A DNA stretch of 64,000 nt, from assembly GCF_058153355.1 (NCBI RefSeq), contig NZ_CM177019.1. One strand, 5' to 3'. Made by a program: the position numbers and the translations under genes. Under the pieces are notes generated by a model. The model saw only the letters and a list, made by a program, of their open reading frames with translations, had not been told where the DNA came from and did no database searches. Positions 1 to 64,000 of the stretch are shown piece by piece (positions within the stretch are counted from its first letter, which is position 1; the number at the start of each line of letters is the position of its first letter).

Positions 1-422
<422 letters not shown>

Positions 423-506
423 CATGCCTGCAATCTGGGAAACCGGGGTAGAAAAAAACTTGCAGGCCATAACAGTATCTACGTGATTCCTGCAATTTAT
501 TGAATT

Positions 507-542
507 TGTAGGCCGGATTAGGCGTTTACGCCGCATCCGGCA
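507..542. repeat. REP (repetitive extragenic palindromic) element
   Basis: tgtaggccggattaggcgtttacgccgcatccggca matches the classical E. coli REP consensus (GCCGGATGCGGCGTAAACGCCTTATCCGGCCTAC family). Confidence 0.7.
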
Positions 543-600
543 TGATCAAAGCTCACTTTGTCTGTAATCTGAATCCGGACCACCATGCCCAGTTTATTCT

Positions 601-3297
601 TTACTGCCAGCCGTAACGACGGCTATAGAACCCTTTCACCAGCTGGGTTAACGTCATATACCCTGCCAGAATCGCAACCAGCCACGGGAAATAGCTTAAC
701 GGCAGCGCCTGCAGTTGCAGATAACTGGCCAACGGCGAAAACGGCAATGCGATCCCGACTATCATCACAATCACGGTCATGATCATTAACGGCCACGATG
801 CACAGCTCTGAATAAACGGTACACGACGGGTACGGATCATATGCACAATCAGCGTTTGCGACAGTAAGCCCACCACAAACCAGCCCGACTGGAACAGCGT
901 TTGCGTTTCCGGCGTGTTGGCATGGAATACCCACCACATCAGGCAAAACGTCAGAATATCGAAGATCGAACTGATCGGTCCGAAGAAGATCATAAAGCGC
1001 CCCAAATCCGCCGGATTCCAACGCTGCGGCTTTTGAATTTGCTCGTCGTCGACGTTATCAAACGGGATCGCCACCTGTGACACATCGTACAGCAGGTTCT
1101 GGATCAGTAAGTGTAAAGGCAGCATCGGCAGGAAGGGCAAGAAAGCACTCGCCACCAGCACGCTGAACACATTACCGAAGTTAGAACTCGCCGTCATTTT
1201 TATGTATTTCAGCATGTTGGCGAAAGTCCGGCGTCCTTCAATAACCCCCTCCTCCAGCACCATCAGGCTTTTTTCCAGCAGGATGATATCAGCCGCTTCA
1301 CGGGCAATATCTACCGCACCGTCCACAGAAATGCCGATATCCGCAGCGCGTAAGGCGGGCGCATCATTAATACCATCGCCCATAAAGCCAACCACATGCC
1401 CTTCGCGCTTTAGCAAGGTCACGATGCGTTCTTTATGCATCGGCGTCAGGCGAGCAAACAGCGTGGTGCGCTGTGCAAGATTTGCCAGTTCGTCGTCAGA
1501 TAGCGTTTCAATATCACTACCAATGACCACCTCTCCCGCGTCCAGTCCCACTTCATGGCACACTTTCGCCGCCACTAACTCGCTGTCGCCAGTAAGGATT
1601 TTCACGGTAATGCCACTCGCTTTTAATGCCTTCAGTGCCGGAGCTGTTGTCTCTTTCGGCGGATCAAGGAAAGCAATATATCCTTCGAGGATCAGGTCGG
1701 ATTCATCCGCCCGCTGGTAATCCCCTTCACGTGCTGGCAGGTATTTCGTCGCCACCGCAACCACGCGCAGCCCCTGACGATTCAGCGTATCAGTAACGCG
1801 CTTAATCTTACGCAGTATGATGTCATCAAGCGGCACAATCTCACCATTGTGACGCACCTGCGAACACACATTGAGGATTTCCTGCAATGCGCCTTTGCAA
1901 ACCAGTTGATGATGTTCGGTATTCTCTGCCACTACCACCGACATCCGGCGACGCTCGAAATCAAACGGAATCTCATCAATTTTTTGCCAACGACTGGCCA
2001 GCGAGCGCGCTGACTCTTCATCCGTACCTTCGAGCACCGCTGTATCAAGCAGGTTTTTAAGTCCGGTCTGATAATGACTGTTCAACCACGCGCTATGCAG
2101 CACGCGTTCGCTGGTTTTACCGGAGATATCGGTATGATTCTCCAGCACAATTTTATCCTGCGTCAGGGTGCCGGTTTTATCAGTGCACAGAATATCCATA
2201 GCGCCAAAGTTCTGAATGGCATCCAGATGTTTGACGATCACTTTCTGTTTCGACAGCTTTACGGCACCACGCGCCAGCGTCGAAGTGACAATCATCGGCA
2301 ACATTTCTGGCGTTAAGCCTACCGCGACCGAAAGTGCGAACAGTGCCGCTTCCCACCAGTCACCTTTGGTGTAACCGTTGATCAGCAACACCACCGGAGC
2401 CATCACCAGCATAAAGCGAATCAGCAGCATACTGACGCGGCTAATCCCTTGCTGAAAGGCATTCGGCTCGCTTTCCTGCTCACTAACACGCCCCGCCAGT
2501 TGACCAAACCAGGTGTTGGCTCCTGTAGCAATCACCATTGCTTGTGCCGTGCCGCTCACCACGGTGGTGCCCATAAAACACAGGGTGTCGCACTCCAGCG
2601 GATTGCTGTGCTCCGGCTGGCGAGTGGTAGCAGCTTTTTCCACGGGCAGAGACTCACCGGTTAACGACGCCTGAGCAACAAACAGATCCCGCGCCTGCAA
2701 GATACGTAAATCTGCCGGGATCATATCCCCCGCCGCCAGTTTTATAATATCGCCGGGCACTAGTTGGTCTATCGGAATTTCCAGCCAGCCATTTTCACCT
2801 TTATCGTTAATTACGCGCAGTACCGTCGCGGTATTACTGACCATCGCTTTCAGGGCATCTGCCGCTTTGGTGGAACGAGCTTCCTGAATAAAGTTCAGCA
2901 ACGTAGAAATAGCGACCATTAGCGCGATAACACCTGCGGCAAATAAATCTTCCGTGGCGTAAGAAATAGCACCGAGAATGGTGAGCAAAATATTAAAGGG
3001 GTTGCGATAGCAGACCCATAAATGCACCCACCACGGCGACGGTTGTTGCGCGGGTAATTTATTTTCACCATGTTGTTCGCGGGCAGATTCCACTTCCGCC
3101 TGATTTAACCCTTCCGGATGGGTATTGAACGTTTTCCATAATTCCTGTTCTGGCATCACCGCCATTTTCAGGCAATGCGCACTTAAGGACGGCGGGACCG
3201 CCGTATTCACTGTCTGCTGCGCGCCAGGCAATGGATCGCGATGAACCAGACGGGAAGGTAAATGGCGAATGAGCCGGGTAAAAATTTCTTTAAACAT
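601..3297 (-). CDS. mgtA: Mg2+-importing P-type ATPase MgtA
   Basis: 898-aa ORF with the P-type ATPase phosphorylation motif DKTGTLT, the TGES motif and a GDGxNDxP hinge; length and sequence match MgtA. Confidence 0.97.
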   Translation of the reverse strand: MFKEIFTRLIRHLPSRLVHRDPLPGAQQTVNTAVPPSLSAHCLKMAVMPEQELWKTFNTHPEGLNQAEVESAREQHGENKLPAQQPSPWWVHLWVCYRNPFNILLTILGAISYATEDLFAAGVIALMVAISTLLNFIQEARSTKAADALKAMVSNTATVLRVINDKGENGWLEIPIDQLVPGDIIKLAAGDMIPADLRILQARDLFVAQASLTGESLPVEKAATTRQPEHSNPLECDTLCFMGTTVVSGTAQAMVIATGANTWFGQLAGRVSEQESEPNAFQQGISRVSMLLIRFMLVMAPVVLLINGYTKGDWWEAALFALSVAVGLTPEMLPMIVTSTLARGAVKLSKQKVIVKHLDAIQNFGAMDILCTDKTGTLTQDKIVLENHTDISGKTSERVLHSAWLNSHYQTGLKNLLDTAVLEGTDEESARSLASRWQKIDEIPFDFERRRMSVVVAENTEHHQLVCKGALQEILNVCSQVRHNGEIVPLDDIILRKIKRVTDTLNRQGLRVVAVATKYLPAREGDYQRADESDLILEGYIAFLDPPKETTAPALKALKASGITVKILTGDSELVAAKVCHEVGLDAGEVVIGSDIETLSDDELANLAQRTTLFARLTPMHKERIVTLLKREGHVVGFMGDGINDAPALRAADIGISVDGAVDIAREAADIILLEKSLMVLEEGVIEGRRTFANMLKYIKMTASSNFGNVFSVLVASAFLPFLPMLPLHLLIQNLLYDVSQVAIPFDNVDDEQIQKPQRWNPADLGRFMIFFGPISSIFDILTFCLMWWVFHANTPETQTLFQSGWFVVGLLSQTLIVHMIRTRRVPFIQSCASWPLMIMTVIVMIVGIALPFSPLASYLQLQALPLSYFPWLVAILAGYMTLTQLVKGFYSRRYGWQ

Positions 3298-3560
3298 AAG
3301 GAGTCCCTCCGCACTGTCTGAAACAGTGCAGAAATGTCTTCAGGCGTGGCGAAGCCTTACCTGAAGGTAATAAAGCTGAGCTGGGACGTTAAAACGTCAC
3401 GGCCTTACGCATCCGGTAACGCCGTGAAAAGACGGACTTACCGGAAAAGTTTTAATCTCCGTCGAGGGAGAGGCGTGGGATCAGGTTCCATATAACCTCC
3501 GGTAAGTGAAAAAAGCGCCGCAAATAATAAGGAGAATCCAATAATATTCGTGGCATTTAT
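3298..3560 (-). promoter_or_regulatory. mgtA 5' leader (Mg2+/proline-responsive attenuator region containing mgtL)
   Basis: Long untranslated region between the PhoP-box promoter and the mgtA start codon that contains the proline-rich leader ORF mgtL; the upstream boundary is approximate. Confidence 0.65.
3438..3491 (-). CDS. mgtL: mgtA leader peptide MgtL (17 aa, [17 protein letters not shown])
   Basis: Reverse complement of 3438..3491 is atggaacctgatcccacgcctctccctcgacggagattaaaacttttccggtaa. The ORF track merges it into a spurious 68-aa ORF (3438..3644). Confidence 0.85.
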
Positions 3561-3584
3561 GGCGATATAATACCTACTGGCAAC

Positions 3585-3601
3585 TAAACCAACGATAAAC
3601 C
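3585..3601 (-). promoter_or_regulatory. PhoP box (direct repeat GGTTTA-N5-GGTTTA) of the mgtA promoter
   Basis: The minus strand reads GGTTTATCGTTGGTTTA, matching the (T/G)GTTTA-N5-(T/G)GTTTA PhoP consensus, followed by a TATTAT -10-like hexamer. Confidence 0.6.
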
Positions 3602-3673
3602 AGACTTTACCCATTGCTGAATGCACGGGTAAAGTTAGGCTCAAATAATGAAACGCAATTACGGGACAACAGG

Positions 3674-4621
3674 ATGCAAAATCGGCTGACCATCAAAGAC
3701 ATCGCGCGCTTAAGCGGCGTGGGGAAATCTACGGTTTCCCGAGTGCTGAATAACGAAAGCGGCGTGAGTCAGCGCACGCGCGAGCGCGTGGAAGCAGTGA
3801 TGAATCAGCATGGATTTTCCCCTTCCCGCTCTGCGCGCGCTATGCGTGGGCAAAGCGATAAAGTGGTCGCCATCATTGTTACCCGTCTGGATTCGTTGTC
3901 AGAAAATCTCGCCGTCCAAACCATGCTGCCAGCGTTCTATGAACAAGGTTACGACCCGATCATGATGGAAAGTCAGTTTTCTCCGCAATTAGTTGCCGAA
4001 CATTTGGGGGTGCTGAAACGGCGTAATATCGACGGCGTAGTGCTGTTCGGTTTTACCGGCATAACCGAAGACATGTTAGCCCACTGGCAGTCATCGCTGG
4101 TTCTGCTGGCGCGTGACGCAAAAGGCTTTGCTTCGGTCTGTTATGACGACGAAGGGGCAATCAAAATCCTGATGCAACGGCTGTATGACCAGGGGCATCG
4201 TAATATCAGTTATCTCGGCGTACCGCACAGTGACGTGACGACCGGTAAGCGACGTCACGAAGCCTACCTGGCGTTCTGCAAAGCGCATAAACTGCATCCC
4301 GTTGCCGCTCTGCCAGGCCTTGCGATGAAGCAAGGCTATGAGAACGTAGCAAAAGTGATTACGCCTGAAACTACCGCGTTACTGTGCGCAACCGACACGC
4401 TGGCACTTGGCGCAAGTAAATACCTGCAAGAGCAACGCATCGACACCTTGCAACTGGCGAGCGTCGGTAATACGCCGTTAATGAAATTCCTCCATCCGGA
4501 GATCGTCACCGTTGACCCAGGTTACGCCGAAGCTGGACGCCAGGCGGCCAGCCAGTTAATTGCGCAGGTAACCGGGCGCAGCGAACCGCAACAAATCATC
4601 ATCCCTGCCACCCTATCCTGA
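3674..4621 (+). CDS. treR: Trehalose operon repressor TreR (LacI family)
   Basis: N-terminal helix-turn-helix (TIKDIARLSGVGKSTVSRVLNN) and LacI-type periplasmic-binding fold; start placed at ATG 3674 (315 aa) rather than the ORF-track start 3614. Confidence 0.93.
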   Translation: MQNRLTIKDIARLSGVGKSTVSRVLNNESGVSQRTRERVEAVMNQHGFSPSRSARAMRGQSDKVVAIIVTRLDSLSENLAVQTMLPAFYEQGYDPIMMESQFSPQLVAEHLGVLKRRNIDGVVLFGFTGITEDMLAHWQSSLVLLARDAKGFASVCYDDEGAIKILMQRLYDQGHRNISYLGVPHSDVTTGKRRHEAYLAFCKAHKLHPVAALPGLAMKQGYENVAKVITPETTALLCATDTLALGASKYLQEQRIDTLQLASVGNTPLMKFLHPEIVTVDPGYAEAGRQAASQLIAQVTGRSEPQQIIIPATLS

Positions 4622-4674
4622 TCGTTTCCTGAACGATAAATTGTGCTCTTCGCTGCGTTTCGGGAACGTTCCCG
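4621..4674 (+). promoter_or_regulatory. treB promoter region with two palindromes (candidate TreR operators)
   Basis: atcgtttcctgaacgat (4621-4637, inverted repeat ATCGTT/AACGAT) and the perfect 14-bp palindrome cgggaacgttcccg (4661-4674), both immediately upstream of treB. Confidence 0.4.
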
Positions 4675-4739
4675 TTTTTAAATTTTTCCGCGCACTATAT
4701 TCTGCAGCCAACCAAAAATGTCATCTGCCATGGGGCTTT

Positions 4740-6161
4740 ATGATGAGCAAAATAAACCAAACGGATCTCGATCGGTTGATTGAACTGGTCGGCGGGCGCG
4801 GCAACATTGCGACGGTGAGCCACTGTATTACTCGCCTGCGCTTTGTCCTCAACCAACCGGCCAATGCCAGACCGAAAGAGATTGAGCAACTCCCCATGGT
4901 GAAAGGCTGTTTCACCAATGCCGGGCAATTTCAGGTGGTAATTGGCACCAACGTGGGTGATTACTATCAAGCGCTGATAGCGACGACCGGACAGGCGCAG
5001 GTTGATAAAGAGCAGGTGAAAAAAGCTGCCCGGCAGAATATGAAATGGCATGAGCAGTTGATCTCTCATTTCGCGGAGATCTTCTTCCCGCTGCTGCCCG
5101 CGTTGATTAGTGGTGGTTTGATCCTCGGTTTTCGCAATGTGATCGGTGATTTGCCCATGAGCAACGGTCAAACGCTGGCGCAAATGTACCCTTCCCTGCA
5201 AACGATCTACGATTTTCTATGGTTGATCGGTGAAGCGATCTTCTTCTACCTGCCGGTCGGAATTTGCTGGTCAGCGGTGAAAAAAATGGGCGGCACGCCG
5301 ATCCTCGGTATCGTGCTTGGCGTGACGCTGGTTTCCCCACAGTTGATGAACGCTTATCTGCTCGGGCAGCAGCTACCGGAAGTATGGAACTTTGGCATGT
5401 TCAGCATCGCCAAAGTGGGCTATCAGGCACAGGTTATTCCGGCACTGTTAGCCGGGCTGGCGCTGGGCGTGATAGAAACTCGCCTTAAGCGTATCGTGCC
5501 GGATTACCTCTATCTGGTGGTGGTGCCGGTCTGTTCGCTGATCCTCGCGGTGTTCCTCGCCCATGCGCTGATTGGTCCGTTTGGTCGCATGATTGGCGAT
5601 GGCGTTGCCTTTGCGGTGCGTCACCTGATGACCGGCAGCTTTGCCCCCATTGGTGCGGCATTGTTTGGCTTCCTTTATGCACCGCTGGTGATCACCGGCG
5701 TACACCAGACCACGCTTGCTATAGATTTGCAGATGATTCAAAGCATGGGTGGCACGCCAGTATGGCCGCTTATTGCGCTGTCGAATATCGCTCAGGGCTC
5801 CGCCGTGATAGGCATTATCATTTCCAGCCGCAAGAGCAATGAACGCGAGATCTCCGTACCTGCCGCTATCTCCGCCTGGCTTGGGGTCACTGAGCCTGCA
5901 ATGTACGGCATCAACCTGAAATATCGCTTCCCGATGCTGTGCGCGATGATTGGTTCTGGTCTGGCAGGATTGCTATGTGGTCTGAACGGCGTTATGGCGA
6001 ATGGCATCGGCGTAGGCGGCCTGCCGGGAATTCTCTCTATTCAACCGAGCTATTGGCAAGTGTTTGCGCTGGCAATGGCTATCGCCATCATCATCCCGAT
6101 TGTACTCACCTCATTTATCTACCAGCGGAAATACCGCCTGGGTACGCTGGACATTGTTTAA
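4740..6161 (+). CDS. treB: PTS trehalose-specific EIIBC component TreB
   Basis: 473-aa product from ATG 4740 (MMSKINQTDLDRLIELVGG...); N-terminal EIIB domain with the CITRLRF cysteine motif followed by a multi-pass EIIC domain. Confidence 0.95.
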   Translation: MMSKINQTDLDRLIELVGGRGNIATVSHCITRLRFVLNQPANARPKEIEQLPMVKGCFTNAGQFQVVIGTNVGDYYQALIATTGQAQVDKEQVKKAARQNMKWHEQLISHFAEIFFPLLPALISGGLILGFRNVIGDLPMSNGQTLAQMYPSLQTIYDFLWLIGEAIFFYLPVGICWSAVKKMGGTPILGIVLGVTLVSPQLMNAYLLGQQLPEVWNFGMFSIAKVGYQAQVIPALLAGLALGVIETRLKRIVPDYLYLVVVPVCSLILAVFLAHALIGPFGRMIGDGVAFAVRHLMTGSFAPIGAALFGFLYAPLVITGVHQTTLAIDLQMIQSMGGTPVWPLIALSNIAQGSAVIGIIISSRKSNEREISVPAAISAWLGVTEPAMYGINLKYRFPMLCAMIGSGLAGLLCGLNGVMANGIGVGGLPGILSIQPSYWQVFALAMAIAIIIPIVLTSFIYQRKYRLGTLDIV

Positions 6162-6210
6162 TTTTCTTCGGGGCGCAATTGCGCCCCCTCGCATTTGCAG
6201 GAATAACGTA

Positions 6211-7866
6211 ATGACGAATCTTCCCCACTGGTGGCAAAACGGCGTTATCTACCAGATTTATCCCAAGAGTTTTCAGGACACCACGGGTAGCGGCACCGGT
6301 GATTTACGTGGCGTTATCCAACGCCTGGACTATCTGCATAAACTGGGCGTCGATGCTATCTGGCTAACCCCCTTTTATGTCTCTCCCCAGGTCGATAACG
6401 GATACGACGTAGCGAACTATACGGCGATAGATCCCACTTACGGTACGCTGGACGATTTTGACGAAATGGTGACGCAGGCGAAATCACGCGGCATTCGTAT
6501 CATTCTCGATATGGTGTTTAACCATACCTCTACCCAACATGCCTGGTTTCGCGAGGCGCTGAGCAAAGAAAGCCCTTACCGCCAGTTTTATATCTGGCGC
6601 GATGGTGAACCAGAAACGCCACCGAATAACTGGCGTTCAAAATTTGGCGGTAGTGCGTGGCGCTGGCATGCAGAAAGCGAACAGTACTATTTGCATCTCT
6701 TTGCACCAGAACAGGCGGATCTCAACTGGGAGAATCCGGCGGTACGCGCAGAACTGAAAAAAGTCTGTGAGTTCTGGGCCGATCGCGGGGTCGACGGGTT
6801 ACGCCTGGATGTAGTGAATTTGATCTCTAAAGATCCGCGTTTTCCTAATGACCTGGATGGCGACGGGCGTCGCTTCTACACCGACGGGCCACGAGCACAC
6901 GAGTTTTTGCACGAGATGAACCGCGATGTGTTTACGCCTCGCGGTTTAATGACCGTGGGTGAAATGTCCTCCACCAGCCTTGAGCATTGCCAGCGATACG
7001 CGGCACTAACAGGCAGTGAATTGTCGATGACCTTTAATTTTCATCACCTGAAGGTCGATTATCCCGGTGGTGAAAAATGGACGCTGGCTAAACCTGACTT
7101 TGTGGCGTTGAAAGCATTGTTCCGCCACTGGCAACAAGGAATGCACAACGTGGCATGGAATGCCTTGTTCTGGTGTAACCACGATCAGCCGCGCATTGTT
7201 TCTCGTTTTGGTGATGAAGGGGACTACCGCGAACCTGCGGCAAAAATGCTGGCGATGGTGCTGCATGGCATGCAGGGAACGCCATATATCTATCAGGGCG
7301 AAGAGATTGGCATGACTAATCCACATTTCACGCGCATTACTGACTATCGCGACGTGGAGAGCCTCAATATGTTTGCCGAACTGCGCAACGATGGGCGTGA
7401 CGCCGAGGAGTTATTGGCAATCCTCGCCAGTAAATCCCGTGACAATAGTCGCACGCCAATGCAATGGAGCAACGGCGATAATGCCGGGTTTACAACGGGT
7501 GAACCGTGGATTGGCCTGGGCGATAACTATCAAGAAATCAACGTAGAAGCTGCGCTGGCCGATGAGTTCTCAGTGTTTTACACCTACCAAAAGTTAATCG
7601 CACTGCGTAAGCAAGAAGCCGTCCTGACATGGGGCAATTACCAGGATCTGCTGCCAGACAGCCCTGTATTGTGGTGCTATCGCCGTGAATGGAAGGGGCA
7701 AACCTTGCTGGTCATTGCCAACCTTAGCCGTGAGATCCAACCCTGGCAGCCAGGGCAAATGCGCGGAAACTGGCAGCTTGTGATGCATAACTACGAAGAA
7801 GCCTCAGCACAACCCTGTGCCATGACTTTACGGCCTTTTGAGGCCGTCTGGTGGTTACAGAAGTAA
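6211..7866 (+). CDS. treC: Trehalose-6-phosphate hydrolase TreC (GH13 alpha-glucosidase family)
   Basis: 551-aa product from ATG 6211 (MTNLPHWWQNGVIYQIYPKSF...); GH13 motifs DAIWLTP, GIRIILDMVFNHTS and GVDGLRLDVV. Confidence 0.95.
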   Translation: MTNLPHWWQNGVIYQIYPKSFQDTTGSGTGDLRGVIQRLDYLHKLGVDAIWLTPFYVSPQVDNGYDVANYTAIDPTYGTLDDFDEMVTQAKSRGIRIILDMVFNHTSTQHAWFREALSKESPYRQFYIWRDGEPETPPNNWRSKFGGSAWRWHAESEQYYLHLFAPEQADLNWENPAVRAELKKVCEFWADRGVDGLRLDVVNLISKDPRFPNDLDGDGRRFYTDGPRAHEFLHEMNRDVFTPRGLMTVGEMSSTSLEHCQRYAALTGSELSMTFNFHHLKVDYPGGEKWTLAKPDFVALKALFRHWQQGMHNVAWNALFWCNHDQPRIVSRFGDEGDYREPAAKMLAMVLHGMQGTPYIYQGEEIGMTNPHFTRITDYRDVESLNMFAELRNDGRDAEELLAILASKSRDNSRTPMQWSNGDNAGFTTGEPWIGLGDNYQEINVEAALADEFSVFYTYQKLIALRKQEAVLTWGNYQDLLPDSPVLWCYRREWKGQTLLVIANLSREIQPWQPGQMRGNWQLVMHNYEEASAQPCAMTLRPFEAVWWLQK

Positions 7867-7878
7867 GTATCCGCTAAG

Positions 7879-7908
7879 CCCCGGTAATACTGGTCATTCC
7901 GGGGTTTT
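7879..7908 (+). terminator. Rho-independent terminator downstream of treC
   Basis: ccccgg-N14-ccgggg stem followed by tttt. Confidence 0.6.
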
Positions 7909-8010
7909 GCCTTTCAGTATGTTGTTTTTGTTGATTTTATAATCAAAAAATTCATTAAAAAATTTACATAACGCTGTAGCGCCCGTCATCCGTACGCTCT
8001 GCTTTTTACT

Positions 8011-8055
8011 TTGAGCTACATCAAAAAAAGTTCAAACATCCTTGATGCAAAGCAC
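8011..8055 (+). promoter_or_regulatory. Two FNR-like sites upstream of nrdD, centred about 31 bp apart
   Basis: ttgagctacatcaa (8011-8024; TTGAG-N4-ATCAA) and ttgatgcaaagcac (8042-8055; half-site). A TAAAAT -10 hexamer at 8069-8074 would put them near -64.5 and -33.5, consistent with FNR-activated anaerobic nrdDG expression. Confidence 0.45.
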
Positions 8056-8098
8056 TATATATAGACTTTAAAATGCGTCCCGACCCAATATGTTGTAT
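8052..8098 (+). promoter_or_regulatory. Two NrdR boxes overlapping the nrdD core promoter
   Basis: gcactatatatagact (8052-8067) and acccaatatgttgtat (8083-8098), each about 13/16 to the NrdR consensus acaCwAtATaTwGtgt, with about 31 bp between centres. Confidence 0.45.
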
Positions 8099-8259
8099 TA
8101 ATCGACTATAATTGCTACTACAACACCACACGAAAAAGGTGCGGCGTTGTGGATAAGCGGATGGCGATTGCGGAAAGCGCCGGAAAACGAAACGAAAAAA
8201 CCGGAAAACACCTTTCCCAATTTCTGTGGATAACCTGTTCTTAAAAATATGGAGCGATC

Positions 8260-10398
8260 ATGACACCGCATGTGATGAAACGAGACGGCTGCAAAGTGCC
8301 GTTTAAATCAGAGCGCATCAAAGAAGCGATTCTGCGTGCAGCTAAAGCAGCGGAAGTCGATGATGCAGATTATTGCGCCACTGTTGCCGCGGTTGTCAGC
8401 GAGCAGATGCAGGGCCGCAGCCAGGTGGATATCAACGAGATCCAGACCGCCGTTGAAAACCAGCTTATGTCGGGTCCATACAAACAACTGGCTCGTGCTT
8501 ACATCGAGTACCGTCACGATCGCGACATTGAACGTGAAAAACGCGGTCGCCTGAATCAGGAGATCCGTGGTCTGGTCGAGCAGACCAACGCCTCGTTGCT
8601 CAACGAAAACGCCAACAAAGACAGCAAGGTGATTCCAACCCAGCGCGACCTGCTGGCCGGGATTGTGGCTAAACACTATGCACGTCAGCACCTGCTGCCG
8701 CGTGACGTGGTGCAGGCGCATGAGCGTGGCGATATTCACTATCACGATCTCGATTACTCGCCGTTCTTCCCGATGTTCAACTGCATGTTGATCGACCTGA
8801 AAGGTATGCTGACCCAAGGCTTTAAGATGGGTAACGCCGAGATTGAACCACCGAAGTCGATCTCTACGGCAACCGCGGTAACAGCGCAGATTATTGCTCA
8901 GGTCGCCAGTCATATTTATGGCGGCACCACCATTAACCGTATCGATGAAGTGCTGGCACCGTTTGTCACCGCCAGCTACAACAAACACCGCAAGACCGCA
9001 GAAGAGTGGAACATCCCGGACGCCGAAGGTTACGCTAACTCTCGTACCATCAAAGAGTGCTACGATGCCTTCCAGTCGCTGGAGTACGAAGTAAACACCC
9101 TGCACACCGCCAACGGTCAAACACCGTTTGTGACCTTTGGTTTTGGTCTGGGCACCAGCTGGGAGTCGCGCCTGATTCAGGAGTCTATCCTGCGTAACCG
9201 TATCGCGGGCCTCGGTAAAAACCGCAAAACTGCGGTGTTCCCGAAACTGGTGTTTGCGATTCGCGATGGCCTGAACCATAAAAAAGGCGATCCGAACTAC
9301 GACATCAAACAGCTGGCGCTGGAGTGCGCAAGCAAGCGCATGTATCCGGATATCCTGAACTACGATCAGGTAGTGAAAGTCACCGGTTCGTTTAAAACCC
9401 CGATGGGCTGCCGTAGCTTCCTCGGCGTGTGGGAAAATGAAAACGGCGAACAGATCCACGATGGTCGTAACAACCTCGGCGTGATCAGCCTGAACCTGCC
9501 GCGCATTGCTCTGGAAGCGAAAGGCGATGAAGCCACCTTCTGGAAGCTGCTGGATGAACGTCTGGTGCTGGCACGTAAGGCGCTGATGACCCGTATCGCT
9601 CGTCTCGAAGGCGTTAAAGCGCACGTGGCCCCGATCCTCTATATGGAAGGTGCTTGTGGCGTTCGTCTGAATGCTGACGACGACGTTTCTGAAATCTTCA
9701 AAAACGGTCGTGCGTCTATTTCGCTGGGTTACATCGGCATCCACGAAACCATTAACGCGCTGTTTGGCGGCGAGCATGTGTATGACAACGAGCAGCTGCG
9801 CGCGAAAGGTATCGCCATTGTTGAACGTCTGCGTCAGGCGGTGGATCAGTGGAAAGAAGAAACGGGTTACGGTTTTAGCCTTTACAGCACGCCAAGTGAA
9901 AACCTGTGCGACCGCTTCTGCCGTCTCGATACCGCGGAGTTTGGCGTGGTGCCGGGCGTGACTGATAAAGGTTACTACACCAACAGTTTCCACCTCGATG
10001 TCGAGAAGAAGGTGAACCCGTACGACAAGATCGACTTTGAAGCGCCTTACCCGCCGCTGGCGAACGGTGGCTTCATTTGCTACGGCGAATATCCAAACAT
10101 TCAGCACAACCTGAAGGCGCTGGAAGATGTCTGGGATTACAGCTATCAGCATGTACCGTATTACGGCACCAATACGCCGATTGATGAGTGTTACGAGTGT
10201 GGTTTTACCGGTGAGTTTGAGTGCACCAGTAAAGGCTTCACCTGCCCGAAATGCGGTAACCATGACGCCTCCCGTGTGTCGGTGACTCGCCGCGTGTGCG
10301 GATATTTAGGTAGCCCGGATGCGCGTCCGTTTAACGCTGGTAAGCAGGAAGAAGTTAAGCGCCGCGTTAAACATTTGGGAAATGGGCAGATCGGTTAA
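8260..10398 (+). CDS. nrdD: Anaerobic ribonucleoside-triphosphate reductase NrdD (class III RNR)
   Basis: 712-aa ORF; N-terminal ATP-cone, C-terminal glycyl-radical region and Cys-rich zinc ribbon (CYECGFTGEFECTSKGFTCPKCGN); RBS ggag upstream. Confidence 0.97.
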   Translation: MTPHVMKRDGCKVPFKSERIKEAILRAAKAAEVDDADYCATVAAVVSEQMQGRSQVDINEIQTAVENQLMSGPYKQLARAYIEYRHDRDIEREKRGRLNQEIRGLVEQTNASLLNENANKDSKVIPTQRDLLAGIVAKHYARQHLLPRDVVQAHERGDIHYHDLDYSPFFPMFNCMLIDLKGMLTQGFKMGNAEIEPPKSISTATAVTAQIIAQVASHIYGGTTINRIDEVLAPFVTASYNKHRKTAEEWNIPDAEGYANSRTIKECYDAFQSLEYEVNTLHTANGQTPFVTFGFGLGTSWESRLIQESILRNRIAGLGKNRKTAVFPKLVFAIRDGLNHKKGDPNYDIKQLALECASKRMYPDILNYDQVVKVTGSFKTPMGCRSFLGVWENENGEQIHDGRNNLGVISLNLPRIALEAKGDEATFWKLLDERLVLARKALMTRIARLEGVKAHVAPILYMEGACGVRLNADDDVSEIFKNGRASISLGYIGIHETINALFGGEHVYDNEQLRAKGIAIVERLRQAVDQWKEETGYGFSLYSTPSENLCDRFCRLDTAEFGVVPGVTDKGYYTNSFHLDVEKKVNPYDKIDFEAPYPPLANGGFICYGEYPNIQHNLKALEDVWDYSYQHVPYYGTNTPIDECYECGFTGEFECTSKGFTCPKCGNHDASRVSVTRRVCGYLGSPDARPFNAGKQEEVKRRVKHLGNGQIG

Positions 10399-10420
10399 TC
10401 TTCACTCTGCGCTAAGCAAA

Positions 10421-10510
<90 letters not shown>

Positions 10511-10532
10511 GACTGATAAGCCAGGCGAAATA

Positions 10533-10997
10533 ATGAATTATCATCAGTACTATCCTGTCGACATCGTCAACGGCCCCGGCACTCGCTGCACCCTGTTTGT
10601 CTCCGGGTGTGTTCATGAATGCCCCGGTTGCTATAACAAAAGCACCTGGCGGGTAAATTCCGGTCAGCCATTTACCAAAGCAATGGAAGACCAGATCATT
10701 AACGATCTGAATGACACCCGCATCAAACGCCAGGGTATTTCCCTCTCCGGCGGCGATCCGCTGCATCCGCAAAACGTGCCGGATATTCTAAAACTGGTAC
10801 AACGCATCCACGCCGAATGTCCGGGTAAAGACATCTGGGTGTGGACAGGCTATAAACTCGACGAACTCAACGCTGCGCAAATGCAGGTTGTTGATTTGAT
10901 TAACGTGCTGGTCGACGGCAAATTTATGCAGGATCTAAAAGACCCTTCCCTGATCTGGCGCGGCAGCAGCAATCAGGTGGTGCATCATTTGCGTTAG
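10533..10997 (+). CDS. nrdG: Anaerobic RNR activating enzyme NrdG (radical SAM)
   Basis: 154-aa product from ATG 10533 (MNYHQYYPVDIVNGPGTRCTLFVSGCVHECPGCYN...); radical-SAM Cys cluster. Confidence 0.95.
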   Translation: MNYHQYYPVDIVNGPGTRCTLFVSGCVHECPGCYNKSTWRVNSGQPFTKAMEDQIINDLNDTRIKRQGISLSGGDPLHPQNVPDILKLVQRIHAECPGKDIWVWTGYKLDELNAAQMQVVDLINVLVDGKFMQDLKDPSLIWRGSSNQVVHHLR

Positions 10998-11288
10998 TCA
11001 CTCATCCAGCCGTTTTGTCGCGTCTTCATAAACGGCTGAGTTCTCTCTCTTACCAATAGCTATCACCAACACGAGTAACTCTTTATCATTGACCTGATAG
11101 ACCAGGCGATATCCCAGTGTGCGAAGCTTAATTTTGTAGCAGTCCGGCAAATCCCGTAGTTTAGCCGATGGATTGCGCGGCCTTTTCAGCACATCCCCAA
11201 GCTTTTTTTTAAATTGTTCCCGGACTTTCACGCCCAGTTTTTGCCACTCCTTCAGCGCCCGCGGATCAAAAGCCAGTTCATAGTTCAT
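10998..11288 (-). CDS. RelE/StbE-family toxin (type II toxin-antitoxin mRNA interferase)
   Basis: 96-aa product MNYELAFDPRALKEWQKLG...YKIKLRTLGYRLVYQVNDKELLVLVIAIGKRE, typical RelE/ParE fold signature; ATG overlaps the stop of the upstream antitoxin gene by 11 nt. Confidence 0.8.
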   Translation of the reverse strand: MNYELAFDPRALKEWQKLGVKVREQFKKKLGDVLKRPRNPSAKLRDLPDCYKIKLRTLGYRLVYQVNDKELLVLVIAIGKRENSAVYEDATKRLDE

Positions 11289-11520
11289 CCAGTCGGACCT
11301 TAATGGCCTCCTGTGGGTTGGCCAGTCGTTCCCTGACAGTGCGTAACAAGGCTTCTTCACTATCACTGACAGTGAGCGTTTTTACCGGCATTCGTCCATT
11401 TTCCGCAACGTACTGAAACAGCAGCCGCACTGCTTCAGTAGGCGTGATATTTAATTTTTCCAGCACCGCATAAGCCTCATTTTTCAGTTTGTCATCCAGG
11501 CGGACGTTAAGTGTGGCCAT
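11278..11520 (-). CDS. RelB/DinJ-family antitoxin (ribbon-helix-helix)
   Basis: 80-aa product MATLNVRLDDKLKNEAYAVLEKLNITPTEAVRLLFQYV...; ribbon-helix-helix N-terminus; GGAGG RBS 8 nt upstream of the ATG. Confidence 0.8.
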   Translation of the reverse strand: MATLNVRLDDKLKNEAYAVLEKLNITPTEAVRLLFQYVAENGRMPVKTLTVSDSEEALLRTVRERLANPQEAIKVRLDEL

Positions 11521-11544
11521 TATGCCTCCGGTAATTATGAAAAG

Positions 11545-11575
11545 TGTAATGCATTATAGCATTACATATGCATTA
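11545..11575 (-). promoter_or_regulatory. Inverted and direct GCATTAC repeats; candidate operator of the toxin-antitoxin operon
   Basis: gtaatgcattatagcattac (palindrome GTAATGC-N6-GCATTAC) followed by atatgcattac, located 25-55 nt upstream of the antitoxin start codon. Confidence 0.45.
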
Positions 11576-11710
11576 CATTCATTTCTGGAAAACGCCTCGC
11601 AAAAATGAGGACGACACGCAGGAATATGCCGTAGTGAAGATAGATATTGCGGTGATTTTACGAAGGGGAAGAAAGCGTTGGGCGGTAACGTTTCACCGCC
11701 CAATAAGGAA

Positions 11711-12100
<390 letters not shown>

Positions 12101-12149
12101 TCACTTCCTTTTTCTTATTAAGATTTGGCGCGGCAGGTCGCGCCTTTTT

Positions 12150-13502
12150 TTACTGCCCGGCGATTTTCATCTCCGGCAACAGCACAGAACCACACTGTAT
12201 ATTGCTGCGTGTTTCAATATCGTTACCGACGGTGACAATATTGCGCCACATATCTTTTAAATTACCTGCGATGGTGATTTCGCTAACCGGATACTGAATT
12301 TCGCCATTCTCTACCCAGAAGCCTGCAGCACCACGGGAATAATCACCGGTAATGGCACTCACGCCCTGGCCCATCAGCTCCGTCACCACCAGCCCGGTGC
12401 CCATCTCTTTGAGCATTTGTTCGAAGCTTAGCCCTTGCCCGGCAATCCGCCAGTTGTGAATACCGCCCGCATGTCCGGTGCTTTTCAGCCCCAGTTTCCG
12501 CGCCGAATAGCTGGTCAGCAGCCACTGAGTCAGGATACCATCTTTGACGATATCGCGGCGCTCGGTGCGCACACCTTCGCTGTCGAATGGTGTAGATGCC
12601 AGTCCTTTCAGCAGATGCGGATGCTCTTCAATGGTCAGCCAATCCGGCAGAATTTGTTTACCCAGCGAATCCAGCAGGAAGGTGGATTTACGGTAAACCG
12701 ATCCACCCGCTATCGCCCCCACCAGATGGCCAAAAAGTCCGGTTGCCACTTCATTGGCAAAAATTACCGGCGCTTTCATGGTGGAAAGTTTACGCGGTGA
12801 CAGGCGCGATAAAGTACGGCGAGCACAGTCGGCCCCGACCCACTCTGGCGTCTGCAGATCGCTCATCGCGCGACCAATGGTGTAGGCGTAATCACGCTCC
12901 ATATCGCCATTTTCTTCGGCAATTACGCAGCTTGAGAGTGAATGACGCGTTGAGCAATAACCCTGCAACATGCCGTGGCTGTTGCCAAAAACTTTGACAC
13001 CGTAGTGGCTGTTAAAACTGCCGCCTTCGGTATTGGTGATGCGTTTATCCGCCTGTAATGCTGCCTGTTCTGCGCGAGCCGCCAGTTCAATAGCTTCATC
13101 CGGGGAAACTTCCGCAGGGTGAAACAAGTCGAGATCCGGCGCGTCAAAGGCCAGCAGCTCTTTGTCTGCCACGCCGGCACAGGGATCTGGCGAAGTGTAA
13201 CGAGCAATATCCAGCGCTGCCTGTACGGTGCGGGCAATGGCCTGCGGGCTTAAATCGGTAGACGATGCGCTACCTTTACGGTTCTGGTGATAAACAGTGA
13301 TCCCCAGCGCGCCATCGCTATTGAATTCGACATTCTCCACTTCGCCATATCGCGTGCTAACGCTAATGCCGGTGGTCTTGCTGACGGCAACTTCCGCACC
13401 GTCCGATTTGCCTGAGGCCAACTCCAGCGCAGTGGAAACTGCTTCTTCCAGAATCTTGCGCTGCGCTTCAACTTGAGAGATTACTTTCATTGCAAGTGCC
13501 AT
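12150..13502 (-). CDS. pmbA: Metalloprotease PmbA (TldE)
   Basis: 450-aa ORF, PmbA/TldD family sequence ([27 protein letters not shown]...). Confidence 0.95.
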
Positions 13503-13595
13503 AATGTAGAGAGTTTCTCTGAAGTCTAACAGAGAACCGTTTTTCAGTGCGCATCTTAACTGGTAACATTAGCCTCTTTTTTTAAGGAGCCTGAG

Positions 13596-14147
13596 ATGAC
13601 TAAGCAGCCCGAAGACTGGCTCGACGACGTTCCCGGTGATGACATCGAAGACGAAGACGATGAAATTATCTGGGTCAGTAAAAGTGAAATTAAACGCGAT
13701 GCCGAGGAGCTAAAACGCCTTGGCGCAGAAATTGTTGATCTGGGGAAAAACGCGCTGGATAAGATCCCGTTAGACGCGGATCTGCGCGCGGCTATTGAGC
13801 TCGCCCAGCGTATTAAGATGGAAGGTCGCCGCCGCCAGTTGCAGCTCATCGGTAAGATGCTGCGCCAGCGCGACGTAGAACCGATCCGTCAGGCGCTGGA
13901 TAAGCTGAAAAATCGCCACAACCAGCAGGTGGTGTTGTTCCATAAACTGGAAAACCTGCGCGATCGTCTGATCGACCAGGGTGATGACGCCATTGCTGAA
14001 GTATTAAATCTGTGGCCCGATGCCGATCGTCAGCAACTGCGTACTCTGATCCGCAACGCGAAGAAAGAGAAAGAAGGGAATAAGCCGCCGAAATCCGCGC
14101 GCCAGATTTTCCAGTATCTGCGTGAGTTAGCGGAAAACGAAGGGTAA
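13596..14147 (+). CDS. yjgA: Ribosome-associated protein YjgA (DarP, DUF615)
   Basis: 183-aa acidic/basic product [40 protein letters not shown]...; AAGGAG RBS. Confidence 0.93.
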
Positions 14148-14173
14148 TTTTCGTTGTTGATGTGAGTATGGTT

Positions 14174-14278
14174 TGCCGGATGCGGTGCACCTGTAGGCCT
14201 GATAAGACGCATCAAGCGTCGCATCAGGCACTATGCTCAAATGCCGGATGCGGCGTGAACGCCTTATCCGGCCTACAC
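14174..14278. repeat. REP/BIME cluster between yjgA and mpl
   Basis: tgccggatgcggtgcacctgtaggcctgataagacgcatcaagcgtcgcatcaggca...atgccggatgcggcgtgaacgccttatccggcctaca. Confidence 0.7.
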
Positions 14279-14302
14279 ACACTATATCAGGCTGAGGCCG
14301 AA

Positions 14303-15676
14303 TTACTGCGCGGCTTCCGCTTTTTTCGCCAGACCATCCAGCAGTTTCTGATGAATACCACCAAAACCGCCGTTGCTCATCACCAGAATATGGTCGCCAG
14401 GCTGAGCGGTTTTCACCACCATATCTGCCAGCGTATCCACATCGCCACTCCAGTGTGCAGGCTGAACGCAGGCTTCTGCCACTTCTGCGACCTGCCACGG
14501 AATATGCGCCGGTTGCAGCAGGAAGACTTCATCGGCACGACCTAATGAAGGTGCCAAATCGTCTTTGCAGATCCCCATTTTCATGGTGTTTGAGCGCGGT
14601 TCCAGCACGGCAATAATGCGCGCCGTACCGCCAACTTTGCCGCGCAGCGCAGCCAGCGTTGCCAGAATCGCCGTCGGGTGATGGGCAAAATCGTCATACA
14701 CCGTCACGCCATTTGCTTCTCCGCGCAACTCCAGACGACGACGAGCGTTAATAAACGAACCCAGCGCGTTAGCAGCATCTGCCGGCGCTACGCCAACATG
14801 ACGGGCCGCCGCAATCGCCATCAGGCCGTTGTGCATATTATGTTCGCCCACCAGCGACCATTTCACTTCGCCCACTTTTTCGCCATCCAGCAAGACTTCC
14901 CATTCGGAAGCGTCAGTGGTCAGCTTTTTCGCCTGCCAGTGCCCCTGCTCGCCCACCAGCTCCTGCTCGCTCCAGCAGCCCATCGCCATGGTCTGTTTCA
15001 GGTTGATGTCGTTTTCAGGCCAGATAATACGCCCCTGCCCCGGAACGATACGCACCAGATGGTGGAACTGTTTCTGGATCGCTTTCAGGTCGTCAAAGAT
15101 ATCGGCATGATCGAACTCAAGGTTGTTGAGGATCAGCGTACGCGGGCAGTAATGGACAAATTTAGAGCGTTTGTCGAAGAAGGCGCAGTCATACTCATCC
15201 GCTTCGATAACAAAGAAGTCGCTTTCGCCTAAACGTGCCGAAACGTCAAAGTTCCCCGGAACACCGCCGATCACAAAACCCGGTTTATAGCCACACTGTT
15301 CCAGAATCCAGGTCGCCATTCCCGCGGTGGTGGTTTTGCCGTGTGTACCGGCAACGGCCAATACCCAGCGGTCACGCAGCACAAAATCGTGCAGCCACTG
15401 CGGGCCAGACATATAAGGGATGTTTTTTTCCAGTACCGCTTCCACACACGGATTTCCACGGGTCATGGCGTTGCCAATAATCACCAGATCCGGCTGCGGG
15501 TCGAGCTGGCTGGCATCGTAACCCTGAATCAGTTCAATGCCTTGCTTCTCAAGTAAGGTGCTCATCGGCGGATACACATTGGCGTCCGAACCCGTTACTT
15601 CATGGCCTAACTGGCGCGCCAGCATCGCCAGACCGCCCATAAATGTGCCACAAATTCCTAAAATATGAATGCGCAT
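14303..15676 (-). CDS. mpl: UDP-N-acetylmuramate:L-alanyl-gamma-D-glutamyl-meso-diaminopimelate ligase Mpl
   Basis: 457-aa Mur-ligase family protein (MRIHILGICGTFMGGLAMLARQLGHEVTGSD...GTHGKTTT). Confidence 0.95.
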   Translation of the reverse strand: MRIHILGICGTFMGGLAMLARQLGHEVTGSDANVYPPMSTLLEKQGIELIQGYDASQLDPQPDLVIIGNAMTRGNPCVEAVLEKNIPYMSGPQWLHDFVLRDRWVLAVAGTHGKTTTAGMATWILEQCGYKPGFVIGGVPGNFDVSARLGESDFFVIEADEYDCAFFDKRSKFVHYCPRTLILNNLEFDHADIFDDLKAIQKQFHHLVRIVPGQGRIIWPENDINLKQTMAMGCWSEQELVGEQGHWQAKKLTTDASEWEVLLDGEKVGEVKWSLVGEHNMHNGLMAIAAARHVGVAPADAANALGSFINARRRLELRGEANGVTVYDDFAHHPTAILATLAALRGKVGGTARIIAVLEPRSNTMKMGICKDDLAPSLGRADEVFLLQPAHIPWQVAEVAEACVQPAHWSGDVDTLADMVVKTAQPGDHILVMSNGGFGGIHQKLLDGLAKKAEAAQ

Positions 15677-15851
15677 ACGTCACTATCCTTTTTTAATCTG
15701 CCGCTCATTTTACGCATATGTCGGGCAAGTGAGAAACGCATTTCAGGATAATCCGTAATTTGCTGGCGCGATTCACCTGAGCGCAACATTGAGATTATTT
15801 GTTAAGATTGTTGCGGTCGCTTTACTCCATAAACATTGCAGGGAAAGTTTT

Positions 15852-16850
15852 ATGAAAACGTTAGGTGAATTTATTGTCGAAAAGCAGCACGAGTTTTCTC
15901 ATGCTACCGGTGAGCTCACTGCTTTGCTGTCGGCAATAAAACTGGGCGCCAAGATTATCCATCGCGATATCAACAAAGCAGGACTGGTTGATATCCTGGG
16001 TGCCAGCGGTGCTGAGAACGTGCAGGGCGAGGTTCAGCAGAAACTCGACTTGTTCGCTAATGAAAAACTGAAAGCCGCACTGAAAGCACGCGATATCGTT
16101 GCGGGCATTGCCTCTGAAGAAGAAGATGAGATTGTCGTCTTTGAAGGCTGTGAACACGCAAAATACGTGGTGCTGATGGACCCACTGGATGGCTCGTCCA
16201 ACATCGATGTTAACGTCTCTGTCGGTACCATTTTCTCCATCTACCGCCGCGTTACGCCTGTTGGCACGCCGGTAACGGAAGAAGATTTCCTCCAGCCTGG
16301 TAACAAACAGGTTGCGGCAGGTTACGTGGTATACGGCTCCTCTACCATGTTGGTTTACACCACCGGATGCGGTGTTCACGCCTTTACTTACGATCCTTCG
16401 CTTGGCGTTTTCTGCTTGTGCCAGGAACGGATGCGCTTCCCGGAGAAAGGCAAAACCTACTCCATCAACGAAGGGAACTACATTAAGTTTCCAAACGGGG
16501 TGAAGAAGTACATTAAATTCTGCCAGGAAGAAGATAAGTCCACCAACCGTCCATATACCTCACGTTATATCGGTTCACTGGTCGCGGATTTCCACCGTAA
16601 CCTGCTGAAAGGTGGGATTTATCTCTACCCAAGCACCGCCAGCCACCCGGACGGCAAACTGCGTTTGCTGTATGAGTGCAACCCGATGGCATTCCTGGCG
16701 GAACAAGCGGGCGGTAAAGCGAGTGATGGCAAAGAGCGTATTCTGGATATCATCCCGGAAACTCTGCACCAGCGCCGTTCATTCTTTGTCGGCAACGACC
16801 ATATGGTTGAAGATGTCGAACGCTTTATCCGTGAGTTCCCGGACGCGTAA
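15852..16850 (+). CDS. fbp: Fructose-1,6-bisphosphatase class I
   Basis: 332-aa product from ATG 15852 ([32 protein letters not shown]...). Confidence 0.95.
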
Positions 16851-16887
16851 ATGAGTTAACGCCGGAGCAGTCCGGCGTTTTCAATTA

Positions 16888-17403
16888 TCAATTAACAAAG
16901 GTTAATTTGACTCGTTTAGATACGCAAAAATAGGGGATCCAGATTGCAAGATGGATGATACTTTTCAGAAGCTCCCATGCATCTGTCAATTCAAATGAGG
17001 CATTAAGAAAGTGCATTGTCCCCCAAATATCAGCCACAATGAATGCAAACAGTGACAGAAGAAGGGCAATATAATACTGTGGAAGCTGGCGTTTTTTGTT
17101 AAAAAACAAATAAGTAGTATAAATCAACAGCAGAAACAAAACGGCAAATCCGGCGGTTTCCAGATAAAGTGCCGTCCTGAGCGGTTCTTCGTAAATTACG
17201 TGAGTAAGCCCCCAAGTATGGATAATTGAATACGCGTTCGCAAGAATACCAAGCACTAAACCAATTGCCGGCAGAAATAGCCAGCCGCCAATCCCTGTAA
17301 GCTTTTTATCCGCACAACTTTTACAATAATCGTCAGGTGGTAAAACAGCCACACCACAGTTTTTACATGTTGTTTGTAATTCTTCGCCGTCCTTCACCCA
17401 CAT
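16888..17403 (-). CDS. Small membrane protein with an N-terminal CxxC...CxxC zinc ribbon and about four predicted TM helices (DUF2569-like)
   Basis: 171-aa ORF MWVKDGEELQTTCKNCGVAVLPPDDYCKSCADKKLTGIGGWLFLPAIGLVLGILA...; AAGGA RBS 7 nt upstream; visibly AT-rich relative to its neighbours. Confidence 0.7.
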   Translation of the reverse strand: MWVKDGEELQTTCKNCGVAVLPPDDYCKSCADKKLTGIGGWLFLPAIGLVLGILANAYSIIHTWGLTHVIYEEPLRTALYLETAGFAVLFLLLIYTTYLFFNKKRQLPQYYIALLLSLFAFIVADIWGTMHFLNASFELTDAWELLKSIIHLAIWIPYFCVSKRVKLTFVN

Positions 17404-17430
17404 AAAAATATCCTTATATATCAGTAAAAT

Positions 17431-18435
17431 TTATTCTTTTAGTCTAATTTCCGGACTCACTCTCATTACTGGCGAACTCTGGCGATTCTCCCACAGCACC
17501 GTTAATCCACGCTGTAAGGCAATAAAAATGAACAGCAAAATGCCGATGGCGATTTTCGTCCACCAGGAACTCAGCGTACCGTCAAAGTTGATATATGTCT
17601 GAATCAGTCCCTGAATCGCCACGCCAAAAAGCGTCCCAAGTACTGTTCCAACGCCACCGCTCAAAAGTGTACCGCCAATCACCACTGAGGCGATAGCGTC
17701 CAGTTCCACACCTACGCCCGCCAGCGCATATCCGGCTTGGGTATAAATCGAGAAAACAATCCCCGCCAGTGTTGCCAGCCCGGTGGAGAGCATATAAATG
17801 CGAATAGTGGTGCTGCGAGTGGAAATGCCCATCAGGTTCGCCGACGTCGCGTTGCCACCAATGGCGTATACCTGATTACCAAAACGGGTACGATGCGCGA
17901 GGAATATGCCGATAACCACCACCGCAAGCATCAGCAGCCCCATCGCACTTAAGCGACCGCCGCCAGGGATTTTCCATGCAAGGCTTGAGAGCGTGTCATA
18001 AACAGGATGATTTATCGGGATCGACTCTTCCGAAACTAGATAGCTGACGCCACGCAAAAAGAACATTCCTGCCAGAGTAATGATAAACGCCGGGATCTTC
18101 AGGGCGTCGATCAAAAGCCCCATAAATGCGCCAAAGGCACAGCCCATCACCAGCACCAGTGGAAACGCCAGCAGCGGCGAGAGGCCGAAATCGCCAATCA
18201 CTTTTGCCAGAAACACGCCGGTAAAGGCGATCACCGAACCGACGGAGAGATCGATCCCACCGGAGAGGATCACAAAGGTCATGCCAACGGCGATGATCCC
18301 CAGAAAAGCGTTATCGGTCAGGATATTGCAGATCACTCTTGTGGAAGCAAAACCGGGAAACTGCGTCAGACAGTAGAGATAACCCAGCACAAAGACGCCG
18401 ATGGTGATCATAAGCGGCAGGTTACGTTTTATCAC
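17431..18435 (-). CDS. yjfF: Galactofuranose ABC transporter permease YjfF
   Basis: Multi-pass ABC-2/monosaccharide permease; last gene of the ytfQRT-yjfF cluster; exact start uncertain. Confidence 0.9.
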   Translation of the reverse strand: MIKRNLPLMITIGVFVLGYLYCLTQFPGFASTRVICNILTDNAFLGIIAVGMTFVILSGGIDLSVGSVIAFTGVFLAKVIGDFGLSPLLAFPLVLVMGCAFGAFMGLLIDALKIPAFIITLAGMFFLRGVSYLVSEESIPINHPVYDTLSSLAWKIPGGGRLSAMGLLMLAVVVIGIFLAHRTRFGNQVYAIGGNATSANLMGISTRSTTIRIYMLSTGLATLAGIVFSIYTQAGYALAGVGVELDAIASVVIGGTLLSGGVGTVLGTLFGVAIQGLIQTYINFDGTLSSWWTKIAIGILLFIFIALQRGLTVLWENRQSSPVMRVSPEIRLKE

Positions 18436-19444
18436 GGCTACGCACTCCTTTAATCAGACTGATAAAGCGTTGCGACTGAACAATCAGCACGCAAAGCACC
18501 ACTACCGCTTTCACCACCTGGTTCATCTCTGGCGGAAAGCCAGAAAGTAAAATTCCGGTGTTCATCCCCTGAATAATCAGCGCCCCTACCACTGAGAGCA
18601 GCAGGTTAAAACGCCCGCCCATCAGCGATCCGCCGCCAATCACCACCGCAAGAATGGCGTCCAGCTCCAGCCATAATCCGGCGTTGTTGGCATCGGCACC
18701 GCGAATATCCGCCGCCACGATAATGCCCGCAATCGCCGCACACAGCCCGCTCAACACATAAGTGAGCATGACGATGATTCGTGTGTTGACTCCGGCATTT
18801 TTTGCCGCCCGAATGTTGATACCAACGGCTTCGATAAACATCCCCAGTGCCGTTTTGCGGGTCAACAGCCAGAAGAGGAGAAGCGTCAGTACCGCAATAA
18901 TGACTGGTGTTGGCAGGAACACCAGCGATCCGCTGCCAAACCATGAGAGATCCGGCGAGTTAAACGTGACGATCTGTCCGGAGGTGATCAGTTGCGCCAC
19001 GCCGCGCCCGGCGACCATCAGGATCAGGGTGGCGACAAACGGCTGAATTTTGAGGATCGCTACCAGTATGCCGTTCCACAACCCCGCTAGGATGCCGGTG
19101 CCCAGGGCGCTTAACAAAACAATCGGCAGGCTGAATCCCGCGACCGTCATCGCAGCCGTTGTGGCTCCGGCGATAGCCATCACCGCCCCTACGGAGAGAT
19201 CGATACCACCGGTGGCGATAACCAGCGTCATGCCAATCGCCAGTAGCGCAACCGGGGCGGCGCGATTAAGAATGTCGATGGGGCTACCGAACAAACGCCC
19301 ATCCTGAAGCACGACCTGCCAGAAATGCGGGGCCACCAGGCTATCGACCAGCAGCACCAGCAATAGCGCCGCCAGCTGCGGCATTCCCGTTGGCCAGCGA
19401 AAGCGCCTTTTCGACGGCGTAGTGTCCGGGAGAGATTGAGGCAT
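18422..19444 (-). CDS. ytfT: Galactofuranose ABC transporter permease YtfT
   Basis: Permease with a strong RBS (TAAGGAGAA) immediately upstream of ATG 19444; the ORF-track start 19468 is rejected. Confidence 0.9.
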   Translation of the reverse strand: MPQSLPDTTPSKRRFRWPTGMPQLAALLLVLLVDSLVAPHFWQVVLQDGRLFGSPIDILNRAAPVALLAIGMTLVIATGGIDLSVGAVMAIAGATTAAMTVAGFSLPIVLLSALGTGILAGLWNGILVAILKIQPFVATLILMVAGRGVAQLITSGQIVTFNSPDLSWFGSGSLVFLPTPVIIAVLTLLLFWLLTRKTALGMFIEAVGINIRAAKNAGVNTRIIVMLTYVLSGLCAAIAGIIVAADIRGADANNAGLWLELDAILAVVIGGGSLMGGRFNLLLSVVGALIIQGMNTGILLSGFPPEMNQVVKAVVVLCVLIVQSQRFISLIKGVRSRDKT

Positions 19445-19457
19445 CACACAGTTCTCC

Positions 19458-20960
19458 TTACGCCGCAATGGCGTTCATGATCGCCGGAACGGAAAGCTCT
19501 GCCAGCGGGATCTCCGCAACCTGTTTGCGATCGCGCATGATAATCACCCGGTCGGCATAGCCCACCAGCTCTTCCAGTTCGGAGGAGATCACCAGCAGCG
19601 CCAGACCATCGGCGCATAGCGTTTCAATCAGGCGGATGATCTCAGCGTGGGCACCAACATCAATGCCGCGCGTTGGCTCGTCGAGGATCAGAAATTGTGG
19701 ACGAGTCAGCAGCCAGCGAGAGAGCAGCACTTTTTGCTGATTGCCACCGGAGAGAAACTCAATCGGCTGTTCGGTGGAAGGTGTGCGAATGCCAAGCTGG
19801 CGGATAAAACGTTCGGCAATCTCTTGCTGTTCTTTACGGGAAATCGGCCGTAGCCAGCCGCGCTGGGCCTGGAGAGCGAGGATGATATTTTCCCGCACTG
19901 AGGCGGCGGCGATGATGCCATCAGTTTTCCTGTCTTCCGGGCAAAAGCCGATGCCCAGTACCGAAGCCTGATGTGGCGATCGTAGCGTTTGCGGTTTTCC
20001 TTTGATCAGCGCCGTGCCGCTATCGGCTGGTTTGATGCCGAAGATCACTTCAGCGGTTTCTGTCCGCCCTGATCCCAGCAAACCTGCCAGCCCGACGATC
20101 TCACCAGGACGTACTTCCAGATCAAACGGTGCGATCGTTCCTTTTTTGCCGTAATTTTTGAACGCGGCAACGGGTTTGTCGCTCAGCAATGTTCGTCCGG
20201 CACGCTGTAGCGCGTGGGTGTCCAGCTCGCGCCCCAGCATCATTTTTACCAGTTCGATCTGCGGTAGCTCGCAGGTTTCCCGACAGCCTACGAAACTGCC
20301 GTTGCGTAAGACGGTGATCCGATCGCTGACCTGATAGACCTGATCGAGAAAGTGAGTAACGAAGATCAGGCTGACGCCGCGATCGCGCAACTGACGCATC
20401 AGGCCAAACAGTAACTCTACTTCCTGAGTGTCGAGGCTGGCGGTGGGTTCATCGAGGATCAGCACTTTGGCGGAGAGATCGATGGCCCGGCAAATGGCGA
20501 CGATTTGCTGCATCGCGACTGAAAAGCGGTTGAGCGGTTCCCGCACGTCGAGGGAGAAACCGTAAGATGCCATCAGTTCGGTGGCGCGCTTTTCCATCTC
20601 TTTACGGCGTAGAAGGCCGAAACGTTTGGGTTCGCGACCTATGAATAGATTATCAGCGACCGACATATTGGGTAGCAGGTTGACTTCCTGATAGACGGTG
20701 CCGATGCCGAGTTGTTGTGCGTGGGCGGTATTTTTCGGTGAGATAGTCTGGCCTTCCAGCCAGATGGTGCCACGATCGGCGTGGTAGACACCGGTTAATG
20801 CTTTGATTAGCGTTGATTTACCTGCTCCGTTTTCACCGAGCAGCGCCATGATTTCACCACGGCGCAGGCTGAAATCAACGTTGTCTAACGCTTTGACGCC
20901 GGGGAAAAATTTACTTAATCCTTCGGTGTGGAGGATTTCCTGGTGTTGGTTAGTATTCAT
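19458..20960 (-). CDS. ytfR: Galactofuranose ABC transporter ATP-binding protein YtfR (duplicated ABC domains)
   Basis: 500-aa product from ATG 20960 (MNTNQHQEILHTEGLSKFFPGVKAL...); two Walker A (GENGAGKST / GLLGSGRTE) and two signature motifs. Confidence 0.92.
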   Translation of the reverse strand: MNTNQHQEILHTEGLSKFFPGVKALDNVDFSLRRGEIMALLGENGAGKSTLIKALTGVYHADRGTIWLEGQTISPKNTAHAQQLGIGTVYQEVNLLPNMSVADNLFIGREPKRFGLLRRKEMEKRATELMASYGFSLDVREPLNRFSVAMQQIVAICRAIDLSAKVLILDEPTASLDTQEVELLFGLMRQLRDRGVSLIFVTHFLDQVYQVSDRITVLRNGSFVGCRETCELPQIELVKMMLGRELDTHALQRAGRTLLSDKPVAAFKNYGKKGTIAPFDLEVRPGEIVGLAGLLGSGRTETAEVIFGIKPADSGTALIKGKPQTLRSPHQASVLGIGFCPEDRKTDGIIAAASVRENIILALQAQRGWLRPISRKEQQEIAERFIRQLGIRTPSTEQPIEFLSGGNQQKVLLSRWLLTRPQFLILDEPTRGIDVGAHAEIIRLIETLCADGLALLVISSELEELVGYADRVIIMRDRKQVAEIPLAELSVPAIMNAIAA

Positions 20961-20993
20961 AGTTTCCCCCGTTGTAAAGCGTGCGCCAGATAA

Positions 20994-21058
20994 GACACAA
21001 CAGCGTCGCATCAGGCATCTCGCACAACCGCCGGATGCGGCATAAACGCCTTATCCGG
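20994..21058. repeat. REP element in the ytfQ-ytfR intercistronic region
   Basis: cgtcgcatcaggcatctcgcacaaccgccggatgcggcataaacgccttatccggcggcgtaca. Confidence 0.6.
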
Positions 21059-21092
21059 CGGCGTACAAGTCGGCATCAGGTATTGATGTCCC

Positions 21093-22049
21093 TCAATACC
21101 CCATATTTTTCTTCTTCTCTAACTCTTCTTTTGCGGTATCAGGCAGGTAAAGGGTGGACTTGGTCAGCGTCAGCTTTTCAGGCATCGTGCCGTCTTTTTT
21201 GTATTTCTCCAGCGCGTCAAAAGCAGGGCCTGCCATATTCGGCGTCAGTTCAACGCTGGCGTTCGCTTCGCCATCAATCATCGCTTTGTAGATGTCCGGC
21301 ACGCCGTCGATAGAGCCTGTCAGGATATCTTTGCCCGGTTTCAGGCCCGCTTCTTTAATTGCCTGAATTGCACCAATCACCATGTCATCGTTATGGGCGT
21401 AAACCATGCAGATGTTTTTGCCGTTGTTTTCCGCTTTGATAAAGCTCTCCATCACTTCTTTGCCTTTGCTGCGGGTGAAGTCACCTGACTGCGAGCGGAT
21501 AATTTTGATATTTGGCGCATTCTTAATGGCTTCGGCAAAGCCTTTCTTACGGTCAATGGCGACGCTGGCCCCAACGGTGCCCTGCAGCTCCACCACGTTA
21601 CACGGTTTGCCATTCACTTCTTTTACCAGCCAGTCACCGATCAATTTGCCTTCGAGGATGTTGTCGGCAGTGACGGTGGTCATATAGAGAGATTTGTCTT
21701 TCACATCGATGGAACGGTCAAGCAAGAAGACCGGGATTTCGGCATCTTTCGCCTCTTTTAATATCGGCTCCCAACCGGTCGCTACCACCGGAGCGATAAA
21801 GATCGCATCCACCCCTTGCGCGACGAAGGAACGTACCGCTTTAATCTGGTTTTCCTGCTTTTGCTGACCATCGGCAATTTTCAACGTAATTCCGCGCTTT
21901 TCGGCTTCACTTTTCGCCACATTGGTTTCTGCGGCGCGCCAGCCGGATTCCGATCCGACCTGCGAAAATCCTACGGTTAATGGAGCAGCCAACGCCATAG
22001 ACGACATGGCTGCCGAGACTGCAGAGACTACAAGTAAGCGTTTCCACAT
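21093..22049 (-). CDS. ytfQ: Periplasmic galactofuranose-binding protein YtfQ
   Basis: 318-aa product with signal peptide (MWKRLLVVSAVSAAMSSMALA) and sugar-binding periplasmic protein fold. Confidence 0.93.
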   Translation of the reverse strand: MWKRLLVVSAVSAAMSSMALAAPLTVGFSQVGSESGWRAAETNVAKSEAEKRGITLKIADGQQKQENQIKAVRSFVAQGVDAIFIAPVVATGWEPILKEAKDAEIPVFLLDRSIDVKDKSLYMTTVTADNILEGKLIGDWLVKEVNGKPCNVVELQGTVGASVAIDRKKGFAEAIKNAPNIKIIRSQSGDFTRSKGKEVMESFIKAENNGKNICMVYAHNDDMVIGAIQAIKEAGLKPGKDILTGSIDGVPDIYKAMIDGEANASVELTPNMAGPAFDALEKYKKDGTMPEKLTLTKSTLYLPDTAKEELEKKKNMGY

Positions 22050-22119
22050 AGGGTTGTCCTCGTCGGGGTAATTATTATTGGTGAAAAGATGTTCGCGAAA
22101 AAACTATAGACAATTCGTT

Positions 22120-22140
22120 ATGTAACGGATTGCGTTACAT
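22120..22140. promoter_or_regulatory. Palindrome ATGTAACG-N5-CGTTACAT in the ytfQ/ppa divergent promoter region (candidate LacI/GalR-type operator)
   Basis: atgtaacggattgcgttacat, a perfect 8-bp inverted repeat about 70 nt upstream of ytfQ. Confidence 0.3.
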
Positions 22141-22358
22141 CACACTTCAAAAAAGTAAATAAAACGTTAATCACAAGTTTGTAATCGCTTTCATCTCACT
22201 ATGAAAAATGCGGCTACGGTTATGGATTTTCCTGCTCTGTAAACCTTCTTAAAACTGGCGAAAAAGGAAAATGAAGACGAAAACAAGCGAAGACATTCGG
22301 CGCGAGTTGGCTATAATACTCGGCACTTGTTTGCCACATATTTTTAAAGGAAACAGAC

Positions 22359-22889
22359 ATGAGCTTACTCAACGTCCCTGCGGGTAAAGATCTGCCGGAA
22401 GACATCTACGTTGTTATTGAGATCCCGGCTAACGCAGATCCGATCAAATACGAAATCGACAAAGAGAGCGGCGCACTGTTCGTTGACCGCTTCATGTCCA
22501 CCGCGATGTTCTATCCGTGCAACTACGGTTACATCAACCACACCCTGTCTCTGGACGGTGACCCGGTTGACGTACTGGTCCCGACTCCGTACCCGCTGCA
22601 GCCAGGTTCTGTGATTCGCTGCCGTCCGGTTGGCGTTCTGAAAATGACCGACGAAGCTGGTGAAGATGCGAAACTGATTGCTGTTCCGCACACCAAGCTG
22701 AGCAAAGAATACGATCACATCAAAGACGTTAACGATCTGCCTGAACTGCTGAAAGCACAGATCGCTCACTTCTTCGAGCACTACAAAGACCTCGAAAAAG
22801 GCAAGTGGGTGAAAGTTGAAGGCTGGGAAAACGCAGAAGCCGCTAAAGCTGAAATCGTTGCCTCCTTCGAGCGCGCAAAGAATAAATAA
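22359..22889 (+). CDS. ppa: Inorganic pyrophosphatase
   Basis: 176-aa product [45 protein letters not shown]... Confidence 0.97.
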
Positions 22890-23237
22890 GTTCTTCTAGT
22901 GCCATAACCCTGAACGCCGGGCTTCGGTTAGTAAGGGTTTTTTATGCCCGCGATAAATAAACTCTCTATTCCCCTATCATTATTCTCAGCGCTTGCAAGG
23001 CTTGAACGGTAAGAACAAGCAAACACGACCACCATTTTGCTGTTCATAGCCGCTTGCTGGAAATTAGCCGACCTCACTCATTCTCACCGTTCAAAGCATG
23101 CCCCCGTTTTACCCCTACGTAATTGTGAACGCCAGCAGAGTTTTTTATGCGTTTACGGATATGGAAAGCGGCTCGGAGAGAAAAGCTAAAGATAGGGAAG
23201 TTACAAAAAAAATCGCGAGATACATCGCATAAAACAA

Positions 23238-23263
23238 CGCCACCCGAAGGTGGCGTGCTTTTA
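23238..23263 (-). terminator. Rho-independent terminator downstream of ytfP
   Basis: cgccacc-cgaa-ggtggcg stem flanked by an A-tract and a T-tract (potentially bidirectional). Confidence 0.6.
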
Positions 23264-23266
23264 TTA

Positions 23267-23608
23267 TTACTTATCCCTGTCTAACCAGTCGCCGCTTTCA
23301 ATTAGCTTTAATCCATCGACGGGTCGTTGATAAACGTACATCCATGCACTCCCGTACGGCGTCTGAATCAACTGGCGCGCATATTCACCGCCCCTGGTGC
23401 GCAAGGCATCAAGTTCGGCCAGCGTGGCGTTGTCAATACGATAAACTTCACCGTGTACTGTTCCGTTCCCCGGAACTGCGCCTGGATAGTGGCCCAGGCT
23501 ATACAACTGGTAGTTATCGATACTGAAATCGCCCAGTAACTGGGCATTGGTCATCCAGTGACTGTTGCCTTGTTTGTGGCGTAAACTGCCGTAGACAAAT
23601 ATTCGCAT
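23267..23608 (-). CDS. ytfP: Gamma-glutamylcyclotransferase-family protein YtfP
   Basis: 113-aa product MRIFVYGSLRHKQGNSHWM... (AIG2/GGCT fold motif YGSL). Confidence 0.9.
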   Translation of the reverse strand: MRIFVYGSLRHKQGNSHWMTNAQLLGDFSIDNYQLYSLGHYPGAVPGNGTVHGEVYRIDNATLAELDALRTRGGEYARQLIQTPYGSAWMYVYQRPVDGLKLIESGDWLDRDK

Positions 23609-23610
23609 TG

Positions 23611-29162
<5,552 letters not shown>

Positions 29163-29325
29163 TTAAACGGCTTAACAAAAATCCAGTAATATGGATTAAA
29201 AAGCAGACTAAACCCCAAATATTTCTTATGTTTTACTTTAGACCTATTCACGGTGGTTATTGTGTGCAAATACGTCTCTTGTTACAACCTTAACCCCAAT
29301 GACCGATTTTCGGGAGAGCGACACC

Positions 29326-29964
29326 ATGAGTTTATTTGATAAAAAGCATCTGGTTTCCCCCGCCGATGCCCTGCCTGGACGTAACACCCCGATGCCCGTA
29401 GCCACGCTGCATGCGGTCAATGGTCACTCAATGACCAATGTACCTGACGGAATGGAGATTGCCATTTTTGCGATGGGTTGTTTCTGGGGTGTGGAGCGTC
29501 TGTTCTGGCAGCTACCCGGCGTTTACAGCACCGCCGCAGGTTACACCGGCGGATATACGCCAAACCCCACTTATCGGGAAGTGTGCTCCGGTGATACTGG
29601 TCATGCCGAAGCGGTGCGCATTGTTTACGATCCTTCCGTCATCAGCTATGAGCAGTTGCTACAAGTATTTTGGGAGAATCACGATCCCGCCCAGGGAATG
29701 CGTCAGGGCAATGACCACGGCACGCAGTATCGTTCAGCGATTTATCCGCTGACCCCAGAACAGGATGCCGCCGCTCGTGCCAGTCTGAAGCGTTTTCAGG
29801 CGGCGATGCTTGCCGCCGATGACGATCGTCACATCACCACGGAAATCGCTAACGCCTCACCATTTTATTATGCCGAAGATGACCACCAGCAATATCTGCA
29901 TAAAAACCCATATGGTTACTGTGGAATTGGCGGAATTGGCGTCTGTCTGCCGCCGGAAGCATAG
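29326..29964 (+). CDS. msrA: Peptide methionine sulfoxide reductase MsrA
   Basis: 212-aa product from ATG 29326; active-site GCFWG motif. Confidence 0.95.
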
Positions 29965-30010
29965 CGTTACGGTTACAAACTCAGATTGTTGATAAAGTGA
30001 GCTTTGTTTA

Positions 30011-30110
30011 TGCCGGATGCGGCGTAAACGCCTTGCCAGGCCTACAAAACCCTCAAAATTCAATGTATTGCAGAGACTTCGTAGGCCTGAACAGCATAGC
30101 GCATCAGGCA
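30011..30110. repeat. REP/BIME cluster downstream of msrA
   Basis: tgccggatgcggcgtaaacgccttgccaggcctaca ... cgtaggcctgaacagcatagcgcatcaggca. Confidence 0.65.
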
Positions 30111-30286
30111 GTTTTGCATTTATCAGTCGTCTGAATTTTAACCCTCTGGCGACTTTACAGTACCTTACGCTATACTAGCCACTGAAAATGCCGGTTCACT
30201 TTCTTCGAATCGGCTTTCAATGTGTATTTCACACAAATTAATCAACTTCCCCTTCCGAGGATCTGGCCTGAAAGGTCGGATAAGAT

Positions 30287-31630
30287 ATGTTAAACAGTAT
30301 TTTTGTCATACTCTGCTTGATCGCTGTAAGTGCGTTCTTCTCGATGTCCGAGATCTCACTTGCCGCTTCACGCAAAATCAAACTAAAACTGCTGGCTGAT
30401 GAAGGCAATATAAATGCCCAACGCGTTCTGAATATGCAAGAAAATCCTGGCATGTTCTTTACCGTGGTACAAATCGGTCTTAACGCAGTGGCGATTCTCG
30501 GCGGTATTGTCGGTGATGCGGCGTTTTCTCCAGCTTTTCACAGCCTGTTCTCCCGCTATATGTCGGCGGAACTCTCTGAGCAACTGAGCTTTATTCTCTC
30601 TTTCTCGTTAGTAACTGGCATGTTTATCCTGTTTGCGGATTTAACTCCGAAACGCATCGGTATGATTGCGCCAGAAGCGGTGGCTTTGCGTATCATCAAC
30701 CCGATGCGCTTCTGCCTGTACGTTTGCACCCCGTTGGTGTGGTTCTTCAACGGCCTGGCGAACATGATCTTCCGTATCTTTAAACTGCCAATGGTACGTA
30801 AAGATGACATCACTTCTGATGACATCTATGCAGTTGTGGAAGCAGGTGCACTGGCAGGCGTGTTACGTAAACAGGAACACGAGCTGATAGAAAACGTCTT
30901 TGAGCTGGAATCCCGTACCGTTCCGTCGTCAATGACACCGCGTGAAAACGTGATTTGGTTTGATCTCCACGAAGATGAGCAAAGTCTGAAGAATAAGGTG
31001 GCGGAACATCCGCACTCGAAATTTCTCGTCTGTAATGAAGATATTGACCACATCATCGGCTATGTCGATTCTAAAGACCTGCTGAACCGCGTGCTGGCTA
31101 ACCAAAGCCTGGCACTGAACAGCGGCGTACAAATTCGCAACACACTGATTGTGCCGGATACATTAACCCTTTCAGAGGCATTGGAAAGTTTTAAAACTGC
31201 GGGTGAAGACTTCGCGGTGATCATGAACGAGTACGCGCTGGTCGTGGGGATCATCACCCTCAACGACGTAATGACCACACTAATGGGCGATCTGGTCGGT
31301 CAGGGACTGGAAGAGCAGATTGTCGCCCGTGATGAGAACTCATGGTTGATTGATGGCGGCACCCCGATTGACGACGTAATGCGTGTGCTGGATATTGATG
31401 AGTTCCCGCAGTCAGGCAACTACGAAACCATCGGCGGCTTTATGATGTTTATGCTGCGTAAAATCCCGAAACGCACCGACTCGGTGAAATTCGCCGGCTA
31501 CAAATTTGAAGTGGTGGATATCGATAACTACCGCATCGACCAGTTGCTGGTAACGCGGATCGACAGCAAGGCCACCGCCCTTTCGCCCAAACTGCCTGAC
31601 GTTAAAGATAAAGAAGAAAACGTCGCGTAA
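30287..31630 (+). CDS. ytfL: Inner-membrane protein YtfL (CNNM/HlyC-CorC family: DUF21 + CBS pair + CorC domain)
   Basis: 447-aa product MLNSIFVILCLIAVSAFFSMSEISLAASRKIKLKLLADEGN... Confidence 0.93.
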   Translation: MLNSIFVILCLIAVSAFFSMSEISLAASRKIKLKLLADEGNINAQRVLNMQENPGMFFTVVQIGLNAVAILGGIVGDAAFSPAFHSLFSRYMSAELSEQLSFILSFSLVTGMFILFADLTPKRIGMIAPEAVALRIINPMRFCLYVCTPLVWFFNGLANMIFRIFKLPMVRKDDITSDDIYAVVEAGALAGVLRKQEHELIENVFELESRTVPSSMTPRENVIWFDLHEDEQSLKNKVAEHPHSKFLVCNEDIDHIIGYVDSKDLLNRVLANQSLALNSGVQIRNTLIVPDTLTLSEALESFKTAGEDFAVIMNEYALVVGIITLNDVMTTLMGDLVGQGLEEQIVARDENSWLIDGGTPIDDVMRVLDIDEFPQSGNYETIGGFMMFMLRKIPKRTDSVKFAGYKFEVVDIDNYRIDQLLVTRIDSKATALSPKLPDVKDKEENVA

Positions 31631-31645
31631 CCCCAAGAAACATCA

Positions 31646-31675
31646 ACGGCTCCTGAATCAGGAGCCGTCTTATTT
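31646..31675. terminator. Bidirectional rho-independent terminator between ytfL and ytfK
   Basis: acggctcctg-aat-caggagccgt stem followed by a T-rich tract. Confidence 0.6.
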
Positions 31676-31692
31676 ACTGCATAGCACTTTGG

Positions 31693-31899
31693 TTAAGCCA
31701 TCTCTGTTTGCAGACGCATAACCTGACGGTTAACTTCGGACATCACTGACAAATGCAGCTTATCCTTCACTTTTGGGATAAGAATCTTACCCTTATCAAA
31801 TTCAAAAGCGCCAACGTCCTTGATGTATAACCGTCCACGGAACAGGATCTTTACGTACTTCGCCACCTGCAGTGGGTTGTACCGTTGGAAAATTTTCAT
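31693..31899 (-). CDS. ytfK: Small protein YtfK (DUF1107)
   Basis: 68-aa product [38 protein letters not shown]... with AGGAGA RBS; the ORF-track N-terminal extension is rejected. Confidence 0.85.
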
Positions 31900-32224
31900 T
31901 GTTATCTCCTGCTGAGTATTACGCCTTTGCGGTGCCACAATCGGCCCAACTATTATGAGGCGCAAATTTTAATGCTTAGTGACTATAGACTATCCGGGTA
32001 ATGTTTCCACCGCGTATAACTTTTTTTACCTAAAGGTTACAATTATTCAGAATTATCTTTTTACCGAAGCGCGGTATTCAGTATAAGCATTCATTTTTCA
32101 TATGATTTGTGCGCTTGACCGCAAACTGGCATCACACTTGCGGGAAATTCGATAAATAGCACATATGATTAAAAGTCAGACCCCAAGTGGTCGGATCACC
32201 TGCATATCATAAGAAGGATACACC

Positions 32225-32779
32225 ATGACCCTACGTAAGATTCTGGCACTCACCTGCCTGCTGTTGCCGATGATGGCTTCCGCACATCAGTTTGAAACCG
32301 GTCAACGAGTGCCACCGATAGGCATTACCGATCGGGGCGAGTTGGTGCTTGATAAAGATCAGTTTAGCTACAAAACCTGGAACAGCGCGCAGTTAGTGGG
32401 AAAAGTGCGAGTACTGCAACATATTGCTGGTCGCACCTCTGCAAAAGAGAAAAACGCGACGCTGATTGAAGCGATTAAATCAGCAAAGTTACCGCATGAT
32501 CGTTACCAGACCACCACCATTGTGAACACCGACGACGCGATTCCGGGTTCTGGCATGTTTGTGCGCAGCAGTCTGGAGAGTAATAAAAAGCTTTATCCCT
32601 GGTCGCAGTTTATTGTCGATAGCAATGGCGTCGCCCGCGGTGCCTGGCAGCTAGATGAAGAAAGTTCCGCTGTAGCGGTGCTGGACAAAGACGGTCGAGT
32701 GCAATGGGCCAAAGACGGTGCGCTCACTCAGGAAGAGGTGCAGCAAGTGATGAACCTGCTGCAAAAGTTGCTCAAATAA
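32225..32779 (+). CDS. ytfJ: Periplasmic protein YtfJ
   Basis: 184-aa product with signal peptide MTLRKILALTCLLLPMMASA. Confidence 0.9.
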   Translation: MTLRKILALTCLLLPMMASAHQFETGQRVPPIGITDRGELVLDKDQFSYKTWNSAQLVGKVRVLQHIAGRTSAKEKNATLIEAIKSAKLPHDRYQTTTIVNTDDAIPGSGMFVRSSLESNKKLYPWSQFIVDSNGVARGAWQLDEESSAVAVLDKDGRVQWAKDGALTQEEVQQVMNLLQKLLK

Positions 32780-32811
32780 TGTTAATAACATAAATTCTGG
32801 AAAAATAAATT

Positions 32812-32840
32812 TCCCCTATCGATATATATGGGATAGGGGA
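32812..32840. terminator. Hairpin between convergent ytfJ and ytfI (weak terminator candidate)
   Basis: tcccctatc-N11-gatagggga stem. Confidence 0.4.
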
Positions 32841-32879
32841 ATTAAGTCTCTGAGTTTTTACGCCGAACTCATACTAGTA

Positions 32880-33803
32880 TCAATAACCATTATTCGCGTT
32901 TAACGGTTTTACCTCTTTTTTAAACGCTTCAATGGTAGATTTATATTTCTCGGAAATCTTTTCTTCGGTATAATTACCATTTGCGGCCAGATTTGCACTT
33001 ATAATCGCTTCCACTTGCTCGGTTATTTCCACTTGTTGGCAACCTGCATTAACCAGAAAATTATAAATAAGAGAGTAATCTTCACCCTGCAAAAAAATAT
33101 AAGAGCCAGTTCGAAATTCCTCATCCCCTCCATAGATTTTAAGAGCAAAGCCCAAAGATTCTATGACCATGGCATAATTTCTATTATTTATTTCCTCGCA
33201 AAAATACCATCCTTCACATTCTTTAATGCTACCTTCTGGCCCTTCAAGTTCAAATTTACCCCGTTTTAATTTGCTTACTACATTCTCCAAATAAGCAGAA
33301 TCGTAAGATAAGTTACCCGCCGCCTTCCGAAAATAACCGTTAATCCTTTCAGGTATGTCAGACTGTTTTTTCTGCAAAATATCATAGGCATACAATCTTC
33401 TATTTTGTGCTAGTGGAAATTCACGGTTTTTAAAGTCTATAAATGAGTTATACTCATTTATTGTTATAGGGATTTCTTCGTATTCAAATCCAGTGCCTCG
33501 CAATGTCATTGTATATTCGGCACCGTTATCTTTAAGGCGGAAGCTGATAAGAAAATTATCCATGGAGTGAACGGTTTCATCTTTTGATGAAAGCACCTGA
33601 TAACTATTTTTATCAATCTGTGTTGCTCTAAGAAAGAACTCCCTTAAAATTAACAGACTATCATAATTCGAAATCCAATCCCTTTTCTTAAATGCATGCT
33701 GAATATTATTAAAGAAATTATTTGAATGTATTTTTGTATGCGATGACTTTACAAATAACTCCACTGCACCAAAAAAATTATTGTGTCTGATCTTGGGTAA
33801 CAT
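32880..33803 (-). CDS. ytfI: Hypothetical protein, YtfI-like (function unknown)
   Basis: 307-aa AT-rich ORF with ATG start and no recognisable domain; position between ytfJ and cysQ corresponds to K-12 ytfI (from memory). Confidence 0.6.
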   Translation of the reverse strand: MLPKIRHNNFFGAVELFVKSSHTKIHSNNFFNNIQHAFKKRDWISNYDSLLILREFFLRATQIDKNSYQVLSSKDETVHSMDNFLISFRLKDNGAEYTMTLRGTGFEYEEIPITINEYNSFIDFKNREFPLAQNRRLYAYDILQKKQSDIPERINGYFRKAAGNLSYDSAYLENVVSKLKRGKFELEGPEGSIKECEGWYFCEEINNRNYAMVIESLGFALKIYGGDEEFRTGSYIFLQGEDYSLIYNFLVNAGCQQVEITEQVEAIISANLAANGNYTEEKISEKYKSTIEAFKKEVKPLNANNGY

Positions 33804-34015
33804 ATGACAACCTTATTATATTTGGTTATTCTATGTCGCCATTAAATATCTTATTAAAGAAGTAAACTATCAAAAAAAGCTCATTATTAAAACATAACTT
33901 ATTAACGTTAGAATATTTACACTTTAAATACAATCCCTTTATATCTATAACTTTTTAGGTTGGAAACAAATCAGGATGGCAGAATCAGGAAATACACTGT
34001 TTCTGCCATATATAT

Positions 34016-34756
34016 TTAATAAATAGAGACTCTGAACCCAGGATTCAGGAACGACTCGCGCGGGGTATAATCCAGCGGTTTACCCTGCCAGTCGTGAACG
34101 TGCGCTCCGGCCGCTGCCGCAACTGCGTGACCGGCAGCGGTATCCCAAATATTAGTTGGCCCGAAACGCGGATAGAGTTGAGCCTGCCCTTCCGCCACCA
34201 GGCAGAATTTCAGCGAAGAGCCGATAGACGTGGTTTGATGTTCGCCAAGCTGTTGCAGATACTCTTTCAGCTCCGCATCCGCATGGGAACGGCTGATCAC
34301 CACCAGCGGCGGGCGCGCATCGCGGACCTGAATCTGCTTGCGTACACCGCACTCTTCTTTCCAGGCTTTGCCGTCTGCCGCGCTGTACATTACGTTCATT
34401 ACCGGCGCATACACCACACCTAAAATCGGTTTGCCGTGGTCGATGAGCGCAATATTAACGGTGAATTCACCATTACGTTTAATAAACTCTTTAGTACCAT
34501 CCAGCGGGTCTACCAGCCAGTAACGCTGCCAGTGTTGACGGACTTCCCAACCGGGAGGATCTTCTTCAGAAAGGACCGGAATATCCGGTGTCAGCGTACG
34601 TAAACCGTCCATGATAACGGTGTGTGCGGCAATATCCGCTGCCGTTACCGGAGAATTGTCCGCTTTGCTGACGACGTCCATCGGTTTCGTCCCGTCGTAG
34701 ACCTGCATAATGGCATCGCCTGCATTCCGTGCAAGCTGGCATACTTGATCTAACAT
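34016..34756 (-). CDS. cysQ: 3'(2'),5'-bisphosphate nucleotidase CysQ
   Basis: 246-aa inositol-monophosphatase-family protein ([22 protein letters not shown]... with DPLDGT motif). Confidence 0.95.
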
Positions 34757-34945
34757 TTCTCCACCTCGTCTCTGTGAGCGGTGTTAACTTGTTGTTTTAC
34801 TTATACCCTATCGTTAAAGAATGCGCCAACTGTGATAGTGTCATCATTTTCAAAGCGTTAAATTGTGGCATTCTTCACTGTTCTAAAAGTAAGAGGTTTA
34901 TTCTCCCTTTTCTTTCGAATTCCCGATGATAAAAGGATGTCCCTG

Positions 34946-36889
34946 ATGATTAAGTTTAGCGCAACGCTCCTGGCCACGCTGATTGCCGCGAGTGTGAATG
35001 CAGCGACGGTCGATCTGCGTATCATGGAAACCACTGATTTGCATAGCAACATGATGGATTTCGATTATTACAAAGACACCGCCACGGAAAAATTCGGACT
35101 GGTACGTACGGCAAGCCTGATTAACGATGCCCGCAATGAAGTGAAAAACAGCGTACTGGTCGATAATGGCGATTTGATTCAGGGGAGTCCGCTGGCCGAT
35201 TACATGTCGGCGAAAGGATTAAAAGCCGGAGATATTCACCCTGTCTATAAGGCATTGAATACGCTGGACTATACCGTCGGCACACTCGGTAACCACGAGT
35301 TTAACTACGGTCTGGATTACCTGAAAAATGCACTGGCAGGAGCGAAATTCCCTTATGTAAACGCCAACGTCATTGACGCTAAAACCAAACAGCCCATGTT
35401 TACACCGTATTTGATTAAAGACACCGAAGTGATCGATAAAGACGGAAAAAAACAGACGCTGAAGATTGGCTATATTGGCGTCGTACCGCCGCAGATTATG
35501 GGATGGGATAAAGCTAATTTATCTGGCAAAGTCACCGTTAACGATATAACGGAAACTGTGCGCAAGTACGTACCTGAAATGCGCGAGAAAGGTGCCGATC
35601 TCGTTGTCGTTTTGGCGCATTCTGGTCTCTCTGCCGATCCGTATAAAGTGATGGCAGAAAACTCAGTTTATTATCTCAGTGAAATTCCGGGCGTTGACGC
35701 CATTATGTTTGGCCATGCTCACGCCGTCTTCCCGAGTAAAGATTTTGCGAATATCAAAGGGGCTGATATCGCCAAAGGCACGCTGAACGGCGTTCCGGCG
35801 GTAATGCCGGGCATGTGGGGCGATCATCTCGGCGTGGTCGATCTGCAACTCAATAATGACAGCGGAAAATGGCAGGTGACGCAGGCGAAAGCGGAAGCAC
35901 GGCCAATTTACGATATCGCCAATAAAAAATCCCTCGCGGCGGAAGACAGCAAGCTGGTAGAAACACTTAAGGCCGATCACGAGGCCACACGCCAGTTTGT
36001 CAGCAAACCAATCGGTAAATCTGCCGACAATATGTATAGCTATTTGGCGCTGGTGCAGGACGATCCGACCGTGCAGGTGGTGAATAATGCACAAAAAGCG
36101 TATGTCGAACATTACATTCAGGGCGATCCGGATCTGGCAAAACTGCCGGTGCTTTCAGCTGCCGCACCGTTTAAAGTCGGTGGTCGCAAAAATGATCCGG
36201 CAAGCTATGTGGAGGTGGAAAAAGGCCAATTAACCTTCCGTAACGCCGCCGATCTTTACCTCTATCCCAATACGCTGATTGTGGTGAAAGCCAGCGGTAA
36301 AGAGGTGAAAGAGTGGCTGGAATGCTCCGCCGGACAGTTTAACCAGATTGATCCTAACAGCACGAAACCACAGTCACTGATCAACTGGGATGGTTTCCGC
36401 ACCTATAACTTTGACGTCATTGATGGTGTGAATTATCAGATTGATGTTACTCAGCCCGCTCGCTATGACGGCGAGTGCCAGGTGGTTAATGCCAATGCGG
36501 AAAGGATTAAGAACCTGACCTTTAACGGCAAGCCGCTTGATCCGAACGCGATGTTCCTCGTTGCCACCAATAACTATCGCGCTTACGGCGGCAAATTTGC
36601 AGGTACGGGCGATAGCCATATCGCTTTTGCTTCACCGGATGAGAACCGCTCGGTGCTGGCAGCGTGGATTGCAGATGAGTCGAAGCGTGCGGGAGAAATT
36701 CACCCGGCGGCAGATAACAACTGGCGTTTAGCACCGATTCCCGGCGATAAGAAACTGGATATCCGTTTCGAAACCTCTCCGTCAGATAAAGCCGCAGCGT
36801 TTATTAAAGAGAAAGGGCAGTATCCGATGAATAAAGTCGCGACCGATGATATCGGCTTTGCGATTTATCAGGTGGATTTGAGTAAGTAA
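34946..36889 (+). CDS. cpdB: 2',3'-cyclic-nucleotide 2'-phosphodiesterase / 3'-nucleotidase CpdB
   Basis: 647-aa product from ATG 34946 with signal peptide ([19 protein letters not shown]) and calcineurin-like metallophosphatase motifs. Confidence 0.95.
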
Positions 36890-36914
36890 AACACTTTTCC
36901 CGTCTATAGATATG

Positions 36915-37012
36915 AACCGCATCCGGCATTTATTGGCGGATGCGGTGCTGCTGCATCTTATCCGCCCTACAGGTCATGAACCGTAGGCCGAATAAGCGCA
37001 GCGCATCCGGCT
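36915..37012. repeat. REP/BIME cluster between cpdB and ytfH
   Basis: Multiple gcatccggc / gccggatgcg REP half-sites. Confidence 0.65.
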
Positions 37013-37013
37013 G

Positions 37014-37394
37014 TTATGCCGCACGTTCATCCCGCACTGCCAACACCTCAGGCAAATTCAACTCAATCCAGTCCGCCAGTGCAGCAACCTTTTCGCTCAC
37101 CTGCTCGCCCAGCGGCGTGAGGCTGTATTCCACATGCGGCGGCACCACCGGATAAGAGATACGGTTAAGAAACCCATCCTGCTCTAACGCCTGTAACGAC
37201 TGCGCAAGCATCTTTTCACTCACCCCACCCATCTTGCGGCGCAGGTCGCTAAAACGGTGCGTACCTTCGCGAAGCGCGACCAGAATCAATACCCCCCAAC
37301 GACTGGTGACGTGTTTCAACACCTCGCGCGACGGGCACTGTTCGGCGAAGAGGTTACCCTCTTTCAGTTGTTGCGACAGGCTAGCCTGGCTCAT
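37014..37394 (-). CDS. ytfH: HxlR-family transcriptional regulator YtfH
   Basis: 126-aa winged-helix protein (MSQASLSQQLKEGNLFAEQCPSREVLKHVTSRWGVLILVALREGTHRFSDL...). Confidence 0.9.
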   Translation of the reverse strand: MSQASLSQQLKEGNLFAEQCPSREVLKHVTSRWGVLILVALREGTHRFSDLRRKMGGVSEKMLAQSLQALEQDGFLNRISYPVVPPHVEYSLTPLGEQVSEKVAALADWIELNLPEVLAVRDERAA

Positions 37395-37481
37395 TCATAC
37401 TTACCTTTTTGTACGTACTTACTAAAAGTAAGTTTAGGTGGTAGCGTATTTAAACACAAGACAAACCGATGGAGGCTTCCC

Positions 37482-38342
37482 ATGATCGCAATTACCGGCG
37501 CAACCGGCCAACTTGGTCACCATGTTATTAACTCCTTACTGAAAACCGTTCCTGCCAGCCAAATAGTGGCTATCGCACGTAACCCGGCAAAAGCGCAGGC
37601 ATTGAGCGCGCAAGGCATTACTGTACGTCAGGCTGAATACGGCGATGAAGCCGCACTGACATCTGCGCTTCAGGGAGTGGAAAAACTGCTGCTGATCTCT
37701 TCCAGCGAAGTGGGGCAACGTGCCCCGCAGCATCAAAATGTTATTAATGCCGCTAAGGCGGCGGGCGTGAAATTTATCGCTTATACCAGCCTGCTACATG
37801 CTGATACCTCCCCGCTCGGCCTCGCCGATGAGCACATCGAGACGGAGAAAATGCTGGCTGTTTCTGGCATCGCTTACACCTTGCTGCGCAACGGCTGGTA
37901 CACCGAAAACTATCTCGCCAGCGCCCCGGCAGCACTGGAGCACGGCGTATTTATCGGTGCCGCGGGCGATGGCAAAATTGCCTCAGCTACGCGAGCTGAT
38001 TATGCGGTAGCTGCGGCGCGCGTAATTAGCGAAGCAGGTCACGAAGGCAAGGTTTATGAACTGGCAGGTGATAGCGCCTGGACACTGACACAATTAGCGG
38101 CGGAACTCACCAAACAGAGCGGCAAACAGGTTACCTATCAAAACCTGAGCGAAGCTGATTTCGCCGCGGCGCTGAAAAGCGTCGGTCTGCCTGACGGGCT
38201 GGCGGATATGCTGGCAGATTCTGACGTTGGCGCATCGAAAGGCGGCCTGTTTGATGACAGCAAAACGCTTAGCAAATTGATTGGCCGCCCAACGACAACA
38301 TTAGCCGAGAGCGTAAGCCATCTTTTTAATGTTAATAACTAG
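37482..38342 (+). CDS. ytfG: NAD(P)H:quinone oxidoreductase YtfG (NmrA-like SDR)
   Basis: 286-aa product from ATG 37482 (MIAITGATGQLGHHVINSLL...); Rossmann GxxGxxG motif. Confidence 0.92.
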   Translation: MIAITGATGQLGHHVINSLLKTVPASQIVAIARNPAKAQALSAQGITVRQAEYGDEAALTSALQGVEKLLLISSSEVGQRAPQHQNVINAAKAAGVKFIAYTSLLHADTSPLGLADEHIETEKMLAVSGIAYTLLRNGWYTENYLASAPAALEHGVFIGAAGDGKIASATRADYAVAAARVISEAGHEGKVYELAGDSAWTLTQLAAELTKQSGKQVTYQNLSEADFAAALKSVGLPDGLADMLADSDVGASKGGLFDDSKTLSKLIGRPTTTLAESVSHLFNVNN

Positions 38343-38440
38343 TTAATTAAAGTGGCATCCTCACGCATCCTCTCTGATAATGACGGGATGCCGGGAGCAA
38401 TCATGTCTGCTTCCTGAACTTTCTTCTGACAGACCAATGG

Positions 38441-39415
38441 ATGCCAGTAATGATTAGCGGCGTGCTGTACGCCCTGTTAGCAGGGTTGATGTGGGGGCTT
38501 ATATTTGTCGGGCCGTTGATCGTGCCGGAATACCCGGCGATGTTGCAGTCGATGGGCCGTTATCTGGCGTTAGGGTTAATTGCGCTCCCCATTGCCTGGC
38601 TGGGGCGCGTGCGTCTGCGTCAGTTGGCGCGTCGCGACTGGCTTACCGCCTTGATGCTCACCATGATGGGCAACCTCATCTATTACTTCTGCCTTGCCAG
38701 TGCCATTCAACGTACTGGCGCGCCTGTTTCCACGATGATTATCGGCACCCTGCCGGTGGTGATTCCTGTCTTCGCCAATCTGCTTTATAGCCAGCGTGAC
38801 GGTAAACTCGCGTGGGGGAAACTCGCCCCGGCGCTGGTTTGTATTGGCATCGGCCTGGCATGTGTAAATATTGCTGAGTTAGACCACGGACTCCCCGATT
38901 TTGACTGGGCACGTTATACCTCTGGCATCGTGTTGGCGTTAGTTTCCGTGGTCTGCTGGGCGTGGTATGCCTTGCGCAACGCCCGTTGGCTGCGGGAAAA
39001 CCCAGACAAACATCCGATGATGTGGGCAACGGCGCAGGCGCTGGTCACGCTGCCGGTTTCTCTCATCGGCTATCTCGTCGCCTGTTACTGGCTGAATACG
39101 CAAACGCCGGGCTTCTCCCTACCTTTTGGCCCCCGTCCGCTGGTGTTTATTAGTCTGATGATTGCGATAGCCGTGCTTTGCTCATGGGTTGGCGCACTCT
39201 GCTGGAACGTCGCCAGCCAGCGATTACCGACGGTGATTCTCGGGCCGCTGATTGTCTTCGAAACGCTGGCAGGTTTGCTGTACACCTTTTTGTTACGCCA
39301 GCAAATGCCGCCGCTGATGACGCTGAGCGGTATCGCGCTGTTAGTGGTTGGCGTGGTCATTGCGGTCAGAGCAAAACCGGAAAAACCCTTAATTGAACCT
39401 GTCTCAGAAAGTTGA
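38441..39415 (+). CDS. ytfF: Inner-membrane transporter YtfF (DMT/EamA-like)
   Basis: About 10 predicted TM helices; start codon ambiguous (38441 or 38450). Confidence 0.88.
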   Translation: MPVMISGVLYALLAGLMWGLIFVGPLIVPEYPAMLQSMGRYLALGLIALPIAWLGRVRLRQLARRDWLTALMLTMMGNLIYYFCLASAIQRTGAPVSTMIIGTLPVVIPVFANLLYSQRDGKLAWGKLAPALVCIGIGLACVNIAELDHGLPDFDWARYTSGIVLALVSVVCWAWYALRNARWLRENPDKHPMMWATAQALVTLPVSLIGYLVACYWLNTQTPGFSLPFGPRPLVFISLMIAIAVLCSWVGALCWNVASQRLPTVILGPLIVFETLAGLLYTFLLRQQMPPLMTLSGIALLVVGVVIAVRAKPEKPLIEPVSES

Positions 39416-39473
39416 CACGCTGGCAGTGAGTTAAATAAGCCTCTGCTACGTAAGGGTTATAGCATTTGCCTTA

Positions 39474-39496
39474 AAGATGCATTTAAAATACATCTT
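39474..39496 (+). promoter_or_regulatory. NsrR operator in the ytfE promoter
   Basis: aagatgcatttaaaatacatctt is a near-perfect match to the NsrR palindrome consensus, 27 nt upstream of the ytfE ATG. Confidence 0.8.
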
Positions 39497-39522
39497 ATAT
39501 TATTAAGAATGAGGTATCAGCT

Positions 39523-40185
39523 ATGGCTTATCGCGACCAACCTTTAGGTGAACTGGCGCTCTCTATTCCTCGCGCTTCGGCTCTGTTTCGTCAATATGAT
39601 ATGGATTACTGCTGCGGCGGTAAGCAAACGCTGGCGCGTGCGGCGGCACGTAAAGAACTGGATGTTGACGTCATTGAAGCCGAACTGGCAAAGCTTGCTG
39701 AACAACCGATTGAGAAAGACTGGCGTAGCGCCCCACTGGCGGAAATCATCGACCATATCATCGTGCGCTACCACGATCGTCACCGTGAACAACTGCCGGA
39801 ACTGATTCTGCAAGCGACTAAAGTCGAACGCGTTCACGCCGACAAACCGAGCGTGCCAAAAGGGCTGACAAAATACCTGACCATGCTGCATGAAGAGCTT
39901 TCCAGCCACATGATGAAAGAAGAGCAGATCCTCTTCCCGATGATCAAACAAGGCATGGGTAGCCAGGCGATGGGGCCAATTAGCGTAATGGAAAGCGAGC
40001 ACGATGAAGCGGGTGAACTGCTGGAAGTAATCAAACACACTACCAATAACGTCACACCGCCGCCGGAAGCCTGCACCACCTGGAAAGCGATGTATAACGG
40101 TATTAATGAACTGATTGATGACCTGATGGAGCACATCAGTCTGGAAAACAATGTGCTGTTCCCGCGCGCGCTGGCGGGTGAGTGA
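39523..40185 (+). CDS. ytfE: Iron-sulfur cluster repair di-iron protein YtfE (RIC)
   Basis: 220-aa product [38 protein letters not shown]... Confidence 0.95.
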
Positions 40186-40193
40186 TTCGTTCG

Positions 40194-40226
40194 ATCAACG
40201 ATCCTGACATGTACAGGATCGTTGAT
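40194..40226. other. 13-bp perfect inverted repeat (hairpin) at the boundary between ytfE and the accessory operon
   Basis: atcaacgatcctg-acatgta-caggatcgttgat; no flanking T-tract. Confidence 0.4.
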
Positions 40227-40237
40227 TGTTAAGAGGT

Positions 40238-41731
40238 TCAGTCTTTCAATGGACGTAATTCATTGTTGTAACTGGTGTAACTGCCTTCAACGGTAAGTAG
40301 ATTGCCGTTTTCATCAAGATGCGCCGCATTGAGTTGTCGAGTTTCATTACGCCGCTTCGCATCACGTACCAGCCCATCGCCTACGTAATAAATATAGTGG
40401 TCATCATGAGCAAAGGTATCTGATAATTGACCATTGGCGTATTTAAACCACGTCCATTGGCCTTTCAGTTCAAATTGCTCAACCGTGTTTTCATCAATAA
40501 AATACGTAAAGCGATCGTCATGTGCTAAATAATTTAATGGTGTGCCATCGTGGCTTTTATACCACTGCCATTGCCCATTAATATCAAAAATAGTCACATC
40601 ATCGCTCGCAATGAAATAAAATTTATTCCCTATAATATTAACGCCTTCATGTAATTCTTGTTGTGGGTCGGGTAAATGAATAACCGACAGTGTTTTTTCG
40701 ACCCCAGAAACATACTTCACCAGATAGAGCGAATCTTTATATTGCGCCACATTCTTCGTCAGCGGGCGAAAATATTCCGGATCAACATCAGGAATGGTCG
40801 CAACCCGGCAGTCATTGGCACGCCAGGAAACGTCACGCGTCATCCATGTTACTTTATCCCGCTGTAGGTCAAACGTATTTCGGCACTCTTTACCGAACGC
40901 ATAACGTTTCTCCCCGTCCTTATCGCGATAAATCAGCAGGGAACCGGCTATCCAGCGCACAATATGAAAGGTGTCCGGATCGGCGTTGATGGAATCTCCG
41001 TTCACAAAGACCTGCGATTTTGTCCGCCAGATTGTATCCCAGGGTGCGGGATGCCCCCAATTTTCACAAGTGTTTGGCAAATAAAGAATATTCCGTTGGG
41101 CCCAGGGTTTAATGTCAAGAATAGAATATCCTTGCGTACTACCCAACCAGCGTCCCTGAAAGTAAAGATTGCGACGATCTTTCAGTACATCCGCGGAATC
41201 AATTAAATTCATCCTCCCCCCCACCTGTTGCAGCGAATCCATATCGACCTGCTTTTCGCCGTGATTATCATCCGTGCGTTCGCCATCAAAATAGAGGCTG
41301 TCTTTATCAGCGGCAAAACGCCCCCATGCGCGGAATGTTGCGGCATCGACTTTCGGTGTTCCCGGCGGGTTCTGAACTATTTTCCCTGCCCATAAAATAT
41401 GGCGACCATCGGTCAACCAGTCGAAACGCCAACTACCGTTAGTTCTGATATTAGTGCCAGCATCTACCTGAACATAATCATTATTGATATCATCAGGAGA
41501 ATCATATTTATCATCAGTGCCGTTGGGTACGCGGCGAAGTTGCTTAAACTTCACCTGCGATAAATGAATATCCGGAAAATAGAGTCCGTAACCATCACTA
41601 TCTTCAACGATATATTTTGTTCCTTGCCCCCACGGCTGGTAGTAAAACGCAGCAGCAGGCACACCGGAGCAGGCTAGTGAGGAGGTTGAAAATAAAGCCA
41701 GTGCGAGACAAACGGGTTTAATTGGCAACAT
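40238..41731 (-). CDS. Secreted repeat protein, paralogue 1 (DKNYY-like repeats; function unknown)
   Basis: 497-aa product with signal peptide MLPIKPVCLALALFSTSSLA; repeated D-K-x-x-[LIV]-Y-[FY] and A-D-x-x-T/S-F motifs (e.g. VDAATFRAWGRFAADKDSLYFDG); AGGA RBS. Confidence 0.75.
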   Translation of the reverse strand: MLPIKPVCLALALFSTSSLACSGVPAAAFYYQPWGQGTKYIVEDSDGYGLYFPDIHLSQVKFKQLRRVPNGTDDKYDSPDDINNDYVQVDAGTNIRTNGSWRFDWLTDGRHILWAGKIVQNPPGTPKVDAATFRAWGRFAADKDSLYFDGERTDDNHGEKQVDMDSLQQVGGRMNLIDSADVLKDRRNLYFQGRWLGSTQGYSILDIKPWAQRNILYLPNTCENWGHPAPWDTIWRTKSQVFVNGDSINADPDTFHIVRWIAGSLLIYRDKDGEKRYAFGKECRNTFDLQRDKVTWMTRDVSWRANDCRVATIPDVDPEYFRPLTKNVAQYKDSLYLVKYVSGVEKTLSVIHLPDPQQELHEGVNIIGNKFYFIASDDVTIFDINGQWQWYKSHDGTPLNYLAHDDRFTYFIDENTVEQFELKGQWTWFKYANGQLSDTFAHDDHYIYYVGDGLVRDAKRRNETRQLNAAHLDENGNLLTVEGSYTSYNNELRPLKD

Positions 41732-41763
41732 AGCATCATCCTGAAGCTGTTAGCGTGAAGAGG

Positions 41764-42921
41764 TTATTTAAATAAGGGTTTAAGACCGCTCGGGGGTTGC
41801 TTCACCGATGACCAACCTCCCTTACCTAAGTTATAACGCAGCCATTCACCTTGTTGGGCGTGCTCTTTCCCAATTCCAGTCGCTTGTTGAGTGTAAAGCT
41901 GCCCGTCTGTTGATATAAACGTGTTAGTTAATCCCCAACTACCACCTGCTTCAAGTGAGTCGGTGAGATCCTCTGGCTTGAGATTAATCAACTCCCCTTC
42001 GCCCAGGGCGTTGGTTGTTACTTTATAAATTTGGTTCTTATATAAACCGGTATTCCGAACAAACAGATAAAAATATTCCGGATCAACTCCCGCCAGCGTT
42101 TCATAAACACAATCACTACCCGCTGGCGTTGCTTCTTGTTTGAGCCAGGACACAGTCTTCAAACCAATATTAAATGACGCACAACTGTGACTAATATCCT
42201 CCAACTTATAGTCATGCTCACCGCTTTTATCGCGATAAACCAACCGTTCGCCAGGCATCCAACGTTTAATCTGAAAAGTTTTGCGATCGGCGGGCAGTGG
42301 CTTGCCATTAACGATCACCTGCGAATTTGTCAGCACAACAAATTGCAGGGCGGAATCATGCCGCACGATTTGAAATCCATCGGCATGACCCAACCAGCGC
42401 CCTTTATGCCAGAGGCCATTTTTATCACGCAGTAAATTCCAGATGTCCGTCTCTTCCAGCGTTGACATATCCACCTGCTTATCACCGCTATTATCATCGG
42501 TACGCTGGCCGTCAAAATAGATACTGCGTTTATCGGCAGCGAAAGCGCCGAATGCCTGAAAACTGGCAGCGTCGACTTTAGGTTTACCGGGGGGATTTTT
42601 CAGGACTTTGCCTGCCCAAATAACAAAGCGTCCATCGGTGAGCCAGGAATGCTGGCAATCCCCCTTATCATCGCAATCGAACTTATCGGGATTAAAATCG
42701 GACAGTAACCGGCAATCTTGCTTATTAGCTAAATTGGCAATGCGCCAGAGGCGGGAAAAATTAACGTCTGGTAATTCGGAGAGGATCTCATCTTCTTTTC
42801 CCTTCTGTTCGGCAACGTAAACCGTGCCTTTATCATGCTGGCGGTAATAAAAATCCGCGCCCCAGGAAGGTAAAATGGAGAGAGGTAATGCGGCGATTAA
42901 TAACCAACTGCGCTTAACCAT
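41764..42921 (-). CDS. Secreted repeat protein, paralogue 2 (DKNYY-like repeats; function unknown)
   Basis: 385-aa product from ATG 42921 with signal peptide MVKRSWLLIAALPLSILPSWGA; shares long identical or similar blocks with paralogue 1 (WLTDGRxxxWAGKxxxNPPGxPKVDAAxFxAxGxFAADKxSxYFDGxRTDDNxGxKQVDM). The ORF-track N-terminal extension (to 43080) overlapping cycA is rejected. Confidence 0.7.
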   Translation of the reverse strand: MVKRSWLLIAALPLSILPSWGADFYYRQHDKGTVYVAEQKGKEDEILSELPDVNFSRLWRIANLANKQDCRLLSDFNPDKFDCDDKGDCQHSWLTDGRFVIWAGKVLKNPPGKPKVDAASFQAFGAFAADKRSIYFDGQRTDDNSGDKQVDMSTLEETDIWNLLRDKNGLWHKGRWLGHADGFQIVRHDSALQFVVLTNSQVIVNGKPLPADRKTFQIKRWMPGERLVYRDKSGEHDYKLEDISHSCASFNIGLKTVSWLKQEATPAGSDCVYETLAGVDPEYFYLFVRNTGLYKNQIYKVTTNALGEGELINLKPEDLTDSLEAGGSWGLTNTFISTDGQLYTQQATGIGKEHAQQGEWLRYNLGKGGWSSVKQPPSGLKPLFK

Positions 42922-43013
42922 AGTGAACTCTGCAACGAGTGGCAAAGATCCACGGTAAGCTCGCGCCTGAGGGCTGTCTATGATGGTAGATTTTTTTAGG
43001 AATATATAAAGAC

Positions 43014-43035
43014 AAAGGCACCCGCAGGTGCCTTT
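43014..43035 (-). terminator. Rho-independent terminator downstream of cycA
   Basis: aaaggcacc-cgca-ggtgccttt stem with flanking T/A tracts, 20 nt after the cycA stop. Confidence 0.55.
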
Positions 43036-43054
43036 CAGAGTTATAAACGCGGCA

Positions 43055-44458
43055 TTACTTCGCCATGCGTTTTTTACCAATAAACAACCAGCCCAACCCC
43101 AGCGCGATAAACCACAGCGGGGTAACTATCAGCGCCTGGCGAGTGTCATCTTCCAGTGTCAGCAGCACGACCACGAACACAAAGAACGCCATACATACCC
43201 AGCACATCAGCTTGCCGAGCGGCATCTTGTAGATAGACTTCTCATGCAGGTGCGGACGCTGTTTGCGATACACCAGGTATGAGCAAAGGATAATCGTCCA
43301 GACGAACATAAACAGAATCGCGGAAACAGTCGTGATCATCGTGAACGCGCCAATTACACTTGGATTCACATACAACATCACCACGCCGCCAAGCAGACAG
43401 ATACAAGAGAAGGTCAGCCCTTTCGCGGGTACGGCGCGCTTAGAAAGTTTAGCGAACGCTTTCGGCGCAACACCTTCCTGGGCCAGACCAAACAGCATAC
43501 GGCTGGTAGAGAAGACGCCGCTGTTAGCGGAAGACGCCGCAGAGGTCAGCACCACAAAGTTGATTACGCTGGCAGCCGCAGGCAAACCCACCAACACAAA
43601 CAATTCAACAAACGGGCTTTTCTCCGGGACTACTGAACTCCACGGCGTCACGGACATAATCACAATCAGCGCGAAGACGTAGAACATAATGATACGGATC
43701 GGAATGGAGTTAATCGCACGTGGCAGTGATTTCTCCGGATCTTTCGTTTCCGCAGCGGTTGTACCGACCAGCTCAATCCCCACGAAAGCGAAAACCGCTA
43801 TCTGGAATCCGGCAAAGAAGCCACTTAAACCTTTCGGGAACCAGCCGCCGTCATTCCACAAATGCGCGAATGACGCTTCCACACCGGTCGGTGACTGAAA
43901 GTGCATCGCCACCATGACCAGGCCGACGACAATCAGTGACACGATGGCGACAATTTTGATCATCGCAAACCAGAACTCCATCTCACCGAACATTTTCACG
44001 GTGGCGAGGTTAAGCGTCAGCAGCAGCACTATCACCGCCAGCGAGGCGACCCAGTCGGAGAGATCGGGGAACCAGAACTGAGCATAGGCAGTGATGGCCA
44101 CCACGTCCGCCATACCGGTAACCACCCAGCAGAACCAGTAGGTCCAGCCAGTGAAATATCCCGCCCATGGCCCCAGTAAATCGGAAGCGAAGTCACTAAA
44201 AGATTTGTATTCCAGATTCGAAAGCAGCAATTCCCCCATTGCCCGCATCACGAAAAAGAGCATAAAACCGATGATCATATAAACGAAGATGATCGACGGT
44301 CCGGCAAGGCTGATTGTTTTACCGGACCCCATAAACAACCCCGTACCAATGGCCCCACCAATGGCAATAAGCTGAATATGTCGGTTTGTGAGATTGCGCC
44401 GTAGCGACTGTTCAGCCGGAGCCTGATCATCGGCAACGACTTTTACCTGATCTACCAT
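43055..44458 (-). CDS. cycA: D-serine/D-alanine/glycine:H+ symporter CycA (APC family)
   Basis: 467-aa product MVDQVKVVADDQAPAEQSLRRNLTNRHIQLIAIGGAIGTGLFMGSG... Confidence 0.95.
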   Translation of the reverse strand: MVDQVKVVADDQAPAEQSLRRNLTNRHIQLIAIGGAIGTGLFMGSGKTISLAGPSIIFVYMIIGFMLFFVMRAMGELLLSNLEYKSFSDFASDLLGPWAGYFTGWTYWFCWVVTGMADVVAITAYAQFWFPDLSDWVASLAVIVLLLTLNLATVKMFGEMEFWFAMIKIVAIVSLIVVGLVMVAMHFQSPTGVEASFAHLWNDGGWFPKGLSGFFAGFQIAVFAFVGIELVGTTAAETKDPEKSLPRAINSIPIRIIMFYVFALIVIMSVTPWSSVVPEKSPFVELFVLVGLPAAASVINFVVLTSAASSANSGVFSTSRMLFGLAQEGVAPKAFAKLSKRAVPAKGLTFSCICLLGGVVMLYVNPSVIGAFTMITTVSAILFMFVWTIILCSYLVYRKQRPHLHEKSIYKMPLGKLMCWVCMAFFVFVVVLLTLEDDTRQALIVTPLWFIALGLGWLFIGKKRMAK

Positions 44459-44766
44459 GTTTTTTTCTTCCTGTACCTGTCTGTGTTGTTCAGGCTCTGC
44501 GGCCTTTAGTCAGTCTATGATACGACGAATCTGTATCGGGACTCATCGATATTAGGTAACAATACGCGGGATGAATACTAAGATTTAGATCTAATGTTAA
44601 TTTTATGTTTAAAGTGAGTGTCATATCACGGTGATAACGCGAAACAGCTCACAAAAATACACGCTTACGTGGTCTTTGCAACACAAAATAGCGCCATTTG
44701 GCAAACTGAAGGGTTTATTGCTGAATGCCTGCTCCCCTCTGGCTCGAGGGGAACAGAATGCGCTGC

Positions 44767-45387
44767 TTAGAGGATTTCCAGCAGTTCGACTTCAAACACC
44801 AGGGTGCTGAACGGAGGGATGGACGCGCCTGCGCCACGCTCGCCATATGCCAGTTCCTGCGGGATAGTCAGTTCCCATTTAGAACCTACCGGCATCAGAG
44901 TCAGTGCTTCAATCCAGCCAGGGATCACGCCGTTAACCGGGAATTCAGCTGGCTCGCCACGGGCAACAGAGCTGTCAAACACAGTGCCGTCGATCAGTTT
45001 ACCGGTGTAATGAACACGAACGCGGTCAGTGCGTGCCGGAATTGCGCCTTCCCCCTGATTGATCACGCGGAATTGCAGGCCAGATTCGGTGCTATTCACA
45101 CCTTCTTTTTTGGCGTTTTCTTCCAGGTATTTCACACCTTCAGCAGCCATCGCCTGGAAACGCTGACGACGAACGGCATCGGCGCGTTCGTGGATTTCAC
45201 GCAGCGCGCGGTGCACCACATCAACCGGAACAGCCGGATGTTTGCCTTCCAGCGCATCGGCAATGCCTGCAACCAGTGCTTCTGGCAGCAGCCCTTCCAG
45301 GCCAGATTCACTCAGTTGTTGCCCTACCTGCAAACCAATGCCGTAGCTTGCTTGCGCTTCGATGGTGTCAAAAGTTGGGGTGGTCAT
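44767..45387 (-). CDS. fklB: FKBP-type peptidyl-prolyl cis-trans isomerase FklB
   Basis: 206-aa product from ATG 45387 ([25 protein letters not shown]...); FKBP domain at the C-terminus. Confidence 0.95.
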
Positions 45388-45604
45388 CGTATTTCCTTTC
45401 TTAGGGTATAAAGTAGCGGGCAGCATATCAGCCACACTTCTTTGGGTAAAACTTTGTCGCGGGAATGATGACAAATCCCGGGGAAAAAGAAACAATAGCA
45501 ATATCCCGTATGAATATAATAAAGGCGGGTTTACCACGGACATCATAGCGTTAGCTTATTCATAGGCTATGATTGAGGAACAAGACGCGGAGCAGGAGGA
45601 AACC

Positions 45605-46243
45605 ATGCCCGGGCGCTTTGAACTAAAACCAACCCTGGAGAAAGTCTGGCACGCGCCGGACAATTTTCGCTTCATGGACCCGCTACCGCCGATGCATCGT
45701 CGGGGGATCATTATTGCCGCTATTGTATTGGTGGTCGGATTTCTACTCCCGTCTGATGATACGCCAAACGCGCCGGTGGTGACGCGTGAAGCACAGTTAG
45801 ATATTCAGTCGCAATCACAACCGCCGACAGAAGAACAGCTGCGGGCGCAATTAGTCACACCACAAAATGATCCTGATCAGGTGGCTCCGGTCGCTCCAGA
45901 ACCGATACAGGAAGGCCAACCGGAAGAGCAGCCGCAAACCTCGCAAGTGCAACCTTTCCAGCCAGATAGCGGAATTGACAATCAATGGCGCTCTTATCGT
46001 GTCGAACCCGGTAAAACAATGGCGCAGCTGTTCCGCGACCACGGACTGCCCGCTACCGATGTCTATGCAATGGCGCAGGTAGAAGGCGCGGATAAGCCAC
46101 TGAGTAATTTGCAAAATGGGCAGATGGTGAAAATCCGCCAGAACGCCAGCGGCGTGGTGACGGGCTTAACCATTGATACGGGAAATAATCAACAGGTCCT
46201 GTTTACCCGCCAGCCGGATGGCAGTTTTATTCGCGCGCGGTAG
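45605..46243 (+). CDS. ytfB: Cell-division protein YtfB (OapA/LysM-like)
   Basis: 212-aa product from ATG 45605 ([42 protein letters not shown]...). Confidence 0.9.
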
Positions 46244-46874
46244 ATGAAGGGTCAACCAGAAGCCAGCTAAGGATCGTCTCTTTGATGACCTTACGCCTGG
46301 CTTCCAGTGCCTGCGGTGAAACCATACTGATGTGATAAACCAGGCCAAGCGTATGTTGGTTGATCAAATAATATCCTCCAAGAGCAGCAATATTAATATT
46401 CACCTGCAACGGGTCGATATCTGGCTTAAAAATATTGCGCCGTTTGCCTTCAGCTAATAATGACTCCATTAACTGTAAGTGTGCGTGGTTAATTTCTAAA
46501 AGGCGCTGTGATTTTGCATAATGCACCCCTTTACTCTGGTTTTCACTATGCACAATTTTTAAAAACCAGGGGTTAGCAATGTAATAATCCCAGGTGAAAT
46601 CGATAATTTTCTCAATGGCTTTTTGTGGCGGAAGACCTGAGAAATCAAGGGATTTTTCTTTTTGCCGAATATCATTCCAGGTATATTCCAGCACTTCGAT
46701 AAATAAATTTTCTTTATTACCAAAGTGATGATAAACCGTCTGTTTACTGCACTCCGCGGCCTTGACGATATTATCGACTCTGGCCCCTTCGTAACCATAT
46801 TCGGCAAATTCATTAACCGCACATAACAACAGCTTTTCCTTCAGGCTTTGTACGTTGCTGGTATCAAGATACAT
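46227..46874 (-). CDS. TetR/AcrR-family transcriptional regulator (divergent from the catabolic operon)
   Basis: N-terminal TetR helix-turn-helix ([44 protein letters not shown]); start placed at ATG 46874 (the ORF track begins at a GTG at 46934). Confidence 0.75.
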
Positions 46875-46996
46875 TCCGCTTCCCCACGTCTTCTTCGTGA
46901 TGACTATCTTAACCCGATTTGTTAGAAGCTCCACTAAAATGGCTAAAAACTCGCAATTTCATCGGGTTATCAAATGCTCTGTGATCATTATCGCAT

Positions 46997-47018
46997 ATCA
47001 ACCAACTAGATGGTTGAT
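46997..47018. promoter_or_regulatory. Perfect 8-bp inverted repeat ATCAACCA-N6-TGGTTGAT in the divergent promoter region (candidate TetR operator)
   Basis: atcaaccaactagatggttgat, between the regulator gene and the first gene of the operon. Confidence 0.4.
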
Positions 47019-47085
47019 CTTTCTTGCCACACATTGCAAGCTAATCGTCACTTAAGGAAATAATATTCAAAAAGAGGGTTATTGT

Positions 47086-47877
47086 ATGAAGTCAACACGT
47101 CCTGTTGCTGTCATCACTGGAGCCGCACGTGGTATTGGAAAGGGCTGTGCACTGGAACTTGCGCGTGGCGGATTTAATCTGCTGATTAATGATCGTCCGG
47201 ATGCCGACAGCGTAGAAAAATTACATGCCACACAACAAGAATGTCTGGCGGAAGGCGTGGAAGTCATTTGCTTCCCTGCCGATGTCGGCGATCTCTCCTT
47301 GCATGAAGAGATGCTCGACGCGGCGCAAAACCAGTGGGGGCGTCTGGACTGCCTGCTCAATAACGCCGGGATTTCAGTGAAAAAACGCGGTGACCTCCTC
47401 GACCTCGAACCAGACAGCTTCGACCAAAACATTGCCATTAACACCCGTGCGCCGTTCTTCCTTGCTCAGGCATTCAGTAAGCGATTACTGGCACAGCCGA
47501 AACCGGAAGCAGAACTGCCGCACCGCTCGATTATTTTTGTCAGTTCCATAAACGCCATCATGCTGGCGATGAATCGCGGCGAATATACCATTGCCAAAAC
47601 TGCCGTCTCCGCCGCAGCTCGCCTGTTTGCCGCTCGCCTTTGCAATGAACAAATTGGCGTTTATGAAGTGCGCCCTGGCCTAATCAAAACCGATATGACC
47701 ATTCCGGCAACGGCTTATTACGACGAACTGATTGCTAAGGGGTTAGTGCCGTGGGGACGTTGGGGTTATCCGGCTGATATTGCCTCAACGGTCCGCGCGA
47801 TGGCGGAAGGCAAACTGATTTACACCTGTGGTCAGGCGGTCGCCATCGACGGCGGCTTAAGTATGCCGCGCTTCTGA
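47086..47877 (+). CDS. Short-chain dehydrogenase/reductase (SDR) family oxidoreductase
   Basis: 263 aa; TGAARGIGKG cofactor motif, NNAG, catalytic YTIAK; RBS AGAGGG. Confidence 0.85.
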   Translation: MKSTRPVAVITGAARGIGKGCALELARGGFNLLINDRPDADSVEKLHATQQECLAEGVEVICFPADVGDLSLHEEMLDAAQNQWGRLDCLLNNAGISVKKRGDLLDLEPDSFDQNIAINTRAPFFLAQAFSKRLLAQPKPEAELPHRSIIFVSSINAIMLAMNRGEYTIAKTAVSAAARLFAARLCNEQIGVYEVRPGLIKTDMTIPATAYYDELIAKGLVPWGRWGYPADIASTVRAMAEGKLIYTCGQAVAIDGGLSMPRF

Positions 47878-47886
47878 GGCTGAATC

Positions 47887-48729
47887 ATGAGAGATCTGTT
47901 ACAACGCCCGGATTTATTCAGTATCAATACTGCGACACTGGGCTATAAAACACCGCTACCTGCCATTATTGATGCCTGCGCCGCACGCGGTATTGGCGCG
48001 ATTGCCCCCTGGCGCAGGGAGTTACAGGGTGAAGATCTCCAACAAATCGCCCGCCAGCTTGCTGCCAGTAACATGAGCGTTTCCGGTTTGTGCCGTAGCA
48101 CCTATTACACCGCGCCGACGCTGACGGAACGCAAACTGGCGATTGATGATAACCGCCGGGCGCTGGACGACGCCGCTGTACTGAACGCCGCCTGTTATAT
48201 GCAGGTGGTTGGCGGTCTGCCAATGGGAACAAAAGATCTGTACGAAGCGCGGGAACAGGTGAAACAAGGGATTCGCCAGTTGCTGCCACATTCGAAAGAT
48301 GTCGGCGTACCAATTGCGCTGGAGCCGCTACACCCGATGACCGCCGCCGATCGCTCTTGCCTGTGCACGTTACGTCAGGCGCTGGACTGGTGTGATGAAC
48401 TCGATCCCGATGGGGAGTTTGGCCTCGGCGTGGCGGTGGATGTTTATCACGTCTGGTGGGACCCGGATCTCGCCAGTCAGATCCTGCGTGCCGGAAAGCG
48501 CATCCTCGCGTTTCATGTTTCCGACTGGCTGGTGCCAACCACCGATTTAGTCAATGACCGGGGAATGCCGGGAGATGGCGTAATCAATATTCCGTCTATT
48601 CGTCGCCAGGTAGAAAATGCCGGATTTAACGGTGCTATTGAACTGGAAATATTCTCACCGTACTGGTGGCAAAAAGATATTAACAGCACACTGGATATTA
48701 GCGTCGATCGCATCGCGCATTATTGCTAA
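47887..48729 (+). CDS. Sugar-phosphate isomerase/epimerase-like TIM-barrel protein (xylose-isomerase-like fold)
   Basis: 280 aa; pattern typical of the AP-endonuclease-2/xylose-isomerase-like TIM-barrel family (family-level call only). Confidence 0.7.
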   Translation: MRDLLQRPDLFSINTATLGYKTPLPAIIDACAARGIGAIAPWRRELQGEDLQQIARQLAASNMSVSGLCRSTYYTAPTLTERKLAIDDNRRALDDAAVLNAACYMQVVGGLPMGTKDLYEAREQVKQGIRQLLPHSKDVGVPIALEPLHPMTAADRSCLCTLRQALDWCDELDPDGEFGLGVAVDVYHVWWDPDLASQILRAGKRILAFHVSDWLVPTTDLVNDRGMPGDGVINIPSIRRQVENAGFNGAIELEIFSPYWWQKDINSTLDISVDRIAHYC

Positions 48730-48732
48730 GGA

Positions 48733-49515
48733 ATGATCATGAGTGACCAACCCGTTCTGTTCAGCAGAGCGGCGGCTTCCTGCCGCCTGACATTGAACCG
48801 TGAAGATAAATGTCATGCTATTAATGAAGAAATGATCGAATCTCTCGACCATTATTTAAATGAAATTGAAAACGACACCACATTACGATTAGTCGAATTA
48901 ACGGCAACCGGCGATAAATTCTTTTGTGCAGGCGGCGATATTAAATCGTGGTCAGCCTATTCGCCATTAGATATGGGCAGAAAATGGATTAAACGCGGCA
49001 ATGACGTTTTTAATCGCCTGCGCAACTTACCCCAATTAACCGTTGCGAATCTCAACGGTCATACCATCGGCGGCGGTATTGAACTTGCCTTGTGCTGTGA
49101 TATTCGTATTGCCCGCCCCGGCGCGAAATTCTCTAACCCGGAAGTGATGCTCGGCATGGTACCTGGCTGGATGGGCATTGAACGCGTGCTTAATCAGGTC
49201 GGTCCGGTGGTCGGTCGCCAGATGCTGATGCTGGGTAAACGCCTGACGGCGCAGGAAGCTCAGGCGGCGAATTTAATTGATGAAGTGGTAGAAAAAGAAC
49301 AGGTGGAAAGCTGGATGGCGAATCAGTTAGCGCAACTGGAAAAATGTGGTCCGGTAGCGCTGGCACATATTAAGCAACTGATTCTGGCGCTGGAAAATAA
49401 ACACGCCGATTACCCGCACCAGTTACTGGCTGGATTAATGTCCGCCACTCAGGATTGCCAGCAGGCGACGCGCGCATTTGCCGAAAAAGCCAGCGTGAGC
49501 TTCCATAATCAATAA
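48733..49515 (+). CDS. Enoyl-CoA hydratase/isomerase (crotonase) family protein
   Basis: 260 aa; crotonase signature region FFCAGGDIKSW ... NGHTIGGGIELALCCDIRIA. Confidence 0.85.
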   Translation: MIMSDQPVLFSRAAASCRLTLNREDKCHAINEEMIESLDHYLNEIENDTTLRLVELTATGDKFFCAGGDIKSWSAYSPLDMGRKWIKRGNDVFNRLRNLPQLTVANLNGHTIGGGIELALCCDIRIARPGAKFSNPEVMLGMVPGWMGIERVLNQVGPVVGRQMLMLGKRLTAQEAQAANLIDEVVEKEQVESWMANQLAQLEKCGPVALAHIKQLILALENKHADYPHQLLAGLMSATQDCQQATRAFAEKASVSFHNQ

Positions 49516-49524
49516 GGAAATTGT

Positions 49525-51066
49525 ATGCGTAAGATAACAACCGCCGAGACACTGGCGGCGCAAATTCAGGACGGCGCAACCATTGCCATTAGCGGTAATG
49601 GCGGTGGCATGGTGGAAGCGGACCATATTCTGGCTGCTATTGAAGCGCGTTTCCTGCAAACCGGACACCCGCGCGATCTGACATTAATCCACTCACTGGG
49701 CATTGGCGATCGCGACTGCAAAGGCACTAACCGCTTCGCTCATGCAGATATGCTCAAACGCATCATTGCCGGACATTTTACCTGGTCGCCCAAGATGCAG
49801 GATCTGGTGAAAAACAATGCTATTGAAGCCTACTGCTTCCCTGGTGGCGTAATTCAGGCACTGCTGCGGGAGATCGGTGCCGGACGTCCAGGGCTTTTTA
49901 CCCACGTTGGGCTGGGATCGTTTGTTGATCCGCGCAACGGCGGCGGTAAGTCGAACGCCAGCACCACTGAGGATCTGGTAGAACTGATTGAAATCGACGG
50001 TGAAACCAAACTTCGTTATCGCCCTTTCAAAGTGGACTACGCGATTTTGCGTGGCACTTATGCCGATCCGCGTGGCAACGTCAGCCTCGAAGAAGAGGCG
50101 ATTGATATGGATAGCTATTCCATGGCGCTGGCAGCACACAACAGCGGCGGCAAAGTGTTCGTACAGGTGCGCGATGTGCTGGAAGCTGGTGCCATTGAAC
50201 CACGCCGGGTCAAATTACCGGGCATTCTGGTTGATGGCATCGTTGAACACCGCGAACAACCGCAAACCTATCTTGGCGGTTACGACCTGACCATCAGCGG
50301 TCAGCATCGCCGTCTAAGTTCTAACGACGCTATTGAACTGGTTAGTCATCCGGTGCGCCGCCTGATTGCCCGTCGGGCAGCACGCGAACTGGTGGCTGGC
50401 GCTTCAACCAACTTTGGCTTTGGTATTCCGGGCGGTATTCCAGGAGTAGCGCTGCGCGAAGGCGTGCCTTATCAAAGTTTATGGCTGAGCGTAGAACAGG
50501 GCGTACATAACGGCATGATGCTGGATGATGCTCTGTTCGGCTGCGCCCGTAACGCCGATGCCATTATTCCATCACTCGATCAATTCGAATTCTACAGTGG
50601 CGGAGGGATCGATATCACCTTCCTCGGCATGGGAGAGATGGATCAGTACGGTAACGTCAACGTCTCCCATCTCAATGGCAATCTCATTGGCCCCGGCGGA
50701 TTTCTCGAAATTGCGCAAAACGCCCGTAAAGTGGTGTTCTGCGGCACGTTCGACGCCAAAGGTAGCAAGATTGATGTAACACCAGATGGCTTGCATATTG
50801 CCCAGTCAGGTCAAATCCCTAAACTGGTTACCCAGGTGGAAAAAATCACTTTTAGCGCCGCCTACGCACAGCAAAGCGGTCAGGAAGTGTTGTATATCAC
50901 TGAACGTGCAATATTCCAGTTAACGGCAGAAGGCGTTGAATTAATTGAAATCGCACCAGGTGTGGAGATTGAGCGCGACATTCTGCCATATATGGCTTTC
51001 CGTCCAATTATCAATCAGCCACGCCTGATGGAAAGTAGCCTGTTTACGCCGATGGAGGATGCATGA
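49525..51066 (+). CDS. Fused alpha/beta family-I CoA-transferase (acyl-CoA:acetate/3-ketoacid CoA-transferase-like)
   Basis: 513 aa; resembles fused short-chain acyl-CoA transferases (YdiF type); stop overlaps the next start (ATGA). Confidence 0.75.
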   Translation: MRKITTAETLAAQIQDGATIAISGNGGGMVEADHILAAIEARFLQTGHPRDLTLIHSLGIGDRDCKGTNRFAHADMLKRIIAGHFTWSPKMQDLVKNNAIEAYCFPGGVIQALLREIGAGRPGLFTHVGLGSFVDPRNGGGKSNASTTEDLVELIEIDGETKLRYRPFKVDYAILRGTYADPRGNVSLEEEAIDMDSYSMALAAHNSGGKVFVQVRDVLEAGAIEPRRVKLPGILVDGIVEHREQPQTYLGGYDLTISGQHRRLSSNDAIELVSHPVRRLIARRAARELVAGASTNFGFGIPGGIPGVALREGVPYQSLWLSVEQGVHNGMMLDDALFGCARNADAIIPSLDQFEFYSGGGIDITFLGMGEMDQYGNVNVSHLNGNLIGPGGFLEIAQNARKVVFCGTFDAKGSKIDVTPDGLHIAQSGQIPKLVTQVEKITFSAAYAQQSGQEVLYITERAIFQLTAEGVELIEIAPGVEIERDILPYMAFRPIINQPRLMESSLFTPMEDA

Positions 51067-53135
51067 GTCAGCTTGATGACACCCTCCTTGATGCGCTGAC
51101 GCACGTCACTTTCCCGAAGGGTTTTGTGTCAGCAGAGCCAGCGTCAATTGTCACGGTTGAAGATGTCGATTACCCGATCTGGCAAGTTGATGCGCTAGTC
51201 GTTGGTAGCGGCGCGGCAGGGCTGCGCGCAGCGGTTGAACTTAAGCGCCGCCAGCAAAATGTGCTGATCGCCTCCGCCGGGTTATATATGGGGACATCGG
51301 CATGTTCTGGTTCCGATAAACAGACGCTGTTTACCGCCGCTACCGCGGGCAACGGCGATAACTTCGCCAAACTGGCGGAAGCACTGGCGAGCGGTGGGGC
51401 GATGGATCACGACACCGCTTATGTCGAAGCGGTAGGTTCTCTGCACACTCTTGGCGGGTTGCAATATCTTGGTCTGGAATTACCGGAAGATCGCTATGGC
51501 GCAATTCTTCGTTATCAAACCGACCATGACGAAGCCGGGCGAGCAACCTCGTGTGGGCCGCGTACTTCTCGCCTAATGGTGAAAGTATTGCTGGAGGAAG
51601 TGCAGCGTCTTGCCATACCACTACTGACCAGTGCAACGGTGATTAAGCTCCTGCATCAGCACGGAGAGAATGGCGAAGATCGCGTTGCGGGGGCTATTCT
51701 CGCAACCGGTTCCCGCGCCTATAACCCCTGGGGGCTGGCTATTGTGACGGCGCCCAATGTGGTACTGGCAACGGGCGGACCGGGCGAGCTTTATCGCGAC
51801 AGTGTTTATCCACATAAATGCTTCGGCTCGCTGGGACTGGCACTGGAAGAAGGTTTGACGCTAACCAATCTGACCGAAAGCCAGTTTGGTATAGGCACGC
51901 CGCGCAGCACGTTTCCGTGGAATTTGTCCGGCACCTATGTACAGGTGATCCCATATATCTATTCCGTGGATGCCGGGGGCAACGAGTATAACTTCCTCGC
52001 AGATTACTATCGCACCACCCAGGAGCTGGCTTCAAACATCTTCCGTAAAGGCTATCAGTGGCCGTTTCACGCCACACGAGTGATGGATTTTGGCTCCAGC
52101 TTGTTAGATATGGCAGTAGCGCAAGAGCAGCAATCAGGACGTCAGGTATTTATGGATTTCAATCGCAATCCTGAACCTGTGCCGGGTGACCTGCCGTTCT
52201 CATTAGATCGACTGGACGACGACGTTCGCGCGTATCTGGAAAATAACGACGCTCTGGCACCATCGCCCATCGAACGACTGCAACGAATGAATCCGCTGTC
52301 TATCTCGCTGTATAAGATGCACGGTTACGATCTCACCACGCAGCCATTGCAGTTTGCCATGAATAATCAGCATATAAATGGCGGCATTGAAGTGGATATC
52401 TGGGGGCAAACCTCCCTGCCCGGATGTTTCGCCGTGGGGGAAGTTGCTGGCACACACGGCGTCACTCGCCCTGGTGGTGCGGCATTGAATGCCGGGCAGG
52501 TTTTTGCTGTTCGTCTGGCACGTTTTATTGGTTGCACGCAAAAACGTAATATTGATGGAGATATAGCACAGCTGGTAGCTCCGGCACTGGCTTCTATAAG
52601 AGAGATCATTACTCAGGCGCACGATAACGGGACCGGGATGCCGTTGTCGGTTGTGAGGGAAAAAATTCAGGCACGAATGTCTGACTACGCGGGATTTATT
52701 TGCCATGCCGATAAAGTCCGACGCGCCACTCGTGATGCCCTGCTATTGAACGAATTTGTGCAACGGCATGGATTGGCAATCAAACATGTGGGTGAAGTTG
52801 CCGAGCTATTTATGTGGCGGCATATGGCGCTGACTTCTGCCGCGGTATTAACACAATTAACGCATTATATTGATGCTGGTGGTGGTAGCCGTGGGGCGCG
52901 TATGGTTATTGATCCACAAGGCAAATGCCTACCACAAACTCGTCGCGGCGCAAAAGAAGAATGGCGTTTTCGCTCTGAACTCGCTGAAGACAAAAATCAC
53001 AAATTAACAATTCAATATTCGCAAGGTTCTTTTATTACCGAAGTAAAGTCTTTACGTATGCAACCGTGTATTAACGGTATTTACTTTGAAAAAAACTGGC
53101 CAGACTTTTTAAAGGGAGACATTTACACACAGTAA
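51063..53135 (+). CDS. FAD-dependent oxidoreductase (fumarate-reductase/succinate-dehydrogenase flavoprotein-like superfamily)
   Basis: 690 aa; N-terminal dinucleotide-binding motif DALVVGSGAAGLRAAVEL and a second glycine-rich region (VLATGGPGELY). Confidence 0.75.
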   Translation: MSQLDDTLLDALTHVTFPKGFVSAEPASIVTVEDVDYPIWQVDALVVGSGAAGLRAAVELKRRQQNVLIASAGLYMGTSACSGSDKQTLFTAATAGNGDNFAKLAEALASGGAMDHDTAYVEAVGSLHTLGGLQYLGLELPEDRYGAILRYQTDHDEAGRATSCGPRTSRLMVKVLLEEVQRLAIPLLTSATVIKLLHQHGENGEDRVAGAILATGSRAYNPWGLAIVTAPNVVLATGGPGELYRDSVYPHKCFGSLGLALEEGLTLTNLTESQFGIGTPRSTFPWNLSGTYVQVIPYIYSVDAGGNEYNFLADYYRTTQELASNIFRKGYQWPFHATRVMDFGSSLLDMAVAQEQQSGRQVFMDFNRNPEPVPGDLPFSLDRLDDDVRAYLENNDALAPSPIERLQRMNPLSISLYKMHGYDLTTQPLQFAMNNQHINGGIEVDIWGQTSLPGCFAVGEVAGTHGVTRPGGAALNAGQVFAVRLARFIGCTQKRNIDGDIAQLVAPALASIREIITQAHDNGTGMPLSVVREKIQARMSDYAGFICHADKVRRATRDALLLNEFVQRHGLAIKHVGEVAELFMWRHMALTSAAVLTQLTHYIDAGGGSRGARMVIDPQGKCLPQTRRGAKEEWRFRSELAEDKNHKLTIQYSQGSFITEVKSLRMQPCINGIYFEKNWPDFLKGDIYTQ

Positions 53136-53227
53136 TTTTCAATATTTACTCTGTACCTGATTTTTATTGCCTATTACATGGAAATACCAACAACCAGGGT
53201 TTATTAATATAATTAAAAGGTTTAAAA

Positions 53228-54505
53228 ATGAATAAAATAAAGAATTATCGATGGCATATGATTGCCCTCGTATGCTTTATCACTGTAATCAATTATCTGG
53301 ACAGAACGGCGTTAGGTATTGCGGCTCCAACGATTATGGAGACAACCGGAATAACCAAAGAACAATATTCATGGATTGTCAGTGCATTCCAGTTGGCCTA
53401 TACATTGGGGCAACCGGTAATGGGCTTCTTTATTGATACCGTGGGTCTGAAGTTAAGTTTTGCGATATGTGCCGCAATCTGGGGCCTGGCGACAATGGGG
53501 CATGCCTTGACAGGAACATGGTCAGGTCTGGCATTTATGCGCGCCCTGATGGGTTTCAGCGAAGCATCGGCAATTCCTGCGGGTGTAAAAACCGCATCAA
53601 CATGGTTCCCGGCAAAAGAGCGTGGCGTGGCGACAGGTGTTTTCAATATGGGCACCTCACTCGGCGCGATGCTTGCTCCACCGTTGATTGCCTGGTGCAT
53701 TATGTTTCATAGCTGGCAATTTGCGTTTATTGTCTCAGGTAGCCTTGCTTTACTCGCGGCTTTATTTTGGTTCTTTTGTTATAAAGATCCAAAAGATGCT
53801 AAACGCCTTTCTGATGAAGAGCGCCACTATATTGAGTCTGGGCAAGAACAGCATCTTAAAACAGATAAGAAAGAAAAAACGTCAATCAAGCATATCCTCA
53901 GCCAACGTAATTTCTGGGGGATTGGCATCGCGCGTTTTCTCGCTGACCCGGCATGGGGAACCATTAACTTCTGGGTACCGATTTTCTTCGTCGAAACGCT
54001 GCATTTTAGCCTGAAAGAAATTGCCATGTTCGTCTGGCTGCCTTTCCTGCTGGGCGATCTCGGCTGTTTAGCCAGTGGTTTTGTCGCGAAGTTCTTCCAC
54101 GATCGCGGCGTGAGTTTAATTAACTCACGAAGAATTACCTTCACTATTGCAGCCGTCATTATGATGACGATTGGTCTGGTGAGTATTGTCGAAAATCCCT
54201 ACATCGCCGTATTACTGATTAGCATTGGCGCATTCTCGCATCAATGTCTTTCTACTGTAGCAGCAACTCTGGGCGGTGACCTATTCAAAAAAGACGAAGT
54301 AGCTACCGCAGTGGGTATGGCAGGAGCCTGTGCGTGGAGCGGTCAGTTGATTTTCAACCTGTTCATCGGGGCATTCGTTCACATTATCGGCTTCGCGCCG
54401 TTCTTTATTGCCCTGGCTTTCTTTGACATTATTGGTGCTATTGCGTTGTGGACGCTTATCAAAGTTAAAGATGAAGAACCACAAGTACAGTTAGCTACCC
54501 ACTAA
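53228..54505 (+). CDS. MFS transporter, anion:cation symporter (ACS) family, ExuT-like (hexuronate / sugar-acid type)
   Basis: 425 aa, about 12 TM helices; N-terminus (MNKIKNYRWHMIALVCFITVINYLDRTALGIAAPTIME...WFPAKERGVATGVFNMGTSLGAMLAPPLIAW) closely parallels hexuronate-transporter family proteins. Confidence 0.8.
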   Translation: MNKIKNYRWHMIALVCFITVINYLDRTALGIAAPTIMETTGITKEQYSWIVSAFQLAYTLGQPVMGFFIDTVGLKLSFAICAAIWGLATMGHALTGTWSGLAFMRALMGFSEASAIPAGVKTASTWFPAKERGVATGVFNMGTSLGAMLAPPLIAWCIMFHSWQFAFIVSGSLALLAALFWFFCYKDPKDAKRLSDEERHYIESGQEQHLKTDKKEKTSIKHILSQRNFWGIGIARFLADPAWGTINFWVPIFFVETLHFSLKEIAMFVWLPFLLGDLGCLASGFVAKFFHDRGVSLINSRRITFTIAAVIMMTIGLVSIVENPYIAVLLISIGAFSHQCLSTVAATLGGDLFKKDEVATAVGMAGACAWSGQLIFNLFIGAFVHIIGFAPFFIALAFFDIIGAIALWTLIKVKDEEPQVQLATH

Positions 54506-54520
54506 TTATTTTAAATAAAA

Positions 54521-54549
54521 ACGCTATAATTGAGGTTATGGCGTTTTTA
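54521..54549 (+). terminator. Rho-independent terminator after the MFS transporter gene
   Basis: acgctataa-ttgagg-ttatggcgt stem followed by ttttt. Confidence 0.5.
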
Positions 54550-54774
54550 AAGAAGCTTGAGTTATCGAACCTCGCTTACCAACGCGTTGTCAGTCATCTC
54601 CCCCCTCCCTGGTGCATCGTTATATCCGTGATGAGCGATTTTTGATATTAATATCTTTCACCATCCGCTATTTTCACCACTTCAGAAAACAAACTTATTT
54701 TTATTAATATCAATTCTTTTTCTTTGAACATTCAACTGCGATATTTGTAAAAATATTAAACAGGCAACAATAAA

Positions 54775-55569
54775 ATGACATTACCAACAACTATTTATTC
54801 ATTCCCCGCATATTTACCTCGTTTTTCGTCCACCGACAAACCAGCAAAACTAAAATTTCATCAATACGCACGCGCTACATTACTGTCAAATCGTGGAAGA
54901 GATCATAATTGCGATGGCAGACGTACTGTTGAGATCCACAAACTAGATCTCTCAGACTGGCAAGCATTCAATAAGCTAGCGACGAGGTGTAATACTTACG
55001 ATGGAATAACAATGAATGGTGATAATTCTTTTGGATGGAACCATGAAGCTACATTAGATAATATTCACGCCCAGAAATACAATAAAGCTTACGCGGGTGC
55101 GCGGTTAACCGCAGAACTGAAATATTTATTGCAAGATGTCGAATCCTTCGAACCCAACAGTAAATACACAATACACGAAGTGGTTTTGGGACCTGGTTAT
55201 GGTACTCCAGACTATACCGGCCAAACGATAGGATACGTTGTAACCCTTCCTGCCCAAATGCCTAATTGCTGGTCATCTGAACTACCAACAATCGATCTTT
55301 ATATCGACCAACTTCGCACTGTTACAGGCGTTTCTAATGCCCTCGGATTCATCATTGCTGCATTGCTAAACGCGTATTCTGATTTACCCCATGATTTGAA
55401 AATTGGTCTACGTTCCTTATCAAATTCAGCCGCAATCTACTCGGGTTTAGGTTTCGAGCGAGTGCCGCAGGACCGAGACATAAGGAGTGATCGTATGCAT
55501 CTAACGCCAGCAAACCATCCTGACTTATGGACACAAGAGAATGGTGAATGGATCTACTTGCGAAATTAA
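54775..55569 (+). CDS. yjfZ: Hypothetical protein YjfZ (function unknown)
   Basis: 264-aa ORF with ATG start, preceded by a very AT-rich 270-bp region; no recognisable catalytic motif. Confidence 0.8.
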   Translation: MTLPTTIYSFPAYLPRFSSTDKPAKLKFHQYARATLLSNRGRDHNCDGRRTVEIHKLDLSDWQAFNKLATRCNTYDGITMNGDNSFGWNHEATLDNIHAQKYNKAYAGARLTAELKYLLQDVESFEPNSKYTIHEVVLGPGYGTPDYTGQTIGYVVTLPAQMPNCWSSELPTIDLYIDQLRTVTGVSNALGFIIAALLNAYSDLPHDLKIGLRSLSNSAAIYSGLGFERVPQDRDIRSDRMHLTPANHPDLWTQENGEWIYLRN

Positions 55570-55591
55570 TGCCTGACGAAAAATAGAAAGC

Positions 55592-55619
55592 AAAACGCCG
55601 ACCAATGGTCGGCGTTTTT
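55592..55619. terminator. Bidirectional rho-independent terminator (yjfZ on plus strand; rpsF-priB-rpsR-rplI operon on minus strand)
   Basis: aaaa-acgccgacc-aat-ggtcggcgt-ttttt. Confidence 0.65.
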
Positions 55620-55639
55620 ACGTCTCGTTGAATAACGAA

Positions 55640-56101
<462 letters not shown>

Positions 56102-56130
56102 TCAAAGTCGTATTAATGGACCGTGACCGA

Positions 56131-56677
<547 letters not shown>

Positions 56678-56683
56678 CAGAAA

Positions 56684-57097
<414 letters not shown>

Positions 57098-57406
57098 TTA
57101 TTCAGCCTCCTGTCTGGGTCAGCCGAATCCCGGGGAGGCAAGGAACGTGTTAAAGGTCGGCTGAAAAATGACGCGTTATAGTACTGACATACCCCGCTAA
57201 ACTCAAGGCCAGCCGACAAATAAATCTCATCTTTCACCAAATCGTACTAACACGCTGATTTGAAGTTCATCACACCTCATCATGGTGTTTTTTTGAACAA
57301 CTGCATCAGAAATGGTCACCATCCACTTCTTTATCATTGATTAAAATTAAATCAGAAGATCACCACAAGAGGAGAGCACACAAAGTCAGCCGTCGAGGAG
57401 GTATCT

Positions 57407-57682
57407 ATGTTCAGCCGTGTTTTAGCCCTTCTGGCTGTGCTTTTGCTAAGTGCAAATACATGGGCAGCCATTGAAATTAATAACCACCAGGCCAGAAATA
57501 TGGACGATGTGCAAAGCTTAGGCGTGATTTATATCAATCATAATTTCGCCACTGAAAGTGAAGCACGTCAGGCATTAAATGAAGAGACAGATGCGCAGGG
57601 CGCAACGTACTACCATGTGATTCTGATGCGGGAACCGGGGAGTAACGGCAATATGCACGCCAGCGCGGATATTTATCGCTAG
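57407..57682 (+). CDS. yjfY: Small periplasmic protein YjfY (YdgH/BhsA/McbA-like, DUF1471)
   Basis: 91-aa product with signal peptide MFSRVLALLAVLLLSANTWA; GGAGG RBS. Confidence 0.9.
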   Translation: MFSRVLALLAVLLLSANTWAAIEINNHQARNMDDVQSLGVIYINHNFATESEARQALNEETDAQGATYYHVILMREPGSNGNMHASADIYR

Positions 57683-57722
57683 CACCAGGTATAACCAACG
57701 AAACATTGCCATAGTTTGCTTT

Positions 57723-57746
57723 GCCCCCTTCTCAGGGGGCTTTTTT
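57723..57746 (+). terminator. Rho-independent terminator downstream of yjfY
   Basis: gccccc-ttctca-gggggc followed by tttttt. Confidence 0.6.
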
Positions 57747-57755
57747 ATGCGCCAT

Positions 57756-58307
57756 TCAACGAATAACGACTTCCGGATCCGGCTCATGAGTAATGCGATT
57801 ACGTAAGTCGCGGCGCATAATTTCTATTATCCAGAACCAGAAAATGTGCCCAAGGATTTCAGATGCATATTCGTCAAAAGGCAATTGAGTGAGCGGCGGC
57901 GTTAAATTCAGCGCCGGGCAAAATATACCGTGGACTGCCACTGTCACAATAAGCCCTGCTAATATCCCCTGCCATAATTTCACTTTCGGGAAAATTTCCG
58001 CGACCACACAATACCCTATCGCAAAAACCAGTGAGAAAATGATATGCGTCACCATCACCGGGTTGATAATATGTTCCGAGAATGTATACACAGTTTGGGT
58101 TGGGTCGATCCCTAAATAATCCCGTAGAAAGATATACGGCGGATTAAACTCATCGCGACCACCGGAAAATGTGCGCGGTGGCAAGGGAACTTCCGCTCCC
58201 CATTTAACAAATGCTGAAATAATTCCTGAAAGTACACCCACAAGTAACGCAACGCCATAACGGCGACGCTGCGGATCCGTTCTGACAAACAATCCGTTGA
58301 TAGCCAT
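57756..58307 (-). CDS. YagU-like inner-membrane protein (DUF1440)
   Basis: 183-aa product [47 protein letters not shown]...[26 protein letters not shown], strongly similar in pattern to the YagU family. Confidence 0.8.
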
Positions 58308-58403
58308 AAAAACACCTGTTGTTTATACGATTTTTTAACAGAAACGGCCCCGGAATCAGACCAATTACATCCCGCAGGAGGTAATAATTCCGGGGCGCAC
58401 TGC

Positions 58404-59090
58404 TTACTTCTGCCCGTAATAGGCGTTAGGACCGTGCTTACGCATGAAGTGTTTATTCATGAGATAGCTGTCGATGTGATTCAGTTGTGGGTTAATGCCG
58501 CGGGCAATCCACGCCATTTTCGCCACTTCTTCCATTACCACCGCGTTATGCACCGCATCGTGAGCATCTTTCCCCCAGGCGAATGGCCCGTGCTGATACA
58601 CCACAATTCCCGGCGTATGCAGCGGCTCGGCGTCACCCAGCGTTTCGATAATCACTTTGCCAGTGTTTAGCTCGTATTCCCCCTGCACTTCTTCTTCGCT
58701 TAACCCGCGCGTACAGGGGATATCGCCAAAGAAGTAGTCAGCATGCGTGGTGCCTAATGCCGGGATAGCCAGCCCCGCCTGCGCCCATGCGGTGGCATGC
58801 GTGGAATGGGTATGGACAATGCCACCAAGCGACGGATAACGACGGTAGAGTTCAAGATGCGTCGCAGTGTCGGAAGACGGACGATACTCCCCTTCCACCA
58901 CCTTGCCGCTCATATCAACCACCACCATATCGTCTGCTTTCATGGTTTCGTAGGCGACACCGCTGGGCTTGATCACCACCAGCCCGCGTTCGCGGTCAAT
59001 GGCGCTGACGTTACCCCAGGTAAAGGTCACCAGCCCGTAACGCGGCAGATCCATGTTGGCTTCAAATACCTGCTGTTTCAGCTTTTGCAT
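58404..59090 (-). CDS. ulaF: L-ribulose-5-phosphate 4-epimerase UlaF
   Basis: 228-aa class-II aldolase/epimerase; start overlaps the ulaE stop (TAATG). Confidence 0.95.
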
Positions 59091-59944
59091 TATGTCGCCT
59101 CCACCATGCCTGCTTTAGCCATGCGCGCTTTCACCCAATCACGCGCTTTCGCCACTTCTGCCGCCGGGTCTTCCGCCGTTTCGCTCCACATCTCAATCAG
59201 GTACGGCCCGCAATAACCACTCTGTTTGAGCGTTTCGAAGCAACGTTCGAAATCCACTACACCTTCCCCAAACTGGACGTTTTTGAAGACGCCTGGTTTG
59301 GTGTCTTTCACATGCACCGCGACGATATGCCCGATCCCGGCCTGCAACTCCATCTGCACGTCGTTATCCCACGCCGACAAGTTGCCGATATCCGGGTAGA
59401 GCTGGAACCACGGGTTGTTAAGATAGTGCGCGTAACCCAGCGCCTTGCTGATGGAGTTCATCAACGGGTAATCCATGATCTCCATTGCCAGCGTCACCTG
59501 CGCGCGGCTCGCCATCTCAACGCTCTCTTTCAGGCCGTCACGGAAACGACGACGCGTTTCGTTATTGGCTTCCTGATAGTAAACGTCGTAGCCCGCCAGT
59601 TGGATCACGCGAATACCGACATCCTGGGCGAACTGGATAGCTTTGCGCATAATCTCCAGCCCCTGCGCCCGCACTGCGTCATCTTCGCTGCCCAGCGGGA
59701 AACGACGATGAGCAGAAAGGCACATGGATGGTACGCGCACGCCGGTTTCAACAATCGCGTTCACCAGCGCCAGACGCTGCTCGCGGCTCCAGTCAAGGCG
59801 CGAGAGGCGATCGTCCGTTTCATCTACCGACATCTCGACAAAATCGAAGCCTAACGTTTTTGCCAGTTGCAGCCGTTCCAGCCAGCACTCCCCGGCGGGG
59901 AGCGCTTTTTCGTAGATGCCAAGCGGGATTTGTTTGGACAACAT
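59090..59944 (-). CDS. ulaE: L-ribulose-5-phosphate 3-epimerase UlaE
   Basis: 284-aa xylose-isomerase-like TIM-barrel protein [42 protein letters not shown]... Confidence 0.95.
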
Positions 59945-59953
59945 ATCCGCTCC

Positions 59954-60604
59954 TTAGCCCCACAGTTCGGCGATGGAACGTTTGAACTGACGCGCGGCTT
60001 CAACCGGAGAGGCGGCATCACGGATACTACGCCCAGCGATAAACACATGAATCGGAATGCCTTTGAACAGCGGCAGGTCTTCCAGCGCCAGGCCACCGGT
60101 GACGGTGACTTTGAAGCCCATATCGGAAAGACGTTTGATCGCGGTGATATCCGCTTCGCCCCACGCCACGCCTGCGGCCTGCGCGTCACGGCTGCGGTGA
60201 TAAACCACCTGCTGGATACCTGCGTCGCGCCACTGCTGCGCCTGTTCCCAGGTCCAGTAACCGGTCAGTTCGATCTGCACGTCGCCATTAAACTCTTTTG
60301 CCACGTCCAGCGCGCCTTTGGCGGTGTTGATATCTGCACAACAAATCACGGTCACCCAGTCAGCGTTAGCTTCAAAGCACATACGAGAAAGGATTTTGCC
60401 CGCATCGGCGATTTTGGCGTCTGCCAGCACGATTTTGTGCGGATAAAGCGCTTTCAGATCGCGAACCGCACGCACACCTTCGCCCACGCACAGAATGGTG
60501 CCCACTTCGATAATGTCGACTTCTTCGGCAATCAGGCGAGTGGTTTCGTAGGCGCTAGCCATAGTCTGGTTGTCCAGCGCGACTTGCAACATCGGTAATG
60601 ACAT
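59954..60604 (-). CDS. ulaD: 3-keto-L-gulonate-6-phosphate decarboxylase UlaD
   Basis: 216-aa product from ATG 60604 ([36 protein letters not shown]...); the ORF-track extension is rejected. Confidence 0.95.
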
Positions 60605-60617
60605 TTTCAATTCCTTC

Positions 60618-61082
60618 TTAAGCAGCCGCGTTGGTGCGGTCAATGAGATCCAGGACTTCCTGCTCGGTACGGCAGGCGCGTAAACGGTCGAAATTCTCTT
60701 CATCTTCAAACAGGTTGACGATCTGCATGATGCCCACTTCCTGATGCGTGTTGGCATCGACCGCCGCCATCGTGATGAGGATATCCACCGGGTCGTTATC
60801 TTCGTGGTTGAACTCCAGCGGCTTTTTCAGCGTCACCAGTGCAAAACCCGTTTTCTTAACGCCCTCTTCCGGGCGACCATGCGGCATTGCCAGGCCCGGT
60901 GCGAGCACAAAGTACGGACCGTGCTGTTCAACCGCATCCAGAATCGCCTGGTAGTAACGCGGCTCGACAACATCCGCCGCCACCAGCAGGTCAACGCCGA
61001 TTTTTACGGCTTCCTGCCAGGTATTGGCTTCCGCCTGTAAACGGATGGATTTATTCTCAGCCAGCGAATCACGTAATTTCAT
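60618..61082 (-). CDS. ulaC: PTS ascorbate-specific EIIA component UlaC
   Basis: 154-aa product [33 protein letters not shown]... Confidence 0.95.
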
Positions 61083-61091
61083 AGCGCGCCC

Positions 61092-61397
61092 TTACTTCAC
61101 GTCCTGCGGGAAATGTTCTTTGATCACTTCCAGCAGTTTCGGGCCAAAGTCAGCAGGAGAGAGCATGTTGCGCACGCCAACGACATATTTGTTGCCGGTC
61201 ACGGTGATTTCGCCCGCGATGTGCGTAGAAGCGATGATGATATCCGCGCCGCTCAACTCGCTTTTGTATTCACCAACCGCGCAGCTGTTTACCGTGTGGT
61301 CGATGTTCGACTGGGTTAAAAACTGGTCCACTTTCATTTTCATGATCATGGAACTGCCTTGTCCGTTGCCACACACAGCCAGAATACGTACGGTCAT
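61092..61397 (-). CDS. ulaB: PTS ascorbate-specific EIIB component UlaB
   Basis: 101-aa product from ATG 61397 ([23 protein letters not shown]...); phosphorylatable Cys in the CGNGQGSS motif. Confidence 0.95.
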
Positions 61398-61412
61398 AAT
61401 CAAAACTCCTTA

Positions 61413-63164
<1,752 letters not shown>

Positions 63165-64000
63165 ATGAGTAAAGTGAAAAGTATCACCCGTGAATCCTGG
63201 ATCCTGAGCACTTTCCCGGAGTGGGGTAGCTGGTTGAATGAAGAAATTGAACAAGAACAGGTAGCTCCTGGCACATTCGCGATGTGGTGGCTAGGCTGCA
63301 CCGGGATCTGGCTGAAATCGGAAGGTGGCACCAACGTTTGCGTCGATTTCTGGTGTGGTACTGGCAAACAAAGTCACGGTAACCCACTAATGAAACAGGG
63401 TCACCAGATGCAGCGCATGGCTGGCGTGAAAAAACTGCAGCCAAACCTGCGCACCACCCCGTTTGTTCTTGATCCGTTTGCGATTCGCCAGATCGACGCA
63501 GTACTGGCAACTCACGATCACAACGATCATATCGACGTCAACGTCGCTGCTGCCGTGATGCAGAACTGCGCTGATGACGTGCCATTTATCGGGCCGAAAA
63601 CCTGCGTGGATTTGTGGATTGGCTGGGGTGTGCCGAAAGAACGTTGCATCGTGGTCAAACCGGGCGATGTCGTTAAAGTGAAAGACATTGAAATTCATGC
63701 CCTTGACGCGTTTGACCGTACTGCACTGATCACTTTGCCTGCCGATCAAAAAGCGGCTGGCGTACTGCCAGACGGCATGGACGATCGCGCGGTAAACTAC
63801 CTGTTCAAAACGCCGGGCGGTACCCTGTATCACAGTGGCGATTCCCACTACTCTAACTACTATGCGAAGCACGGTAACGAGCATCAGATCGACGTGGCAT
63901 TAGGTTCATACGGTGAAAACCCACGTGGTATCACCGACAAAATGACCAGTGCTGATATCCTGCGTATGGCAGAAGCGCTGAATACAAAAGTGGTTATCCC
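63165..64000 (+). CDS. ulaG: L-ascorbate-6-phosphate lactonase UlaG (metallo-beta-lactamase fold), 5' portion; continues beyond the window
   Basis: ATG at 63165 opens a frame to the window end ([51 protein letters not shown]...HDHNDHID). It is missing from the ORF track because no stop codon lies in the window. Confidence 0.9.

Follow-up and report, generated by a model that had tools for sequence, protein, structure and literature searches.

Introduction

Operators of the GalR family are 16-bp dyads, GTGNAANC.GNTTNCAC, with a central CG (PMC5110547). In the gal regulon, the operators of GalR and GalS are built from (A)TGTAAC half-sites that abut this central CG, and at mglB and galS a CRP site lies next door. 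LacI-family proteins are also known on split sites, as for CytR and for CcpA on cre_var, TGTAAA-Yx-TTTACA (PMC5263246). CytR recognizes the half-site TGCAA, uses a flexible linker that GalR and GalS are not known to have, and acts by anti-activation at operators closely tied to CRP sites, while for cre_var the only documented case is CcpA in Gram-positive bacteria. In the Rrf2 family, TGTAA-x9-TTACA is the operator of HypR, SifR, and SaiR (PMC9218516). Operators of this HypR/SifR/SaiR/YwnA type control quinone, hypochlorite, or redox detoxification genes, and repression at them proceeds by promoter occlusion. Finally, class II CRP sites have the form TGTGA-N6-TCACA.

The palindrome described here, in the ytfQ promoter of Escherichia coli, resembles each of these systems in part. 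It shares the (A)TGTAAC half-site and a neighboring CRP-like site with the gal operators and lies in a GalR-bound promoter reported to be regulated by GalR and GalS; unlike them, it has 7 bp between its half-sites, and it is not among the published predicted or ChIP-inferred GalR sites. Inverted LacI-type half-sites with extra bases between them recall CytR operators and cre_var. Its arms and spacing match the Rrf2 operators exactly (TGTAA-CGGATTGCG-TTACA), and the extended form ATGTAAC-N7-GTTACAT is found at the starts of YwnA-like Rrf2 genes in metagenomes, but the target of the palindrome is a sugar transporter and no Rrf2 gene adjoins it. With regard to class II CRP sites, a 16-mer at a predicted position of about -40.5 overlaps the palindrome, fits this class and resembles the araBAD site, whereas the palindrome itself is centered 6.5 bp downstream of the center of that CRP site.

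An inverted repeat in the ytfQ/ppa intergenic region

A preliminary description of the window, the whole 64-kb stretch of DNA analyzed here, had reported a perfect inverted repeat in the ytfQ promoter region. Direct reading bears this out: positions 22120-22140 read ATGTAACG GATTG CGTTACAT and lie in the 309 bp of E. coli DNA between the divergent genes ytfQ and ppa, although the eighth base pair of the repeat turned out not to be conserved. The window DNA is that of E. coli, with a match in 5425 of 5426 complete genomes; ytfQ and ppa are both annotated under these names. The features of the region are as follows.

21093-22049, minus strand: ytfQ coding sequence, encoding the galactofuranose/arabinofuranose-binding protein, the regulated gene (open reading frame; RefSeq annotation of identical DNA)
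22120-22140, no strand assigned: palindrome ATGTAACG-N5-CGTTACAT, read directly from the window
22120-22126 and 22134-22140 (arms), 22127-22133 (spacer): conserved unit ATGTAAC-N7-GTTACAT, from the aligned sequences
22359-22889, plus strand: ppa, inorganic pyrophosphatase, the divergent neighbor (open reading frame; RefSeq annotation)

A promoter-like site of ppa is found at 22290-22317. Beyond ppa, the interval 22890-23266 up to the next gene holds no open reading frame of at least 60 codons. In K-12 MG1655 the chpS-chpB toxin-antitoxin pair lies beyond ppa, with the end of chpB 80 bp from it; the strain of the window appears to lack chpSB.

A repeat search lengthens the arms of the palindrome to 11 nt at 91% complementarity (22117-22127/22133-22143). 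The palindrome is unique in the window with up to three mismatches allowed (0.21 matches expected), and no further copy was present in 0.27 Mb of K-12 covering the mgl/galS, galETK, galR/araE, and galP loci. Chance expectation was estimated by Markov-1 simulation of the 309-bp intergenic region, in which a perfect 8-bp inverted repeat with a spacer of 3-8 nt arose in 4.3% of simulated sequences (p about 0.04); such repeats number 25 across the whole window, where 6.8 are expected. Taken without its conservation, the palindrome is thus only weakly significant. A literature search found no description of its sequence or motif for E. coli.

Conservation of the palindrome across Enterobacteriaceae

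From species-representative genomes, 80 ytfQ loci were taken, and an alignment of 22 sequences was made from the window and 21 other enterobacterial species. These represent about nine genera, namely Escherichia, Citrobacter, Enterobacter, Pseudocitrobacter, Superficieibacter, Pluralibacter, Mangrovibacter, and Phytobacter together with unnamed relatives. The 7-bp arms ATGTAAC and GTTACAT are invariant in 20 of the 22 sequences, with a mean pairwise identity of 0.948 per arm. Over the same alignment the mean pairwise identity is 1.0 for the TGTG of the CRP-like site described below, 0.985 for the -10 hexamer TATAGT, 0.72 for the spacer of the palindrome, and only 0.62-0.67 for the flanks and the 5' untranslated region. 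Read in the direction of ytfQ, the most conserved upstream block is GAA-TGTGATGTAAC-kCAnnnn-GTTACAT-N9-TTGTCTATAGT. The eighth base pair, G22127/C22133, falls outside this conservation; K-12 MG1655 carries G22127A and so has 7-bp arms, and in many genera the corresponding base is T. Since this pair varies, the conserved unit is ATGTAAC-N7-GTTACAT.

At every locus where the palindrome is present, its center lies 22 bp from the first T of TATAGT. Enterobacteriaceae bacterium RIT691 has a ytfQ 5' untranslated region that exceeds that of the other genera by about 110 bp, and the module of CRP site, palindrome, and -10 hexamer is kept there with identical internal spacing. Within E. coli, a 51-bp core is the same as that of the window in 4613 of 5424 complete genomes. 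The most divergent E. coli allele, from strain N50, has five differences from the window over these 51 bp: a single arm position (plus-strand GTTACAT becomes GTTACTT), the eighth-pair base, and three flanking bases. The identity class of 90-95% that includes the N50 core comprises 116 of the 5424 genomes.

Outside this group, the palindrome was absent from the ytfQ loci fetched from Erwiniaceae, Pectobacteriaceae, Yersiniaceae, Aeromonas, and Vibrio. Pluralibacter gergoviae lacks both arms and keeps the TGTGA, the CA of the spacer, the -10 hexamer, and both GalR operators. As the arms have been lost there and the rest kept, they constitute a separable module and not a part of the basal promoter; likewise, retention of the spacer CA in an armless species indicates that the CRP site and the palindrome are two overlapping but separable elements. 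Conservation of the arms across about nine genera upholds the earlier view of the palindrome as a genuine cis-element of the ytfQ promoter, and we consider it very probably a regulator-binding site.

Architecture of the ytfQ promoter

Three further features place the palindrome within the core promoter.

22103-22108, minus strand: -10 hexamer TATAGT with TC before it (TCTATAGT), invariant in the aligned sequences
22096, minus strand: predicted transcription start, a G 7 nt past the -10 hexamer, placed from the position of the -10 only
22129-22144, minus strand: CRP-like 16-mer TGTGA-TGTAAC-GCAAT, a pattern match centered at about -40.5, a class II position

TATAGT is the only good -10 hexamer in the ytfQ promoter, and reading of the sequence disclosed no recognizable -35 hexamer. 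The TC ahead of the -10 would fit a sigma-S-compatible C at -13, and ytfQRT-yjfF has been found to be RpoS-dependent in EDL933 (PMC2907692). One published start-site dataset has no ytfQ entry, and we infer the start from the -10 hexamer. If G22096 is +1, the ytfQ ATG would lie at +48 and the palindrome would span -44 to -24, with its center at -34.

The CRP-like 16-mer shares bases with the spacer of the palindrome and with its promoter-distal arm. Its left half agrees with the CRP consensus at 5/5 positions and its right half at 2/5 (3/5 in three genera). Conservation of the TGTG is 100%, and the right-half CA does not vary either, P. gergoviae included; a CRP right half-site would call for just such a fixed CA within a spacer that varies elsewhere. 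The K-12 araBAD site, TGTGA-CGCCGT-GCAAA, has the same form. In a cya mutant, ytfQ and ytfR expression was 3.6-fold and 5.2-fold lower, respectively (PMC4512719). The palindrome itself, read as TGTAA-N9-TTACA, belongs to neither the N6 nor the N8 class of CRP sites and was rejected as a CRP site in its own right. From these elements, the ytfQ promoter reads as a sigma-70/sigma-S promoter that has a good -10 and a predicted class-II-type CRP site and lacks a -35 hexamer.

A distal CRP-like sequence, TGTGATTAACGTTTTA at 22160-22175 (center about -71.5), is confined to the Escherichia/Citrobacter/Enterobacter group and shares bases with an IHF-like sequence, ATTAACGTTTTAT, whose TTAAC core is kept in nearly all aligned genera.

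Operators of the known ytfQ regulators

The region contains sites for GalR/GalS and AraC apart from the palindrome.

22032-22047, no strand assigned: canonical GalR operator, OI-like, AAGTAAGCGTTTCCAC; 15.4 bits, in ytfQ codons 1-6, center +57.5
22179-22194, no strand assigned: canonical GalR operator, OE-like, TTGTAATCGCTTTCAT; 16.6 bits, center -90.5
22200-22236, minus strand: AraC-type half-sites AGCCGCATTTTTCATA (22215-22200) and AGCAGGAAAATCCATA (22236-22221), a direct repeat with a 21-bp period

GalR sites were scored as 14-mers with a matrix made from 18 ChIP-derived sites other than the ytfQ site (PMC5110547), which themselves range from 11.8 to 19.8 bits. The 14-mers at 22033-22046 and 22180-22193 score 15.4 and 16.6 bits. 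In the same study, the ppa/ytfQ region gave a GalR ChIP-chip peak with a ratio of 22, the third highest listed; the motif assigned to this peak, GTGGAAACGCTTACT, is the OI-like operator, and ATGAAAGCGATTACAA, the OE-like one, is also listed for ytfQ in its Table S1 (PMC5110547). Both canonical operators, although published for ytfQ in that work, had been missed in the preliminary description. The upstream operator was present in 23 of 23 loci scanned, at varying distance. In the window the centers of the OE-like and OI-like operators are 147 bp apart (14.0 helical turns), an arrangement reminiscent of the OE/OI repression loop of gal; other genera have 231-244 bp or 132-133 bp between the two. 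The downstream operator falls in ytfQ codons 1-6 (MWKRLL), so that its conservation may partly reflect coding constraint. Elsewhere in the window, a 13.7-bit match to the GalR matrix at 37865-37878 (TGGCATCGCTTACA), inside a qorB-like open reading frame, is the qorB site predicted in PMC5110547.

The palindrome had been described as having a LacI/GalR-like flavor, and this is half right. Both of its arms are ATGTAAC, as in the mglB, galS, and galE operators, and thus carry the TGTAA(N)C half-site preferred by GalR and GalS; the 16-bp dyad with central CG is missing. Motif comparison with GalR/GalS operators, the check proposed at that time, went against a canonical site: the best 14-mer overlapping the palindrome scores 5.5 bits, well below the 18 ChIP-derived sites, the window holds 83 equally good 14-mers, and the half-sites are 5 bp too far apart. 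Nor is the palindrome one of the 165 GalR operators predicted in PMC5110547. The ChIP-chip peak spans the palindrome and both canonical operators, 56 and 90 bp away, and does not separate them.

AraC control of ytfQ has been reported (Stringer 2014, as cited in PMC10191376). The two AraC-type half-sites match AGC-N7-TYCATA, like araI1 (AGCATTTTTATCCATA) in K-12, and appear consistent with that report. They lie 60-115 bp from the palindrome and their motif is unrelated to it, and an AraC site was rejected as an identity for the palindrome. None of the canonical motifs of CRP, AraC, and GalR explains the palindrome. It was noted before that no cognate regulator gene is obvious in the window; galR, galS, araC, and crp, the genes of the regulators known to act on the ytfQ promoter, are indeed all located outside it.

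Alternative explanations for the palindrome

Several readings other than a repressor operator were weighed. That the palindrome is a functionless product of chance we regard as the least probable, for even though a perfect 8-bp inverted repeat turns up in about 4% of simulated intergenic regions, its arms are about as conserved as the -10 hexamer over about nine genera and the 51-bp core is identical in the great majority of E. coli genomes (4613/5424). A canonical LacI/GalR-family operator, occupied in the standard mode by a single dimer of GalR or GalS, is hardly more credible. The half-sites are those of the mglB and galS operators and GalR is bound to the ppa/ytfQ region in vivo, but the 7-bp spacer in place of a 16-bp central-CG dyad, the score of 5.5 bits against 11.8-19.8 for true sites, and the presence of two nearby canonical operators that already account for the ChIP peak all speak against it. 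It is also very doubtful that the palindrome acts as a nucleic-acid hairpin, either as an RNA stem-loop in a transcript started upstream or as a DNA cruciform. Predicted folding is appreciable (-9.2 to -10.5 kcal/mol, z-score -2.1 to -3.6), but the palindrome lies upstream of the inferred starts of both ytfQ and ppa, its stem is A+T-rich, and there is no T-tract and no predicted terminator. No Rfam family matched (best 22 bits against a threshold of 60), the eighth pair is lost in K-12 and in many genera without compensation on the other side, and the arms, which never vary, show no covariation. By terminator prediction, Rfam, and covariation, the palindrome bears the marks of neither an intrinsic terminator nor a structured RNA.

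Two further readings are improbable to a lesser degree. The dyad could be incidental, a composite of constraints with no dedicated factor in which CRP binding conserves the distal arm and -35 contacts of RNA polymerase the proximal arm; the interleaving of the palindrome with the CRP-like site and its fixed position relative to the -10 would fit this. The N6 spacer of CRP sites is normally without sequence constraint, however, and it is there that the distal arm sits. The proximal GTTACA, at -30 to -25 and 12 bp from the -10, cannot serve as a -35 hexamer, the probability that two 7-bp blocks are exact reverse complements by accident is about 6e-5, and P. gergoviae has the CRP half-site and -10 with no arms. 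We find this composite unlikely. Slightly less so, though still unlikely, is an activator site that stands in for the missing -35. The ytfQ promoter has no -35 hexamer, and strictly fixed spacing to the -10 is expected where activators touch RNA polymerase. Against this, the class II position is already taken by CRP at -40.5, with which a dimer at -34 would collide. For dyad-symmetric activators the usual location is near -41.5 or further upstream, and the palindrome center at -34 departs from this; P. gergoviae, moreover, keeps the remaining promoter without the palindrome. Taken alone, a center at -34 would be compatible with activation too.

A predicted repressor operator within the core promoter

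With modest confidence, we take the palindrome to be probably a repressor operator that lies within the ytfQ core promoter and occludes CRP and RNA polymerase. In this model, protein binding and repression are what we infer. A dimeric protein would recognize ATGTAAC and GTTACAT, with half-site centers 14 bp apart, and would cover -44 to -24. Its major-groove contacts would fall at about -40.5 and -27.5 and those of CRP at about -46 and -35, so that the two sets would interleave. The right half-site for CRP and the place of sigma region 4 would both fall under the dimer, which in this position should exclude both cAMP-CRP and RNA polymerase, and the promoter would be shut. The palindrome would then supply a third input, beside the activators CRP and AraC and the looping or repression exerted by GalR.

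If the palindrome is a repressor operator, binding by GalR or GalS themselves through split half-sites is a tentative possibility, well short of the favored one, and is suggested by the GalR-type arms, by the occupancy of the region by GalR in vivo, and by analogy with the split sites of CytR and CcpA. In TGTAAC-N7-GTTACA, the half-sites are 5 bp, or half a helical turn, further apart than in the GalR dyad. In six gal-regulon promoters of K-12 (loci L081-L085), TGTAAC/GTTACA hexamers occur in excess: 1.8 kb hold nine, where 0.7 would be expected, and of the nine, six lie outside canonical operators. In the mglB leader, at about 2240539-2240556 of NC_000913.3, two direct copies of TGTAAC are 11 bp apart. 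No comparable split inverted pair was found at mglB, galS, galE, galP, or galR of K-12, and for a LacI-type dimer with its hinge helix the spacing is too great by 5 bp; both points speak against GalR/GalS.

Most of the remaining probability within the repressor reading goes to an Rrf2-like or other unassigned factor. One lead is that the palindrome may be bound by a winged-helix protein with specificity of the Rrf2 HypR/SifR/YwnA type. Positions 22121-22139 read TGTAA CGGATTGCG TTACA, an exact Rrf2 core in a 19-bp near-palindrome. A metagenome scan for the 21-mer ATGTAAC-N7-GTTACAT returned 122 sites at 120 loci, of which six are enterobacterial ytfQ promoters. At nine of the 122 sites, a full-length open reading frame with a YwnA-like recognition helix lies less than 700 bp away, and at several of these the 21-mer overlaps the start codon; three more sites have such an open reading frame cut by a contig end. 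All eight of the YwnA-like open reading frames scanned match Pfam Rrf2 at 98-112 bits, and their nearest structures include YwnA (1XD7). Its position at the starts of YwnA-like Rrf2 genes indicates that elsewhere the 21-mer serves as a bona fide operator of this Rrf2 subgroup.

Five of the other metagenome sites (L090, L157, L159, L160, and L196, on contigs of 62-69% G+C) share a recurrent 27-bp A+T-rich palindrome, AACATGTAACGTATTACGTTACATGTT. This sequence was rejected as an operator; at L157, L159, and L160 it lies directly past the 3' end of an open reading frame, and it looks REP- or terminator-like. Apart from the ytfQ, YwnA-like, and recurrent-palindrome sites, the scan returned singletons.

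A cognate Rrf2 gene is usually adjacent to such an operator and autoregulated. At the ytfQ loci inspected none was seen: the 3-kb upstream flanks of 13 enterobacterial loci contain neither an Rrf2 gene nor another regulator gene beside ytfQ, and ppa or an unrelated open reading frame is found instead. No enterobacterial genus is among those listed for plasmid-borne YwnA-like genes. As far as we know, the Rrf2 proteins of E. coli are IscR and NsrR only, and neither has a motif of the HypR/SifR/YwnA type; we assign little probability to either as the binder. A perfect 11-1-11 NsrR site, AAGATGCATTTAAAATACATCTT, is present at 39474-39496, where the ytfE promoter is expected. It is in a different register from the palindrome, and the NsrR ChIP-seq study of CFT073 (49 peaks) makes no mention of ytfQ; NsrR was rejected as a candidate on these two grounds.

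Other regulators with similar half-sites were also discarded. The TyrR box (TGTAAA-N6-TTTACA) and the GacA(UvrY) box (TGTAAG-N6-CTTACA) are 18-bp sites in which TGTAA and TTACA are 8 bp apart; in the palindrome they are 9 bp apart, a spacing invariant across genera. For the motifs of HexR, PadR, LexA, NarL, LysR-type regulators, and BirA, either spacing or half-site does not fit. YtfH, an HxlR-type regulator encoded in the window (37014-37394, minus strand), was rejected because its own intergenic repeat is unrelated. This repeat, ACTTACCTTT-N15-AAAAGTAAGT at 37399-37433 between ytfH and the qorB-like gene, is plausible as the YtfH operator.

Significance

In kind, the palindrome appears to be an ordinary element, a putative transcription-factor operator, in a very well-studied organism. 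The system that it would control, ytfQRT-yjfF, is the only E. coli importer known to be specific for sugars in the furanose form. The corrected map of the ytfQ promoter, with its GalR operators, AraC half-sites, CRP site, and -10, is useful for annotation and promoter engineering.

We suggest, tentatively, that the palindrome reflects either an unrecognized enterobacterial regulator of a furanose-sugar transporter with HypR/YwnA-like specificity or GalR/GalS acting on split sites interdigitated with CRP. Split-site binding by GalR/GalS, if true, would amount to CytR-like anti-activation, a mode never described for the classical gal repressors, and would account as well for the surplus of orphan TGTAAC hexamers in the promoters of the gal regulon. 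The ytfQ promoter already integrates CRP, AraC, GalR/GalS, and RpoS, and none of these explains the near-invariant palindrome. The palindrome thus points to a missing input in a closely studied network, which may be a new regulator-operator pair or a non-canonical mode of action of the gal repressors.

Follow-up and report, generated by a model that had tools for sequence, protein, structure and literature searches.

The DNA analysed here, which we call the window, is one strand of a 64-kb stretch (64,000 nucleotides) in which ppa and ytfP are separated by a gap of 377 bp (positions 22890–23266). In E. coli K-12 strain MG1655, the gene order is ytfP (b4222), chpS (b4224), chpB (b4225) and ppa (b4226), and this order has also been tabulated with spacers of 211 bp and 79 bp (PMC5120126). 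The original prediction held that K-12 carries the chpS–chpB toxin–antitoxin (TA) genes at a site that in this DNA measures only about 375 bp; the first statement is confirmed by the MG1655 gene order, and the second is exact in coordinates and size. The features of the region are listed in Table 1.

Table 1. Features between ppa and tamB, with positions and strand in the window
Feature	Position	Strand	Evidence or remark
ppa (inorganic pyrophosphatase), left border	22359–22889	+	176-aa ORF; 97–100% identity to annotated E. coli ppa
Likely ppa terminator	22906–22945	+	Stem 22906–22911/22934–22939, then T run; function inferred
chpB relic tail	22966–22998	-	TAG stop remnant 22966–22968 joined to codons ∼42–48; MAFFT alignment
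chpB relic core, codons 7–41	22999–23095	-	blastn and tblastn; stops and frameshifts in every frame; sense-strand hairpin
Junction filler GCATGCCCC, 9 bp, at 312-bp deletion	23096–23104	.	Alignments
Distal chpS upstream region, surviving	23105–23236	-	Collinear with occupied allele, 92.6% identity
Bidirectional ytfP (tamAB–ytfP) terminator hairpin ACGCCACC-CGAA-GGTGGCGT	23237–23256	.	Terminator scan; fold
ytfP (GGACT family), right border	23267–23608	-	113-aa ORF; Pfam GGACT 1e-28
tamB	23611–27390	-	

When K-12-type ChpB and ChpS were used as tblastn queries against the whole 64-kb window, no intact homologue was found, as expected if chpSB is missing between ppa and ytfP. ChpS (AbrB/MazE-type, 83 aa) gave no match in the gap, and its best match in the window was a chance match within tamB (E 0.18; 0.035 in a second run). 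The top ChpB match of the entire window sits inside the gap (23072–23001, minus strand, E 0.007–0.009) and covers 24 residues with an in-frame stop (VG*FPASGYEQQNGGRVCLFL compared with VGFDPASGHEQQGAGRPALVL). At the nucleotide level, blastn aligned positions 22997–23095 with chpB codons 7–40 at 76% identity (E 1e-15), and a local alignment of the same segments gave 78% (81/104 columns, indels included). Similar values were obtained with chpB of five Escherichia lineages (76–77% identity by blastn, E 1e-15), whereas the flanks within the gap are 90–93% identical to the occupied allele (blastn). Both a location between ytfP and ppa and nucleotide homology to chpB are therefore found in the window. 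An intact ORF for a PemK/MazF-family toxin (∼116 aa) is absent from the gap, in which chpB codons 1–6 and ∼49–115 are gone and stops occur in three frames. The prediction of an empty site thus holds for intact chpS and chpB but not for their remains: the gap contains a non-functional chpB stump, and next to it the segment that precedes chpS in occupied alleles.

The anatomy of this remnant, hereafter the relic, was derived by aligning five relic alleles and eleven intact chpB genes with MAFFT, and in this alignment homology, junctions and frame disruption can be read directly. The degraded fragment spans 22966–23095 on the minus strand (∼130 bp) and comprises codons 7–48 and a remnant of the stop codon. 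Read in the chpB sense from 23095 to 22966, codons 7–48 run directly into the last codon and the stop remnant (GGAATAG compared with GTGGAATAA). The internal deletion measures 201 bp, is in-frame and has its junction between TGGTGG direct repeats at codons 46–48 and 113–115. The tail of the relic (22966–22998) is the most variable part of the gap, with 0.46 steps per site. Stops are present in every frame of the relic in 5/5 alleles, and a 1-nt indel shifts the frame between alleles.

On its upstream side, chpB homology ends at codon 7, and the 9-bp filler, for which no source was matched, then joins positions 23105–23236. The 312-bp deletion at this junction took chpB codons 1–6, all of chpS, the Shine–Dalgarno site, the −10 box TATACT and the palindrome GTTATACTTTGTATAAC, none of which is left in the window. 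In autoregulated type II TA operons, a palindrome in the promoter region is as a rule the operator; GTTATACTTTGTATAAC is kept in all six genera with the cassette, and we consider it a putative operator. The chpS upstream region corresponding to 23105–23236 is present in all Escherichia alleles.

No other gene or signal was detected in the gap beyond the terminators. ORFs of 32–50 aa were considered as genes and rejected, because indels shift their frames between relic alleles: the frame-changing differences include the 1-nt indel, seen in B2 alleles, and a poly-A run of variable length. In addition, the ATG at 23098 of the window is GTG in most relic alleles. A sigma-70 promoter scan found no promoter-like site within the gap, and an Rfam scan of positions 22000–24000 gave no match at E ≤ 1. 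The candidate ppa terminator folds at −12.4 kcal/mol, with a z-score that is not significant; its sequence is common to the chpSB-bearing allele and is 88–96% identical in other Escherichia species.

Compared with K-12 chpS–chpB at the same position, the window retains counterparts of chpB codons 7–40 (22997–23095) and of the chpS upstream region (23105–23236) but is without the antitoxin gene, the promoter and operator, the toxin start and codons ∼49–115, and all frames are broken. Homology to chpB, a broken frame and identical junctions in independent lineages (see below) are the features by which a pseudogene is recognised, and all three were found. On the evidence of these alignments, the ppa–ytfP gap is best interpreted as a chpSB deletion scar in which chpB and the chpS upstream region each survive over ∼130 bp. 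Since the window carries this allele, which is unable to code for toxin or antitoxin, its strain makes neither ChpB, a sequence-specific endoribonuclease of the MazF family, nor ChpS.

To place the scar in context, GTDB species representatives were scanned with YtfP, which yielded 80 syntenic loci; named representatives of E. fergusonii, E. marmotae and E. ruysiae are not among them. E. whittamii and three further Escherichia lineages have an intact chpSB between ytfP and ppa, and so, with 64–78% ChpB identity, do Lelliottia, Enterobacter asburiae, Pseudocitrobacter (two loci), Kluyvera genomosp. 1 and one more Enterobacteriaceae isolate. In all chpSB loci of these lineages, chpS starts 212–217 bp past ytfP, and the upstream regions align across genera and have the operator in common. 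The cassette appears to be ancestral at the ppa–ytfP site across several enterobacterial genera.

It might be argued that the lineage of the window never had chpSB and that K-12-type strains gained the cassette by insertion. TA loci are commonly seen as mobile islands, and in many species the ppa–ytfP gap is minimal (93–190 bp), with only two terminators in many genera. However, when E. asburiae is compared with four chpSB-less Enterobacter, the truly minimal sites turn out to lack the whole cassette, upstream region included, whereas the gap of the window has kept that region in addition to DNA derived from chpB (E 1e-15). The chpS upstream region, present here and missing from the minimal Enterobacter sites, shows independently that the site was once occupied, and there is scarcely any chance that it never was.

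At 20 loci, among them Citrobacter, Salmonella enterica subsp. arizonae, Enterobacter, Lelliottia and Silvania, the ytfP–ppa gap holds 1.6–3.5 kb of other cargo. In Enterobacteriaceae, this site is a general hotspot for insertions.

The frequencies of both alleles were counted directly in 5,426 complete E. coli genomes. Intact chpSB is present in 3,100 (57%) and the relic, found with a B2-type query, in 2,297 (42%); together they account for 5,397 genomes (99.5%), and the ppa–ytfP locus of E. coli is essentially biallelic. With the window's own relic as megablast query, 1,652 of the relic genomes were found. Carriers include BL21 and other B strains, O121, ST131, APEC O2:K1 and CFT073. Among the matches listed, RefSeq annotates nothing under the relic except in HH45. 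In that genome (NZ_CP116411.1, 4261304–4261815), the gap takes a third form of 512 bp, in which the ends are of the relic type, a core of 101 bp matches K-12 chpB at 100% identity and ∼130 bp are rich in G. Its PGAP annotation is a partial PemK/MazF pseudogene; an assembly artefact or an allele mosaic is the probable explanation.

Sharing of the relic across species was likewise observed directly. Relics with the same end points occur in the E. albertii type strain (86% identity to the window; this is the one E. albertii genome sampled), in the GTDB species representative SCPM-O-B-8794, which is labelled E. coli (93%), and in E. coli alleles of phylogroup A, B2 and others. Between the window and E. 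albertii, identity is 86% in the relic, 86–89% in neighbouring intergenic DNA and 89% in tamB; the relic has diverged to the same extent as its flanks and therefore gives no sign of recent transfer. Judged by these shared junctions, the scar would have arisen before E. coli and E. albertii separated.

Relic alleles are 83–99% identical among themselves, 70–74% identical to Escherichia chpB and 46–59% identical to chpB of other genera. Since they form one group that is closest to Escherichia chpB, we conclude that the scar arose once, within the Escherichia chpB lineage. An origin of the relic by import from a different genus was considered and rejected, given that blastn found no match to chpB of other genera, to which identity is only 46–59%. 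The difference between relic and Escherichia chpB (26–30%) exceeds that between relic alleles (≤17%), so that the relic is either considerably older than the split between E. coli and E. albertii or derived from an unsampled, diverged chpB allele. Both relic and intact alleles are found inside phylogroup A (BL21 compared with K-12) and inside phylogroup B1 (O121 compared with O104:H4). Taken with the single origin, this distribution indicates that the alleles have been exchanged by homologous recombination.

The window itself comes from a lineage of E. coli sensu lato that is rare and divergent. Over 40 kb it is ∼95.5% identical to CFT073 and 98.6% identical to 2020CK-00188 (labelled E. coli), the closest complete genome, with which it is collinear, and only five contigs on record encode exactly the same TamB protein. 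A 19.7-kb similarity search had suggested that there is no close relative (best 94.3%), a reading that was rejected because the ranking by coverage had been misled by a 2.9-kb window-specific insertion. This insertion (40186–43068, between ytfE and cycA) is missing from CFT073 and 2020CK-00188 and contains the genes for two paralogous proteins of ∼440–500 aa with signal-peptide-like N-termini (40238–41731 and 41764–43080, minus strand). Two other segments of the window, 16850–17459 and 32769–34013, have no counterpart in CFT073; at the corresponding positions, 2020CK-00188 carries a DUF2569-domain gene (fbp–yjfF) and a hypothetical gene (ytfJ–cysQ).

A lineage this rare, 98.6% identical to its nearest complete genome and only ∼95.5% identical to CFT073, could have lost a K-12-like chpSB recently and on its own. 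However, the same junctions recur in the 2,297 E. coli genomes with the relic, which belong to several phylogroups, and in E. albertii; moreover, the remnant is 24% diverged from chpB as against 7–10% for the flanks, and relic alleles are up to 17% apart. A recent strain-specific deletion is highly improbable. The rarity of the lineage leaves the conclusion of an old scar unchanged, since the window's relic groups with the other relic alleles.

Twelve kilobases from the chpB scar, between nrdG (10488–10997) and cybC, lies an intact TA pair (10998–11520, minus strand) consisting of a RelB-family antitoxin (80 aa, Pfam RelB 6e-16) and a RelE/ParE-family toxin (97 aa, MNYELAF..., ParE_toxin 4e-14). 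The original prediction had named a relBE-like module at nrdG–cybC, which these domain matches establish as real, and had proposed that the TA repertoire of the region differs from that of K-12. It does, because chpSB is absent and the RelB/RelE–ParE pair, which is present here, is rare (454/5,426 complete E. coli genomes) and not found in CFT073. The chpB scar, however, is no trait of this particular strain, the relic being the second major E. coli allele (42%) and occurring in E. albertii as well. In 2020CK-00188, the RelE–ParE-family toxin is annotated as frameshifted and the antitoxin is intact, a parallel to the decay of chpSB.

A different history would follow if the old relic were the ancestral state within E. 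coli and the chpSB of K-12, O157 and O104 had been re-imported from another Escherichia lineage by homologous recombination. Intact E. coli chpSB is indeed very uniform, with 99% identity or more to the VE-V10-F chpSB taken as reference in 2,528 of the 3,100 genomes, and its hairpin segment (see below) is 95–98% identical to that of E. whittamii and other Escherichia alleles; relic alleles are more diverse (90–100%), and the presence of both alleles within phylogroups A and B1 requires recombination anyway. On the other hand, purifying selection on a coding cassette would produce the same low diversity, flank divergence does not separate the allele classes, and no donor lineage was found. We regard re-import as possible but on balance unlikely, and prefer the reading that intact and relic alleles have coexisted since the scar was formed.

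The core of the relic coincides with a hairpin. As RNA in the chpB sense it folds at −47.9 kcal/mol (z −2.9, 0/200 shuffles), with a continuous stem of 26 bp and G·U in 10 of its 41 pairs, whereas the opposite strand folds unremarkably (z −0.8). The upstream (5′) deletion ends only a few bases away from where the stem begins. Quasi-palindrome correction at the DNA level was rejected as the sole origin of the hairpin, since seven transition mismatches pair only as G·U on the sense RNA. Codons 5–44 of intact Escherichia chpB form the same hairpin, which is stabler than expected from synonymous-codon shuffles (z −2.4 to −3.3; 2–7/400), so that the hairpin of the relic was inherited by descent. 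In chpB orthologues of Enterobacter, Lelliottia and Kluyvera, no such stability relative to synonymous-codon shuffles was seen. We speculate that the hairpin may once have limited translation of the toxin.

Could the relic have been kept because its hairpin functions, either as a read-through barrier or RNA-stabilising structure for tamAB–ytfP transcripts running antisense into ppa, or as a small RNA? The surviving piece of chpB is the very piece that folds on the sense strand, the upstream deletion stops near the stem base, and the relic, although bacterial genomes are biased towards deletion, has persisted from a time before the E. albertii split. Substitution density is also lower in the hairpin than in its neighbours (0.19 vs 0.31 steps per site, p 0.02), a modest difference that is not fully in line with pure neutrality. 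Against a function, descent from the hairpin of intact chpB suffices to account for the structure, and pairwise identity between the window and E. albertii is the same in the relic as in its flanks. Only one double-sided change was detected when covariation between relic and gene was assessed, and among relic alleles, changes that break a pair and changes that preserve one occur about equally often; the breaks include a U·U in the BL21 and B2 alleles, which are common, and two in E. albertii. The scans for promoters and Rfam families described above also gave nothing in favour of a transcribed element. Evidence for continuing selection on the relic hairpin is weak, and we consider retention for such a function improbable. 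A wider proposal, in which the hairpin, which Escherichia chpB would have evolved inside its coding sequence, is retained and the polymorphism of intact and relic alleles is kept across species because the hairpin serves as an RNA structural element (a read-through barrier or 3′-end stabiliser) between the convergent ppa and tamAB–ytfP units, seems if anything slightly less probable. The relic may well be evolving neutrally.

At the other end of the gap, the ytfP terminator hairpin has a folding energy of −19.9 kcal/mol (z −4.5). A 26–27-nt stretch that includes it is conserved at 100% identity in Klebsiella, Citrobacter, Kluyvera, Raoultella and other genera, an unusual degree of conservation between genes. 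Its 17-bp core CGCCACCCGAAGGTGGC (window 23238–23254) is the junction sequence of P2-like prophages elsewhere: it lies next to an integrase at the left junction in Z1323MEC0001 and next to P2-type late genes at the right junction in N50, two different genomes, and the integrase region of the P2-like prophage is 74.5% identical to phage P88. In the window, this attB-type core is unoccupied. In CFT073, the esiB state of the locus consists of the relic allele with an insertion at the ytfP terminator hairpin, and the duplicated hairpin bounds the island. The esiB gene is present in 188/5,426 (3.5%) complete E. coli genomes.

Three states of the ytfP–ppa locus have been described among 47 genomes (Pastorello et al. 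2013, mBio 4:e00206-13, PMC3735183): chpBS (53%), esiB (15%) and neither (32%). In that description, esiB is flanked by short direct repeats with partial inverted symmetry, and the passage on the locus terms the chpBS genes 'absent' with no mention of a chpB remnant. The window represents the 'neither esiB nor chpBS' state at the same locus, with the difference that it displays a chpB scar, and our counts (57% chpSB, 42% relic and 3.5% esiB) agree with the published ones in outline. In association studies, chpSB behaves as an accessory gene (PMC6096937). A search of open-access text found no description of a chpB remnant between ppa and ytfP. Lack of chpSB is ordinary strain variation that has already been published, and what was predicted as an 'empty site' is better called an 'old chpB scar'. 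What is new is a small addition, namely that the 'neither' state corresponds to a chpB scar, that the esiB state of CFT073 is the relic plus an insertion, and that P2-like prophages use the same hairpin.

Taken together, the sequence comparisons make it very probable that the gap is the non-functional scar of an ancestral chpS–chpB (ChpBI/ChpBK; MazE/MazF-type) cassette, formed by two deletions before E. coli and E. albertii split, and that the relic has coexisted with the intact allele since then. According to this model, an ancestor older than the split would have carried the intact cassette. One deletion (201 bp, in-frame, between the TGGTGG repeats) would have removed codons ∼49–115 of chpB, and another (312 bp) would have taken chpS together with its −10 box, operator palindrome and ribosome-binding site, as well as chpB codons 1–6. 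We infer that the toxin deletion came first, because loss of the antitoxin and promoter would be tolerable only with a toxin already silent or inactive, the in-frame deletion is the evident inactivating step, and no unopposed toxin would then have been set free; the other order or near-simultaneity is also possible, as the 5′ deletion itself takes the promoter and the toxin start. The remnant would later have gained stops, frameshifts and ∼25% substitutions, and relic and intact alleles would have persisted together, shuffled among lineages by homologous recombination. Today the gap would serve only as the convergent terminator region of ppa and tamAB–ytfP.

For genome annotation, the result means that ∼2,300 complete RefSeq E. 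coli genomes (among them BL21, ST131, Nissle/CFT073-type strains and O121) contain a chpB pseudogene fragment that, among the matches listed, is unannotated except in HH45, and that 'absent' calls in TA surveys conceal former occupation of the ppa–ytfP site. An apparently ancestral chpSB with one old loss in Escherichia runs contrary to the default view of chromosomal TA loci as recent mobile acquisitions. The scar also illustrates a route by which an 'addictive' module may be lost, with the toxin inactivated as well as the antitoxin, and the ytfP terminator hairpin beside it offers P2-like prophages and the esiB island a conserved place to integrate. As the absence of chpSB from many strains was already on record, the wider biological weight of these findings is small; the relic, its junctions and its depth are a modest addition to annotation and to the evolution of the locus.

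A parallel is the reported decay of ccdO157 in E. coli (Mine et al. 2009, Genetics 181:1557). Like chpSB, ccdO157 is a chromosomal type II TA system with a fixed site, where some strains have it intact and others in degenerate form, and in both cases inactivation of the toxin would be the step that permits loss. The ccdO157 operon reportedly decays mostly by point mutations and is still recognisable, whereas chpSB has left one much older scar of two deletions that is common to several species.

Follow-up and report, generated by a model that had tools for sequence, protein, structure and literature searches.

The Escherichia coli K-12 gene ytfI (b4215; WP_000937655.1, annotated as "protein YtfI") lies between ytfJ and cysQ. 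One paper on H-NS aside, the E. coli papers that we found to name ytfI carry it only as an entry in a list, and a search for "b4215" returned nothing relevant. In the H-NS paper, the legend of S10 Fig gives K-12 ytfI as an example of a strain-specific H-NS-bound segment detected by ChAP-seq, K-12 having the gene and SE11 and SE15 lacking it (Higashi et al., PMC4720273). Binding in K-12 spans cpdB, cysQ, ytfJ, and ytfK as well, which is not the case in SE11 or SE15, and an elevated dN is a general trait of H-NS-bound genes (PMC4720273). As for the list entries, the ASKA clone of ytfI was among 23 with stronger HOCl tolerance (PMC8228696), a boric-acid sensitivity screen gave the Keio deletion mutant the score "LS" (PMC11502571), ChIP-chip listed the gene as a sigma-32 target, a result that was not reproduced (PMC2996942), and the revised genotype of strain JM83 includes it as a marker (PMC11148124). 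That both an ASKA clone and a Keio mutant exist implies that ytfI is dispensable and that it is not toxic when overexpressed. The literature we found holds no report on ytfI expression in an hns mutant, on its transcript, or on its protein.

Two further classes of genes invite comparison. E. coli ORFans and taxonomically restricted genes (PMC3514957, PMC2275313) resemble ytfI in being AT-richer, patchy in distribution, fast evolving, bound to the genus, and subject to an omega below 1. However, at 307 aa the gene described here is long for an ORFan, and it is old, common to cryptic clades at dS values of up to 0.8, rather than specific to a strain. Phage "morons" are promoter-gene-terminator cassettes, and ytfI is likewise self-contained, with a promoter-like site and a terminator-like hairpin of its own and a foreign base composition. 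Unlike morons, it does not lie in a prophage, and both a tblastn search of phages and a structure search of viral proteins found nothing.

Here, we analyzed a window of 64,000 nucleotides (contig NZ_CM177019.1 of assembly GCF_058153355.1) in which the ytfJ-cysQ junction is occupied by a divergent ytfI. We consider it likely that this clade-I-type ytfI is an old, Escherichia-restricted orphan gene of the H-NS-bound type, carried on a small insertion and encoding a real, weakly constrained protein. The gene itself is already catalogued, and both its strain-specific presence and its H-NS binding have been published; as an annotated y-gene, it carries little weight on its own and holds nothing that would surprise a specialist. 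What our analysis adds is the polarity and age of the insertion, its lack of amelioration, the constraint on the protein and on the 5' region, the two-speed evolution of the protein, and the independent use of the same junction by E. albertii. In these respects, ytfI offers a clean and small model of a presumably silenced orphan gene that has long persisted as a presence/absence polymorphism, and it reveals no new mechanism.

The window allele and its distribution

The genes around the ORF follow the order msrA, paeA (ytfL), ytfK, ytfJ, ORF, cysQ, cpdB, ytfH, which is that of E. coli K-12. A preliminary description of this DNA had placed a 307-aa ORF at 32880-33803, and we found an ATG-started frame on the minus strand at exactly those coordinates:

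32225-32779, plus strand: ytfJ, the left flank, in a 184-aa form ending LLQKLLK and stop
32880-33803, minus strand: the ytfI ORF, ATG start, 307 aa, clade-I-type allele
34016-34756, minus strand: cysQ, the right flank, convergent with ytfJ

The same description had called the ORF ytfI-like, and a divergent ytfI is what it is. It shares 86% nucleotide and 77% amino acid identity with K-12 ytfI over 307 aligned codons and, like that gene, lies between ytfJ and cysQ on the same strand, transcribed in the direction of cysQ. Database clusters matched it at 77 to 78% identity with 97% coverage (E 1.5e-151). No curated NCBIfam or Pfam model matched, which does not speak against orthology, since neither collection appears to hold a model for YtfI. 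The two alleles are similar in composition (36% GC in K-12 versus 34% here) and have the flanking hairpins and the promoter-like site in common. They differ in that the identity of ytfI falls well short of the 95 to 97% seen in the flanks, and in the length and end of the protein: K-12 YtfI has 312 aa and a C-terminal tail reading ...LPVLVRRKNSET, compared to 307 aa and ...KPLNANNGY here.

Within a set of 5426 complete E. coli genomes, the allele type of the window was present at 95% identity or more in only 20, compared to 1600 genomes with the K-12 type (the 80 to 90% identity band). The exact protein is filed at NCBI as EGO8351922.1, a hypothetical protein of "E. coli," and its 90% cluster has a representative from Escherichia sp. 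TW15838, which we take to be a strain of cryptic clade I. When positions 40000 to 52000 of the window were compared with the same 5426 genomes, the best identity to any of them was 93.7%. Taken together with the allele and cluster data, this value places the window lineage just outside typical E. coli, and the allele is typical of cryptic Escherichia clade I. A third allele, 69% identical at the amino acid level, occupies the same position in Escherichia SCPM-O-B-8794 (locus L007), a more distant Escherichia genome whose flanks are ~89% identical to those of the window.

Megablast and sensitive blastn agreed that 1622 of the 5426 genomes (30%) carry ytfI, and the latter, recovering the same 1622, detected no paralogue and no second family in the whole set. 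With ~70% of E. coli living without it, the gene is dispensable. Truncated database entries are common, among them a 251-aa cluster with 729 members and fragments from Shigella, and in one strain an IS1 stands in place of ytfI. These observations suggest that selection on the gene is weak or conditional.

The ORF had also been described as orphan-like, and every library that we searched agreed, with no functional homologue in any of them. A search of 5.8 billion 90% clusters gave 17 matches, and every one with a named source came from Escherichia or Shigella. An exhaustive HMMER search of 1.84 billion cluster representatives otherwise returned only fragments or frameshifted versions of the YtfI family; a repetitive 587-aa protein that scored E 5e-5 in this search is regarded as spurious. 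A scan of 100,044 species genomes matched L007 and a single 1.5-kb contig of a Collinsella metagenome-assembled genome (MAG), which matches the E. coli locus at 87% identity and probably reflects contamination or mis-binning. In 50,697 phage records, tblastn with YtfI found nothing, and four matches filed as plasmids (two replicons of 4.9 Mb and two of 655 kb) are apparently chromosomal DNA. Detectable homology is thus confined to a narrow clade, the matches being either from Escherichia and Shigella or fragments of the family itself.

An AT-rich insertion between ytfJ and cysQ

The ORF forms the greater part of a segment that stands apart from its surroundings in base composition:

32780-34015, no strand: AT-rich inserted segment, ~1.24 kb, 32.7% GC, bounded by the stop codons of ytfJ and cysQ

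The gene had been described as strikingly AT-rich, and the numbers bear this out. GC content is 34.3% in the ORF and 25.9% in the 5' intergenic region, compared to 50.8% in the 64-kb window, within which the ORF has a z of -3.85. Put the other way, AT content is 49% in the window as a whole but reaches 67% over the 1236 bp of the segment and 74% in the 5' region, which is far above the host average over several hundred base pairs. The lowest-GC 924-bp stretches of the entire 64 kb fall here, with a minimum of 31.8% for the one starting at 33051. At third codon positions, ytfI has a GC3 of 0.31, compared to 0.55 to 0.59 in ytfJ, cysQ, paeA, and cpdB. The base composition has not ameliorated toward that of the host and is still foreign: GC3 is 0.30 to 0.33 in all three alleles, and substitutions in ytfI along the window lineage are balanced, with 24 from AT to GC and 24 from GC to AT.

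At the composition of the segment, a stop codon is expected about every 12 codons (a stop probability of ~8% per codon), and a stop-free run as long as that of ytfI has a chance probability of ~3e-12. The longest stop-free run observed was 310, whereas the longest runs in 2000 shuffles of the 1236-bp segment averaged 73 and never exceeded 180. Given a length so far above that of the shuffles, the ORF is not there by chance.

This result bears directly on whether a donor supplied the ytfI frame or whether it arose de novo within AT-rich DNA of Escherichia. A birth within the genus would be compatible with the absence of any homologue from the 1.84 billion representatives, the 5.8 billion 90% clusters, the phages, the plasmids, and the 100,044 species genomes, and with a predicted protein structure of low confidence, the N-terminal half especially. 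However, it is extremely unlikely that chance opened a frame of 307 codons in DNA of 33% GC, and in the deepest lineage sampled the insertion is already complete with its promoter-like site, Shine-Dalgarno-like sequence, and terminator-like hairpins. We therefore hold a de novo origin to be highly improbable, the least probable of the alternatives that we weighed, and return to the arrival of an existing gene.

The site without the gene is found in E. coli B, Salmonella enterica, E. marmotae, and E. fergusonii, where the segment is absent and ytfJ and cysQ overlap by 11 bp. In essentially all Enterobacteriaceae matches, YtfJ is 185 aa long, and its ancestral end reads ...LLHKL(I/L)(N/S)(K/R) before the stop, the tail being short and variable, with INK in E. 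coli B, LNK in E. marmotae, LLHKLLSK in Salmonella, and LLHKLLSR in E. fergusonii. In contrast to these, the 184-aa form seen in the window occurs in all three ytfI-carrying lineages and is specific to ytfI-carrying chromosomes; at the codon that is His (CAT) in every empty site, all of their alleles have Gln (CAA). Because the overlap is common to the outgroups and the derived ytfJ end accompanies ytfI, we concluded that the empty site is ancestral and that ytfI came as an insertion of ~1.24 kb, a polarity that lends support to the earlier suggestion of horizontal acquisition. The reverse possibility, that the empty site of E. coli is a deletion derivative of the ytfI allele, was rejected, as that site keeps the 185-aa ytfJ end and the His codon of the outgroups. 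Within E. coli, an empty allele of ancestral type coexists with the occupied one.

The segment entered the chromosome of an ancestor shared by E. coli and at least two cryptic clades, at the 11 bp over which the 3' ends of the convergent core genes ytfJ and cysQ overlap. On this segment, ytfI would constitute a transcription unit of a single gene. The overlap sequence (...TTAATAAAT...) recurs in degenerate form at both ends of the insert. Such repeats would fit a target duplication by which ytfJ and cysQ could each retain their ends, but in DNA this AT-rich a duplication is inseparable from chance or from selection for retaining the two stop codons. As for marks of a mobile element, we found no recombinase gene nearby and no terminal inverted repeats of the segment.

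The same junction is occupied by other DNA in E. albertii. Its insert is 1.5 kb long with 33% GC and codes, on the opposite strand, for a 385-aa pentapeptide-repeat protein; it is also carried by two genomes that are labeled "E. coli" and have a paeA 99.8% identical to that of E. albertii. No sequence similarity was found between this insert and the ytfI segment, and E. albertii has used the junction independently.

Age, constraint, and the YtfI protein

To estimate the age of the gene, we set its synonymous divergence beside that of its neighbors ytfJ, cysQ, and paeA. Between the window and K-12, dS is 0.34 for ytfI and 0.16 to 0.23 for the three neighbors; the corresponding values are 0.84 and 0.53 to 0.78 between the window and the third lineage, and 0.70 and 0.56 to 0.66 between K-12 and the third lineage. 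Across all pairs, then, ytfI spans 0.34 to 0.84 and the flanking core genes 0.16 to 0.78. Values similar to or somewhat above those of the flanks imply that ytfI has been at this locus since before the three lineages split, and the preliminary description was right to call it old.

Omega for ytfI is 0.39 between the window and K-12, 0.22 between the window and the third lineage, and 0.27 between K-12 and the third lineage. The bootstrap upper bounds are all at or below 0.58, which indicates that selection acts on the protein and is purifying, though weak; in the same pairs, the flanks have an omega of 0.015 to 0.06, and the dN of ytfI is 10 to 40 times theirs. Constraint is uneven along the protein. 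Omega is ~0.1 to 0.2 over residues ~1 to 140, with ~0.1 at residues 100 to 140, and rises to 0.3 to 0.9 over residues 141 to 307, and no stretch along the gene gave an omega above 1. The ORF is intact, at 304 to 312 aa, in all three deep lineages.

A gene with such a record might be a decaying relic, functionless and surviving because H-NS makes it harmless. Its absence from ~70% of E. coli genomes, the common truncated forms, the replacement by IS1 in one strain, the dN far in excess of that of its neighbors, and the lack of a clear and specific ytfI phenotype in the papers we found would all be expected of a relic. Decay is nevertheless hard to reconcile with an ORF kept intact in three lineages at dS values of 0.3 to 0.8, with the low omega and its bootstrap bounds, lowest over residues 100 to 140, or with a 5' region that diverges ~3 times more slowly than synonymous sites. 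Moreover, a neutral ORF of 924 bp, with a stop probability of 8% per codon, would not stay open. We consider it quite unlikely that ytfI is a relic, and we favor a gene that encodes a protein under weak but real constraint.

YtfI has a mass of 35.7 kDa, a pI of 5.7, and a GRAVY of -0.52 and is predicted to be soluble. Asn, Glu, Ile, Lys, Phe, and Tyr are abundant in the protein, a bias that is expected from AT-rich DNA. The earlier statement that the protein has no recognizable domain held up, with nothing above threshold in Pfam, NCBIfam, PADLOC, PHROGs, or PDB sequences. A match to DUF4434 (E 0.065) was set aside as subthreshold noise. LisH (PF08513) scored 12.6 bits against a gathering threshold of 21.6, and a weak match to the C-terminal helix recurred in 7 of 8 alleles. 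Also discarded were a Cas6b fragment, which was the sole match in PADLOC-DB 2.0 (E 0.011, 13.6 bits) and does not place YtfI in anti-phage defense, phrog_3250 (E 0.023, below threshold), and a nitrogenase, the sole profile match in PDB sequences (E 0.9).

AlphaFold2, given 8 sequences, modeled full-length YtfI with a pLDDT of 48.5, confidence being low especially in the N-terminal half. Residues 146 to 307 reached a pLDDT of 63.4, with a predicted long helix, an antiparallel sheet of five strands, and additional helices. Weak models are to be expected when the alignment contains just 8 sequences, all closely related. For neither of these low-confidence models did we find a significant structural neighbor in the PDB or among viral proteins, where Foldseek gave TM scores of ~0.3 or lower.

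The difference in rate between the two halves raises the question of whether YtfI is an accessory conflict protein, be it in anti-phage defense, as an immunity protein or inhibitor, or as a secreted effector. Such a protein would hold its activity in the conserved N-terminal module and use the C-terminal module to recognize a variable partner. Several results argue against this: neither PADLOC nor PHROGs gave a match above threshold, no partner gene, toxin, or secretion system lies near ytfI, omega exceeds 1 nowhere along the gene, and the fold matches, from low-confidence models, are below significance. We regard a conflict role as unlikely. Within the preferred explanation of a weakly constrained orphan gene, our guess is that the product would be a soluble cytoplasmic protein of 36 kDa, possibly with a conserved N-terminal half and a faster-evolving alpha/beta C-terminal half, and that it may act as an accessory under certain conditions, either helping the cell to tolerate stress or engaging a variable partner, once silencing is relieved.

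Hairpins, the 5' region, and H-NS

The segment around the ORF holds the following elements, listed with one further hairpin that lies within cysQ:

32811-32841, minus strand: terminator-like hairpin with perfect 10-nt arms (32811-32820 and 32832-32841), an 11-nt loop, and a GC-containing stem
32851-32871, minus strand: small hairpin of 6 bp, immediately past the ytfI stop codon
33804-33975, minus strand: putative 5' regulatory region of ytfI, ~26% GC
33810-33813, minus strand: Shine-Dalgarno-like AAGG, 6 nt upstream of the ATG
33845-33873, minus strand: candidate sigma-70 promoter, TTGATA-17 nt-GATATT, a consensus match
33976-34009, minus strand: cysQ-side hairpin with 13-nt arms (33976-33988 and 33997-34009), part of the insert
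34032-34048, minus strand, cysQ: hairpin within the last cysQ codons

The gene had been described as flanked by hairpins, and both are real, with folding z values of -2.3 to -4.5 relative to shuffles. A U-rich tail, AAUUUAUUUUU, comes after the hairpin at 32811-32841 on the minus strand; this hairpin keeps its stem between K-12 and the window and varies in its loop. It looks like an intrinsic terminator of ytfI, one that probably works in both directions and so would serve ytfJ too. The hairpin on the other side, at 33976-34009, lies between cysQ and the ytfI promoter region and pairs through nine consecutive pairs plus three across a one-base bulge. All 34 nt of it, stem and loop, are identical in the three lineages. 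It is single-copy, is present in exactly those genomes that carry ytfI, and was absent from the viral contigs that we searched. Most likely, it blocks read-through from cysQ into ytfI. Blocking of read-through does not account for the unchanged loop.

The 212-bp 5' region has Jukes-Cantor (JC) distances of 0.12, 0.25, and 0.18 among the three lineages, a divergence of about one third of the synonymous divergence of ytfI. The promoter-like hexamers and their spacing are kept in all three, with AATATT in the third. Promoter-like sites as such are not enriched (6, compared to 5.6 in shuffles of equal composition), and it is from conservation that we assigned a candidate promoter at 33845-33873. 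The Shine-Dalgarno-like sequence is AAGG in K-12 too and GAGG in the third lineage. We infer from these sequences that the elements serve as promoter, ribosome-binding site, and terminator. A search for known RNA families across positions 32000 to 35000 returned ES239 alone, which lies outside the ytfI feature.

The gene shares AT-richness, lineage restriction, an inserted state, and an elevated dN with the H-NS-bound acquired DNA of K-12, SE11, and SE15 (PMC4720273). It differs in being a single gene, with no island, integrase, or tRNA site, and the published binding was measured on the K-12 allele. Equal AT-richness and the binding of the K-12 orthologue together suggest that the ytfI of the window is silenced by H-NS, as the preliminary description had thought probable, and the 5' region at 33804-33975 is likely to be the zone of H-NS nucleation. 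The high-affinity H-NS motif TCGATAAATT, with up to 1 mismatch allowed, was found nowhere in segment 32780-34015. In the mechanism that we propose, the segment would act as an H-NS nucleation site that keeps ytfI off under laboratory conditions, H-NS would spread from it onto the neighboring genes, and the flanking hairpins would insulate ytfI from convergent and read-through transcription.

Spreading of this kind could also be the point of the segment. Its main role might be in cis, separating ytfJ from cysQ, providing terminators, and laying down an H-NS block that tunes ytfJ, cysQ, and cpdB, with the ORF secondary. In K-12, H-NS binding on cpdB, cysQ, ytfJ, and ytfK does depend on the presence of ytfI (PMC4720273), and both the identity of the 33976-34009 hairpin in the three lineages and an intergenic region more conserved than synonymous sites point the same way. 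Yet purifying selection acts on the amino acid sequence of YtfI, and most E. coli, like all outgroups, do without the segment. A primarily cis-acting role thus seems to us very unlikely, and we retain the view of an H-NS-type orphan gene kept for its protein.

A bolder reading is that YtfI founds an undescribed family, with a conserved N-terminal activity and a fast-evolving C-terminal recognition module, and that the ytfJ-cysQ overlap is a recurrent landing site for single-gene cassettes, with ytfI as its occupant in E. coli and the cryptic clades and the pentapeptide-repeat gene in E. albertii. We see this as a long shot. If it were true, YtfI could be, for instance, a new single-gene factor in stress or defense, self-contained AT-rich cassettes would be delivered to the junction, and the 34-nt hairpin could be a relic of the delivery mechanism. 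Two loose ends touch on the same ground, namely, the reuse of the junction in E. albertii and the hairpin at 33976-34009 that has stayed unchanged.

Hairpins around ytfI

The 34-nt hairpin at 33976-34009, which lies between cysQ and the promoter region of ytfI, has an unchanged stem and loop across the window, E. coli K-12 and the more distant Escherichia genome SCPM-O-B-8794, lineages with a synonymous-site divergence at this locus of 0.3 to 0.8. It is present in a single copy, the genomes that have it are exclusively ytfI carriers, and a search of viral contigs for it returned no match. Two further hairpins fall within the flanking genes themselves:

32739-32763, hairpin in the last codons of ytfJ
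34032-34048, hairpin in the last codons of cysQ

In genomes where the ytfJ and cysQ 3' ends keep the ancestral 11-bp overlap, each of these hairpins would lie just past the stop codon of the other gene and could serve as its terminator. Upstream of cysQ, between that gene and cpdB, the segment 34823-34945 (minus strand) strongly matches the Rfam family of the sRNA ES239 (149 bits, E value 5e-30).

Other occupants of the ytfJ/cysQ junction

At exactly the same point of this junction, E. albertii carries a 1.5-kb insert of 33% GC that is unrelated to the ytfI insert and encodes the following protein:

L012:3292-4449 (E. albertii) and also L005:2733-3890, plus strand, pentapeptide-repeat protein of 385 aa

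The insert also occurs in two genomes filed in RefSeq as "E. coli", SCPM-O-B-7615 and SCPM-O-B-9504; paeA of SCPM-O-B-7615 is 99.8% identical to that of E. albertii, and the species label of both therefore looks wrong.

In E. coli ETEC1738 (L003:1864-2943), an IS1 element takes the place of ytfI together with the 3' end of ytfJ; all that remains is the last ∼150 bp of the region upstream of ytfI, the conserved hairpin included. A 1,501-bp contig from a "Collinsella sp." MAG (JAIJJM010000759.1) matches the ytfJ-ytfI-cysQ locus at 87% identity and is probably Escherichia contamination or a mis-binned sequence.

Lineage and variable regions of the window

The window appears to derive from a cryptic (clade I-like) Escherichia. 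Across the msrA-cpdB locus (29800-37100), E. coli strain E04 (NZ_CM143912.1) is 99.3 to 99.4% identical to it, and this locus of E04 may be a recombination import from the window's lineage. For the 12-kb stretch at 40000-52000, which includes genes for an acyl-CoA transferase, an FAD oxidoreductase and a sugar-phosphate isomerase as well as cycA, the best full-length identity reached by any complete E. coli genome is 93.7%. At least 80% of this stretch is covered in just 256 of 5,426 E. coli genomes, and part of it is therefore a variable island. Away from ytfI, the window has milder dips in GC (0.37 to 0.40) at 46500-47000, 53000-53500 and 54500-55000.

Follow-up and report, generated by a model that had tools for sequence, protein, structure and literature searches.

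An allelic C-terminal tail of CycA linked to a small accessory islet between cycA and ytfE

Strain-variable islets are found at fixed "hotspots" between E. coli core genes, where they are exchanged by homologous recombination in the flanking genes. Integrative elements insert in the 3' ends of genes, in many cases tRNA genes and in some cases protein genes, and restore the gene with a copy of their own. The block of DNA described here lies between ytfE and cycA, the gene of the transporter that is the route of D-cycloserine and D-serine uptake, and can be compared with both. Like the hotspot islets, it occupies a fixed position between two core genes, has several alternative contents, lacks mobility genes, has flanks that look mosaic and has alleles common to different species. 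Unlike the hotspot islets, it reaches a few codons into a core gene and gives rise to two C-terminal forms of the protein, and the polymorphism is also present in a second genus, Salmonella. As with the 3'-end integrative elements, the insert is accompanied by an alternative end of the target gene; however, there is no recombinase and no att-like repeat, and the insert begins past the cycA terminator. What is seen here is an ordinary allelic dimorphism, not known to have been described before, in a protein tail under weak constraint, and it is coupled by linkage to a small accessory islet.

The 3' end of cycA in the window and in K-12

The window, i.e. the whole stretch of 64,000 nucleotides that was analysed, carries an intact cycA gene at 43055..44458 on the minus strand. 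Translation gives a D-serine/D-alanine/glycine transporter of 467 aa with the C-terminus ...GLGWLFIGKKRMAK (stop), that is ...FIGKKRMAK, as the initial annotation had read it. The last codons are GGT AAA AAA CGC ATG GCG AAG TAA. The exact protein is on record as D-serine/D-alanine/glycine transporter [Escherichia coli], and the families PF00324 and PF13520 have been precomputed for it, which places an AA_permease domain in the protein. The gene is 95-96% identical in nucleotides to RefSeq-annotated E. coli cycA genes, and 95.4% identical to K-12 cycA over 1,380 nt without a gap. K-12 CycA (b4208), a member of the amino-acid transporter family of the amino acid-polyamine-organocation superfamily, has the same two Pfam families, its residues 1-464 align gap-free with the window protein, and the differences between the two proteins are essentially confined to the tail. 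The neighbours are also alike, with fklB upstream and ytfE convergent downstream. In the window ytfE lies on the plus strand at 39523..40185 in the list of open reading frames, and its product is 99-100% identical to E. coli YtfE by tblastn. The order fklB - cycA - ytfE is common to K-12, other E. coli, E. albertii, E. fergusonii, Salmonella and 28 other Enterobacteriaceae loci. Judged by its sequence, the window gene is an intact orthologue of K-12 cycA and not a damaged gene. The closest solved relative of CycA is LysP (E 8e-63). The alignment with the LysP structure stops at CycA residue 444 and leaves the tail uninformed. The C-terminus of CycA follows helix 12 and is taken to be cytoplasmic, from what is generally known of the transporter superfamily.

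The initial annotation had also given K-12 CycA as 470 aa long with a different extreme C-terminus, and this is correct. The RefSeq CDS of 1413 nt corresponds to 470 codons, and its 3' end, GGT AAG AAG CGG GCT GCT GAA CTG CGG AAA TAA, encodes ...FIGKKRAAELRK (stop). When the two sequences are set side by side, AAELRK follows KKR in K-12 and MAK follows it in the window. An identical C-terminus in K-12 was looked for and does not hold. The haplotype-specific tail of the window comprises codons 462-467 (K K R M A K) and the stop at 43055..43075 on the minus strand, the K-12 counterpart being K K R A A E L R K and the stop. The codons of K462, K463 and R464 differ from those of K-12 by three synonymous changes, after which the tails are different.

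The K-12 reference locus, from a K-12 MG1655 derivative, has the end of ytfE 44 nt from the cycA stop. By blastn, positions 1..1287 of this locus correspond to 38900..40186 of the window and positions 1353..3385 to 43068..45100. The block without an alignable counterpart therefore measures 2,881 bp in the window (40187..43067) and 65 bp in K-12. In the window it holds the cycA tail, a terminator, two islet genes and a hairpin on the ytfE side, so that a 2.9-kb islet lies downstream of cycA; the K-12 locus has another terminator hairpin and no islet. One edge of the block is 1 nt past the ytfE stop, where position 40186 is still aligned, and the other is inside codon 464 of cycA, alignment resuming at 43068. 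Alignment of the cycA 3' end with K-12 places the breakpoint at codons 462-464. The suggestion that the boundary lies within the last codons of cycA is thus correct as to position: the edge is there, it is linked to the islet, and it is found likewise in Salmonella.

A boundary inside a gene could mean that the islet was inserted within the last codons of a K-12-like cycA, cutting off AAELRK and leaving MAK and the stop to be read from islet DNA as a fusion artefact. The collapse of K-12 identity inside the coding sequence, at codons 462-464, is what such an insertion would produce. The KKR codons before the tail, however, are already synonymously changed, and a simple insertion break would not bring that about.

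The core flanks of the window are 94-96% identical to the E. coli loci compared and about 91-92% identical to those of E. albertii, E. fergusonii and a divergent Escherichia representative, L009. By these identities the window comes from a divergent lineage of, or next to, E. coli. A contig of GCA_043012465.1 matches the window at 99.99% over 9.4 kb, and three window proteins are deposited as Escherichia coli.

Terminators and genes of the islet

A pattern scan detected an intrinsic-terminator-like hairpin 20 nt past the cycA stop, at 43014..43035 on the minus strand, with the form AAAGGCACC-UGCG-GGUGCCUUU followed by GUCUUU. The RNA folds with -16.9 kcal/mol (z -2.2). This hairpin is kept in all islet-type Escherichia loci, those of E. 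albertii and E. fergusonii included. The ATG of the first islet gene lies beyond it, 133 nt downstream of the cycA stop. That a terminator hairpin comes after the stop, in a place occupied by one in other genera too, speaks against a fused reading frame. A search of 39000..45500 against Rfam, with E values up to 1, gave no match.

The initial annotation had further noted that an open reading frame extended from the accessory genes overlaps the end of cycA. The overlap does exist. The frame upstream of the first islet gene is open at 42922..43080 on the minus strand, and the mechanical ORF 41764..43080, started at a TTG at 43080, shares exactly 26 nt with cycA (43055..43080). The extension is not coding, however, and it varies in length. 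Ahead of the ATG the frame stays open for 204 nt in the window and for 237, 147, 75 and 30 nt in other lineages, it passes through the cycA terminator and stop, and an insertion of about 137 bp breaks it in O111, O153, E. albertii and Escherichia sp. E4385. By its resemblance to the REP consensus this segment looks like a REP pair; ERIC primer sequences were not found in it (O111, E. albertii). Homologues of the first islet gene in RefSeq are 385-387 aa long and start at the same ATG. The variable frame length and the RefSeq gene start at the ATG show the overlap with cycA to be a listing artefact. The spurious 438-aa ORF should not be annotated.

The islet has two genes, both on the minus strand. 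Gene A (41764..42921, with its ATG at 42921) was identified as an ORF whose translation of 385 aa has a signal-peptide-like N-terminus. Gene B (40238..41731) is translated into 497 aa and is a paralogue of gene A, with 36% identity over 354 aa (BLASTP, E 2e-62). A Cys follows the hydrophobic stretch at the N-terminus of its product, which may be a lipoprotein. Gene A covers 116 of the 141 profile positions of the Pfam family DKNYY (PF13644) with 23.3 bits, which falls short of the curated cut-off (25 bits); no Pfam family matches gene B, and neither gene reaches the PF13644 gathering threshold. One E. coli homologue of gene A is named 'DKNYY domain-containing protein' by RefSeq. We know of no function for this family. 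A literature search returned 'DKNYY' only as an unrelated mention, and nothing was found for cycA and ytfE together with Escherichia.

On the ytfE side, a repeat search detected a perfect 13-bp inverted repeat at 40194..40226, between the stop codons of gene B and ytfE. RNA folds of it gave -20.3 and -25.2 kcal/mol (z -3.9 and -4.5), and it is likely to be a bidirectional terminator. A homologue of this hairpin is recognisable in islet-bearing Salmonella. Gene B and K-12 cycA both end 44 nt from ytfE, and it was suspected that the K-12 AAELRK and stop derive from the 3' end of gene B. This origin was ruled out: gene B ends ...LRPLKD (stop), and the two 44-nt spacers are unrelated.

It can also be considered whether a site-specific integrative element, of which the islet would be a remnant, targeted the 3' end of cycA and brought a replacement end. 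The alternative gene end does accompany the insert in two genera, and the GC content of the block (40-49%) is below that of the flanks (51-58%). The block of 2.9 kb, however, contains no integrase, recombinase, transposase or other mobility gene within 40187..43067, just the two paralogous genes of predicted exported proteins. No direct repeat of the cycA 3' end was found at the junction on the ytfE side, and no terminal direct or inverted repeats were found around the islet, the repeat search giving just the paralogy of genes A and B and the ytfE-side hairpin. Homologues of gene A were found only at this type of locus, in Escherichia and Salmonella. An origin from an integrative element is considered very improbable. 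The lack of insertion signatures likewise argues against the insertion and fusion described above.

Distribution of the tails and the islet

Positions 39400..44600 were compared by megablast with 5,426 complete E. coli genomes, and the locus was found in 5,416. Most of these loci cover about 45% of the query (ytfF, ytfE and cycA), and an intermediate class covers about 55%. As derived from the megablast coverage classes and not from a per-genome table, the counts are 627 of 5,426 genomes with the islet (426-bp probe covering the 5' portion of gene A), 626 in which a 61-bp probe specific for the short tail has a hit and 4,787 with the K-12 junction fully covered. The two states together account for 5,413-5,415 of the 5,416 genomes that carry the locus. 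This is a clean two-state polymorphism in which the linkage between tail type and islet is essentially complete. The complete linkage is what an insertion into cycA would also give, and the association in Salmonella is alike.

The content of the site is more varied than the tail. The whole query is covered in 267 genomes, in which both islet genes are intact. About 360 genomes have a degraded islet, where 143 codons of gene A are left and the next ORF, of 355 aa, is unrelated and has no similarity to gene B (E 0.52). At least five states occur at the site: empty, the two-gene islet, the degraded islet with the 355-aa ORF, REP pairs, and the spacer of strain HS-02. HS-02 is a singleton exception that is islet-free and has a spacer of 78 bp and a CycA of 468 aa ending in KKRMANA (stop). 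Past this end it has an out-of-frame K-12-like CTGCGGAAATAA and then a K-12-like hairpin. With strain 98232, which bears the islet, HS-02 has 100% identity in the flanks. Among the handful of E. coli sequences compared the cycA gene looks mosaic, with 88-99% identity per segment.

A scan of species representatives with CycA gave at least 80 loci, in each of which cycA was extended to its stop and the downstream sequence inspected. Among the 80 loci listed, CycA is 462-479 aa long, and what is conserved in the tail is just the basic cluster past the last hydrophobic segment. The cycA-ytfE spacer in these loci has different hairpins and REP-like elements in nearly every genus. The E. albertii type strain has a CycA of 467 aa with KKRMAK and a homologue of gene A; L009 has the K-12 form of both tail and junction. 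The remaining Enterobacteriaceae loci listed are islet-free, with ytfE 41-711 bp from cycA. Their tails include KKRLAK in proteins of 467 aa (Klebsiella oxytoca, Pluralibacter gergoviae), KKRMAG[MV]R in proteins of 469 aa (Citrobacter, Enterobacter and Lelliottia, and, outside the 80 loci, Salmonella), LRKNQQAK or LRKKAIAK in proteins of 468 aa (Kluyvera, Pseudocitrobacter), and KKRLAALRK, KKRLANLRK and similar sequences in proteins of 470 aa in several other genera. The diversity of islet-free tails across genera indicates that both Escherichia tails are ordinary members of a hypervariable tail and that a length of 467 aa needs no islet.

These outgroup tails bear directly on the idea that MAK was read from inserted DNA. 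Klebsiella and Pluralibacter have a 467-aa protein with KKRLAK and no islet, and the KKRMA of the islet-type tail is common to islet-free Citrobacter, Enterobacter and Salmonella. The tail has its own stop and terminator and is similar to islet-free tails, from which it follows that it is not a product of truncation or fusion. The suggestion that the C-terminus of CycA was altered by the insertion is not supported: the stop and the terminator hairpin precede gene A, and islet-free tails of 467 aa exist. An insertion within a K-12-like cycA is thus considered improbable.

E. fergusonii and Salmonella are outside the 80 loci listed and were reached through look-ups of exact proteins, which gave the order fklB - cycA (467 aa) - A - B - ytfE in E. 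fergusonii, Escherichia sp. E4385 and S. enterica. In these three and in E. albertii the islet lies at the same site and always occurs with a 467-aa CycA. The homologues of gene A that were found belong to Escherichia and Salmonella enterica only. They are 79-91% identical in Escherichia (E. coli, E. albertii, E. marmotae, E. fergusonii, Escherichia sp.) and 49-53% identical in S. enterica, and islet alleles of 79-91% amino acid identity are common to different species labels.

In Salmonella, contexts obtained through the FklB protein comprise nine islet-free loci with a CycA of 469 aa and one further islet-bearing locus with 467 aa. The tails are …LIGKKRMAGMR (stop) in islet-free and …FLRKNKLAK (stop) in islet-bearing loci. 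Over the first 1,376 nt the cycA genes of the two types show 11 differences, followed by 15 in the final 28 nt. Of the 11 differences, six fall within the 170 nt adjoining the break, in a comparison of a handful of sequences. The break on the other side is the ytfE stop. On these comparisons, the pattern of a boundary in the last codons of cycA is real and recurs in a second genus.

Origin of the two tails

The two tails of Escherichia can be aligned with MAFFT, which places ATG GCG AAG TAA TGCCGCGTTTATAAC of the islet type against CTG CGG AAA TAA CCGCATTATCATG of K-12. The span covers the last three codons, the stop and about 30 nt beyond it, K-12 having CTG CGG AAA TAA CCGCATTATCATGCTGGATGGC and the islet type ATG GCG AAG TAA TGCCGCGTTTATAACTCTGAAAGGC, so that the weak positional similarity of the two types extends beyond the stop codon. 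By this alignment, an in-frame indel of 9 nt separates the tails immediately after KKR. HS-02 is intermediate between the two types, with KKRMA joined to K-12-like downstream sequence. Shuffling gave p values of about 0.05 for K-12 and the window, 0.45 for K-12 and strain 98232, and 0.015 for HS-02 and the islet type. The nucleotide similarity of the tail and terminator versions is short and statistically borderline, and the case for homology rests mainly on position and on the pattern at the protein level. The two Escherichia tails are likely to be homologous.

The preferred account, with a probability of roughly 0.7, is that the tail belongs to one of two old, recombining haplotypes of the cycA-ytfE spacer and is inherited as a block with the islet, and that it was not made by an insertion. 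The window haplotype carries the islet with its two paralogous genes for predicted exported proteins, together with a cycA terminator and a CycA tail of its own (...KKR-MAK); the K-12 haplotype has a 44-bp spacer with one hairpin and the tail ...KKR-AAELRK of the 470-aa protein. Once past the basic KKR anchor, which follows the last membrane helix, the tail would be barely constrained, and it may have diverged by the 9-nt in-frame indel and by substitutions until no homology was left for crossovers. Weak constraint on the tail would thereby account for its divergence and for a block edge inside cycA, at the point where alignable homology ends. On the other side YtfE would be constrained up to its stop codon. 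Homologous recombination in the genes on either side probably passes the islet among strains and species, and such exchange would resolve no closer than about codon 462 of cycA and the ytfE stop. With crossovers limited to these points, the tail would be inherited as one block with the islet. The apparently mosaic cycA, the islet alleles common across species labels and the absence of a mobility signature fit recombination in the flanks. The polymorphism appears to be old.

Which of the two states came first is a question of polarity that is compatible with the spacer haplotypes. It is possible, if doubtful, that the islet state is ancestral in Escherichia and that the 65-bp segment replaced islet and tail by deletion or import, giving AAELRK. 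In favour of this, islet and 467-aa tail occur in E. albertii, E. fergusonii, Escherichia sp. E4385, proteins labelled E. marmotae, and Salmonella. Among the loci listed the K-12 hairpin GCTGGATGGCGCAATGCCATCCAGC is found only in Escherichia, and HS-02 looks islet-type in its background, its flanks being those of strain 98232, with a K-12-like spacer. The K-12 tail, however, resembles tails of 470 aa elsewhere (KKRLAALRK, KKRLANLRK), the K-12-type junction is also found in the divergent L009, and the 65 bp have no match inside the islet.

For the old spacer haplotypes, the difference between the tails is most likely functionally neutral, as far as the sequences suggest. It could alternatively be proposed that islet and tail form an ancient presence/absence polymorphism that is kept by selection in Escherichia and Salmonella, the tail or the 3' UTR being tied in function to the pair of exported DKNYY-like proteins, for instance by read-through transcription from cycA or by tail-dependent regulation of CycA. 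Such coupling is considered very improbable.

An island boundary drawn from alignments can fall inside a core gene that has not been disrupted, and this should be kept in mind when such boundaries are read. Here the boundary falls inside an intact gene, probably because the last codons are unconstrained and diverged along with the spacer. The 467-aa CycA is found in about 11.5% of complete E. coli genomes, apparently in all E. albertii and E. fergusonii examined, and in a minority of Salmonella, the usual forms being 470 aa in E. coli and 469 aa in Salmonella. The short CycA should be treated as a normal allele in pangenome clustering, in cycA variant calling (e.g. for D-cycloserine resistance) and in annotation pipelines.

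One further point, which tells against the preferred account, concerns the first arrival of the islet. An alternative tail linked to the islet in two genera could mean that the cassette first arrived with a replacement 3' end.

Variation between cycA and ytfE in Escherichia

A third haplotype of the cycA-ytfE site is a singleton, found in 1 of 5,426 genomes, that of E. coli HS-02 (NZ_CP172818.1; 4413..4520 of the fetched locus L104). HS-02 is without the islet and has a cycA-ytfE spacer of 78 bp. Its CycA is 468 aa long and ends in KKRMANA*, past the cycA stop there are remnants of the K-12-like tail that are out of frame, and the hairpin is K-12-like with a 1-nt insertion. The flanks of the locus are 100% identical to their counterparts in strain 98232, which carries the islet. 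The HS-02 haplotype may be a genuine recombinant, or it may in part be an assembly error.

A degraded form of the islet occurs in ~360 E. coli genomes, including E04, O111:H8, CE-O153H30 and 2014C-3338 (loci L003, L005, L006 and L007). Gene A, cut short at 143 codons, bears a pseudogene annotation, and the remainder of gene A together with gene B is substituted by an unrelated 355-aa ORF that has no Pfam match. Another variation at this site is an insertion of ~137 bp, consisting of two REP-like palindromes, immediately 3' of the cycA terminator (about 8838..8978 in L005; also in loci L006, L008 and L091). It is carried by E. coli O111:H8, E. coli O153, E. albertii and Escherichia sp. E4385, and is not present in the window.

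Mosaicism of cycA and divergence of the lineage

Within E. coli the body of cycA (window 43079..44458) shows strong mosaicism. In E04, CE-O153H30 and 2014C-3338 the first 460 nt of cycA have only 88-94% identity to K-12, whereas the same stretch is about 94-95% identical to that of L009, a divergent Escherichia representative. This pattern suggests inter-lineage imports across the cycA region. The window proteins are on record as E. coli, and the core genes around cycA have a nucleotide identity of only 94-96% to the compared E. coli loci. Judged by sequence identity, the window lineage is a divergent one, about at the species boundary.

Other accessory segments in the window

The ytfJ-cysQ interval of the window contains a segment of ~1.24 kb (32770..34012) with a 307-aa ORF on the minus strand (32880..33803). 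No counterpart of this segment exists in the O111 and O153 loci of E. coli, where ytfJ abuts cysQ. Beyond ytfB, at 46227..about 52100, there are a gene for a TetR-family regulator and a divergent operon whose products are a ketoacyl reductase, a sugar-phosphate isomerase-like protein, an enoyl-CoA hydratase, a CoA transferase and an FAD protein. These genes, too, form an accessory cluster; intact copies occur in E. coli CE-O153H30, E. coli 2014C-3338 and E. fergusonii, O111:H8 and HS-02 have only fragments of it, and K-12 apparently lacks it.

The same site in Salmonella enterica

The cycA-ytfE site of Salmonella enterica has an islet presence/absence polymorphism as in Escherichia and at the identical location. 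CycA is 467 aa long with the tail ...FLRKNKLAK in the islet-bearing loci (L088, L097), and 469 aa long with the tail ...LIGKKRMAGMR in the islet-free loci (L093-L096, L098-L102). The islet proteins of Salmonella enterica and Escherichia are only ~50% identical, yet despite this the ytfE-side hairpin is conserved between them.

Follow-up and report, generated by a model that had tools for sequence, protein, structure and literature searches.

Seven genes lying between ytfB and yjfZ in Escherichia coli (46227-54549 of the window, i.e. of the whole 64,000-nt stretch that was analysed) probably serve the catabolism of a glucuronate-like sugar acid, along a route that has not been described. Our preferred reading, to which we give a probability of about 0.45, is that of an operon for the use of an imported, hexuronate-like sugar acid as carbon source, under TetR and CRP control and following a uronate-to-KDG-type route. 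A hexuronate-like substrate is proposed because three different transporters accompany the enzymes, namely two ExuT-like MFS transporters and a TRAP system related to uronate-binding proteins; this class is read from transporter similarities of only 40-47%, a distance at which specificity can change. Sugar-acid catabolism, already suggested in an earlier note on this DNA, is the best-supported substrate class. That note knew of no characterised pathway with this gene set, and none was found in the literature with gene names, accessions, PDB codes and keywords covering the genes, proteins, structures, Sinorhizobium meliloti locus tags and DUF993.

The locus comprises a TetR gene on the minus strand and, across a divergent control region, six close-packed genes on the plus strand, which encode an SDR, a xylose-isomerase-fold TIM barrel, a crotonase, a YdiF-type CoA-transferase, a FrdA/NadB-fold flavoprotein and an ExuT-like MFS transporter (Table 1). 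Distances between the plus-strand genes are of 3-9 nt, the CoA-transferase stop and the flavoprotein start overlap by 4 nt, and the only wide gap (92 nt, AT-rich) lies upstream of the MFS gene. All genes are full length against their orthologues. A strong hairpin with a U run closes the operon (folding: -15.6 kcal/mol, z = -4.75, 0/200 shuffles equally stable); it was not called by a terminator consensus scan. The gene layout, the terminator and the flanking genes ytfB and yjfZ are as the earlier note had described them, and its six protein-family calls are all correct.

Table 1. Features of the locus (window coordinates)
Feature	Position	Strand	Length (aa)	Basis or remark
TetR-family regulator	46227..46934	-	235	longest ORF, from GTG
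Candidate CRP-like site TGTGATCATTATCGCA	46980..46995	+		one mismatch to TGTGA-N6-TCACA
Candidate TetR operator, inverted repeat ATCAACCA-N6-TGGTTGAT	46997..47018	+		divergent control region
Classical SDR	47086..47877	+	263	NCBIfam PRK12745, SDR motifs
Xylose-isomerase-fold (AP_endonuc_2) TIM barrel	47887..48729	+	280	PDB matches, PF01261 in orthologues
Crotonase-family enoyl-CoA hydratase	48733..49515	+	260	RefSeq start equivalent to 48739
Fused family-I CoA-transferase, YdiF/Pct type	49525..51066	+	513	YdiF similarity, PDB 2AHU
FrdA/SdhA/NadB-fold flavoprotein	51063..53135	+	690	FAD_binding_2 PF00890, residues 43-475
Right-hand recombination boundary and 92-nt spacer (37% GC)	52904..53227	.		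DNA homology with TRAP form ends
ExuT-like anion:cation-symporter-family MFS transporter	53228..54505	+	425	ExuT identity, TIGR00893
Intrinsic-terminator-like hairpin and U run	54516..54549	+		ends operon
yjfZ (DUF2686)	54775..55569	+		no NCBIfam match

The regulator shows weak N-terminal HTH matches to many TetR models (residues about 28-100), and its orthologues contain PF00440 and PF17938. Its true start is likely the ATG at 46874, giving 215 aa; the RefSeq annotation of a 98%-identical strain has the same length and the equivalent ATG. The HTH, the C-terminal ligand domain of the orthologues and a palindrome in the divergent promoter, as candidate operator, are those of a TetR-family repressor. 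This palindrome, noticed earlier as perfect, is real: its 8-nt arms are perfect (10/11 when taken as 11-nt arms), it is the single match in the window, where 0.26 would be expected by chance even at 3 mismatches, and its core (AACCAAC..G.TTGA) is kept in five genera while the rest of the spacer has diverged. The CRP-like sequence has one match in the window, which is not above chance (1.5 expected); its columns GTGAT...TC(A/G)CA are kept in Escherichia, Klebsiella, Salmonella, Sodalis and Brenneria, and the Brenneria site matches the consensus perfectly. The conserved palindrome is probably where the TetR repressor would control the operon, with CRP probably acting at the conserved site adjoining it.

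The only curated cut-off that an enzyme of the operon exceeds is that of an uninformative SDR model (PRK12745, 420 bits vs a cut-off of 250); all named equivalogs otherwise stay out of reach. The SDR displays the motifs of a classical SDR, i.e. TGxxxGxG (ITGAARGIGKG), NNAG and YxxxK (YTIAK). It stays below the equivalog cut-offs of KduD (117 vs 339) and FabG (126 vs 298), is no more similar to KduD than to FabG, and has as nearest solved structures 4DA9 (1e-56) and 4ONE, whose names carry no specific function. The TIM-barrel enzyme belongs to the AP_endonuc_2 family, as its orthologues contain PF01261, and is closest to PDB 3JU2/3QC0 (S. meliloti SMc04130, function unknown; E = 1e-85) and 7VPF (1e-60). 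Its matches to the IolO, FrlC and Hyi models are of only 25-28 bits vs cut-offs of 300-353, its match to IolI is only at 8e-6, and family models detect no similarity to dehydroshikimate dehydratases or IolE.

The crotonase carries both Glu motifs expected of its family (GGGIELALCCD and FSNPEVMLG), which we take to be catalytic by way of rat ECH E144/E164. It scores 130-150 bits with ECH models, under their equivalog cut-offs; the top NCBIfam model is a short-chain enoyl-CoA hydratase (151 bits, below cut-off) and the best solved match is the 3-hydroxypropionyl-CoA dehydratase 5ZAI (3.5e-40). The CoA-transferase shares 39% identity over 508 aa with K-12 YdiF (PDB 2AHU, 6e-115) and reaches 382 bits with the FadX model (cut-off 750). 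As in family-I transferases, a Glu is present: Glu324 aligns with YdiF Glu333, presumably the catalytic residue. In K-12, ydiF, the closest K-12 paralogue of the transferase, adjoins aroD and the quinate/shikimate dehydrogenase gene ydiB. Together the two enzymes look like a short-chain module, because their nearest relatives are 3-hydroxypropionyl-CoA dehydratase for the crotonase and YdiF for the transferase, and because the acyl-CoA dehydrogenases of related clusters come closest to acryloyl-CoA reductase.

The flavoprotein is a member of a large family that is still uncharacterised: 413 cluster representatives match at E <= 1e-30, and a scan of 100,044 species-representative genomes gave at least 599 genomic matches. 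The protein has neither a signal peptide nor an Fe-S partner gene. Its AlphaFold model (pLDDT 90.7) is best matched in Foldseek by FrdA, SdhA, NadB and AprA, at 14-19% identity (E = 7e-32). The positions of FrdA H232, R287, H355 and R390 are occupied by Gly276, Ser345, Gln436 and Arg469, which are invariant in 27/27 family members; Arg469, equivalent to FrdA R390 and NadB R386, is thus the only one of the four retained, and Gly77, likewise invariant across the 27, stands at the position of the covalent-FAD His44. With three of the four substrate and catalytic residues replaced, the identities of fumarate reductase, succinate dehydrogenase and L-aspartate oxidase were provisionally rejected. 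The capping domain aligns at about 18% identity, which makes the residue comparison indicative, not final, of an enzyme other than the standard fumarate-reductase or aspartate-oxidase type. Because these residues are lost, 'succinate-dehydrogenase-like chemistry' is to be taken as an analogy.

In E. coli, the operon occurs in two forms, with an ExuT-like MFS or with a TRAP transporter. Along its full length, the MFS protein of the window has 47% identity with K-12 ExuT, in agreement with the earlier ExuT-like assignment, and it scores 315 bits with TIGR00893. Klebsiella and Salmonella have another MFS in this place, only 51% identical to that of the window and likewise 47% identical to ExuT. 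In the TRAP form, DctQ, DctM and DctP genes are followed by rplI, without yjfZ; the binding protein is most similar to 4OVR, 4X8R and 4N8Y (E = 1e-67 to 1e-71), of which 4X8R bound glucuronate and 4N8Y galacturonate (PMC11668362). DNA homology between the two forms stops at 52903, and the right end alone (MFS and yjfZ vs TRAP) looks to have been exchanged. As far as can be told, yjfZ lies outside the pathway, but it accompanies the MFS right-end cassette and is missing in TRAP-form strains.

The operon is present in about 3100/5426 complete E. coli genomes (about 57%), with ST131 and an O2:K1 avian pathogen among them, as well as in E. albertii (at the same site) and E. marmotae. Klebsiella and Salmonella have it in synteny, flanked by ytfB and rplI, and there the orthologues of the window ORFs are 77-94% identical except for the swapped MFS. 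K-12 retains at this site a truncated TetR pseudogene ('ytfA', the 3' part of TetR; window 46000-46629 kept) and a 102-bp SDR fossil. The K-12 cluster is not intact, in line with the earlier note, which named only a short TetR-like remnant (ytfA) there; K-12 is a deletion derivative at this locus. Loss has been repeated (K-12, O157), and in some TRAP-form strains the TIM and transferase genes are broken. No integrase or IS was found among the ORFs; GC is 0.45-0.59 in the enzyme genes vs about 0.49-0.53 in the flanks. A horizontally acquired island was rejected in view of the lack of mobility genes, the identical site and order in Klebsiella and Salmonella, and the deletion scars of K-12; 'variable island', as the earlier note called it, is a misleading label for the intact operon.

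The neighbourhoods of related genes reveal a modular operon, made of an SDR, TIM and flavoprotein core and of a CoA-transferase and crotonase add-on. In Brenneria, TetR-SDR-TIM-flavoprotein is encoded without CoA genes and together with a PcaK-like aromatic-acid transporter; Pseudescherichia, Phytobacter and Mangrovibacter have the same core plus a Gfo/Idh/MocA dehydrogenase; and Lentisphaeria and Opitutia encode the core enzymes with Gfo/Idh/MocA and no TetR gene nearby. A Rhodocyclaceae genome has SDR-TIM-crotonase-transferase-flavoprotein in identical order, with TRAP and TetR genes, its flavoprotein falling on a separate branch of the flavoprotein tree. Among 79 loci of the flavoprotein family, the neighbours include SDRs (29), KdgK-like kinases (16), levoglucosan-dehydrogenase-like Gfo/Idh/MocA proteins (16), Old-yellow-enzyme or enoate-reductase-like proteins (13) and Eda-like aldolases (11); the KdgK/Eda linkage concerns flavoprotein relatives 36-56% identical, not the enterobacterial operon itself. 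Furthermore, a secreted BNR_4 propeller is encoded at Phycisphaerae loci, a sugar-type ABC importer is paired with the flavoprotein in alpha-proteobacteria, and an inositol-dehydrogenase-like Gfo/Idh/MocA enzyme occurs in type C clusters. Other related clusters add a MaoC hydratase, an acyl-CoA dehydrogenase and ETF; these dehydrogenases are nearest to the acryloyl-CoA reductase AcrC and also resemble cyclohexanecarboxyl-CoA dehydrogenase, and one such locus (L017) retains the flavoprotein as well.

This modularity bears on the earlier proposal that the enzymes form one beta-oxidation-like module. Transferase, flavoprotein, crotonase and SDR, closely packed and in part overlapping, could act as a single cycle on the CoA ester of a hydroxy/oxo acid, to which the TIM-barrel enzyme would contribute a side step; both crotonase Glu motifs and the transferase Glu aligned with that of YdiF are in place, and MaoC, acyl-CoA dehydrogenase and ETF join related clusters. 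Such a cycle is nevertheless unlikely, and the one-module claim does not fit the comparative genomics: the core recurs without any CoA enzyme, KdgK-like and Eda-like genes adjoin flavoprotein relatives, and L017 keeps the flavoprotein beside an acyl-CoA dehydrogenase with ETF. To our knowledge, no FrdA-fold enzyme acts on CoA esters. Thiolase is absent from every version, and in the operon neither the ORFs nor family models gave the thiolase and acyl-CoA dehydrogenase by which beta-oxidation would be recognised. Somewhat less likely still is a C3-acid branch (3-oxopropionate to 3-oxopropionyl-CoA, 3-hydroxypropionyl-CoA and acryloyl-CoA), in which transferase, SDR and crotonase would work as in the 3-oxopropionate route of Anaerostipes and the flavoprotein as an enoate or enoyl reductase, disposing of the C3 fragment of a sugar acid or using free 3-hydroxypropionate, acrylate or malonate semialdehyde. 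Such a role is described (PMC8355322) for a single operon that encodes a Pct-type transferase together with an enoyl-CoA hydratase and a dehydrogenase. The best solved relative of the crotonase, the AcrC-like dehydrogenases of related clusters and a faint hydroxypyruvate-isomerase match of the TIM enzyme would fit, but the operon lacks an aldolase or other C-C cleaving enzyme, C3 acids have no need of hexuronate-type transporters, SDR and flavoprotein are conserved in CoA-free settings, and every match is far under its family cut-off.

The PcaK-like transporter of Brenneria, the inositol-dehydrogenase-like enzyme of type C clusters, the inosose isomerases of the TIM family (IolI match), the resemblance of related dehydrogenases to cyclohexanecarboxyl-CoA dehydrogenase and the proximity of ydiF to ydiB and aroD would suit a carbocyclic polyhydroxy acid or cyclitol derivative (quinate- or shikimate-like, or an inositol-derived acid), broken down by way of a ketone, desaturation of the ring, dehydration and steps that depend on CoA. 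We consider this improbable, since the enterobacterial locus has three hexuronate-type transporters, the KdgK-like/Eda-like linkage points towards linear sugar acids, and the TIM enzyme bears no detectable likeness to dehydroshikimate dehydratases or IolE. That the locus is a decaying remnant devoid of present function in this genome is very improbable: losses and broken genes are seen in other strains, whereas here seven ORFs are full length with well-conserved enterobacterial counterparts (the MFS less so), the regulatory motifs are conserved and over half of the E. coli genomes have kept the operon. The hexuronate-like reading has its own difficulties. On paper, the conversion of hexuronate to KDG requires neither a flavoprotein nor CoA, E. 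coli already possesses UxaC/UxuAB and KduID, and the PcaK-like and sugar-type ABC pairings of the core or flavoprotein do not suit it.

For the hexuronate-like sugar acid, a hypothetical order of steps, on an equally hypothetical exact substrate, would be as follows: (i) the acid is imported by the ExuT-like MFS, or by the TRAP system in other strains, (ii) the flavoprotein carries out a redox step on the C-alpha/C-beta bond beside the carboxylate (C5-C4 of a uronate), (iii) the CoA-transferase activates the same carboxylate, (iv) the crotonase performs a hydration or beta-elimination across the same bond, as the thioester, (v) the keto acid so formed is isomerised (aldose-ketose) or epimerised by the TIM-barrel enzyme, with the SDR reducing a carbonyl, after the logic of KduI/KduD, and (vi) a 2-keto-3-deoxygluconate-type product is passed to KdgK and Eda, encoded elsewhere. 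Candidate substrates could be a lyase-derived 4,5-unsaturated uronate or its open-chain form, 4-O-substituted uronates, and uronates beyond the reach of UxaC. The more specific idea of a CoA-dependent uronic-acid-type degradation, with a new subfamily of FrdA-fold flavoenzymes acting at the carboxylate-adjacent bond and the CoA-transferase and crotonase hydrating the sugar acid itself, or catalysing an elimination on it, with the help of the thioester, feeding KDG/Entner-Doudoroff, is tentative and on the doubtful side. If sugar acids are handled as CoA thioesters, this would be new pathway chemistry, and the operon may scavenge lyase-derived unsaturated or 4-O-substituted uronates set free by other degraders of gut or plant biomass. 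The operon is common in E. coli, the best-annotated organism, and it lacks a substrate assignment because it is deleted in K-12, the reference strain. Its solution would close a gap both in the metabolic models of individual strains and in the picture of gut nutrient niches, and the K-12 natural knockouts and two transporter forms make the question directly testable.

Among known systems, the E. coli hexuronate system (ExuT, UxaC, UxuAB/UxaAB, KduI/KduD, KdgK, Eda) is approached through the MFS, the glucuronate/galacturonate-binding group of the TRAP-form protein and the KdgK-like and Eda-like genes near flavoprotein relatives, and the isomerase-fold enzyme and SDR mirror KduI and KduD; it differs in that no operon enzyme is homologous to UxaC, UxuA/B or KduI. 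We know of no counterpart of the flavoprotein, CoA-transferase and crotonase in described hexuronate routes. The cai carnitine operon of E. coli, which encodes CaiT, CaiB (a family-III transferase), CaiD and CaiA (an acyl-CoA dehydrogenase), similarly combines a transporter, a CoA-transferase, a crotonase dehydrating a beta-hydroxyacyl-CoA and a flavoprotein acting on a C-alpha=C-beta bond. The present operon has instead a family-I transferase and a FrdA-fold flavoprotein, cai lacks an SDR and a TIM barrel, and its substrate is a betaine, in contrast to the apparent sugar acid here. The 3-oxopropionate branch of Anaerostipes inositol fermentation (OxcT, EcdH and a dehydrogenase; PMC8355322) likewise unites a Pct/YdiF-type CoA-transferase and an enoyl-CoA hydratase in one operon for a short oxo/hydroxy acid from a sugar-like substrate, OxcT being likened to our transferase by description, not by sequence; its acyl-CoA dehydrogenase/ETF reductase and IolC/IolJ kinase and aldolase steps are absent from the operon. 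With the FrdA/SdhA/NadB superfamily, the flavoprotein has in common the fold, the FAD_binding_2 domain and the R390-equivalent Arg, and it differs by Gly, Gly, Gln and Ser in place of the FAD His, the two substrate His and the catalytic Arg, by its low identity, by its length of 690 aa and by the lack of an Fe-S partner; its study would yield a first function for this large FrdA-fold family. Finally, the TIM enzyme and SDR match those of S. meliloti SMc04130-type clusters (3JU2/3QC0, 4DA9, 4DNH; we take 4DA9 and 4DNH to be S. meliloti proteins), which, like K-12 ydiF, have no assigned function and which carry an acyl-CoA dehydrogenase and DUF993 where the operon has the FrdA-fold flavoprotein. 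In other proteobacteria, too, the SDR-TIM pair is found together with CoA-transferase, acyl-CoA dehydrogenase and DUF993, and solving the operon would give a function to the orphan structural-genomics entries 3JU2/3QC0, 4DA9, 4DNH and 3OQB.

The operon bordered by ytfB on one side and by yjfZ-rplI on the other is probably a sugar-acid catabolic operon (probability about 0.65). The ORF listing and family scans agree with the gene content described in the earlier note, namely a TetR-family regulator gene facing six genes on the opposite strand (see table). The intergenic gaps in the operon are 3-9 nt, the ORFs of the CoA-transferase and the flavoprotein share 4 nt, and the gene of the major facilitator superfamily (MFS) transporter is preceded by a 92-nt spacer with 37% GC. 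In a bovine E. coli with 98% identity, RefSeq starts the TetR gene at the ATG equivalent to 46874. The protein families, the integrity of the operon, its regulatory motifs, its ancestry, its modularity, the relationships of its transporters, and the KdgK-like and Eda-like neighbours of the flavoprotein family are shown directly, and the catabolic role is inferred.

Features of the operon, its control elements and a nearby gene pair (window positions)
Feature	Position	Strand	Basis or remark
Paralogous gene between ytfE and cycA	40238-41731	minus	RefSeq: hypothetical protein
Paralogous gene between ytfE and cycA	41764-43080	minus	RefSeq: hypothetical protein
TetR-family gene, longest ORF	46227-46934	minus	ORF listing and family scan
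CRP-like candidate site TGTGATCATTATCGCA	46980-46995		directly upstream of the palindrome; conserved in spacer alignment
Palindrome ATCAACCA-N6-TGGTTGAT, candidate TetR operator	46997-47018		divergent control region; sole match in window
SDR	47086-47877	plus	ORF listing and family scan
AP_endonuc_2 / xylose-isomerase-fold TIM barrel	47887-48729	plus	ORF listing and family scan
Crotonase	48733-49515	plus	ORF listing and family scan
Fused family-I CoA-transferase	49525-51066	plus	ORF listing and family scan
FAD_binding_2 flavoprotein, 690 aa	51063-53135	plus	ORF listing and family scan
MFS transporter	53228-54505	plus	ORF listing and family scan
Terminator hairpin followed by U run	54516-54549		closes the operon; folding -15.6 kcal/mol, z = -4.75

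The palindrome and the closing terminator proposed earlier were both recovered, the former as a single occurrence in the window and the latter by hairpin folding together with its U run; a simple consensus terminator scan did not call this hairpin. The divergent spacer of the window was aligned with those of two further E. coli and of Klebsiella, Salmonella, Sodalis and Brenneria; the core of the palindrome is kept while the rest of the spacer has diverged. The adjoining CRP-like site matches the CRP consensus with one mismatch in the window and perfectly in Brenneria; as such a match is no more than chance when scored within the window alone, the candidate site draws its support from conservation across genera. 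A conserved candidate TetR operator next to a likewise conserved CRP-type site is what would be expected of a substrate-induced, catabolite-controlled carbon-source operon. No promoter is proposed, since the consensus promoter scan listed none in the divergent control region.

Two forms of the operon occur in E. coli. Of 5426 complete genomes, 1659 carry the MFS form, with a match over 80% or more of window 46000-54800, and another 1445 carry a form with a TRAP transporter, so that the enzyme genes are present in about 57% of the genomes. In the TRAP form, DNA homology to the window ends at 52903, within the 3' end of the flavoprotein gene, and DctQ, DctM and DctP are followed directly by rplI, without yjfZ (comparison locus L010, 11842-15000); the right end of the MFS form (window 52904-55600) encodes the ExuT-like transporter and yjfZ. 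In some TRAP-form E. coli/Shigella lineages the TIM-barrel gene is shortened (207 aa) and the CoA-transferase is split (151 + 339 aa; comparison locus L092, 9001-11960), a sign that the operon is still decaying in some branches of the species. The remaining genomes, including K-12 and O157-type strains, have kept a truncated TetR pseudogene. This remnant is interrupted, in O157-type strains and in some others, by an IS200/IS605-family element encoding tnpA and an InsQ/TnpB RNA-guided endonuclease, annotated in some records as IS609.

K-12 keeps window 46000-46629, then a 102-bp SDR fossil (82% identity; window 47175-47276, K-12 locus L002:3135-3236), flanked by the truncated TetR pseudogene and by DNA upstream of yjfZ, and resumes at 54607. 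These segments imply descent of K-12 from the MFS form by deletion, and the fossil implies that window 46630-47174 and 47277-54606 were lost in two deletions, starting from an intact MFS-form operon. The same seven genes are encoded in the same order between ytfB and rplI in Klebsiella oxytoca/grimontii and in some Salmonella enterica, and the flavoprotein is also present in E. albertii and E. marmotae. The ORF listing contains no mobility genes in the operon, and its composition is ordinary except for the TetR gene and the right end. The operon is, judged from these genome comparisons, an old and often-lost locus; an acquired island is ruled out by the Klebsiella/Salmonella synteny and by the K-12 deletion scars. 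The TetR remnant that the earlier note attributed to K-12 is therefore real, but its "island" is syntenic in other genera and devoid of mobility genes.

The window itself looks like DNA of a divergent Escherichia lineage and not of typical E. coli, as its cycA-fklB-ytfE flanking DNA (window 40000-45500) is only about 96% identical to that of most E. coli, its operon shares 93-94% identity with the majority of E. coli copies, and the best match, at 98%, is one bovine strain. A match over 80% or more of window 40000-45500 was seen in only 270 of the 5426 genomes. This flank includes the two paralogous genes of the table, whose products (497 aa and about 400 aa) have hydrophobic N-termini and are probably secreted.

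The strongest clue to the substrate class is given by the transporters. Indeed, (i) the window MFS protein shares 47% identity with K-12 ExuT along its full length, (ii) the MFS protein at the same position in Salmonella/Klebsiella is also 47% identical to ExuT and only 51% identical to that of the window, the enzymes being 77-94% identical, and (iii) the TRAP-form binding protein, in whose alignments YD(G/S)GARSFY is among the conserved stretches, has 4OVR, 4X8R and 4N8Y as its closest PDB entries (E = 1e-67 to 1e-71), of which 4X8R has glucuronate and 4N8Y galacturonate as ligand (PMC11668362). Three independent recruitments of uronate-type importers point to a hexuronate-like acid, although specificity may differ at 40-47% identity.

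Apart from an uninformative SDR model, no operon protein reached the cut-off of a curated NCBIfam model. The SDR has the classical motifs, and the only cut-off reached is that of an automatically named model. The TIM barrel scores 25-28 bits to IolO, FrlC and hydroxypyruvate isomerase, far under the cut-offs, and is read as a putative keto-sugar isomerase or epimerase type without a specific name. The crotonase has both catalytic glutamate motifs, and its closest solved relative is 3-hydroxypropionyl-CoA dehydratase. The CoA-transferase is 39% identical to YdiF, its Glu324 aligning with YdiF Glu333, the catalytic residue. ydiF is its closest K-12 relative (comparison locus L097, K-12 1772512-1778347); it directly follows ydiN (MFS), ydiB (quinate/shikimate dehydrogenase) and aroD and is itself followed by ydiO (acyl-CoA dehydrogenase), a further case, likewise unexplained, of a polyhydroxy-acid theme alongside CoA enzymes. 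The CoA module looks short-chain, as the acyl-CoA dehydrogenases of related clusters are nearest to acryloyl-CoA reductase and then to cyclohexanecarboxyl-CoA dehydrogenase.

The flavoprotein (model pLDDT 90.7) has the FrdA/SdhA/NadB/AprA fold at 14-19% identity, and structure search returned only distant FrdA/SdhA matches and no functional clue. When the family was aligned with FrdA and NadB, invariant Gly, Gly, Ser and Gln were found at FrdA His44, His232, Arg287 and His355, and the Arg equivalent to FrdA R390 was the sole compared position to be kept; the capping-domain alignment is of low identity and the comparison is indicative. As these catalytic positions are replaced, the protein is taken to be something other than a fumarate reductase or an aspartate oxidase. 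FAD binding is probably non-covalent, and a single carboxylate may be bound. The flavoprotein has no signal peptide, and neither an Fe-S nor an ETF partner gene is found in the operon. A flavodoxin encoded after the operon MFS gene of Sodalis ligni (comparison locus L093, 15638-16087) is a possible redox partner of the flavoprotein, which is otherwise without a partner gene.

The flavoprotein family is large, with 413 cluster representatives at E <= 1e-30, and a scan with an alignment of 27 members as query, using one genome per species, found at least 599 genomic stretches encoding a relative. All neighbouring ORFs of 80 loci were clustered. In brief, the layouts include: layout A (Rhodobacteraceae, Rhizobiales), with a sugar ABC importer, a pair of GMC oxidoreductases, LacI, a Gfo/Idh/MocA protein resembling levoglucosan dehydrogenase, the flavoprotein and a KdgK-like kinase that scores 270 bits against the KDG-kinase model, locus L031 additionally encoding an Eda-like aldolase; layout B (Phycisphaerae), with an enoate-reductase-like old-yellow-enzyme fusion, an SDR, an Eda-like aldolase, a secreted BNR_4 propeller, the flavoprotein and a KdgK-like kinase; layout C (Pseudescherichia, Phytobacter, Mangrovibacter), with TetR, SDR, a Gfo/Idh/MocA dehydrogenase that matches the orphan structure 3OQB at E = 3e-183, TIM barrel, MFS and flavoprotein; a TetR-SDR-TIM-flavoprotein-MFS layout in Brenneria; and layout D, that of the window and also of Sodalis ligni, in which crotonase and CoA-transferase are inserted into the core between TIM barrel and flavoprotein. 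The SDR, Gfo/Idh/MocA, TIM and flavoprotein set is also present in Lentisphaeria, in Opitutia and in a beta-proteobacterial MAG, with a nearby TetR gene only in the MAG.

The four CoA-related and redox enzymes had earlier been read as a single beta-oxidation-like module. This stays a rival reading but is rejected as the best model, since comparative genomics finds the core and the CoA pair to be modular across layouts. A Rhodocyclaceae genome has the layout D gene order with TRAP genes and an extra MaoC hydratase, and another beta-proteobacterium encodes transferase, crotonase, TRAP, MaoC, acyl-CoA dehydrogenase, ETF, TIM barrel and flavoprotein. The flavoprotein tree places the enterobacterial layout D clade and the CoA-containing loci of beta-proteobacteria in separate branches, so the CoA pair was either added to the core repeatedly or travelled with it. 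The pattern argues for a functional link between CoA pair and core, but not for a single four-enzyme beta-oxidation module. Elsewhere the SDR-TIM pair occurs without the flavoprotein, with CoA-transferase, acyl-CoA dehydrogenase and DUF993. One such conserved cluster type (comparison loci L098:8062-10846 and L099:5161-10852) joins a member of this TIM-barrel family to TetR, CoA-transferase, a short-chain acyl-CoA dehydrogenase, SDR and DUF993, with ETF and ETF-QO genes near the L098 cluster. Structure matches were 4DNH for DUF993 (E = 1e-147), 4DA9 for the SDR and 3JU2/3QC0 for the TIM barrel, none with a function-specific name; no literature was found on DUF993. Another rival reading is a C3 branch like the 3-oxopropionate route of Anaerostipes (PMC8355322). 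A third has a carbocyclic acid as substrate, for example quinate or shikimate, and there are hints of it: Brenneria pairs the same enzyme core with a PcaK-like aromatic-acid carrier, a caveat to the hexuronate reading, related loci have an inositol-dehydrogenase-like partner, and K-12 ydiF adjoins ydiB-aroD.

That the sugar acid is hexuronate-like is the best explanation offered, held at slightly under even odds, and any particular order of steps is less probable again. In the proposed model all five activities would act on one molecule: the flavoprotein would carry out redox chemistry at C-alpha/C-beta adjoining the carboxylate, the CoA-transferase would activate that same carboxylate, the crotonase would hydrate or eliminate over the same bond in the thioester, the TIM enzyme would isomerise at the carbonyl end, and the SDR would reduce a carbonyl to yield a KDG-type product for KdgK and Eda, encoded elsewhere. 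Because the flavoprotein-family neighbourhoods gather several enoate/enoyl-processing kinds (FrdA-fold flavoproteins, old-yellow-enzyme-type reductases, crotonase and MaoC hydratases, acyl-CoA dehydrogenases), an alpha,beta-unsaturated or beta-substituted acid is suggested as intermediate, with a lyase-derived 4,5-unsaturated uronate as an obvious candidate. Chemistry alone allows several self-consistent schemes (iduronate epimerisation, 4-O-methylglucuronate demethylation, unsaturated-uronate reduction, an aldonate 2-/3-keto route) and gives no basis for choice.

In summary, the operon is of interest as it is widespread in E. coli, missing from K-12, tied to several orphan structures and directly testable. 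Literature searches gave no description of the operon or of the flavoprotein family, in keeping with the earlier remark that no characterised pathway has this gene set. What is undescribed is the way the genes are combined, the subfamily of the flavoprotein and the chemistry that this would imply; each part falls in a known superfamily, and a regulated catabolic operon is an ordinary kind of unit.

Follow-up and report, generated by a model that had tools for sequence, protein, structure and literature searches.

The closest described systems to the locus analyzed in the present study are the TetR-family repressors and their targets, such as TetR-tetO, UidR-uidA, and BetI-betT (E. coli) and FadR/YsiA (Bacillus), all of which use the same TetR helix-turn-helix and helical ligand domain as the regulator described below. 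In divergent repressor/operator systems of this family, the repressor gene lies approximately 200 bp from its target and a palindrome is located in the promoter of the target. RutR of E. coli recognizes the RUT box TTGACCAnnTGGTCAA, a 16-bp consensus with ACCA/TGGT half-sites, and a single RutR dimer contacts two successive major grooves (PMC2952853). Another point of reference is provided by class I CRP promoters of the lac type, in which a CRP site at approximately -61.5 and weak -35 and -10 hexamers are combined with control by CRP and a specific repressor, and in which the operator O1 lies downstream of the start.

The locus that we describe here shares much of this design. The window, namely the whole 64-kb stretch of DNA that was analyzed, is a segment of an Escherichia chromosome, approximately 92% identical to most E. 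coli genomes and 99.3% identical to a few. A gene for a TetR/AcrR-family regulator and a six-gene operon diverge from ATG codons at 46874 (minus strand) and 47086 (plus strand), and the 211 bp between them correspond exactly to the limits 46875-47085 that a preliminary description of this DNA had given for the region. The same arrangement was found in all orthologs. The features to which we refer are as follows.

46227-46874, minus strand: gene for a 215-aa TetR/AcrR-family regulator, intact here and orthologous to the K-12 pseudogene ytfA
46906-46911, minus strand: -10-like hexamer of the regulator promoter, TAAGAT, recognized by consensus and conservation; predicted start near 46899
46910-46969, no strand: second inverted repeat, TAACCCGAT (46910-46918) and ATCGGGTTA (46961-46969), judged non-functional or lineage-specific
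46980-46995, no strand: CRP-binding site TGTGATCATTATCGCA, centered at 46987.5 and abutting the palindrome; consensus match and conservation
46997-47018, no strand: palindromic operator candidate ATCAACCAaCTAGaTGGTTGAT, centered at 47007.5; statistics, orthologs, and PWM
47014-47019, plus strand: -35-like hexamer TTGATC in the right arm of the palindrome, proposed role
47037-47042, plus strand: weak -10-like hexamer CAAGCT, proposed role; predicted operon start near 47049
47074-47078, plus strand: Shine-Dalgarno sequence GAGGG, 7 nt before the ATG of the SDR gene; GAGG is kept in orthologs
47086-54505, plus strand: six-gene operon, the presumed regulated target, defined from ORFs and Pfam/NCBIfam
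47086-47877, plus strand: SDR, first operon gene
47887-48729, plus strand: xylose-isomerase-like TIM barrel
48733-49515, plus strand: enoyl-CoA hydratase (crotonase)
49525-51066, plus strand: family-I CoA-transferase
51063-53135, plus strand: fumarate-reductase-like flavoprotein, 690 aa
53228-54505, plus strand: MFS transporter of the ACS family (D-galactonate-transporter subfamily)

Regarding K-12, the whole operon and the 5' half of the regulator gene have been deleted, and the 3' remnant between ytfB and yjfZ is the pseudogene ytfA. The full locus is kept in approximately 3130 of 5426 complete E. coli genomes (about 58%), and the operon is also present in relatives from Salmonella to Leminorella, in only part of Salmonella. 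Previously, ytfA was treated as a variably present TetR-family gene (PMC6790063), and the other mention of it in the literature is as a pseudogene of K-12; our literature search found no description of the operator of this regulator, of its binding, or of the function of the operon. Elsewhere in the window, on the minus strand at 40238-43080, ytfE and cycA are separated by two hypothetical genes of approximately 497 aa and 390-438 aa. They occur at full length in only 270 of the 5426 complete E. coli genomes; when partial matches are included, the number is 628 (e.g., IAI39 and CE10). The genome with 99.3% identity at the operon locus lacks them, and this gene pair is an accessory insertion.

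The same 648-nt CDS of the regulator is annotated by RefSeq in a 99.3% identical genome, and its product contains the Pfam domains TetR_N (PF00440, residues 19-61, E = 2e-13) and TetR_C_29 (PF17938, E = 3e-30). The AF2 model of the protein (pLDDT 92.5) is all-helical with 12 helices, and the top Foldseek matches of this model were all TetR-family proteins, the closest of which were PDB 3npi and RutR. The best match by sequence and structure was 3npi (DIP1788 from Corynebacterium diphtheriae; profile E = 9e-24 and TM 0.79, over both domains), at an identity of 23-25%; it is a structural-genomics entry, the title and molecule name of which state no function, ligand, or operator. RutR is the closest functionally characterized structural match to the model, with a TM of 0.73-0.79 and only 19% identity in sequence. 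Outside its own family, the best NCBIfam and PDB sequence matches of the regulator included acyl-CoA-sensing TetR proteins of the Bacillus FadR types, and its score was far under every NCBIfam equivalog cut-off.

The preliminary description had pointed to a perfect palindrome in the intergenic region as a candidate operator of the TetR-family protein. This palindrome was confirmed to the base, with the arms ATCAACCA at 46997-47004 and TGGTTGAT at 47011-47018 on either side of the spacer ACTAGA at 47005-47010, and 10 of its 11 pairs match because the spacer holds CTAG. Symmetry of this degree over 22 nt (at least 10 of 11 pairs) occurs only twice in the window, and was reproduced in only 0.16% of the shuffled versions of the 211-nt intergenic region (5000 dinucleotide shuffles, p = 0.0016); under a weaker criterion, i.e., perfect 8-nt arms separated by no more than 10 nt, there are 33 examples in the window, and 3.5% of the shuffles of the region contain one. 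A PWM constructed from the orthologous sites gave 36 bits at the palindrome and 10 at the runner-up in the 64 kb. The other 22-nt palindrome with 10 of 11 pairs, AAAGGCACCCGCAGGTGCCTTT at 43014-43035, is a G+C-rich, terminator-like hairpin just past the 3' end of cycA and is probably the intrinsic terminator of that gene.

The comparison covered 15 orthologous regulator-operon loci with repressors that are 57-97% identical, in at least three genomic neighborhoods, many of them from closely related enterobacteria. These loci include four other Escherichia, Salmonella, Klebsiella spallanzanii, Lelliottia, Entomohabitans, and Leminorella, together with five distant lineages, the regulators of which are 57-66% identical; the scan of the genome collection yielded 10 loci. 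Between the regulator and the SDR gene, the core AACCAAC-N4-TGGTTG was invariant across the 15 loci with a sole exception (L020), the left arm of which reads GACCAAC with G at the first core position. This operator sequence has not previously been described among divergent TetR systems. When the loci were aligned on the motif without gaps, the mean was 1.63 bits per column in the palindrome, versus 0.4-0.7 in the flanks, and the helix-turn-helix residues of the regulator were nearly invariant across the ortholog set sharing the palindrome. Homologs of the TetR_C_29 type at 32-38% identity, from Halomonas, an alphaproteobacterium, a spirochaete, and a clostridial MAG, had unrelated neighbor genes with the motif absent, and were uninformative. 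The symmetry is kept by invariant base identity without compensatory change, which is the pattern of a protein-binding site and not that of an RNA or DNA hairpin.

A 30-nt probe centered on the palindrome was found in 3143 of the 5426 E. coli genomes, at one place in each, compared with 3130 operon carriers, and it was at least 96.7% identical in 3086 genomes, although the whole locus is only approximately 92% identical. Searches by blastn with this probe, which need approximately 19 or more matching bases, found no further copies of the motif in E. coli genomes that would indicate a larger regulon. The comparative evidence, including the core invariant across 15 loci, strongly supports the earlier proposal, and we estimate a probability of roughly three in four that the neighboring TetR-family repressor, the ortholog of YtfA, uses the palindrome as its operator.

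The link between this repressor and the palindrome was drawn from sequence comparison, and other regulators of E. coli also recognize ACCA/TGGT-type half-sites, as in the RutR box TTGACCAnnTGGTCAA (PMC2952853); both points leave some room for a different dimeric factor, global or unlinked, that would occupy the palindrome while the TetR protein acts elsewhere or on another target. We consider this to be unlikely because the palindrome is unique in E. coli genomes and occurs only where the regulator and operon are found, and because it travels with the regulator-operon pair into unrelated contexts (at least three different genomic neighborhoods) and distant lineages. Furthermore, the intergenic region offers the TetR protein no alternative site that is both conserved and symmetric. 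Boxes of the PdhR type read TGGT-N3-ACCA, a spacing that does not fit the palindrome. RutR, which senses uracil, has many targets, whereas the palindrome described here occurs only once per genome. Its ACCA and TGGT half-sites are separated by 6 bp versus 2 bp (ACCA-N2-TGGT) in the RUT box (PMC2952853), and, thus, the palindrome is not a RUT box and its geometry must differ from that of RutR.

Adjacent to the palindrome is a CRP site that was absent from the preliminary description. The sequence TGTGATCATTATCGCA (TGTGA-N6-TCGCA) matches TGTGA-N6-TCACA at 9 of 10 positions. Since such matches are not rare in the window (two found versus 1.5 expected), the site is supported by its position and conservation: at least 8 of 10 positions match in all 15 orthologs, the varying positions differ among them, and the CRP site and the palindrome keep a constant center-to-center distance of 20 bp, from which a single locus deviates by 1 nt. 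In a CRP ChIP-seq study of ETEC H10407, TGTGATCACTATCGCA, located between ETEC_4557 and ytfA, was among 111 high-confidence targets (PMC4287617 Table 1), and the center of the peak was listed at approximately 190 bp from the motif, within ordinary ChIP resolution (PMC4287617). In the H10407 sequence, TGTGATCACTATCGCA abuts the same palindrome. The CRP site is the only element here with experimental support, which comes from ChIP-seq on the ortholog in ETEC H10407 (PMC4287617). GATC (Dam) sites are present in a half-site of CRP (46982-46985) and in the -35-like right arm of the palindrome (47016-47019), and are kept in almost all orthologs; bound proteins could shield these two sites from methylation.

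The promoter that we propose for the operon is weak. Its -35-like hexamer TTGATC is identical in 14 of the 15 orthologs (TTGTTC in the remaining locus, L007), and the -10-like hexamer follows exactly 17 nt after it in every ortholog, despite diverged spacer sequences. The variants of the latter (CAAGCT, CATCTT, CATTTT, CATCGT, and TAAGTT) all have an A in the second position and a T in the sixth, and agreement of the proposed -10 with the consensus is limited to two or three of the six positions. A sigma-70 promoter scan at default stringency found nothing, which would fit a weak promoter that depends on an activator; the proposed promoter was drawn from conservation in the alignment of the orthologs. 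With a start at approximately 47049, CRP would be centered at approximately -61.5, as in a class I promoter, and the center of the operator would lie at approximately -41.5, over the -35. As a possible alternative, a class II layout would place CRP at approximately -40.5 with GATCTT (47016-47021) as the -10, position 6 of which is not conserved; in this layout too, the core promoter would be covered by the operator. The proposed class I layout resembles that of lac in the position of the CRP site, the weak hexamers, and the proposed combination of CRP with a specific repressor. It differs from lac, in which O1 lies downstream of the start, in that the candidate operator here covers the -35, downstream of the CRP site and upstream of the -10.

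Conservation in the palindrome is asymmetric. TTGATC is under stricter conservation than its counterparts in the left arm. At the outer end of the right arm, GATC is constant, whereas ATC at the outer end of the left arm is variable, and on the left side A-C at 47005-47006 is invariant although it lacks a symmetric partner; therefore, part of the conservation reflects the -35 and not the repressor. From this, it may be argued that the block is conserved only as core promoter DNA, i.e., for the -35, for docking of the alpha-CTD next to CRP, and for spacing, and that its symmetry is incidental, particularly as the right arm holds a -35-like hexamer conserved beyond the needs of symmetry and the block lies exactly where the alpha-CTD sits at class I CRP promoters. 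This explanation appears slightly less probable than that of a different dimeric factor. The left arm AACCAAC, which mirrors GTTGGTT, is as invariant as the right and has no promoter-consensus role, and 10 of 11 pairs rarely match by chance (the p value of 0.0016 given above). Moreover, in a distant lineage known from a metagenome (L021, 4200-4416; regulator 59% identical), the motif occurs in two copies, one over the -35 and the other just after the -10; the first reads CGGTTG, while the second matches the core exactly and is placed where no -35 is needed and where a repressor site is expected. In the same locus, the -10 of the regulator promoter is directly followed by an AACCAAC half-site, and these extra sites suggest tighter repression and possible autoregulation in that lineage.

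Returning to the palindrome as the operator of the adjacent repressor, we note that it would serve only one of the two promoters in the region. The preliminary description had referred to a divergent promoter region, which is accurate in that the two genes diverge, but the region does not hold one shared promoter; it contains two back-to-back promoters, the predicted starts of which are separated by approximately 150 bp, and the operator is part of the operon promoter alone. The -10 of the regulator promoter, which takes the form TATGAT, TATAAT, or TGnTATAGT in the orthologs, is kept at approximately 33-38 nt upstream of the ATG throughout the 15 loci. The regulator appears to be transcribed from a separate proximal promoter, near which a PWM scan of the window detected no operator-like site (best -10 bits), and, thus, its autoregulation is not indicated in this genome, a difference from other divergent TetR systems, with the promoter of the regulator approximately 100 bp away and without a site. 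In Entomohabitans (L005, 8700-8960), approximately 210 bp of extra G+C-rich DNA is present between the regulator promoter and the CRP-operator module, which implies that the two promoters are separable units. An A-tract block, AAAATGGCTAAAAA at 46935-46950, is located upstream of the weak -35 of the regulator promoter and may act as its UP element; the block is kept in Escherichia, Salmonella, and Klebsiella as AAAAAGGnnAAAAA.

The preliminary description had also drawn attention to a second inverted repeat in this part of the region. The repeat is present with perfect 9-nt arms, although its spacer is 42 nt and not 35-40 nt as stated, and we found little reason to regard it as a notable element. 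Perfect arms, the left one of which abuts the conserved -10 of the regulator promoter, and a single compensatory double change in E. whittamii (TAACCTGAT with ATCAGGTTA) are what might be cited for a second regulatory site, e.g., for looping or as an autoregulatory operator of the TetR gene. A function of this type is very unlikely considering that repeats of this class are common (54 in the window, and 4% of the shuffles of the region), that pairing in nine relatives (74% of cells) is the same as the mean of shuffled sequences, with 316 of 500 shuffles attaining this value, and that the three central pairs are broken in 5-6 of these nine. In addition, the arms are unlike the operator motif (best PWM score -10 bits), and a 42-nt spacer is atypical for a dimeric factor. 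Conservation of the outer bases has another cause, namely that the left arm adjoins the -10 of the regulator. As a functional site, the repeat was rejected on the grounds of chance expectation and the lack of conservation as a repeat, and we judge it to be a product of chance or lineage-specific.

The remaining alternative, that the palindrome is a hairpin acting as an intrinsic terminator or as another RNA or DNA structure, was raised by a terminator scan that flagged it (8-bp stem and 6-nt loop followed by CTTTCTT) and by its folding as single-stranded DNA at -6.4 kcal/mol (z = -4.5), but may be dismissed as highly improbable because there is no upstream plus-strand gene to terminate (the TetR gene being encoded on the minus strand), the stem is weak with G-C at 3 of 8 pairs and the T-run is interrupted, the orthologs show no covariation, there is no Rfam match, and the palindrome would be untranscribed with the predicted start.

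If the palindrome is the operator of the YtfA ortholog, a repressor dimer, or a pair of dimers, would bind the two AACCA/TGGTT half-sites. The candidate operator lies between the CRP site and the weak -10 and covers TTGATC, and a repressor bound over the -35 would keep RNA polymerase off the promoter, even in the presence of cAMP-CRP. When the substrate is available, a metabolite of the pathway would bind the C-terminal domain of the repressor and cause its release, after which CRP at approximately -61.5 would activate the six genes. That the inducer is a CoA thioester is a reasonable guess, and no more, which we make because the regulator resembles acyl-CoA-sensing TetR proteins and the operon begins CoA chemistry with a CoA-transferase. 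The combination of a local TetR-family repressor with global control by CRP is conventional regulatory biology, and has not previously been described for this operon.

Regarding the products of the operon, the gene order after the regulator is identical in every ortholog long enough to show it, and a PWM scan found no second operator before the MFS gene (best -6 bits). NCBIfam gave only generic or sub-threshold matches for the operon proteins, and sequence searches against the PDB returned only distant or uncharacterized relatives of the flavoprotein and the TIM-barrel protein. The operon probably encodes a CoA-dependent organic-acid pathway without characterized close homologs, in which uptake by the ACS-family MFS transporter would be combined with the CoA-transferase, crotonase, SDR, a TIM-barrel isomerase or dehydratase, and the flavoprotein. 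A more specific proposal, namely that the regulator and operator control such a pathway with a repressor that senses a CoA-thioester intermediate and acts at an operator with an unusual ACCA-N6-TGGT geometry, to which two dimers may bind, is offered tentatively and may well be incorrect. If it is true, the operator and inducer would be a handle for identifying the substrate of the pathway, and the loss of the pathway from K-12 would account for its being overlooked.

Since the operon has been reduced to the ytfA remnant in K-12, neither its function nor its regulation has been studied. The definition of a candidate operator, a CRP site, and a predicted promoter offers an experimental route to the inducer, which would point to the substrate of a catabolic pathway in gut enterobacteria.
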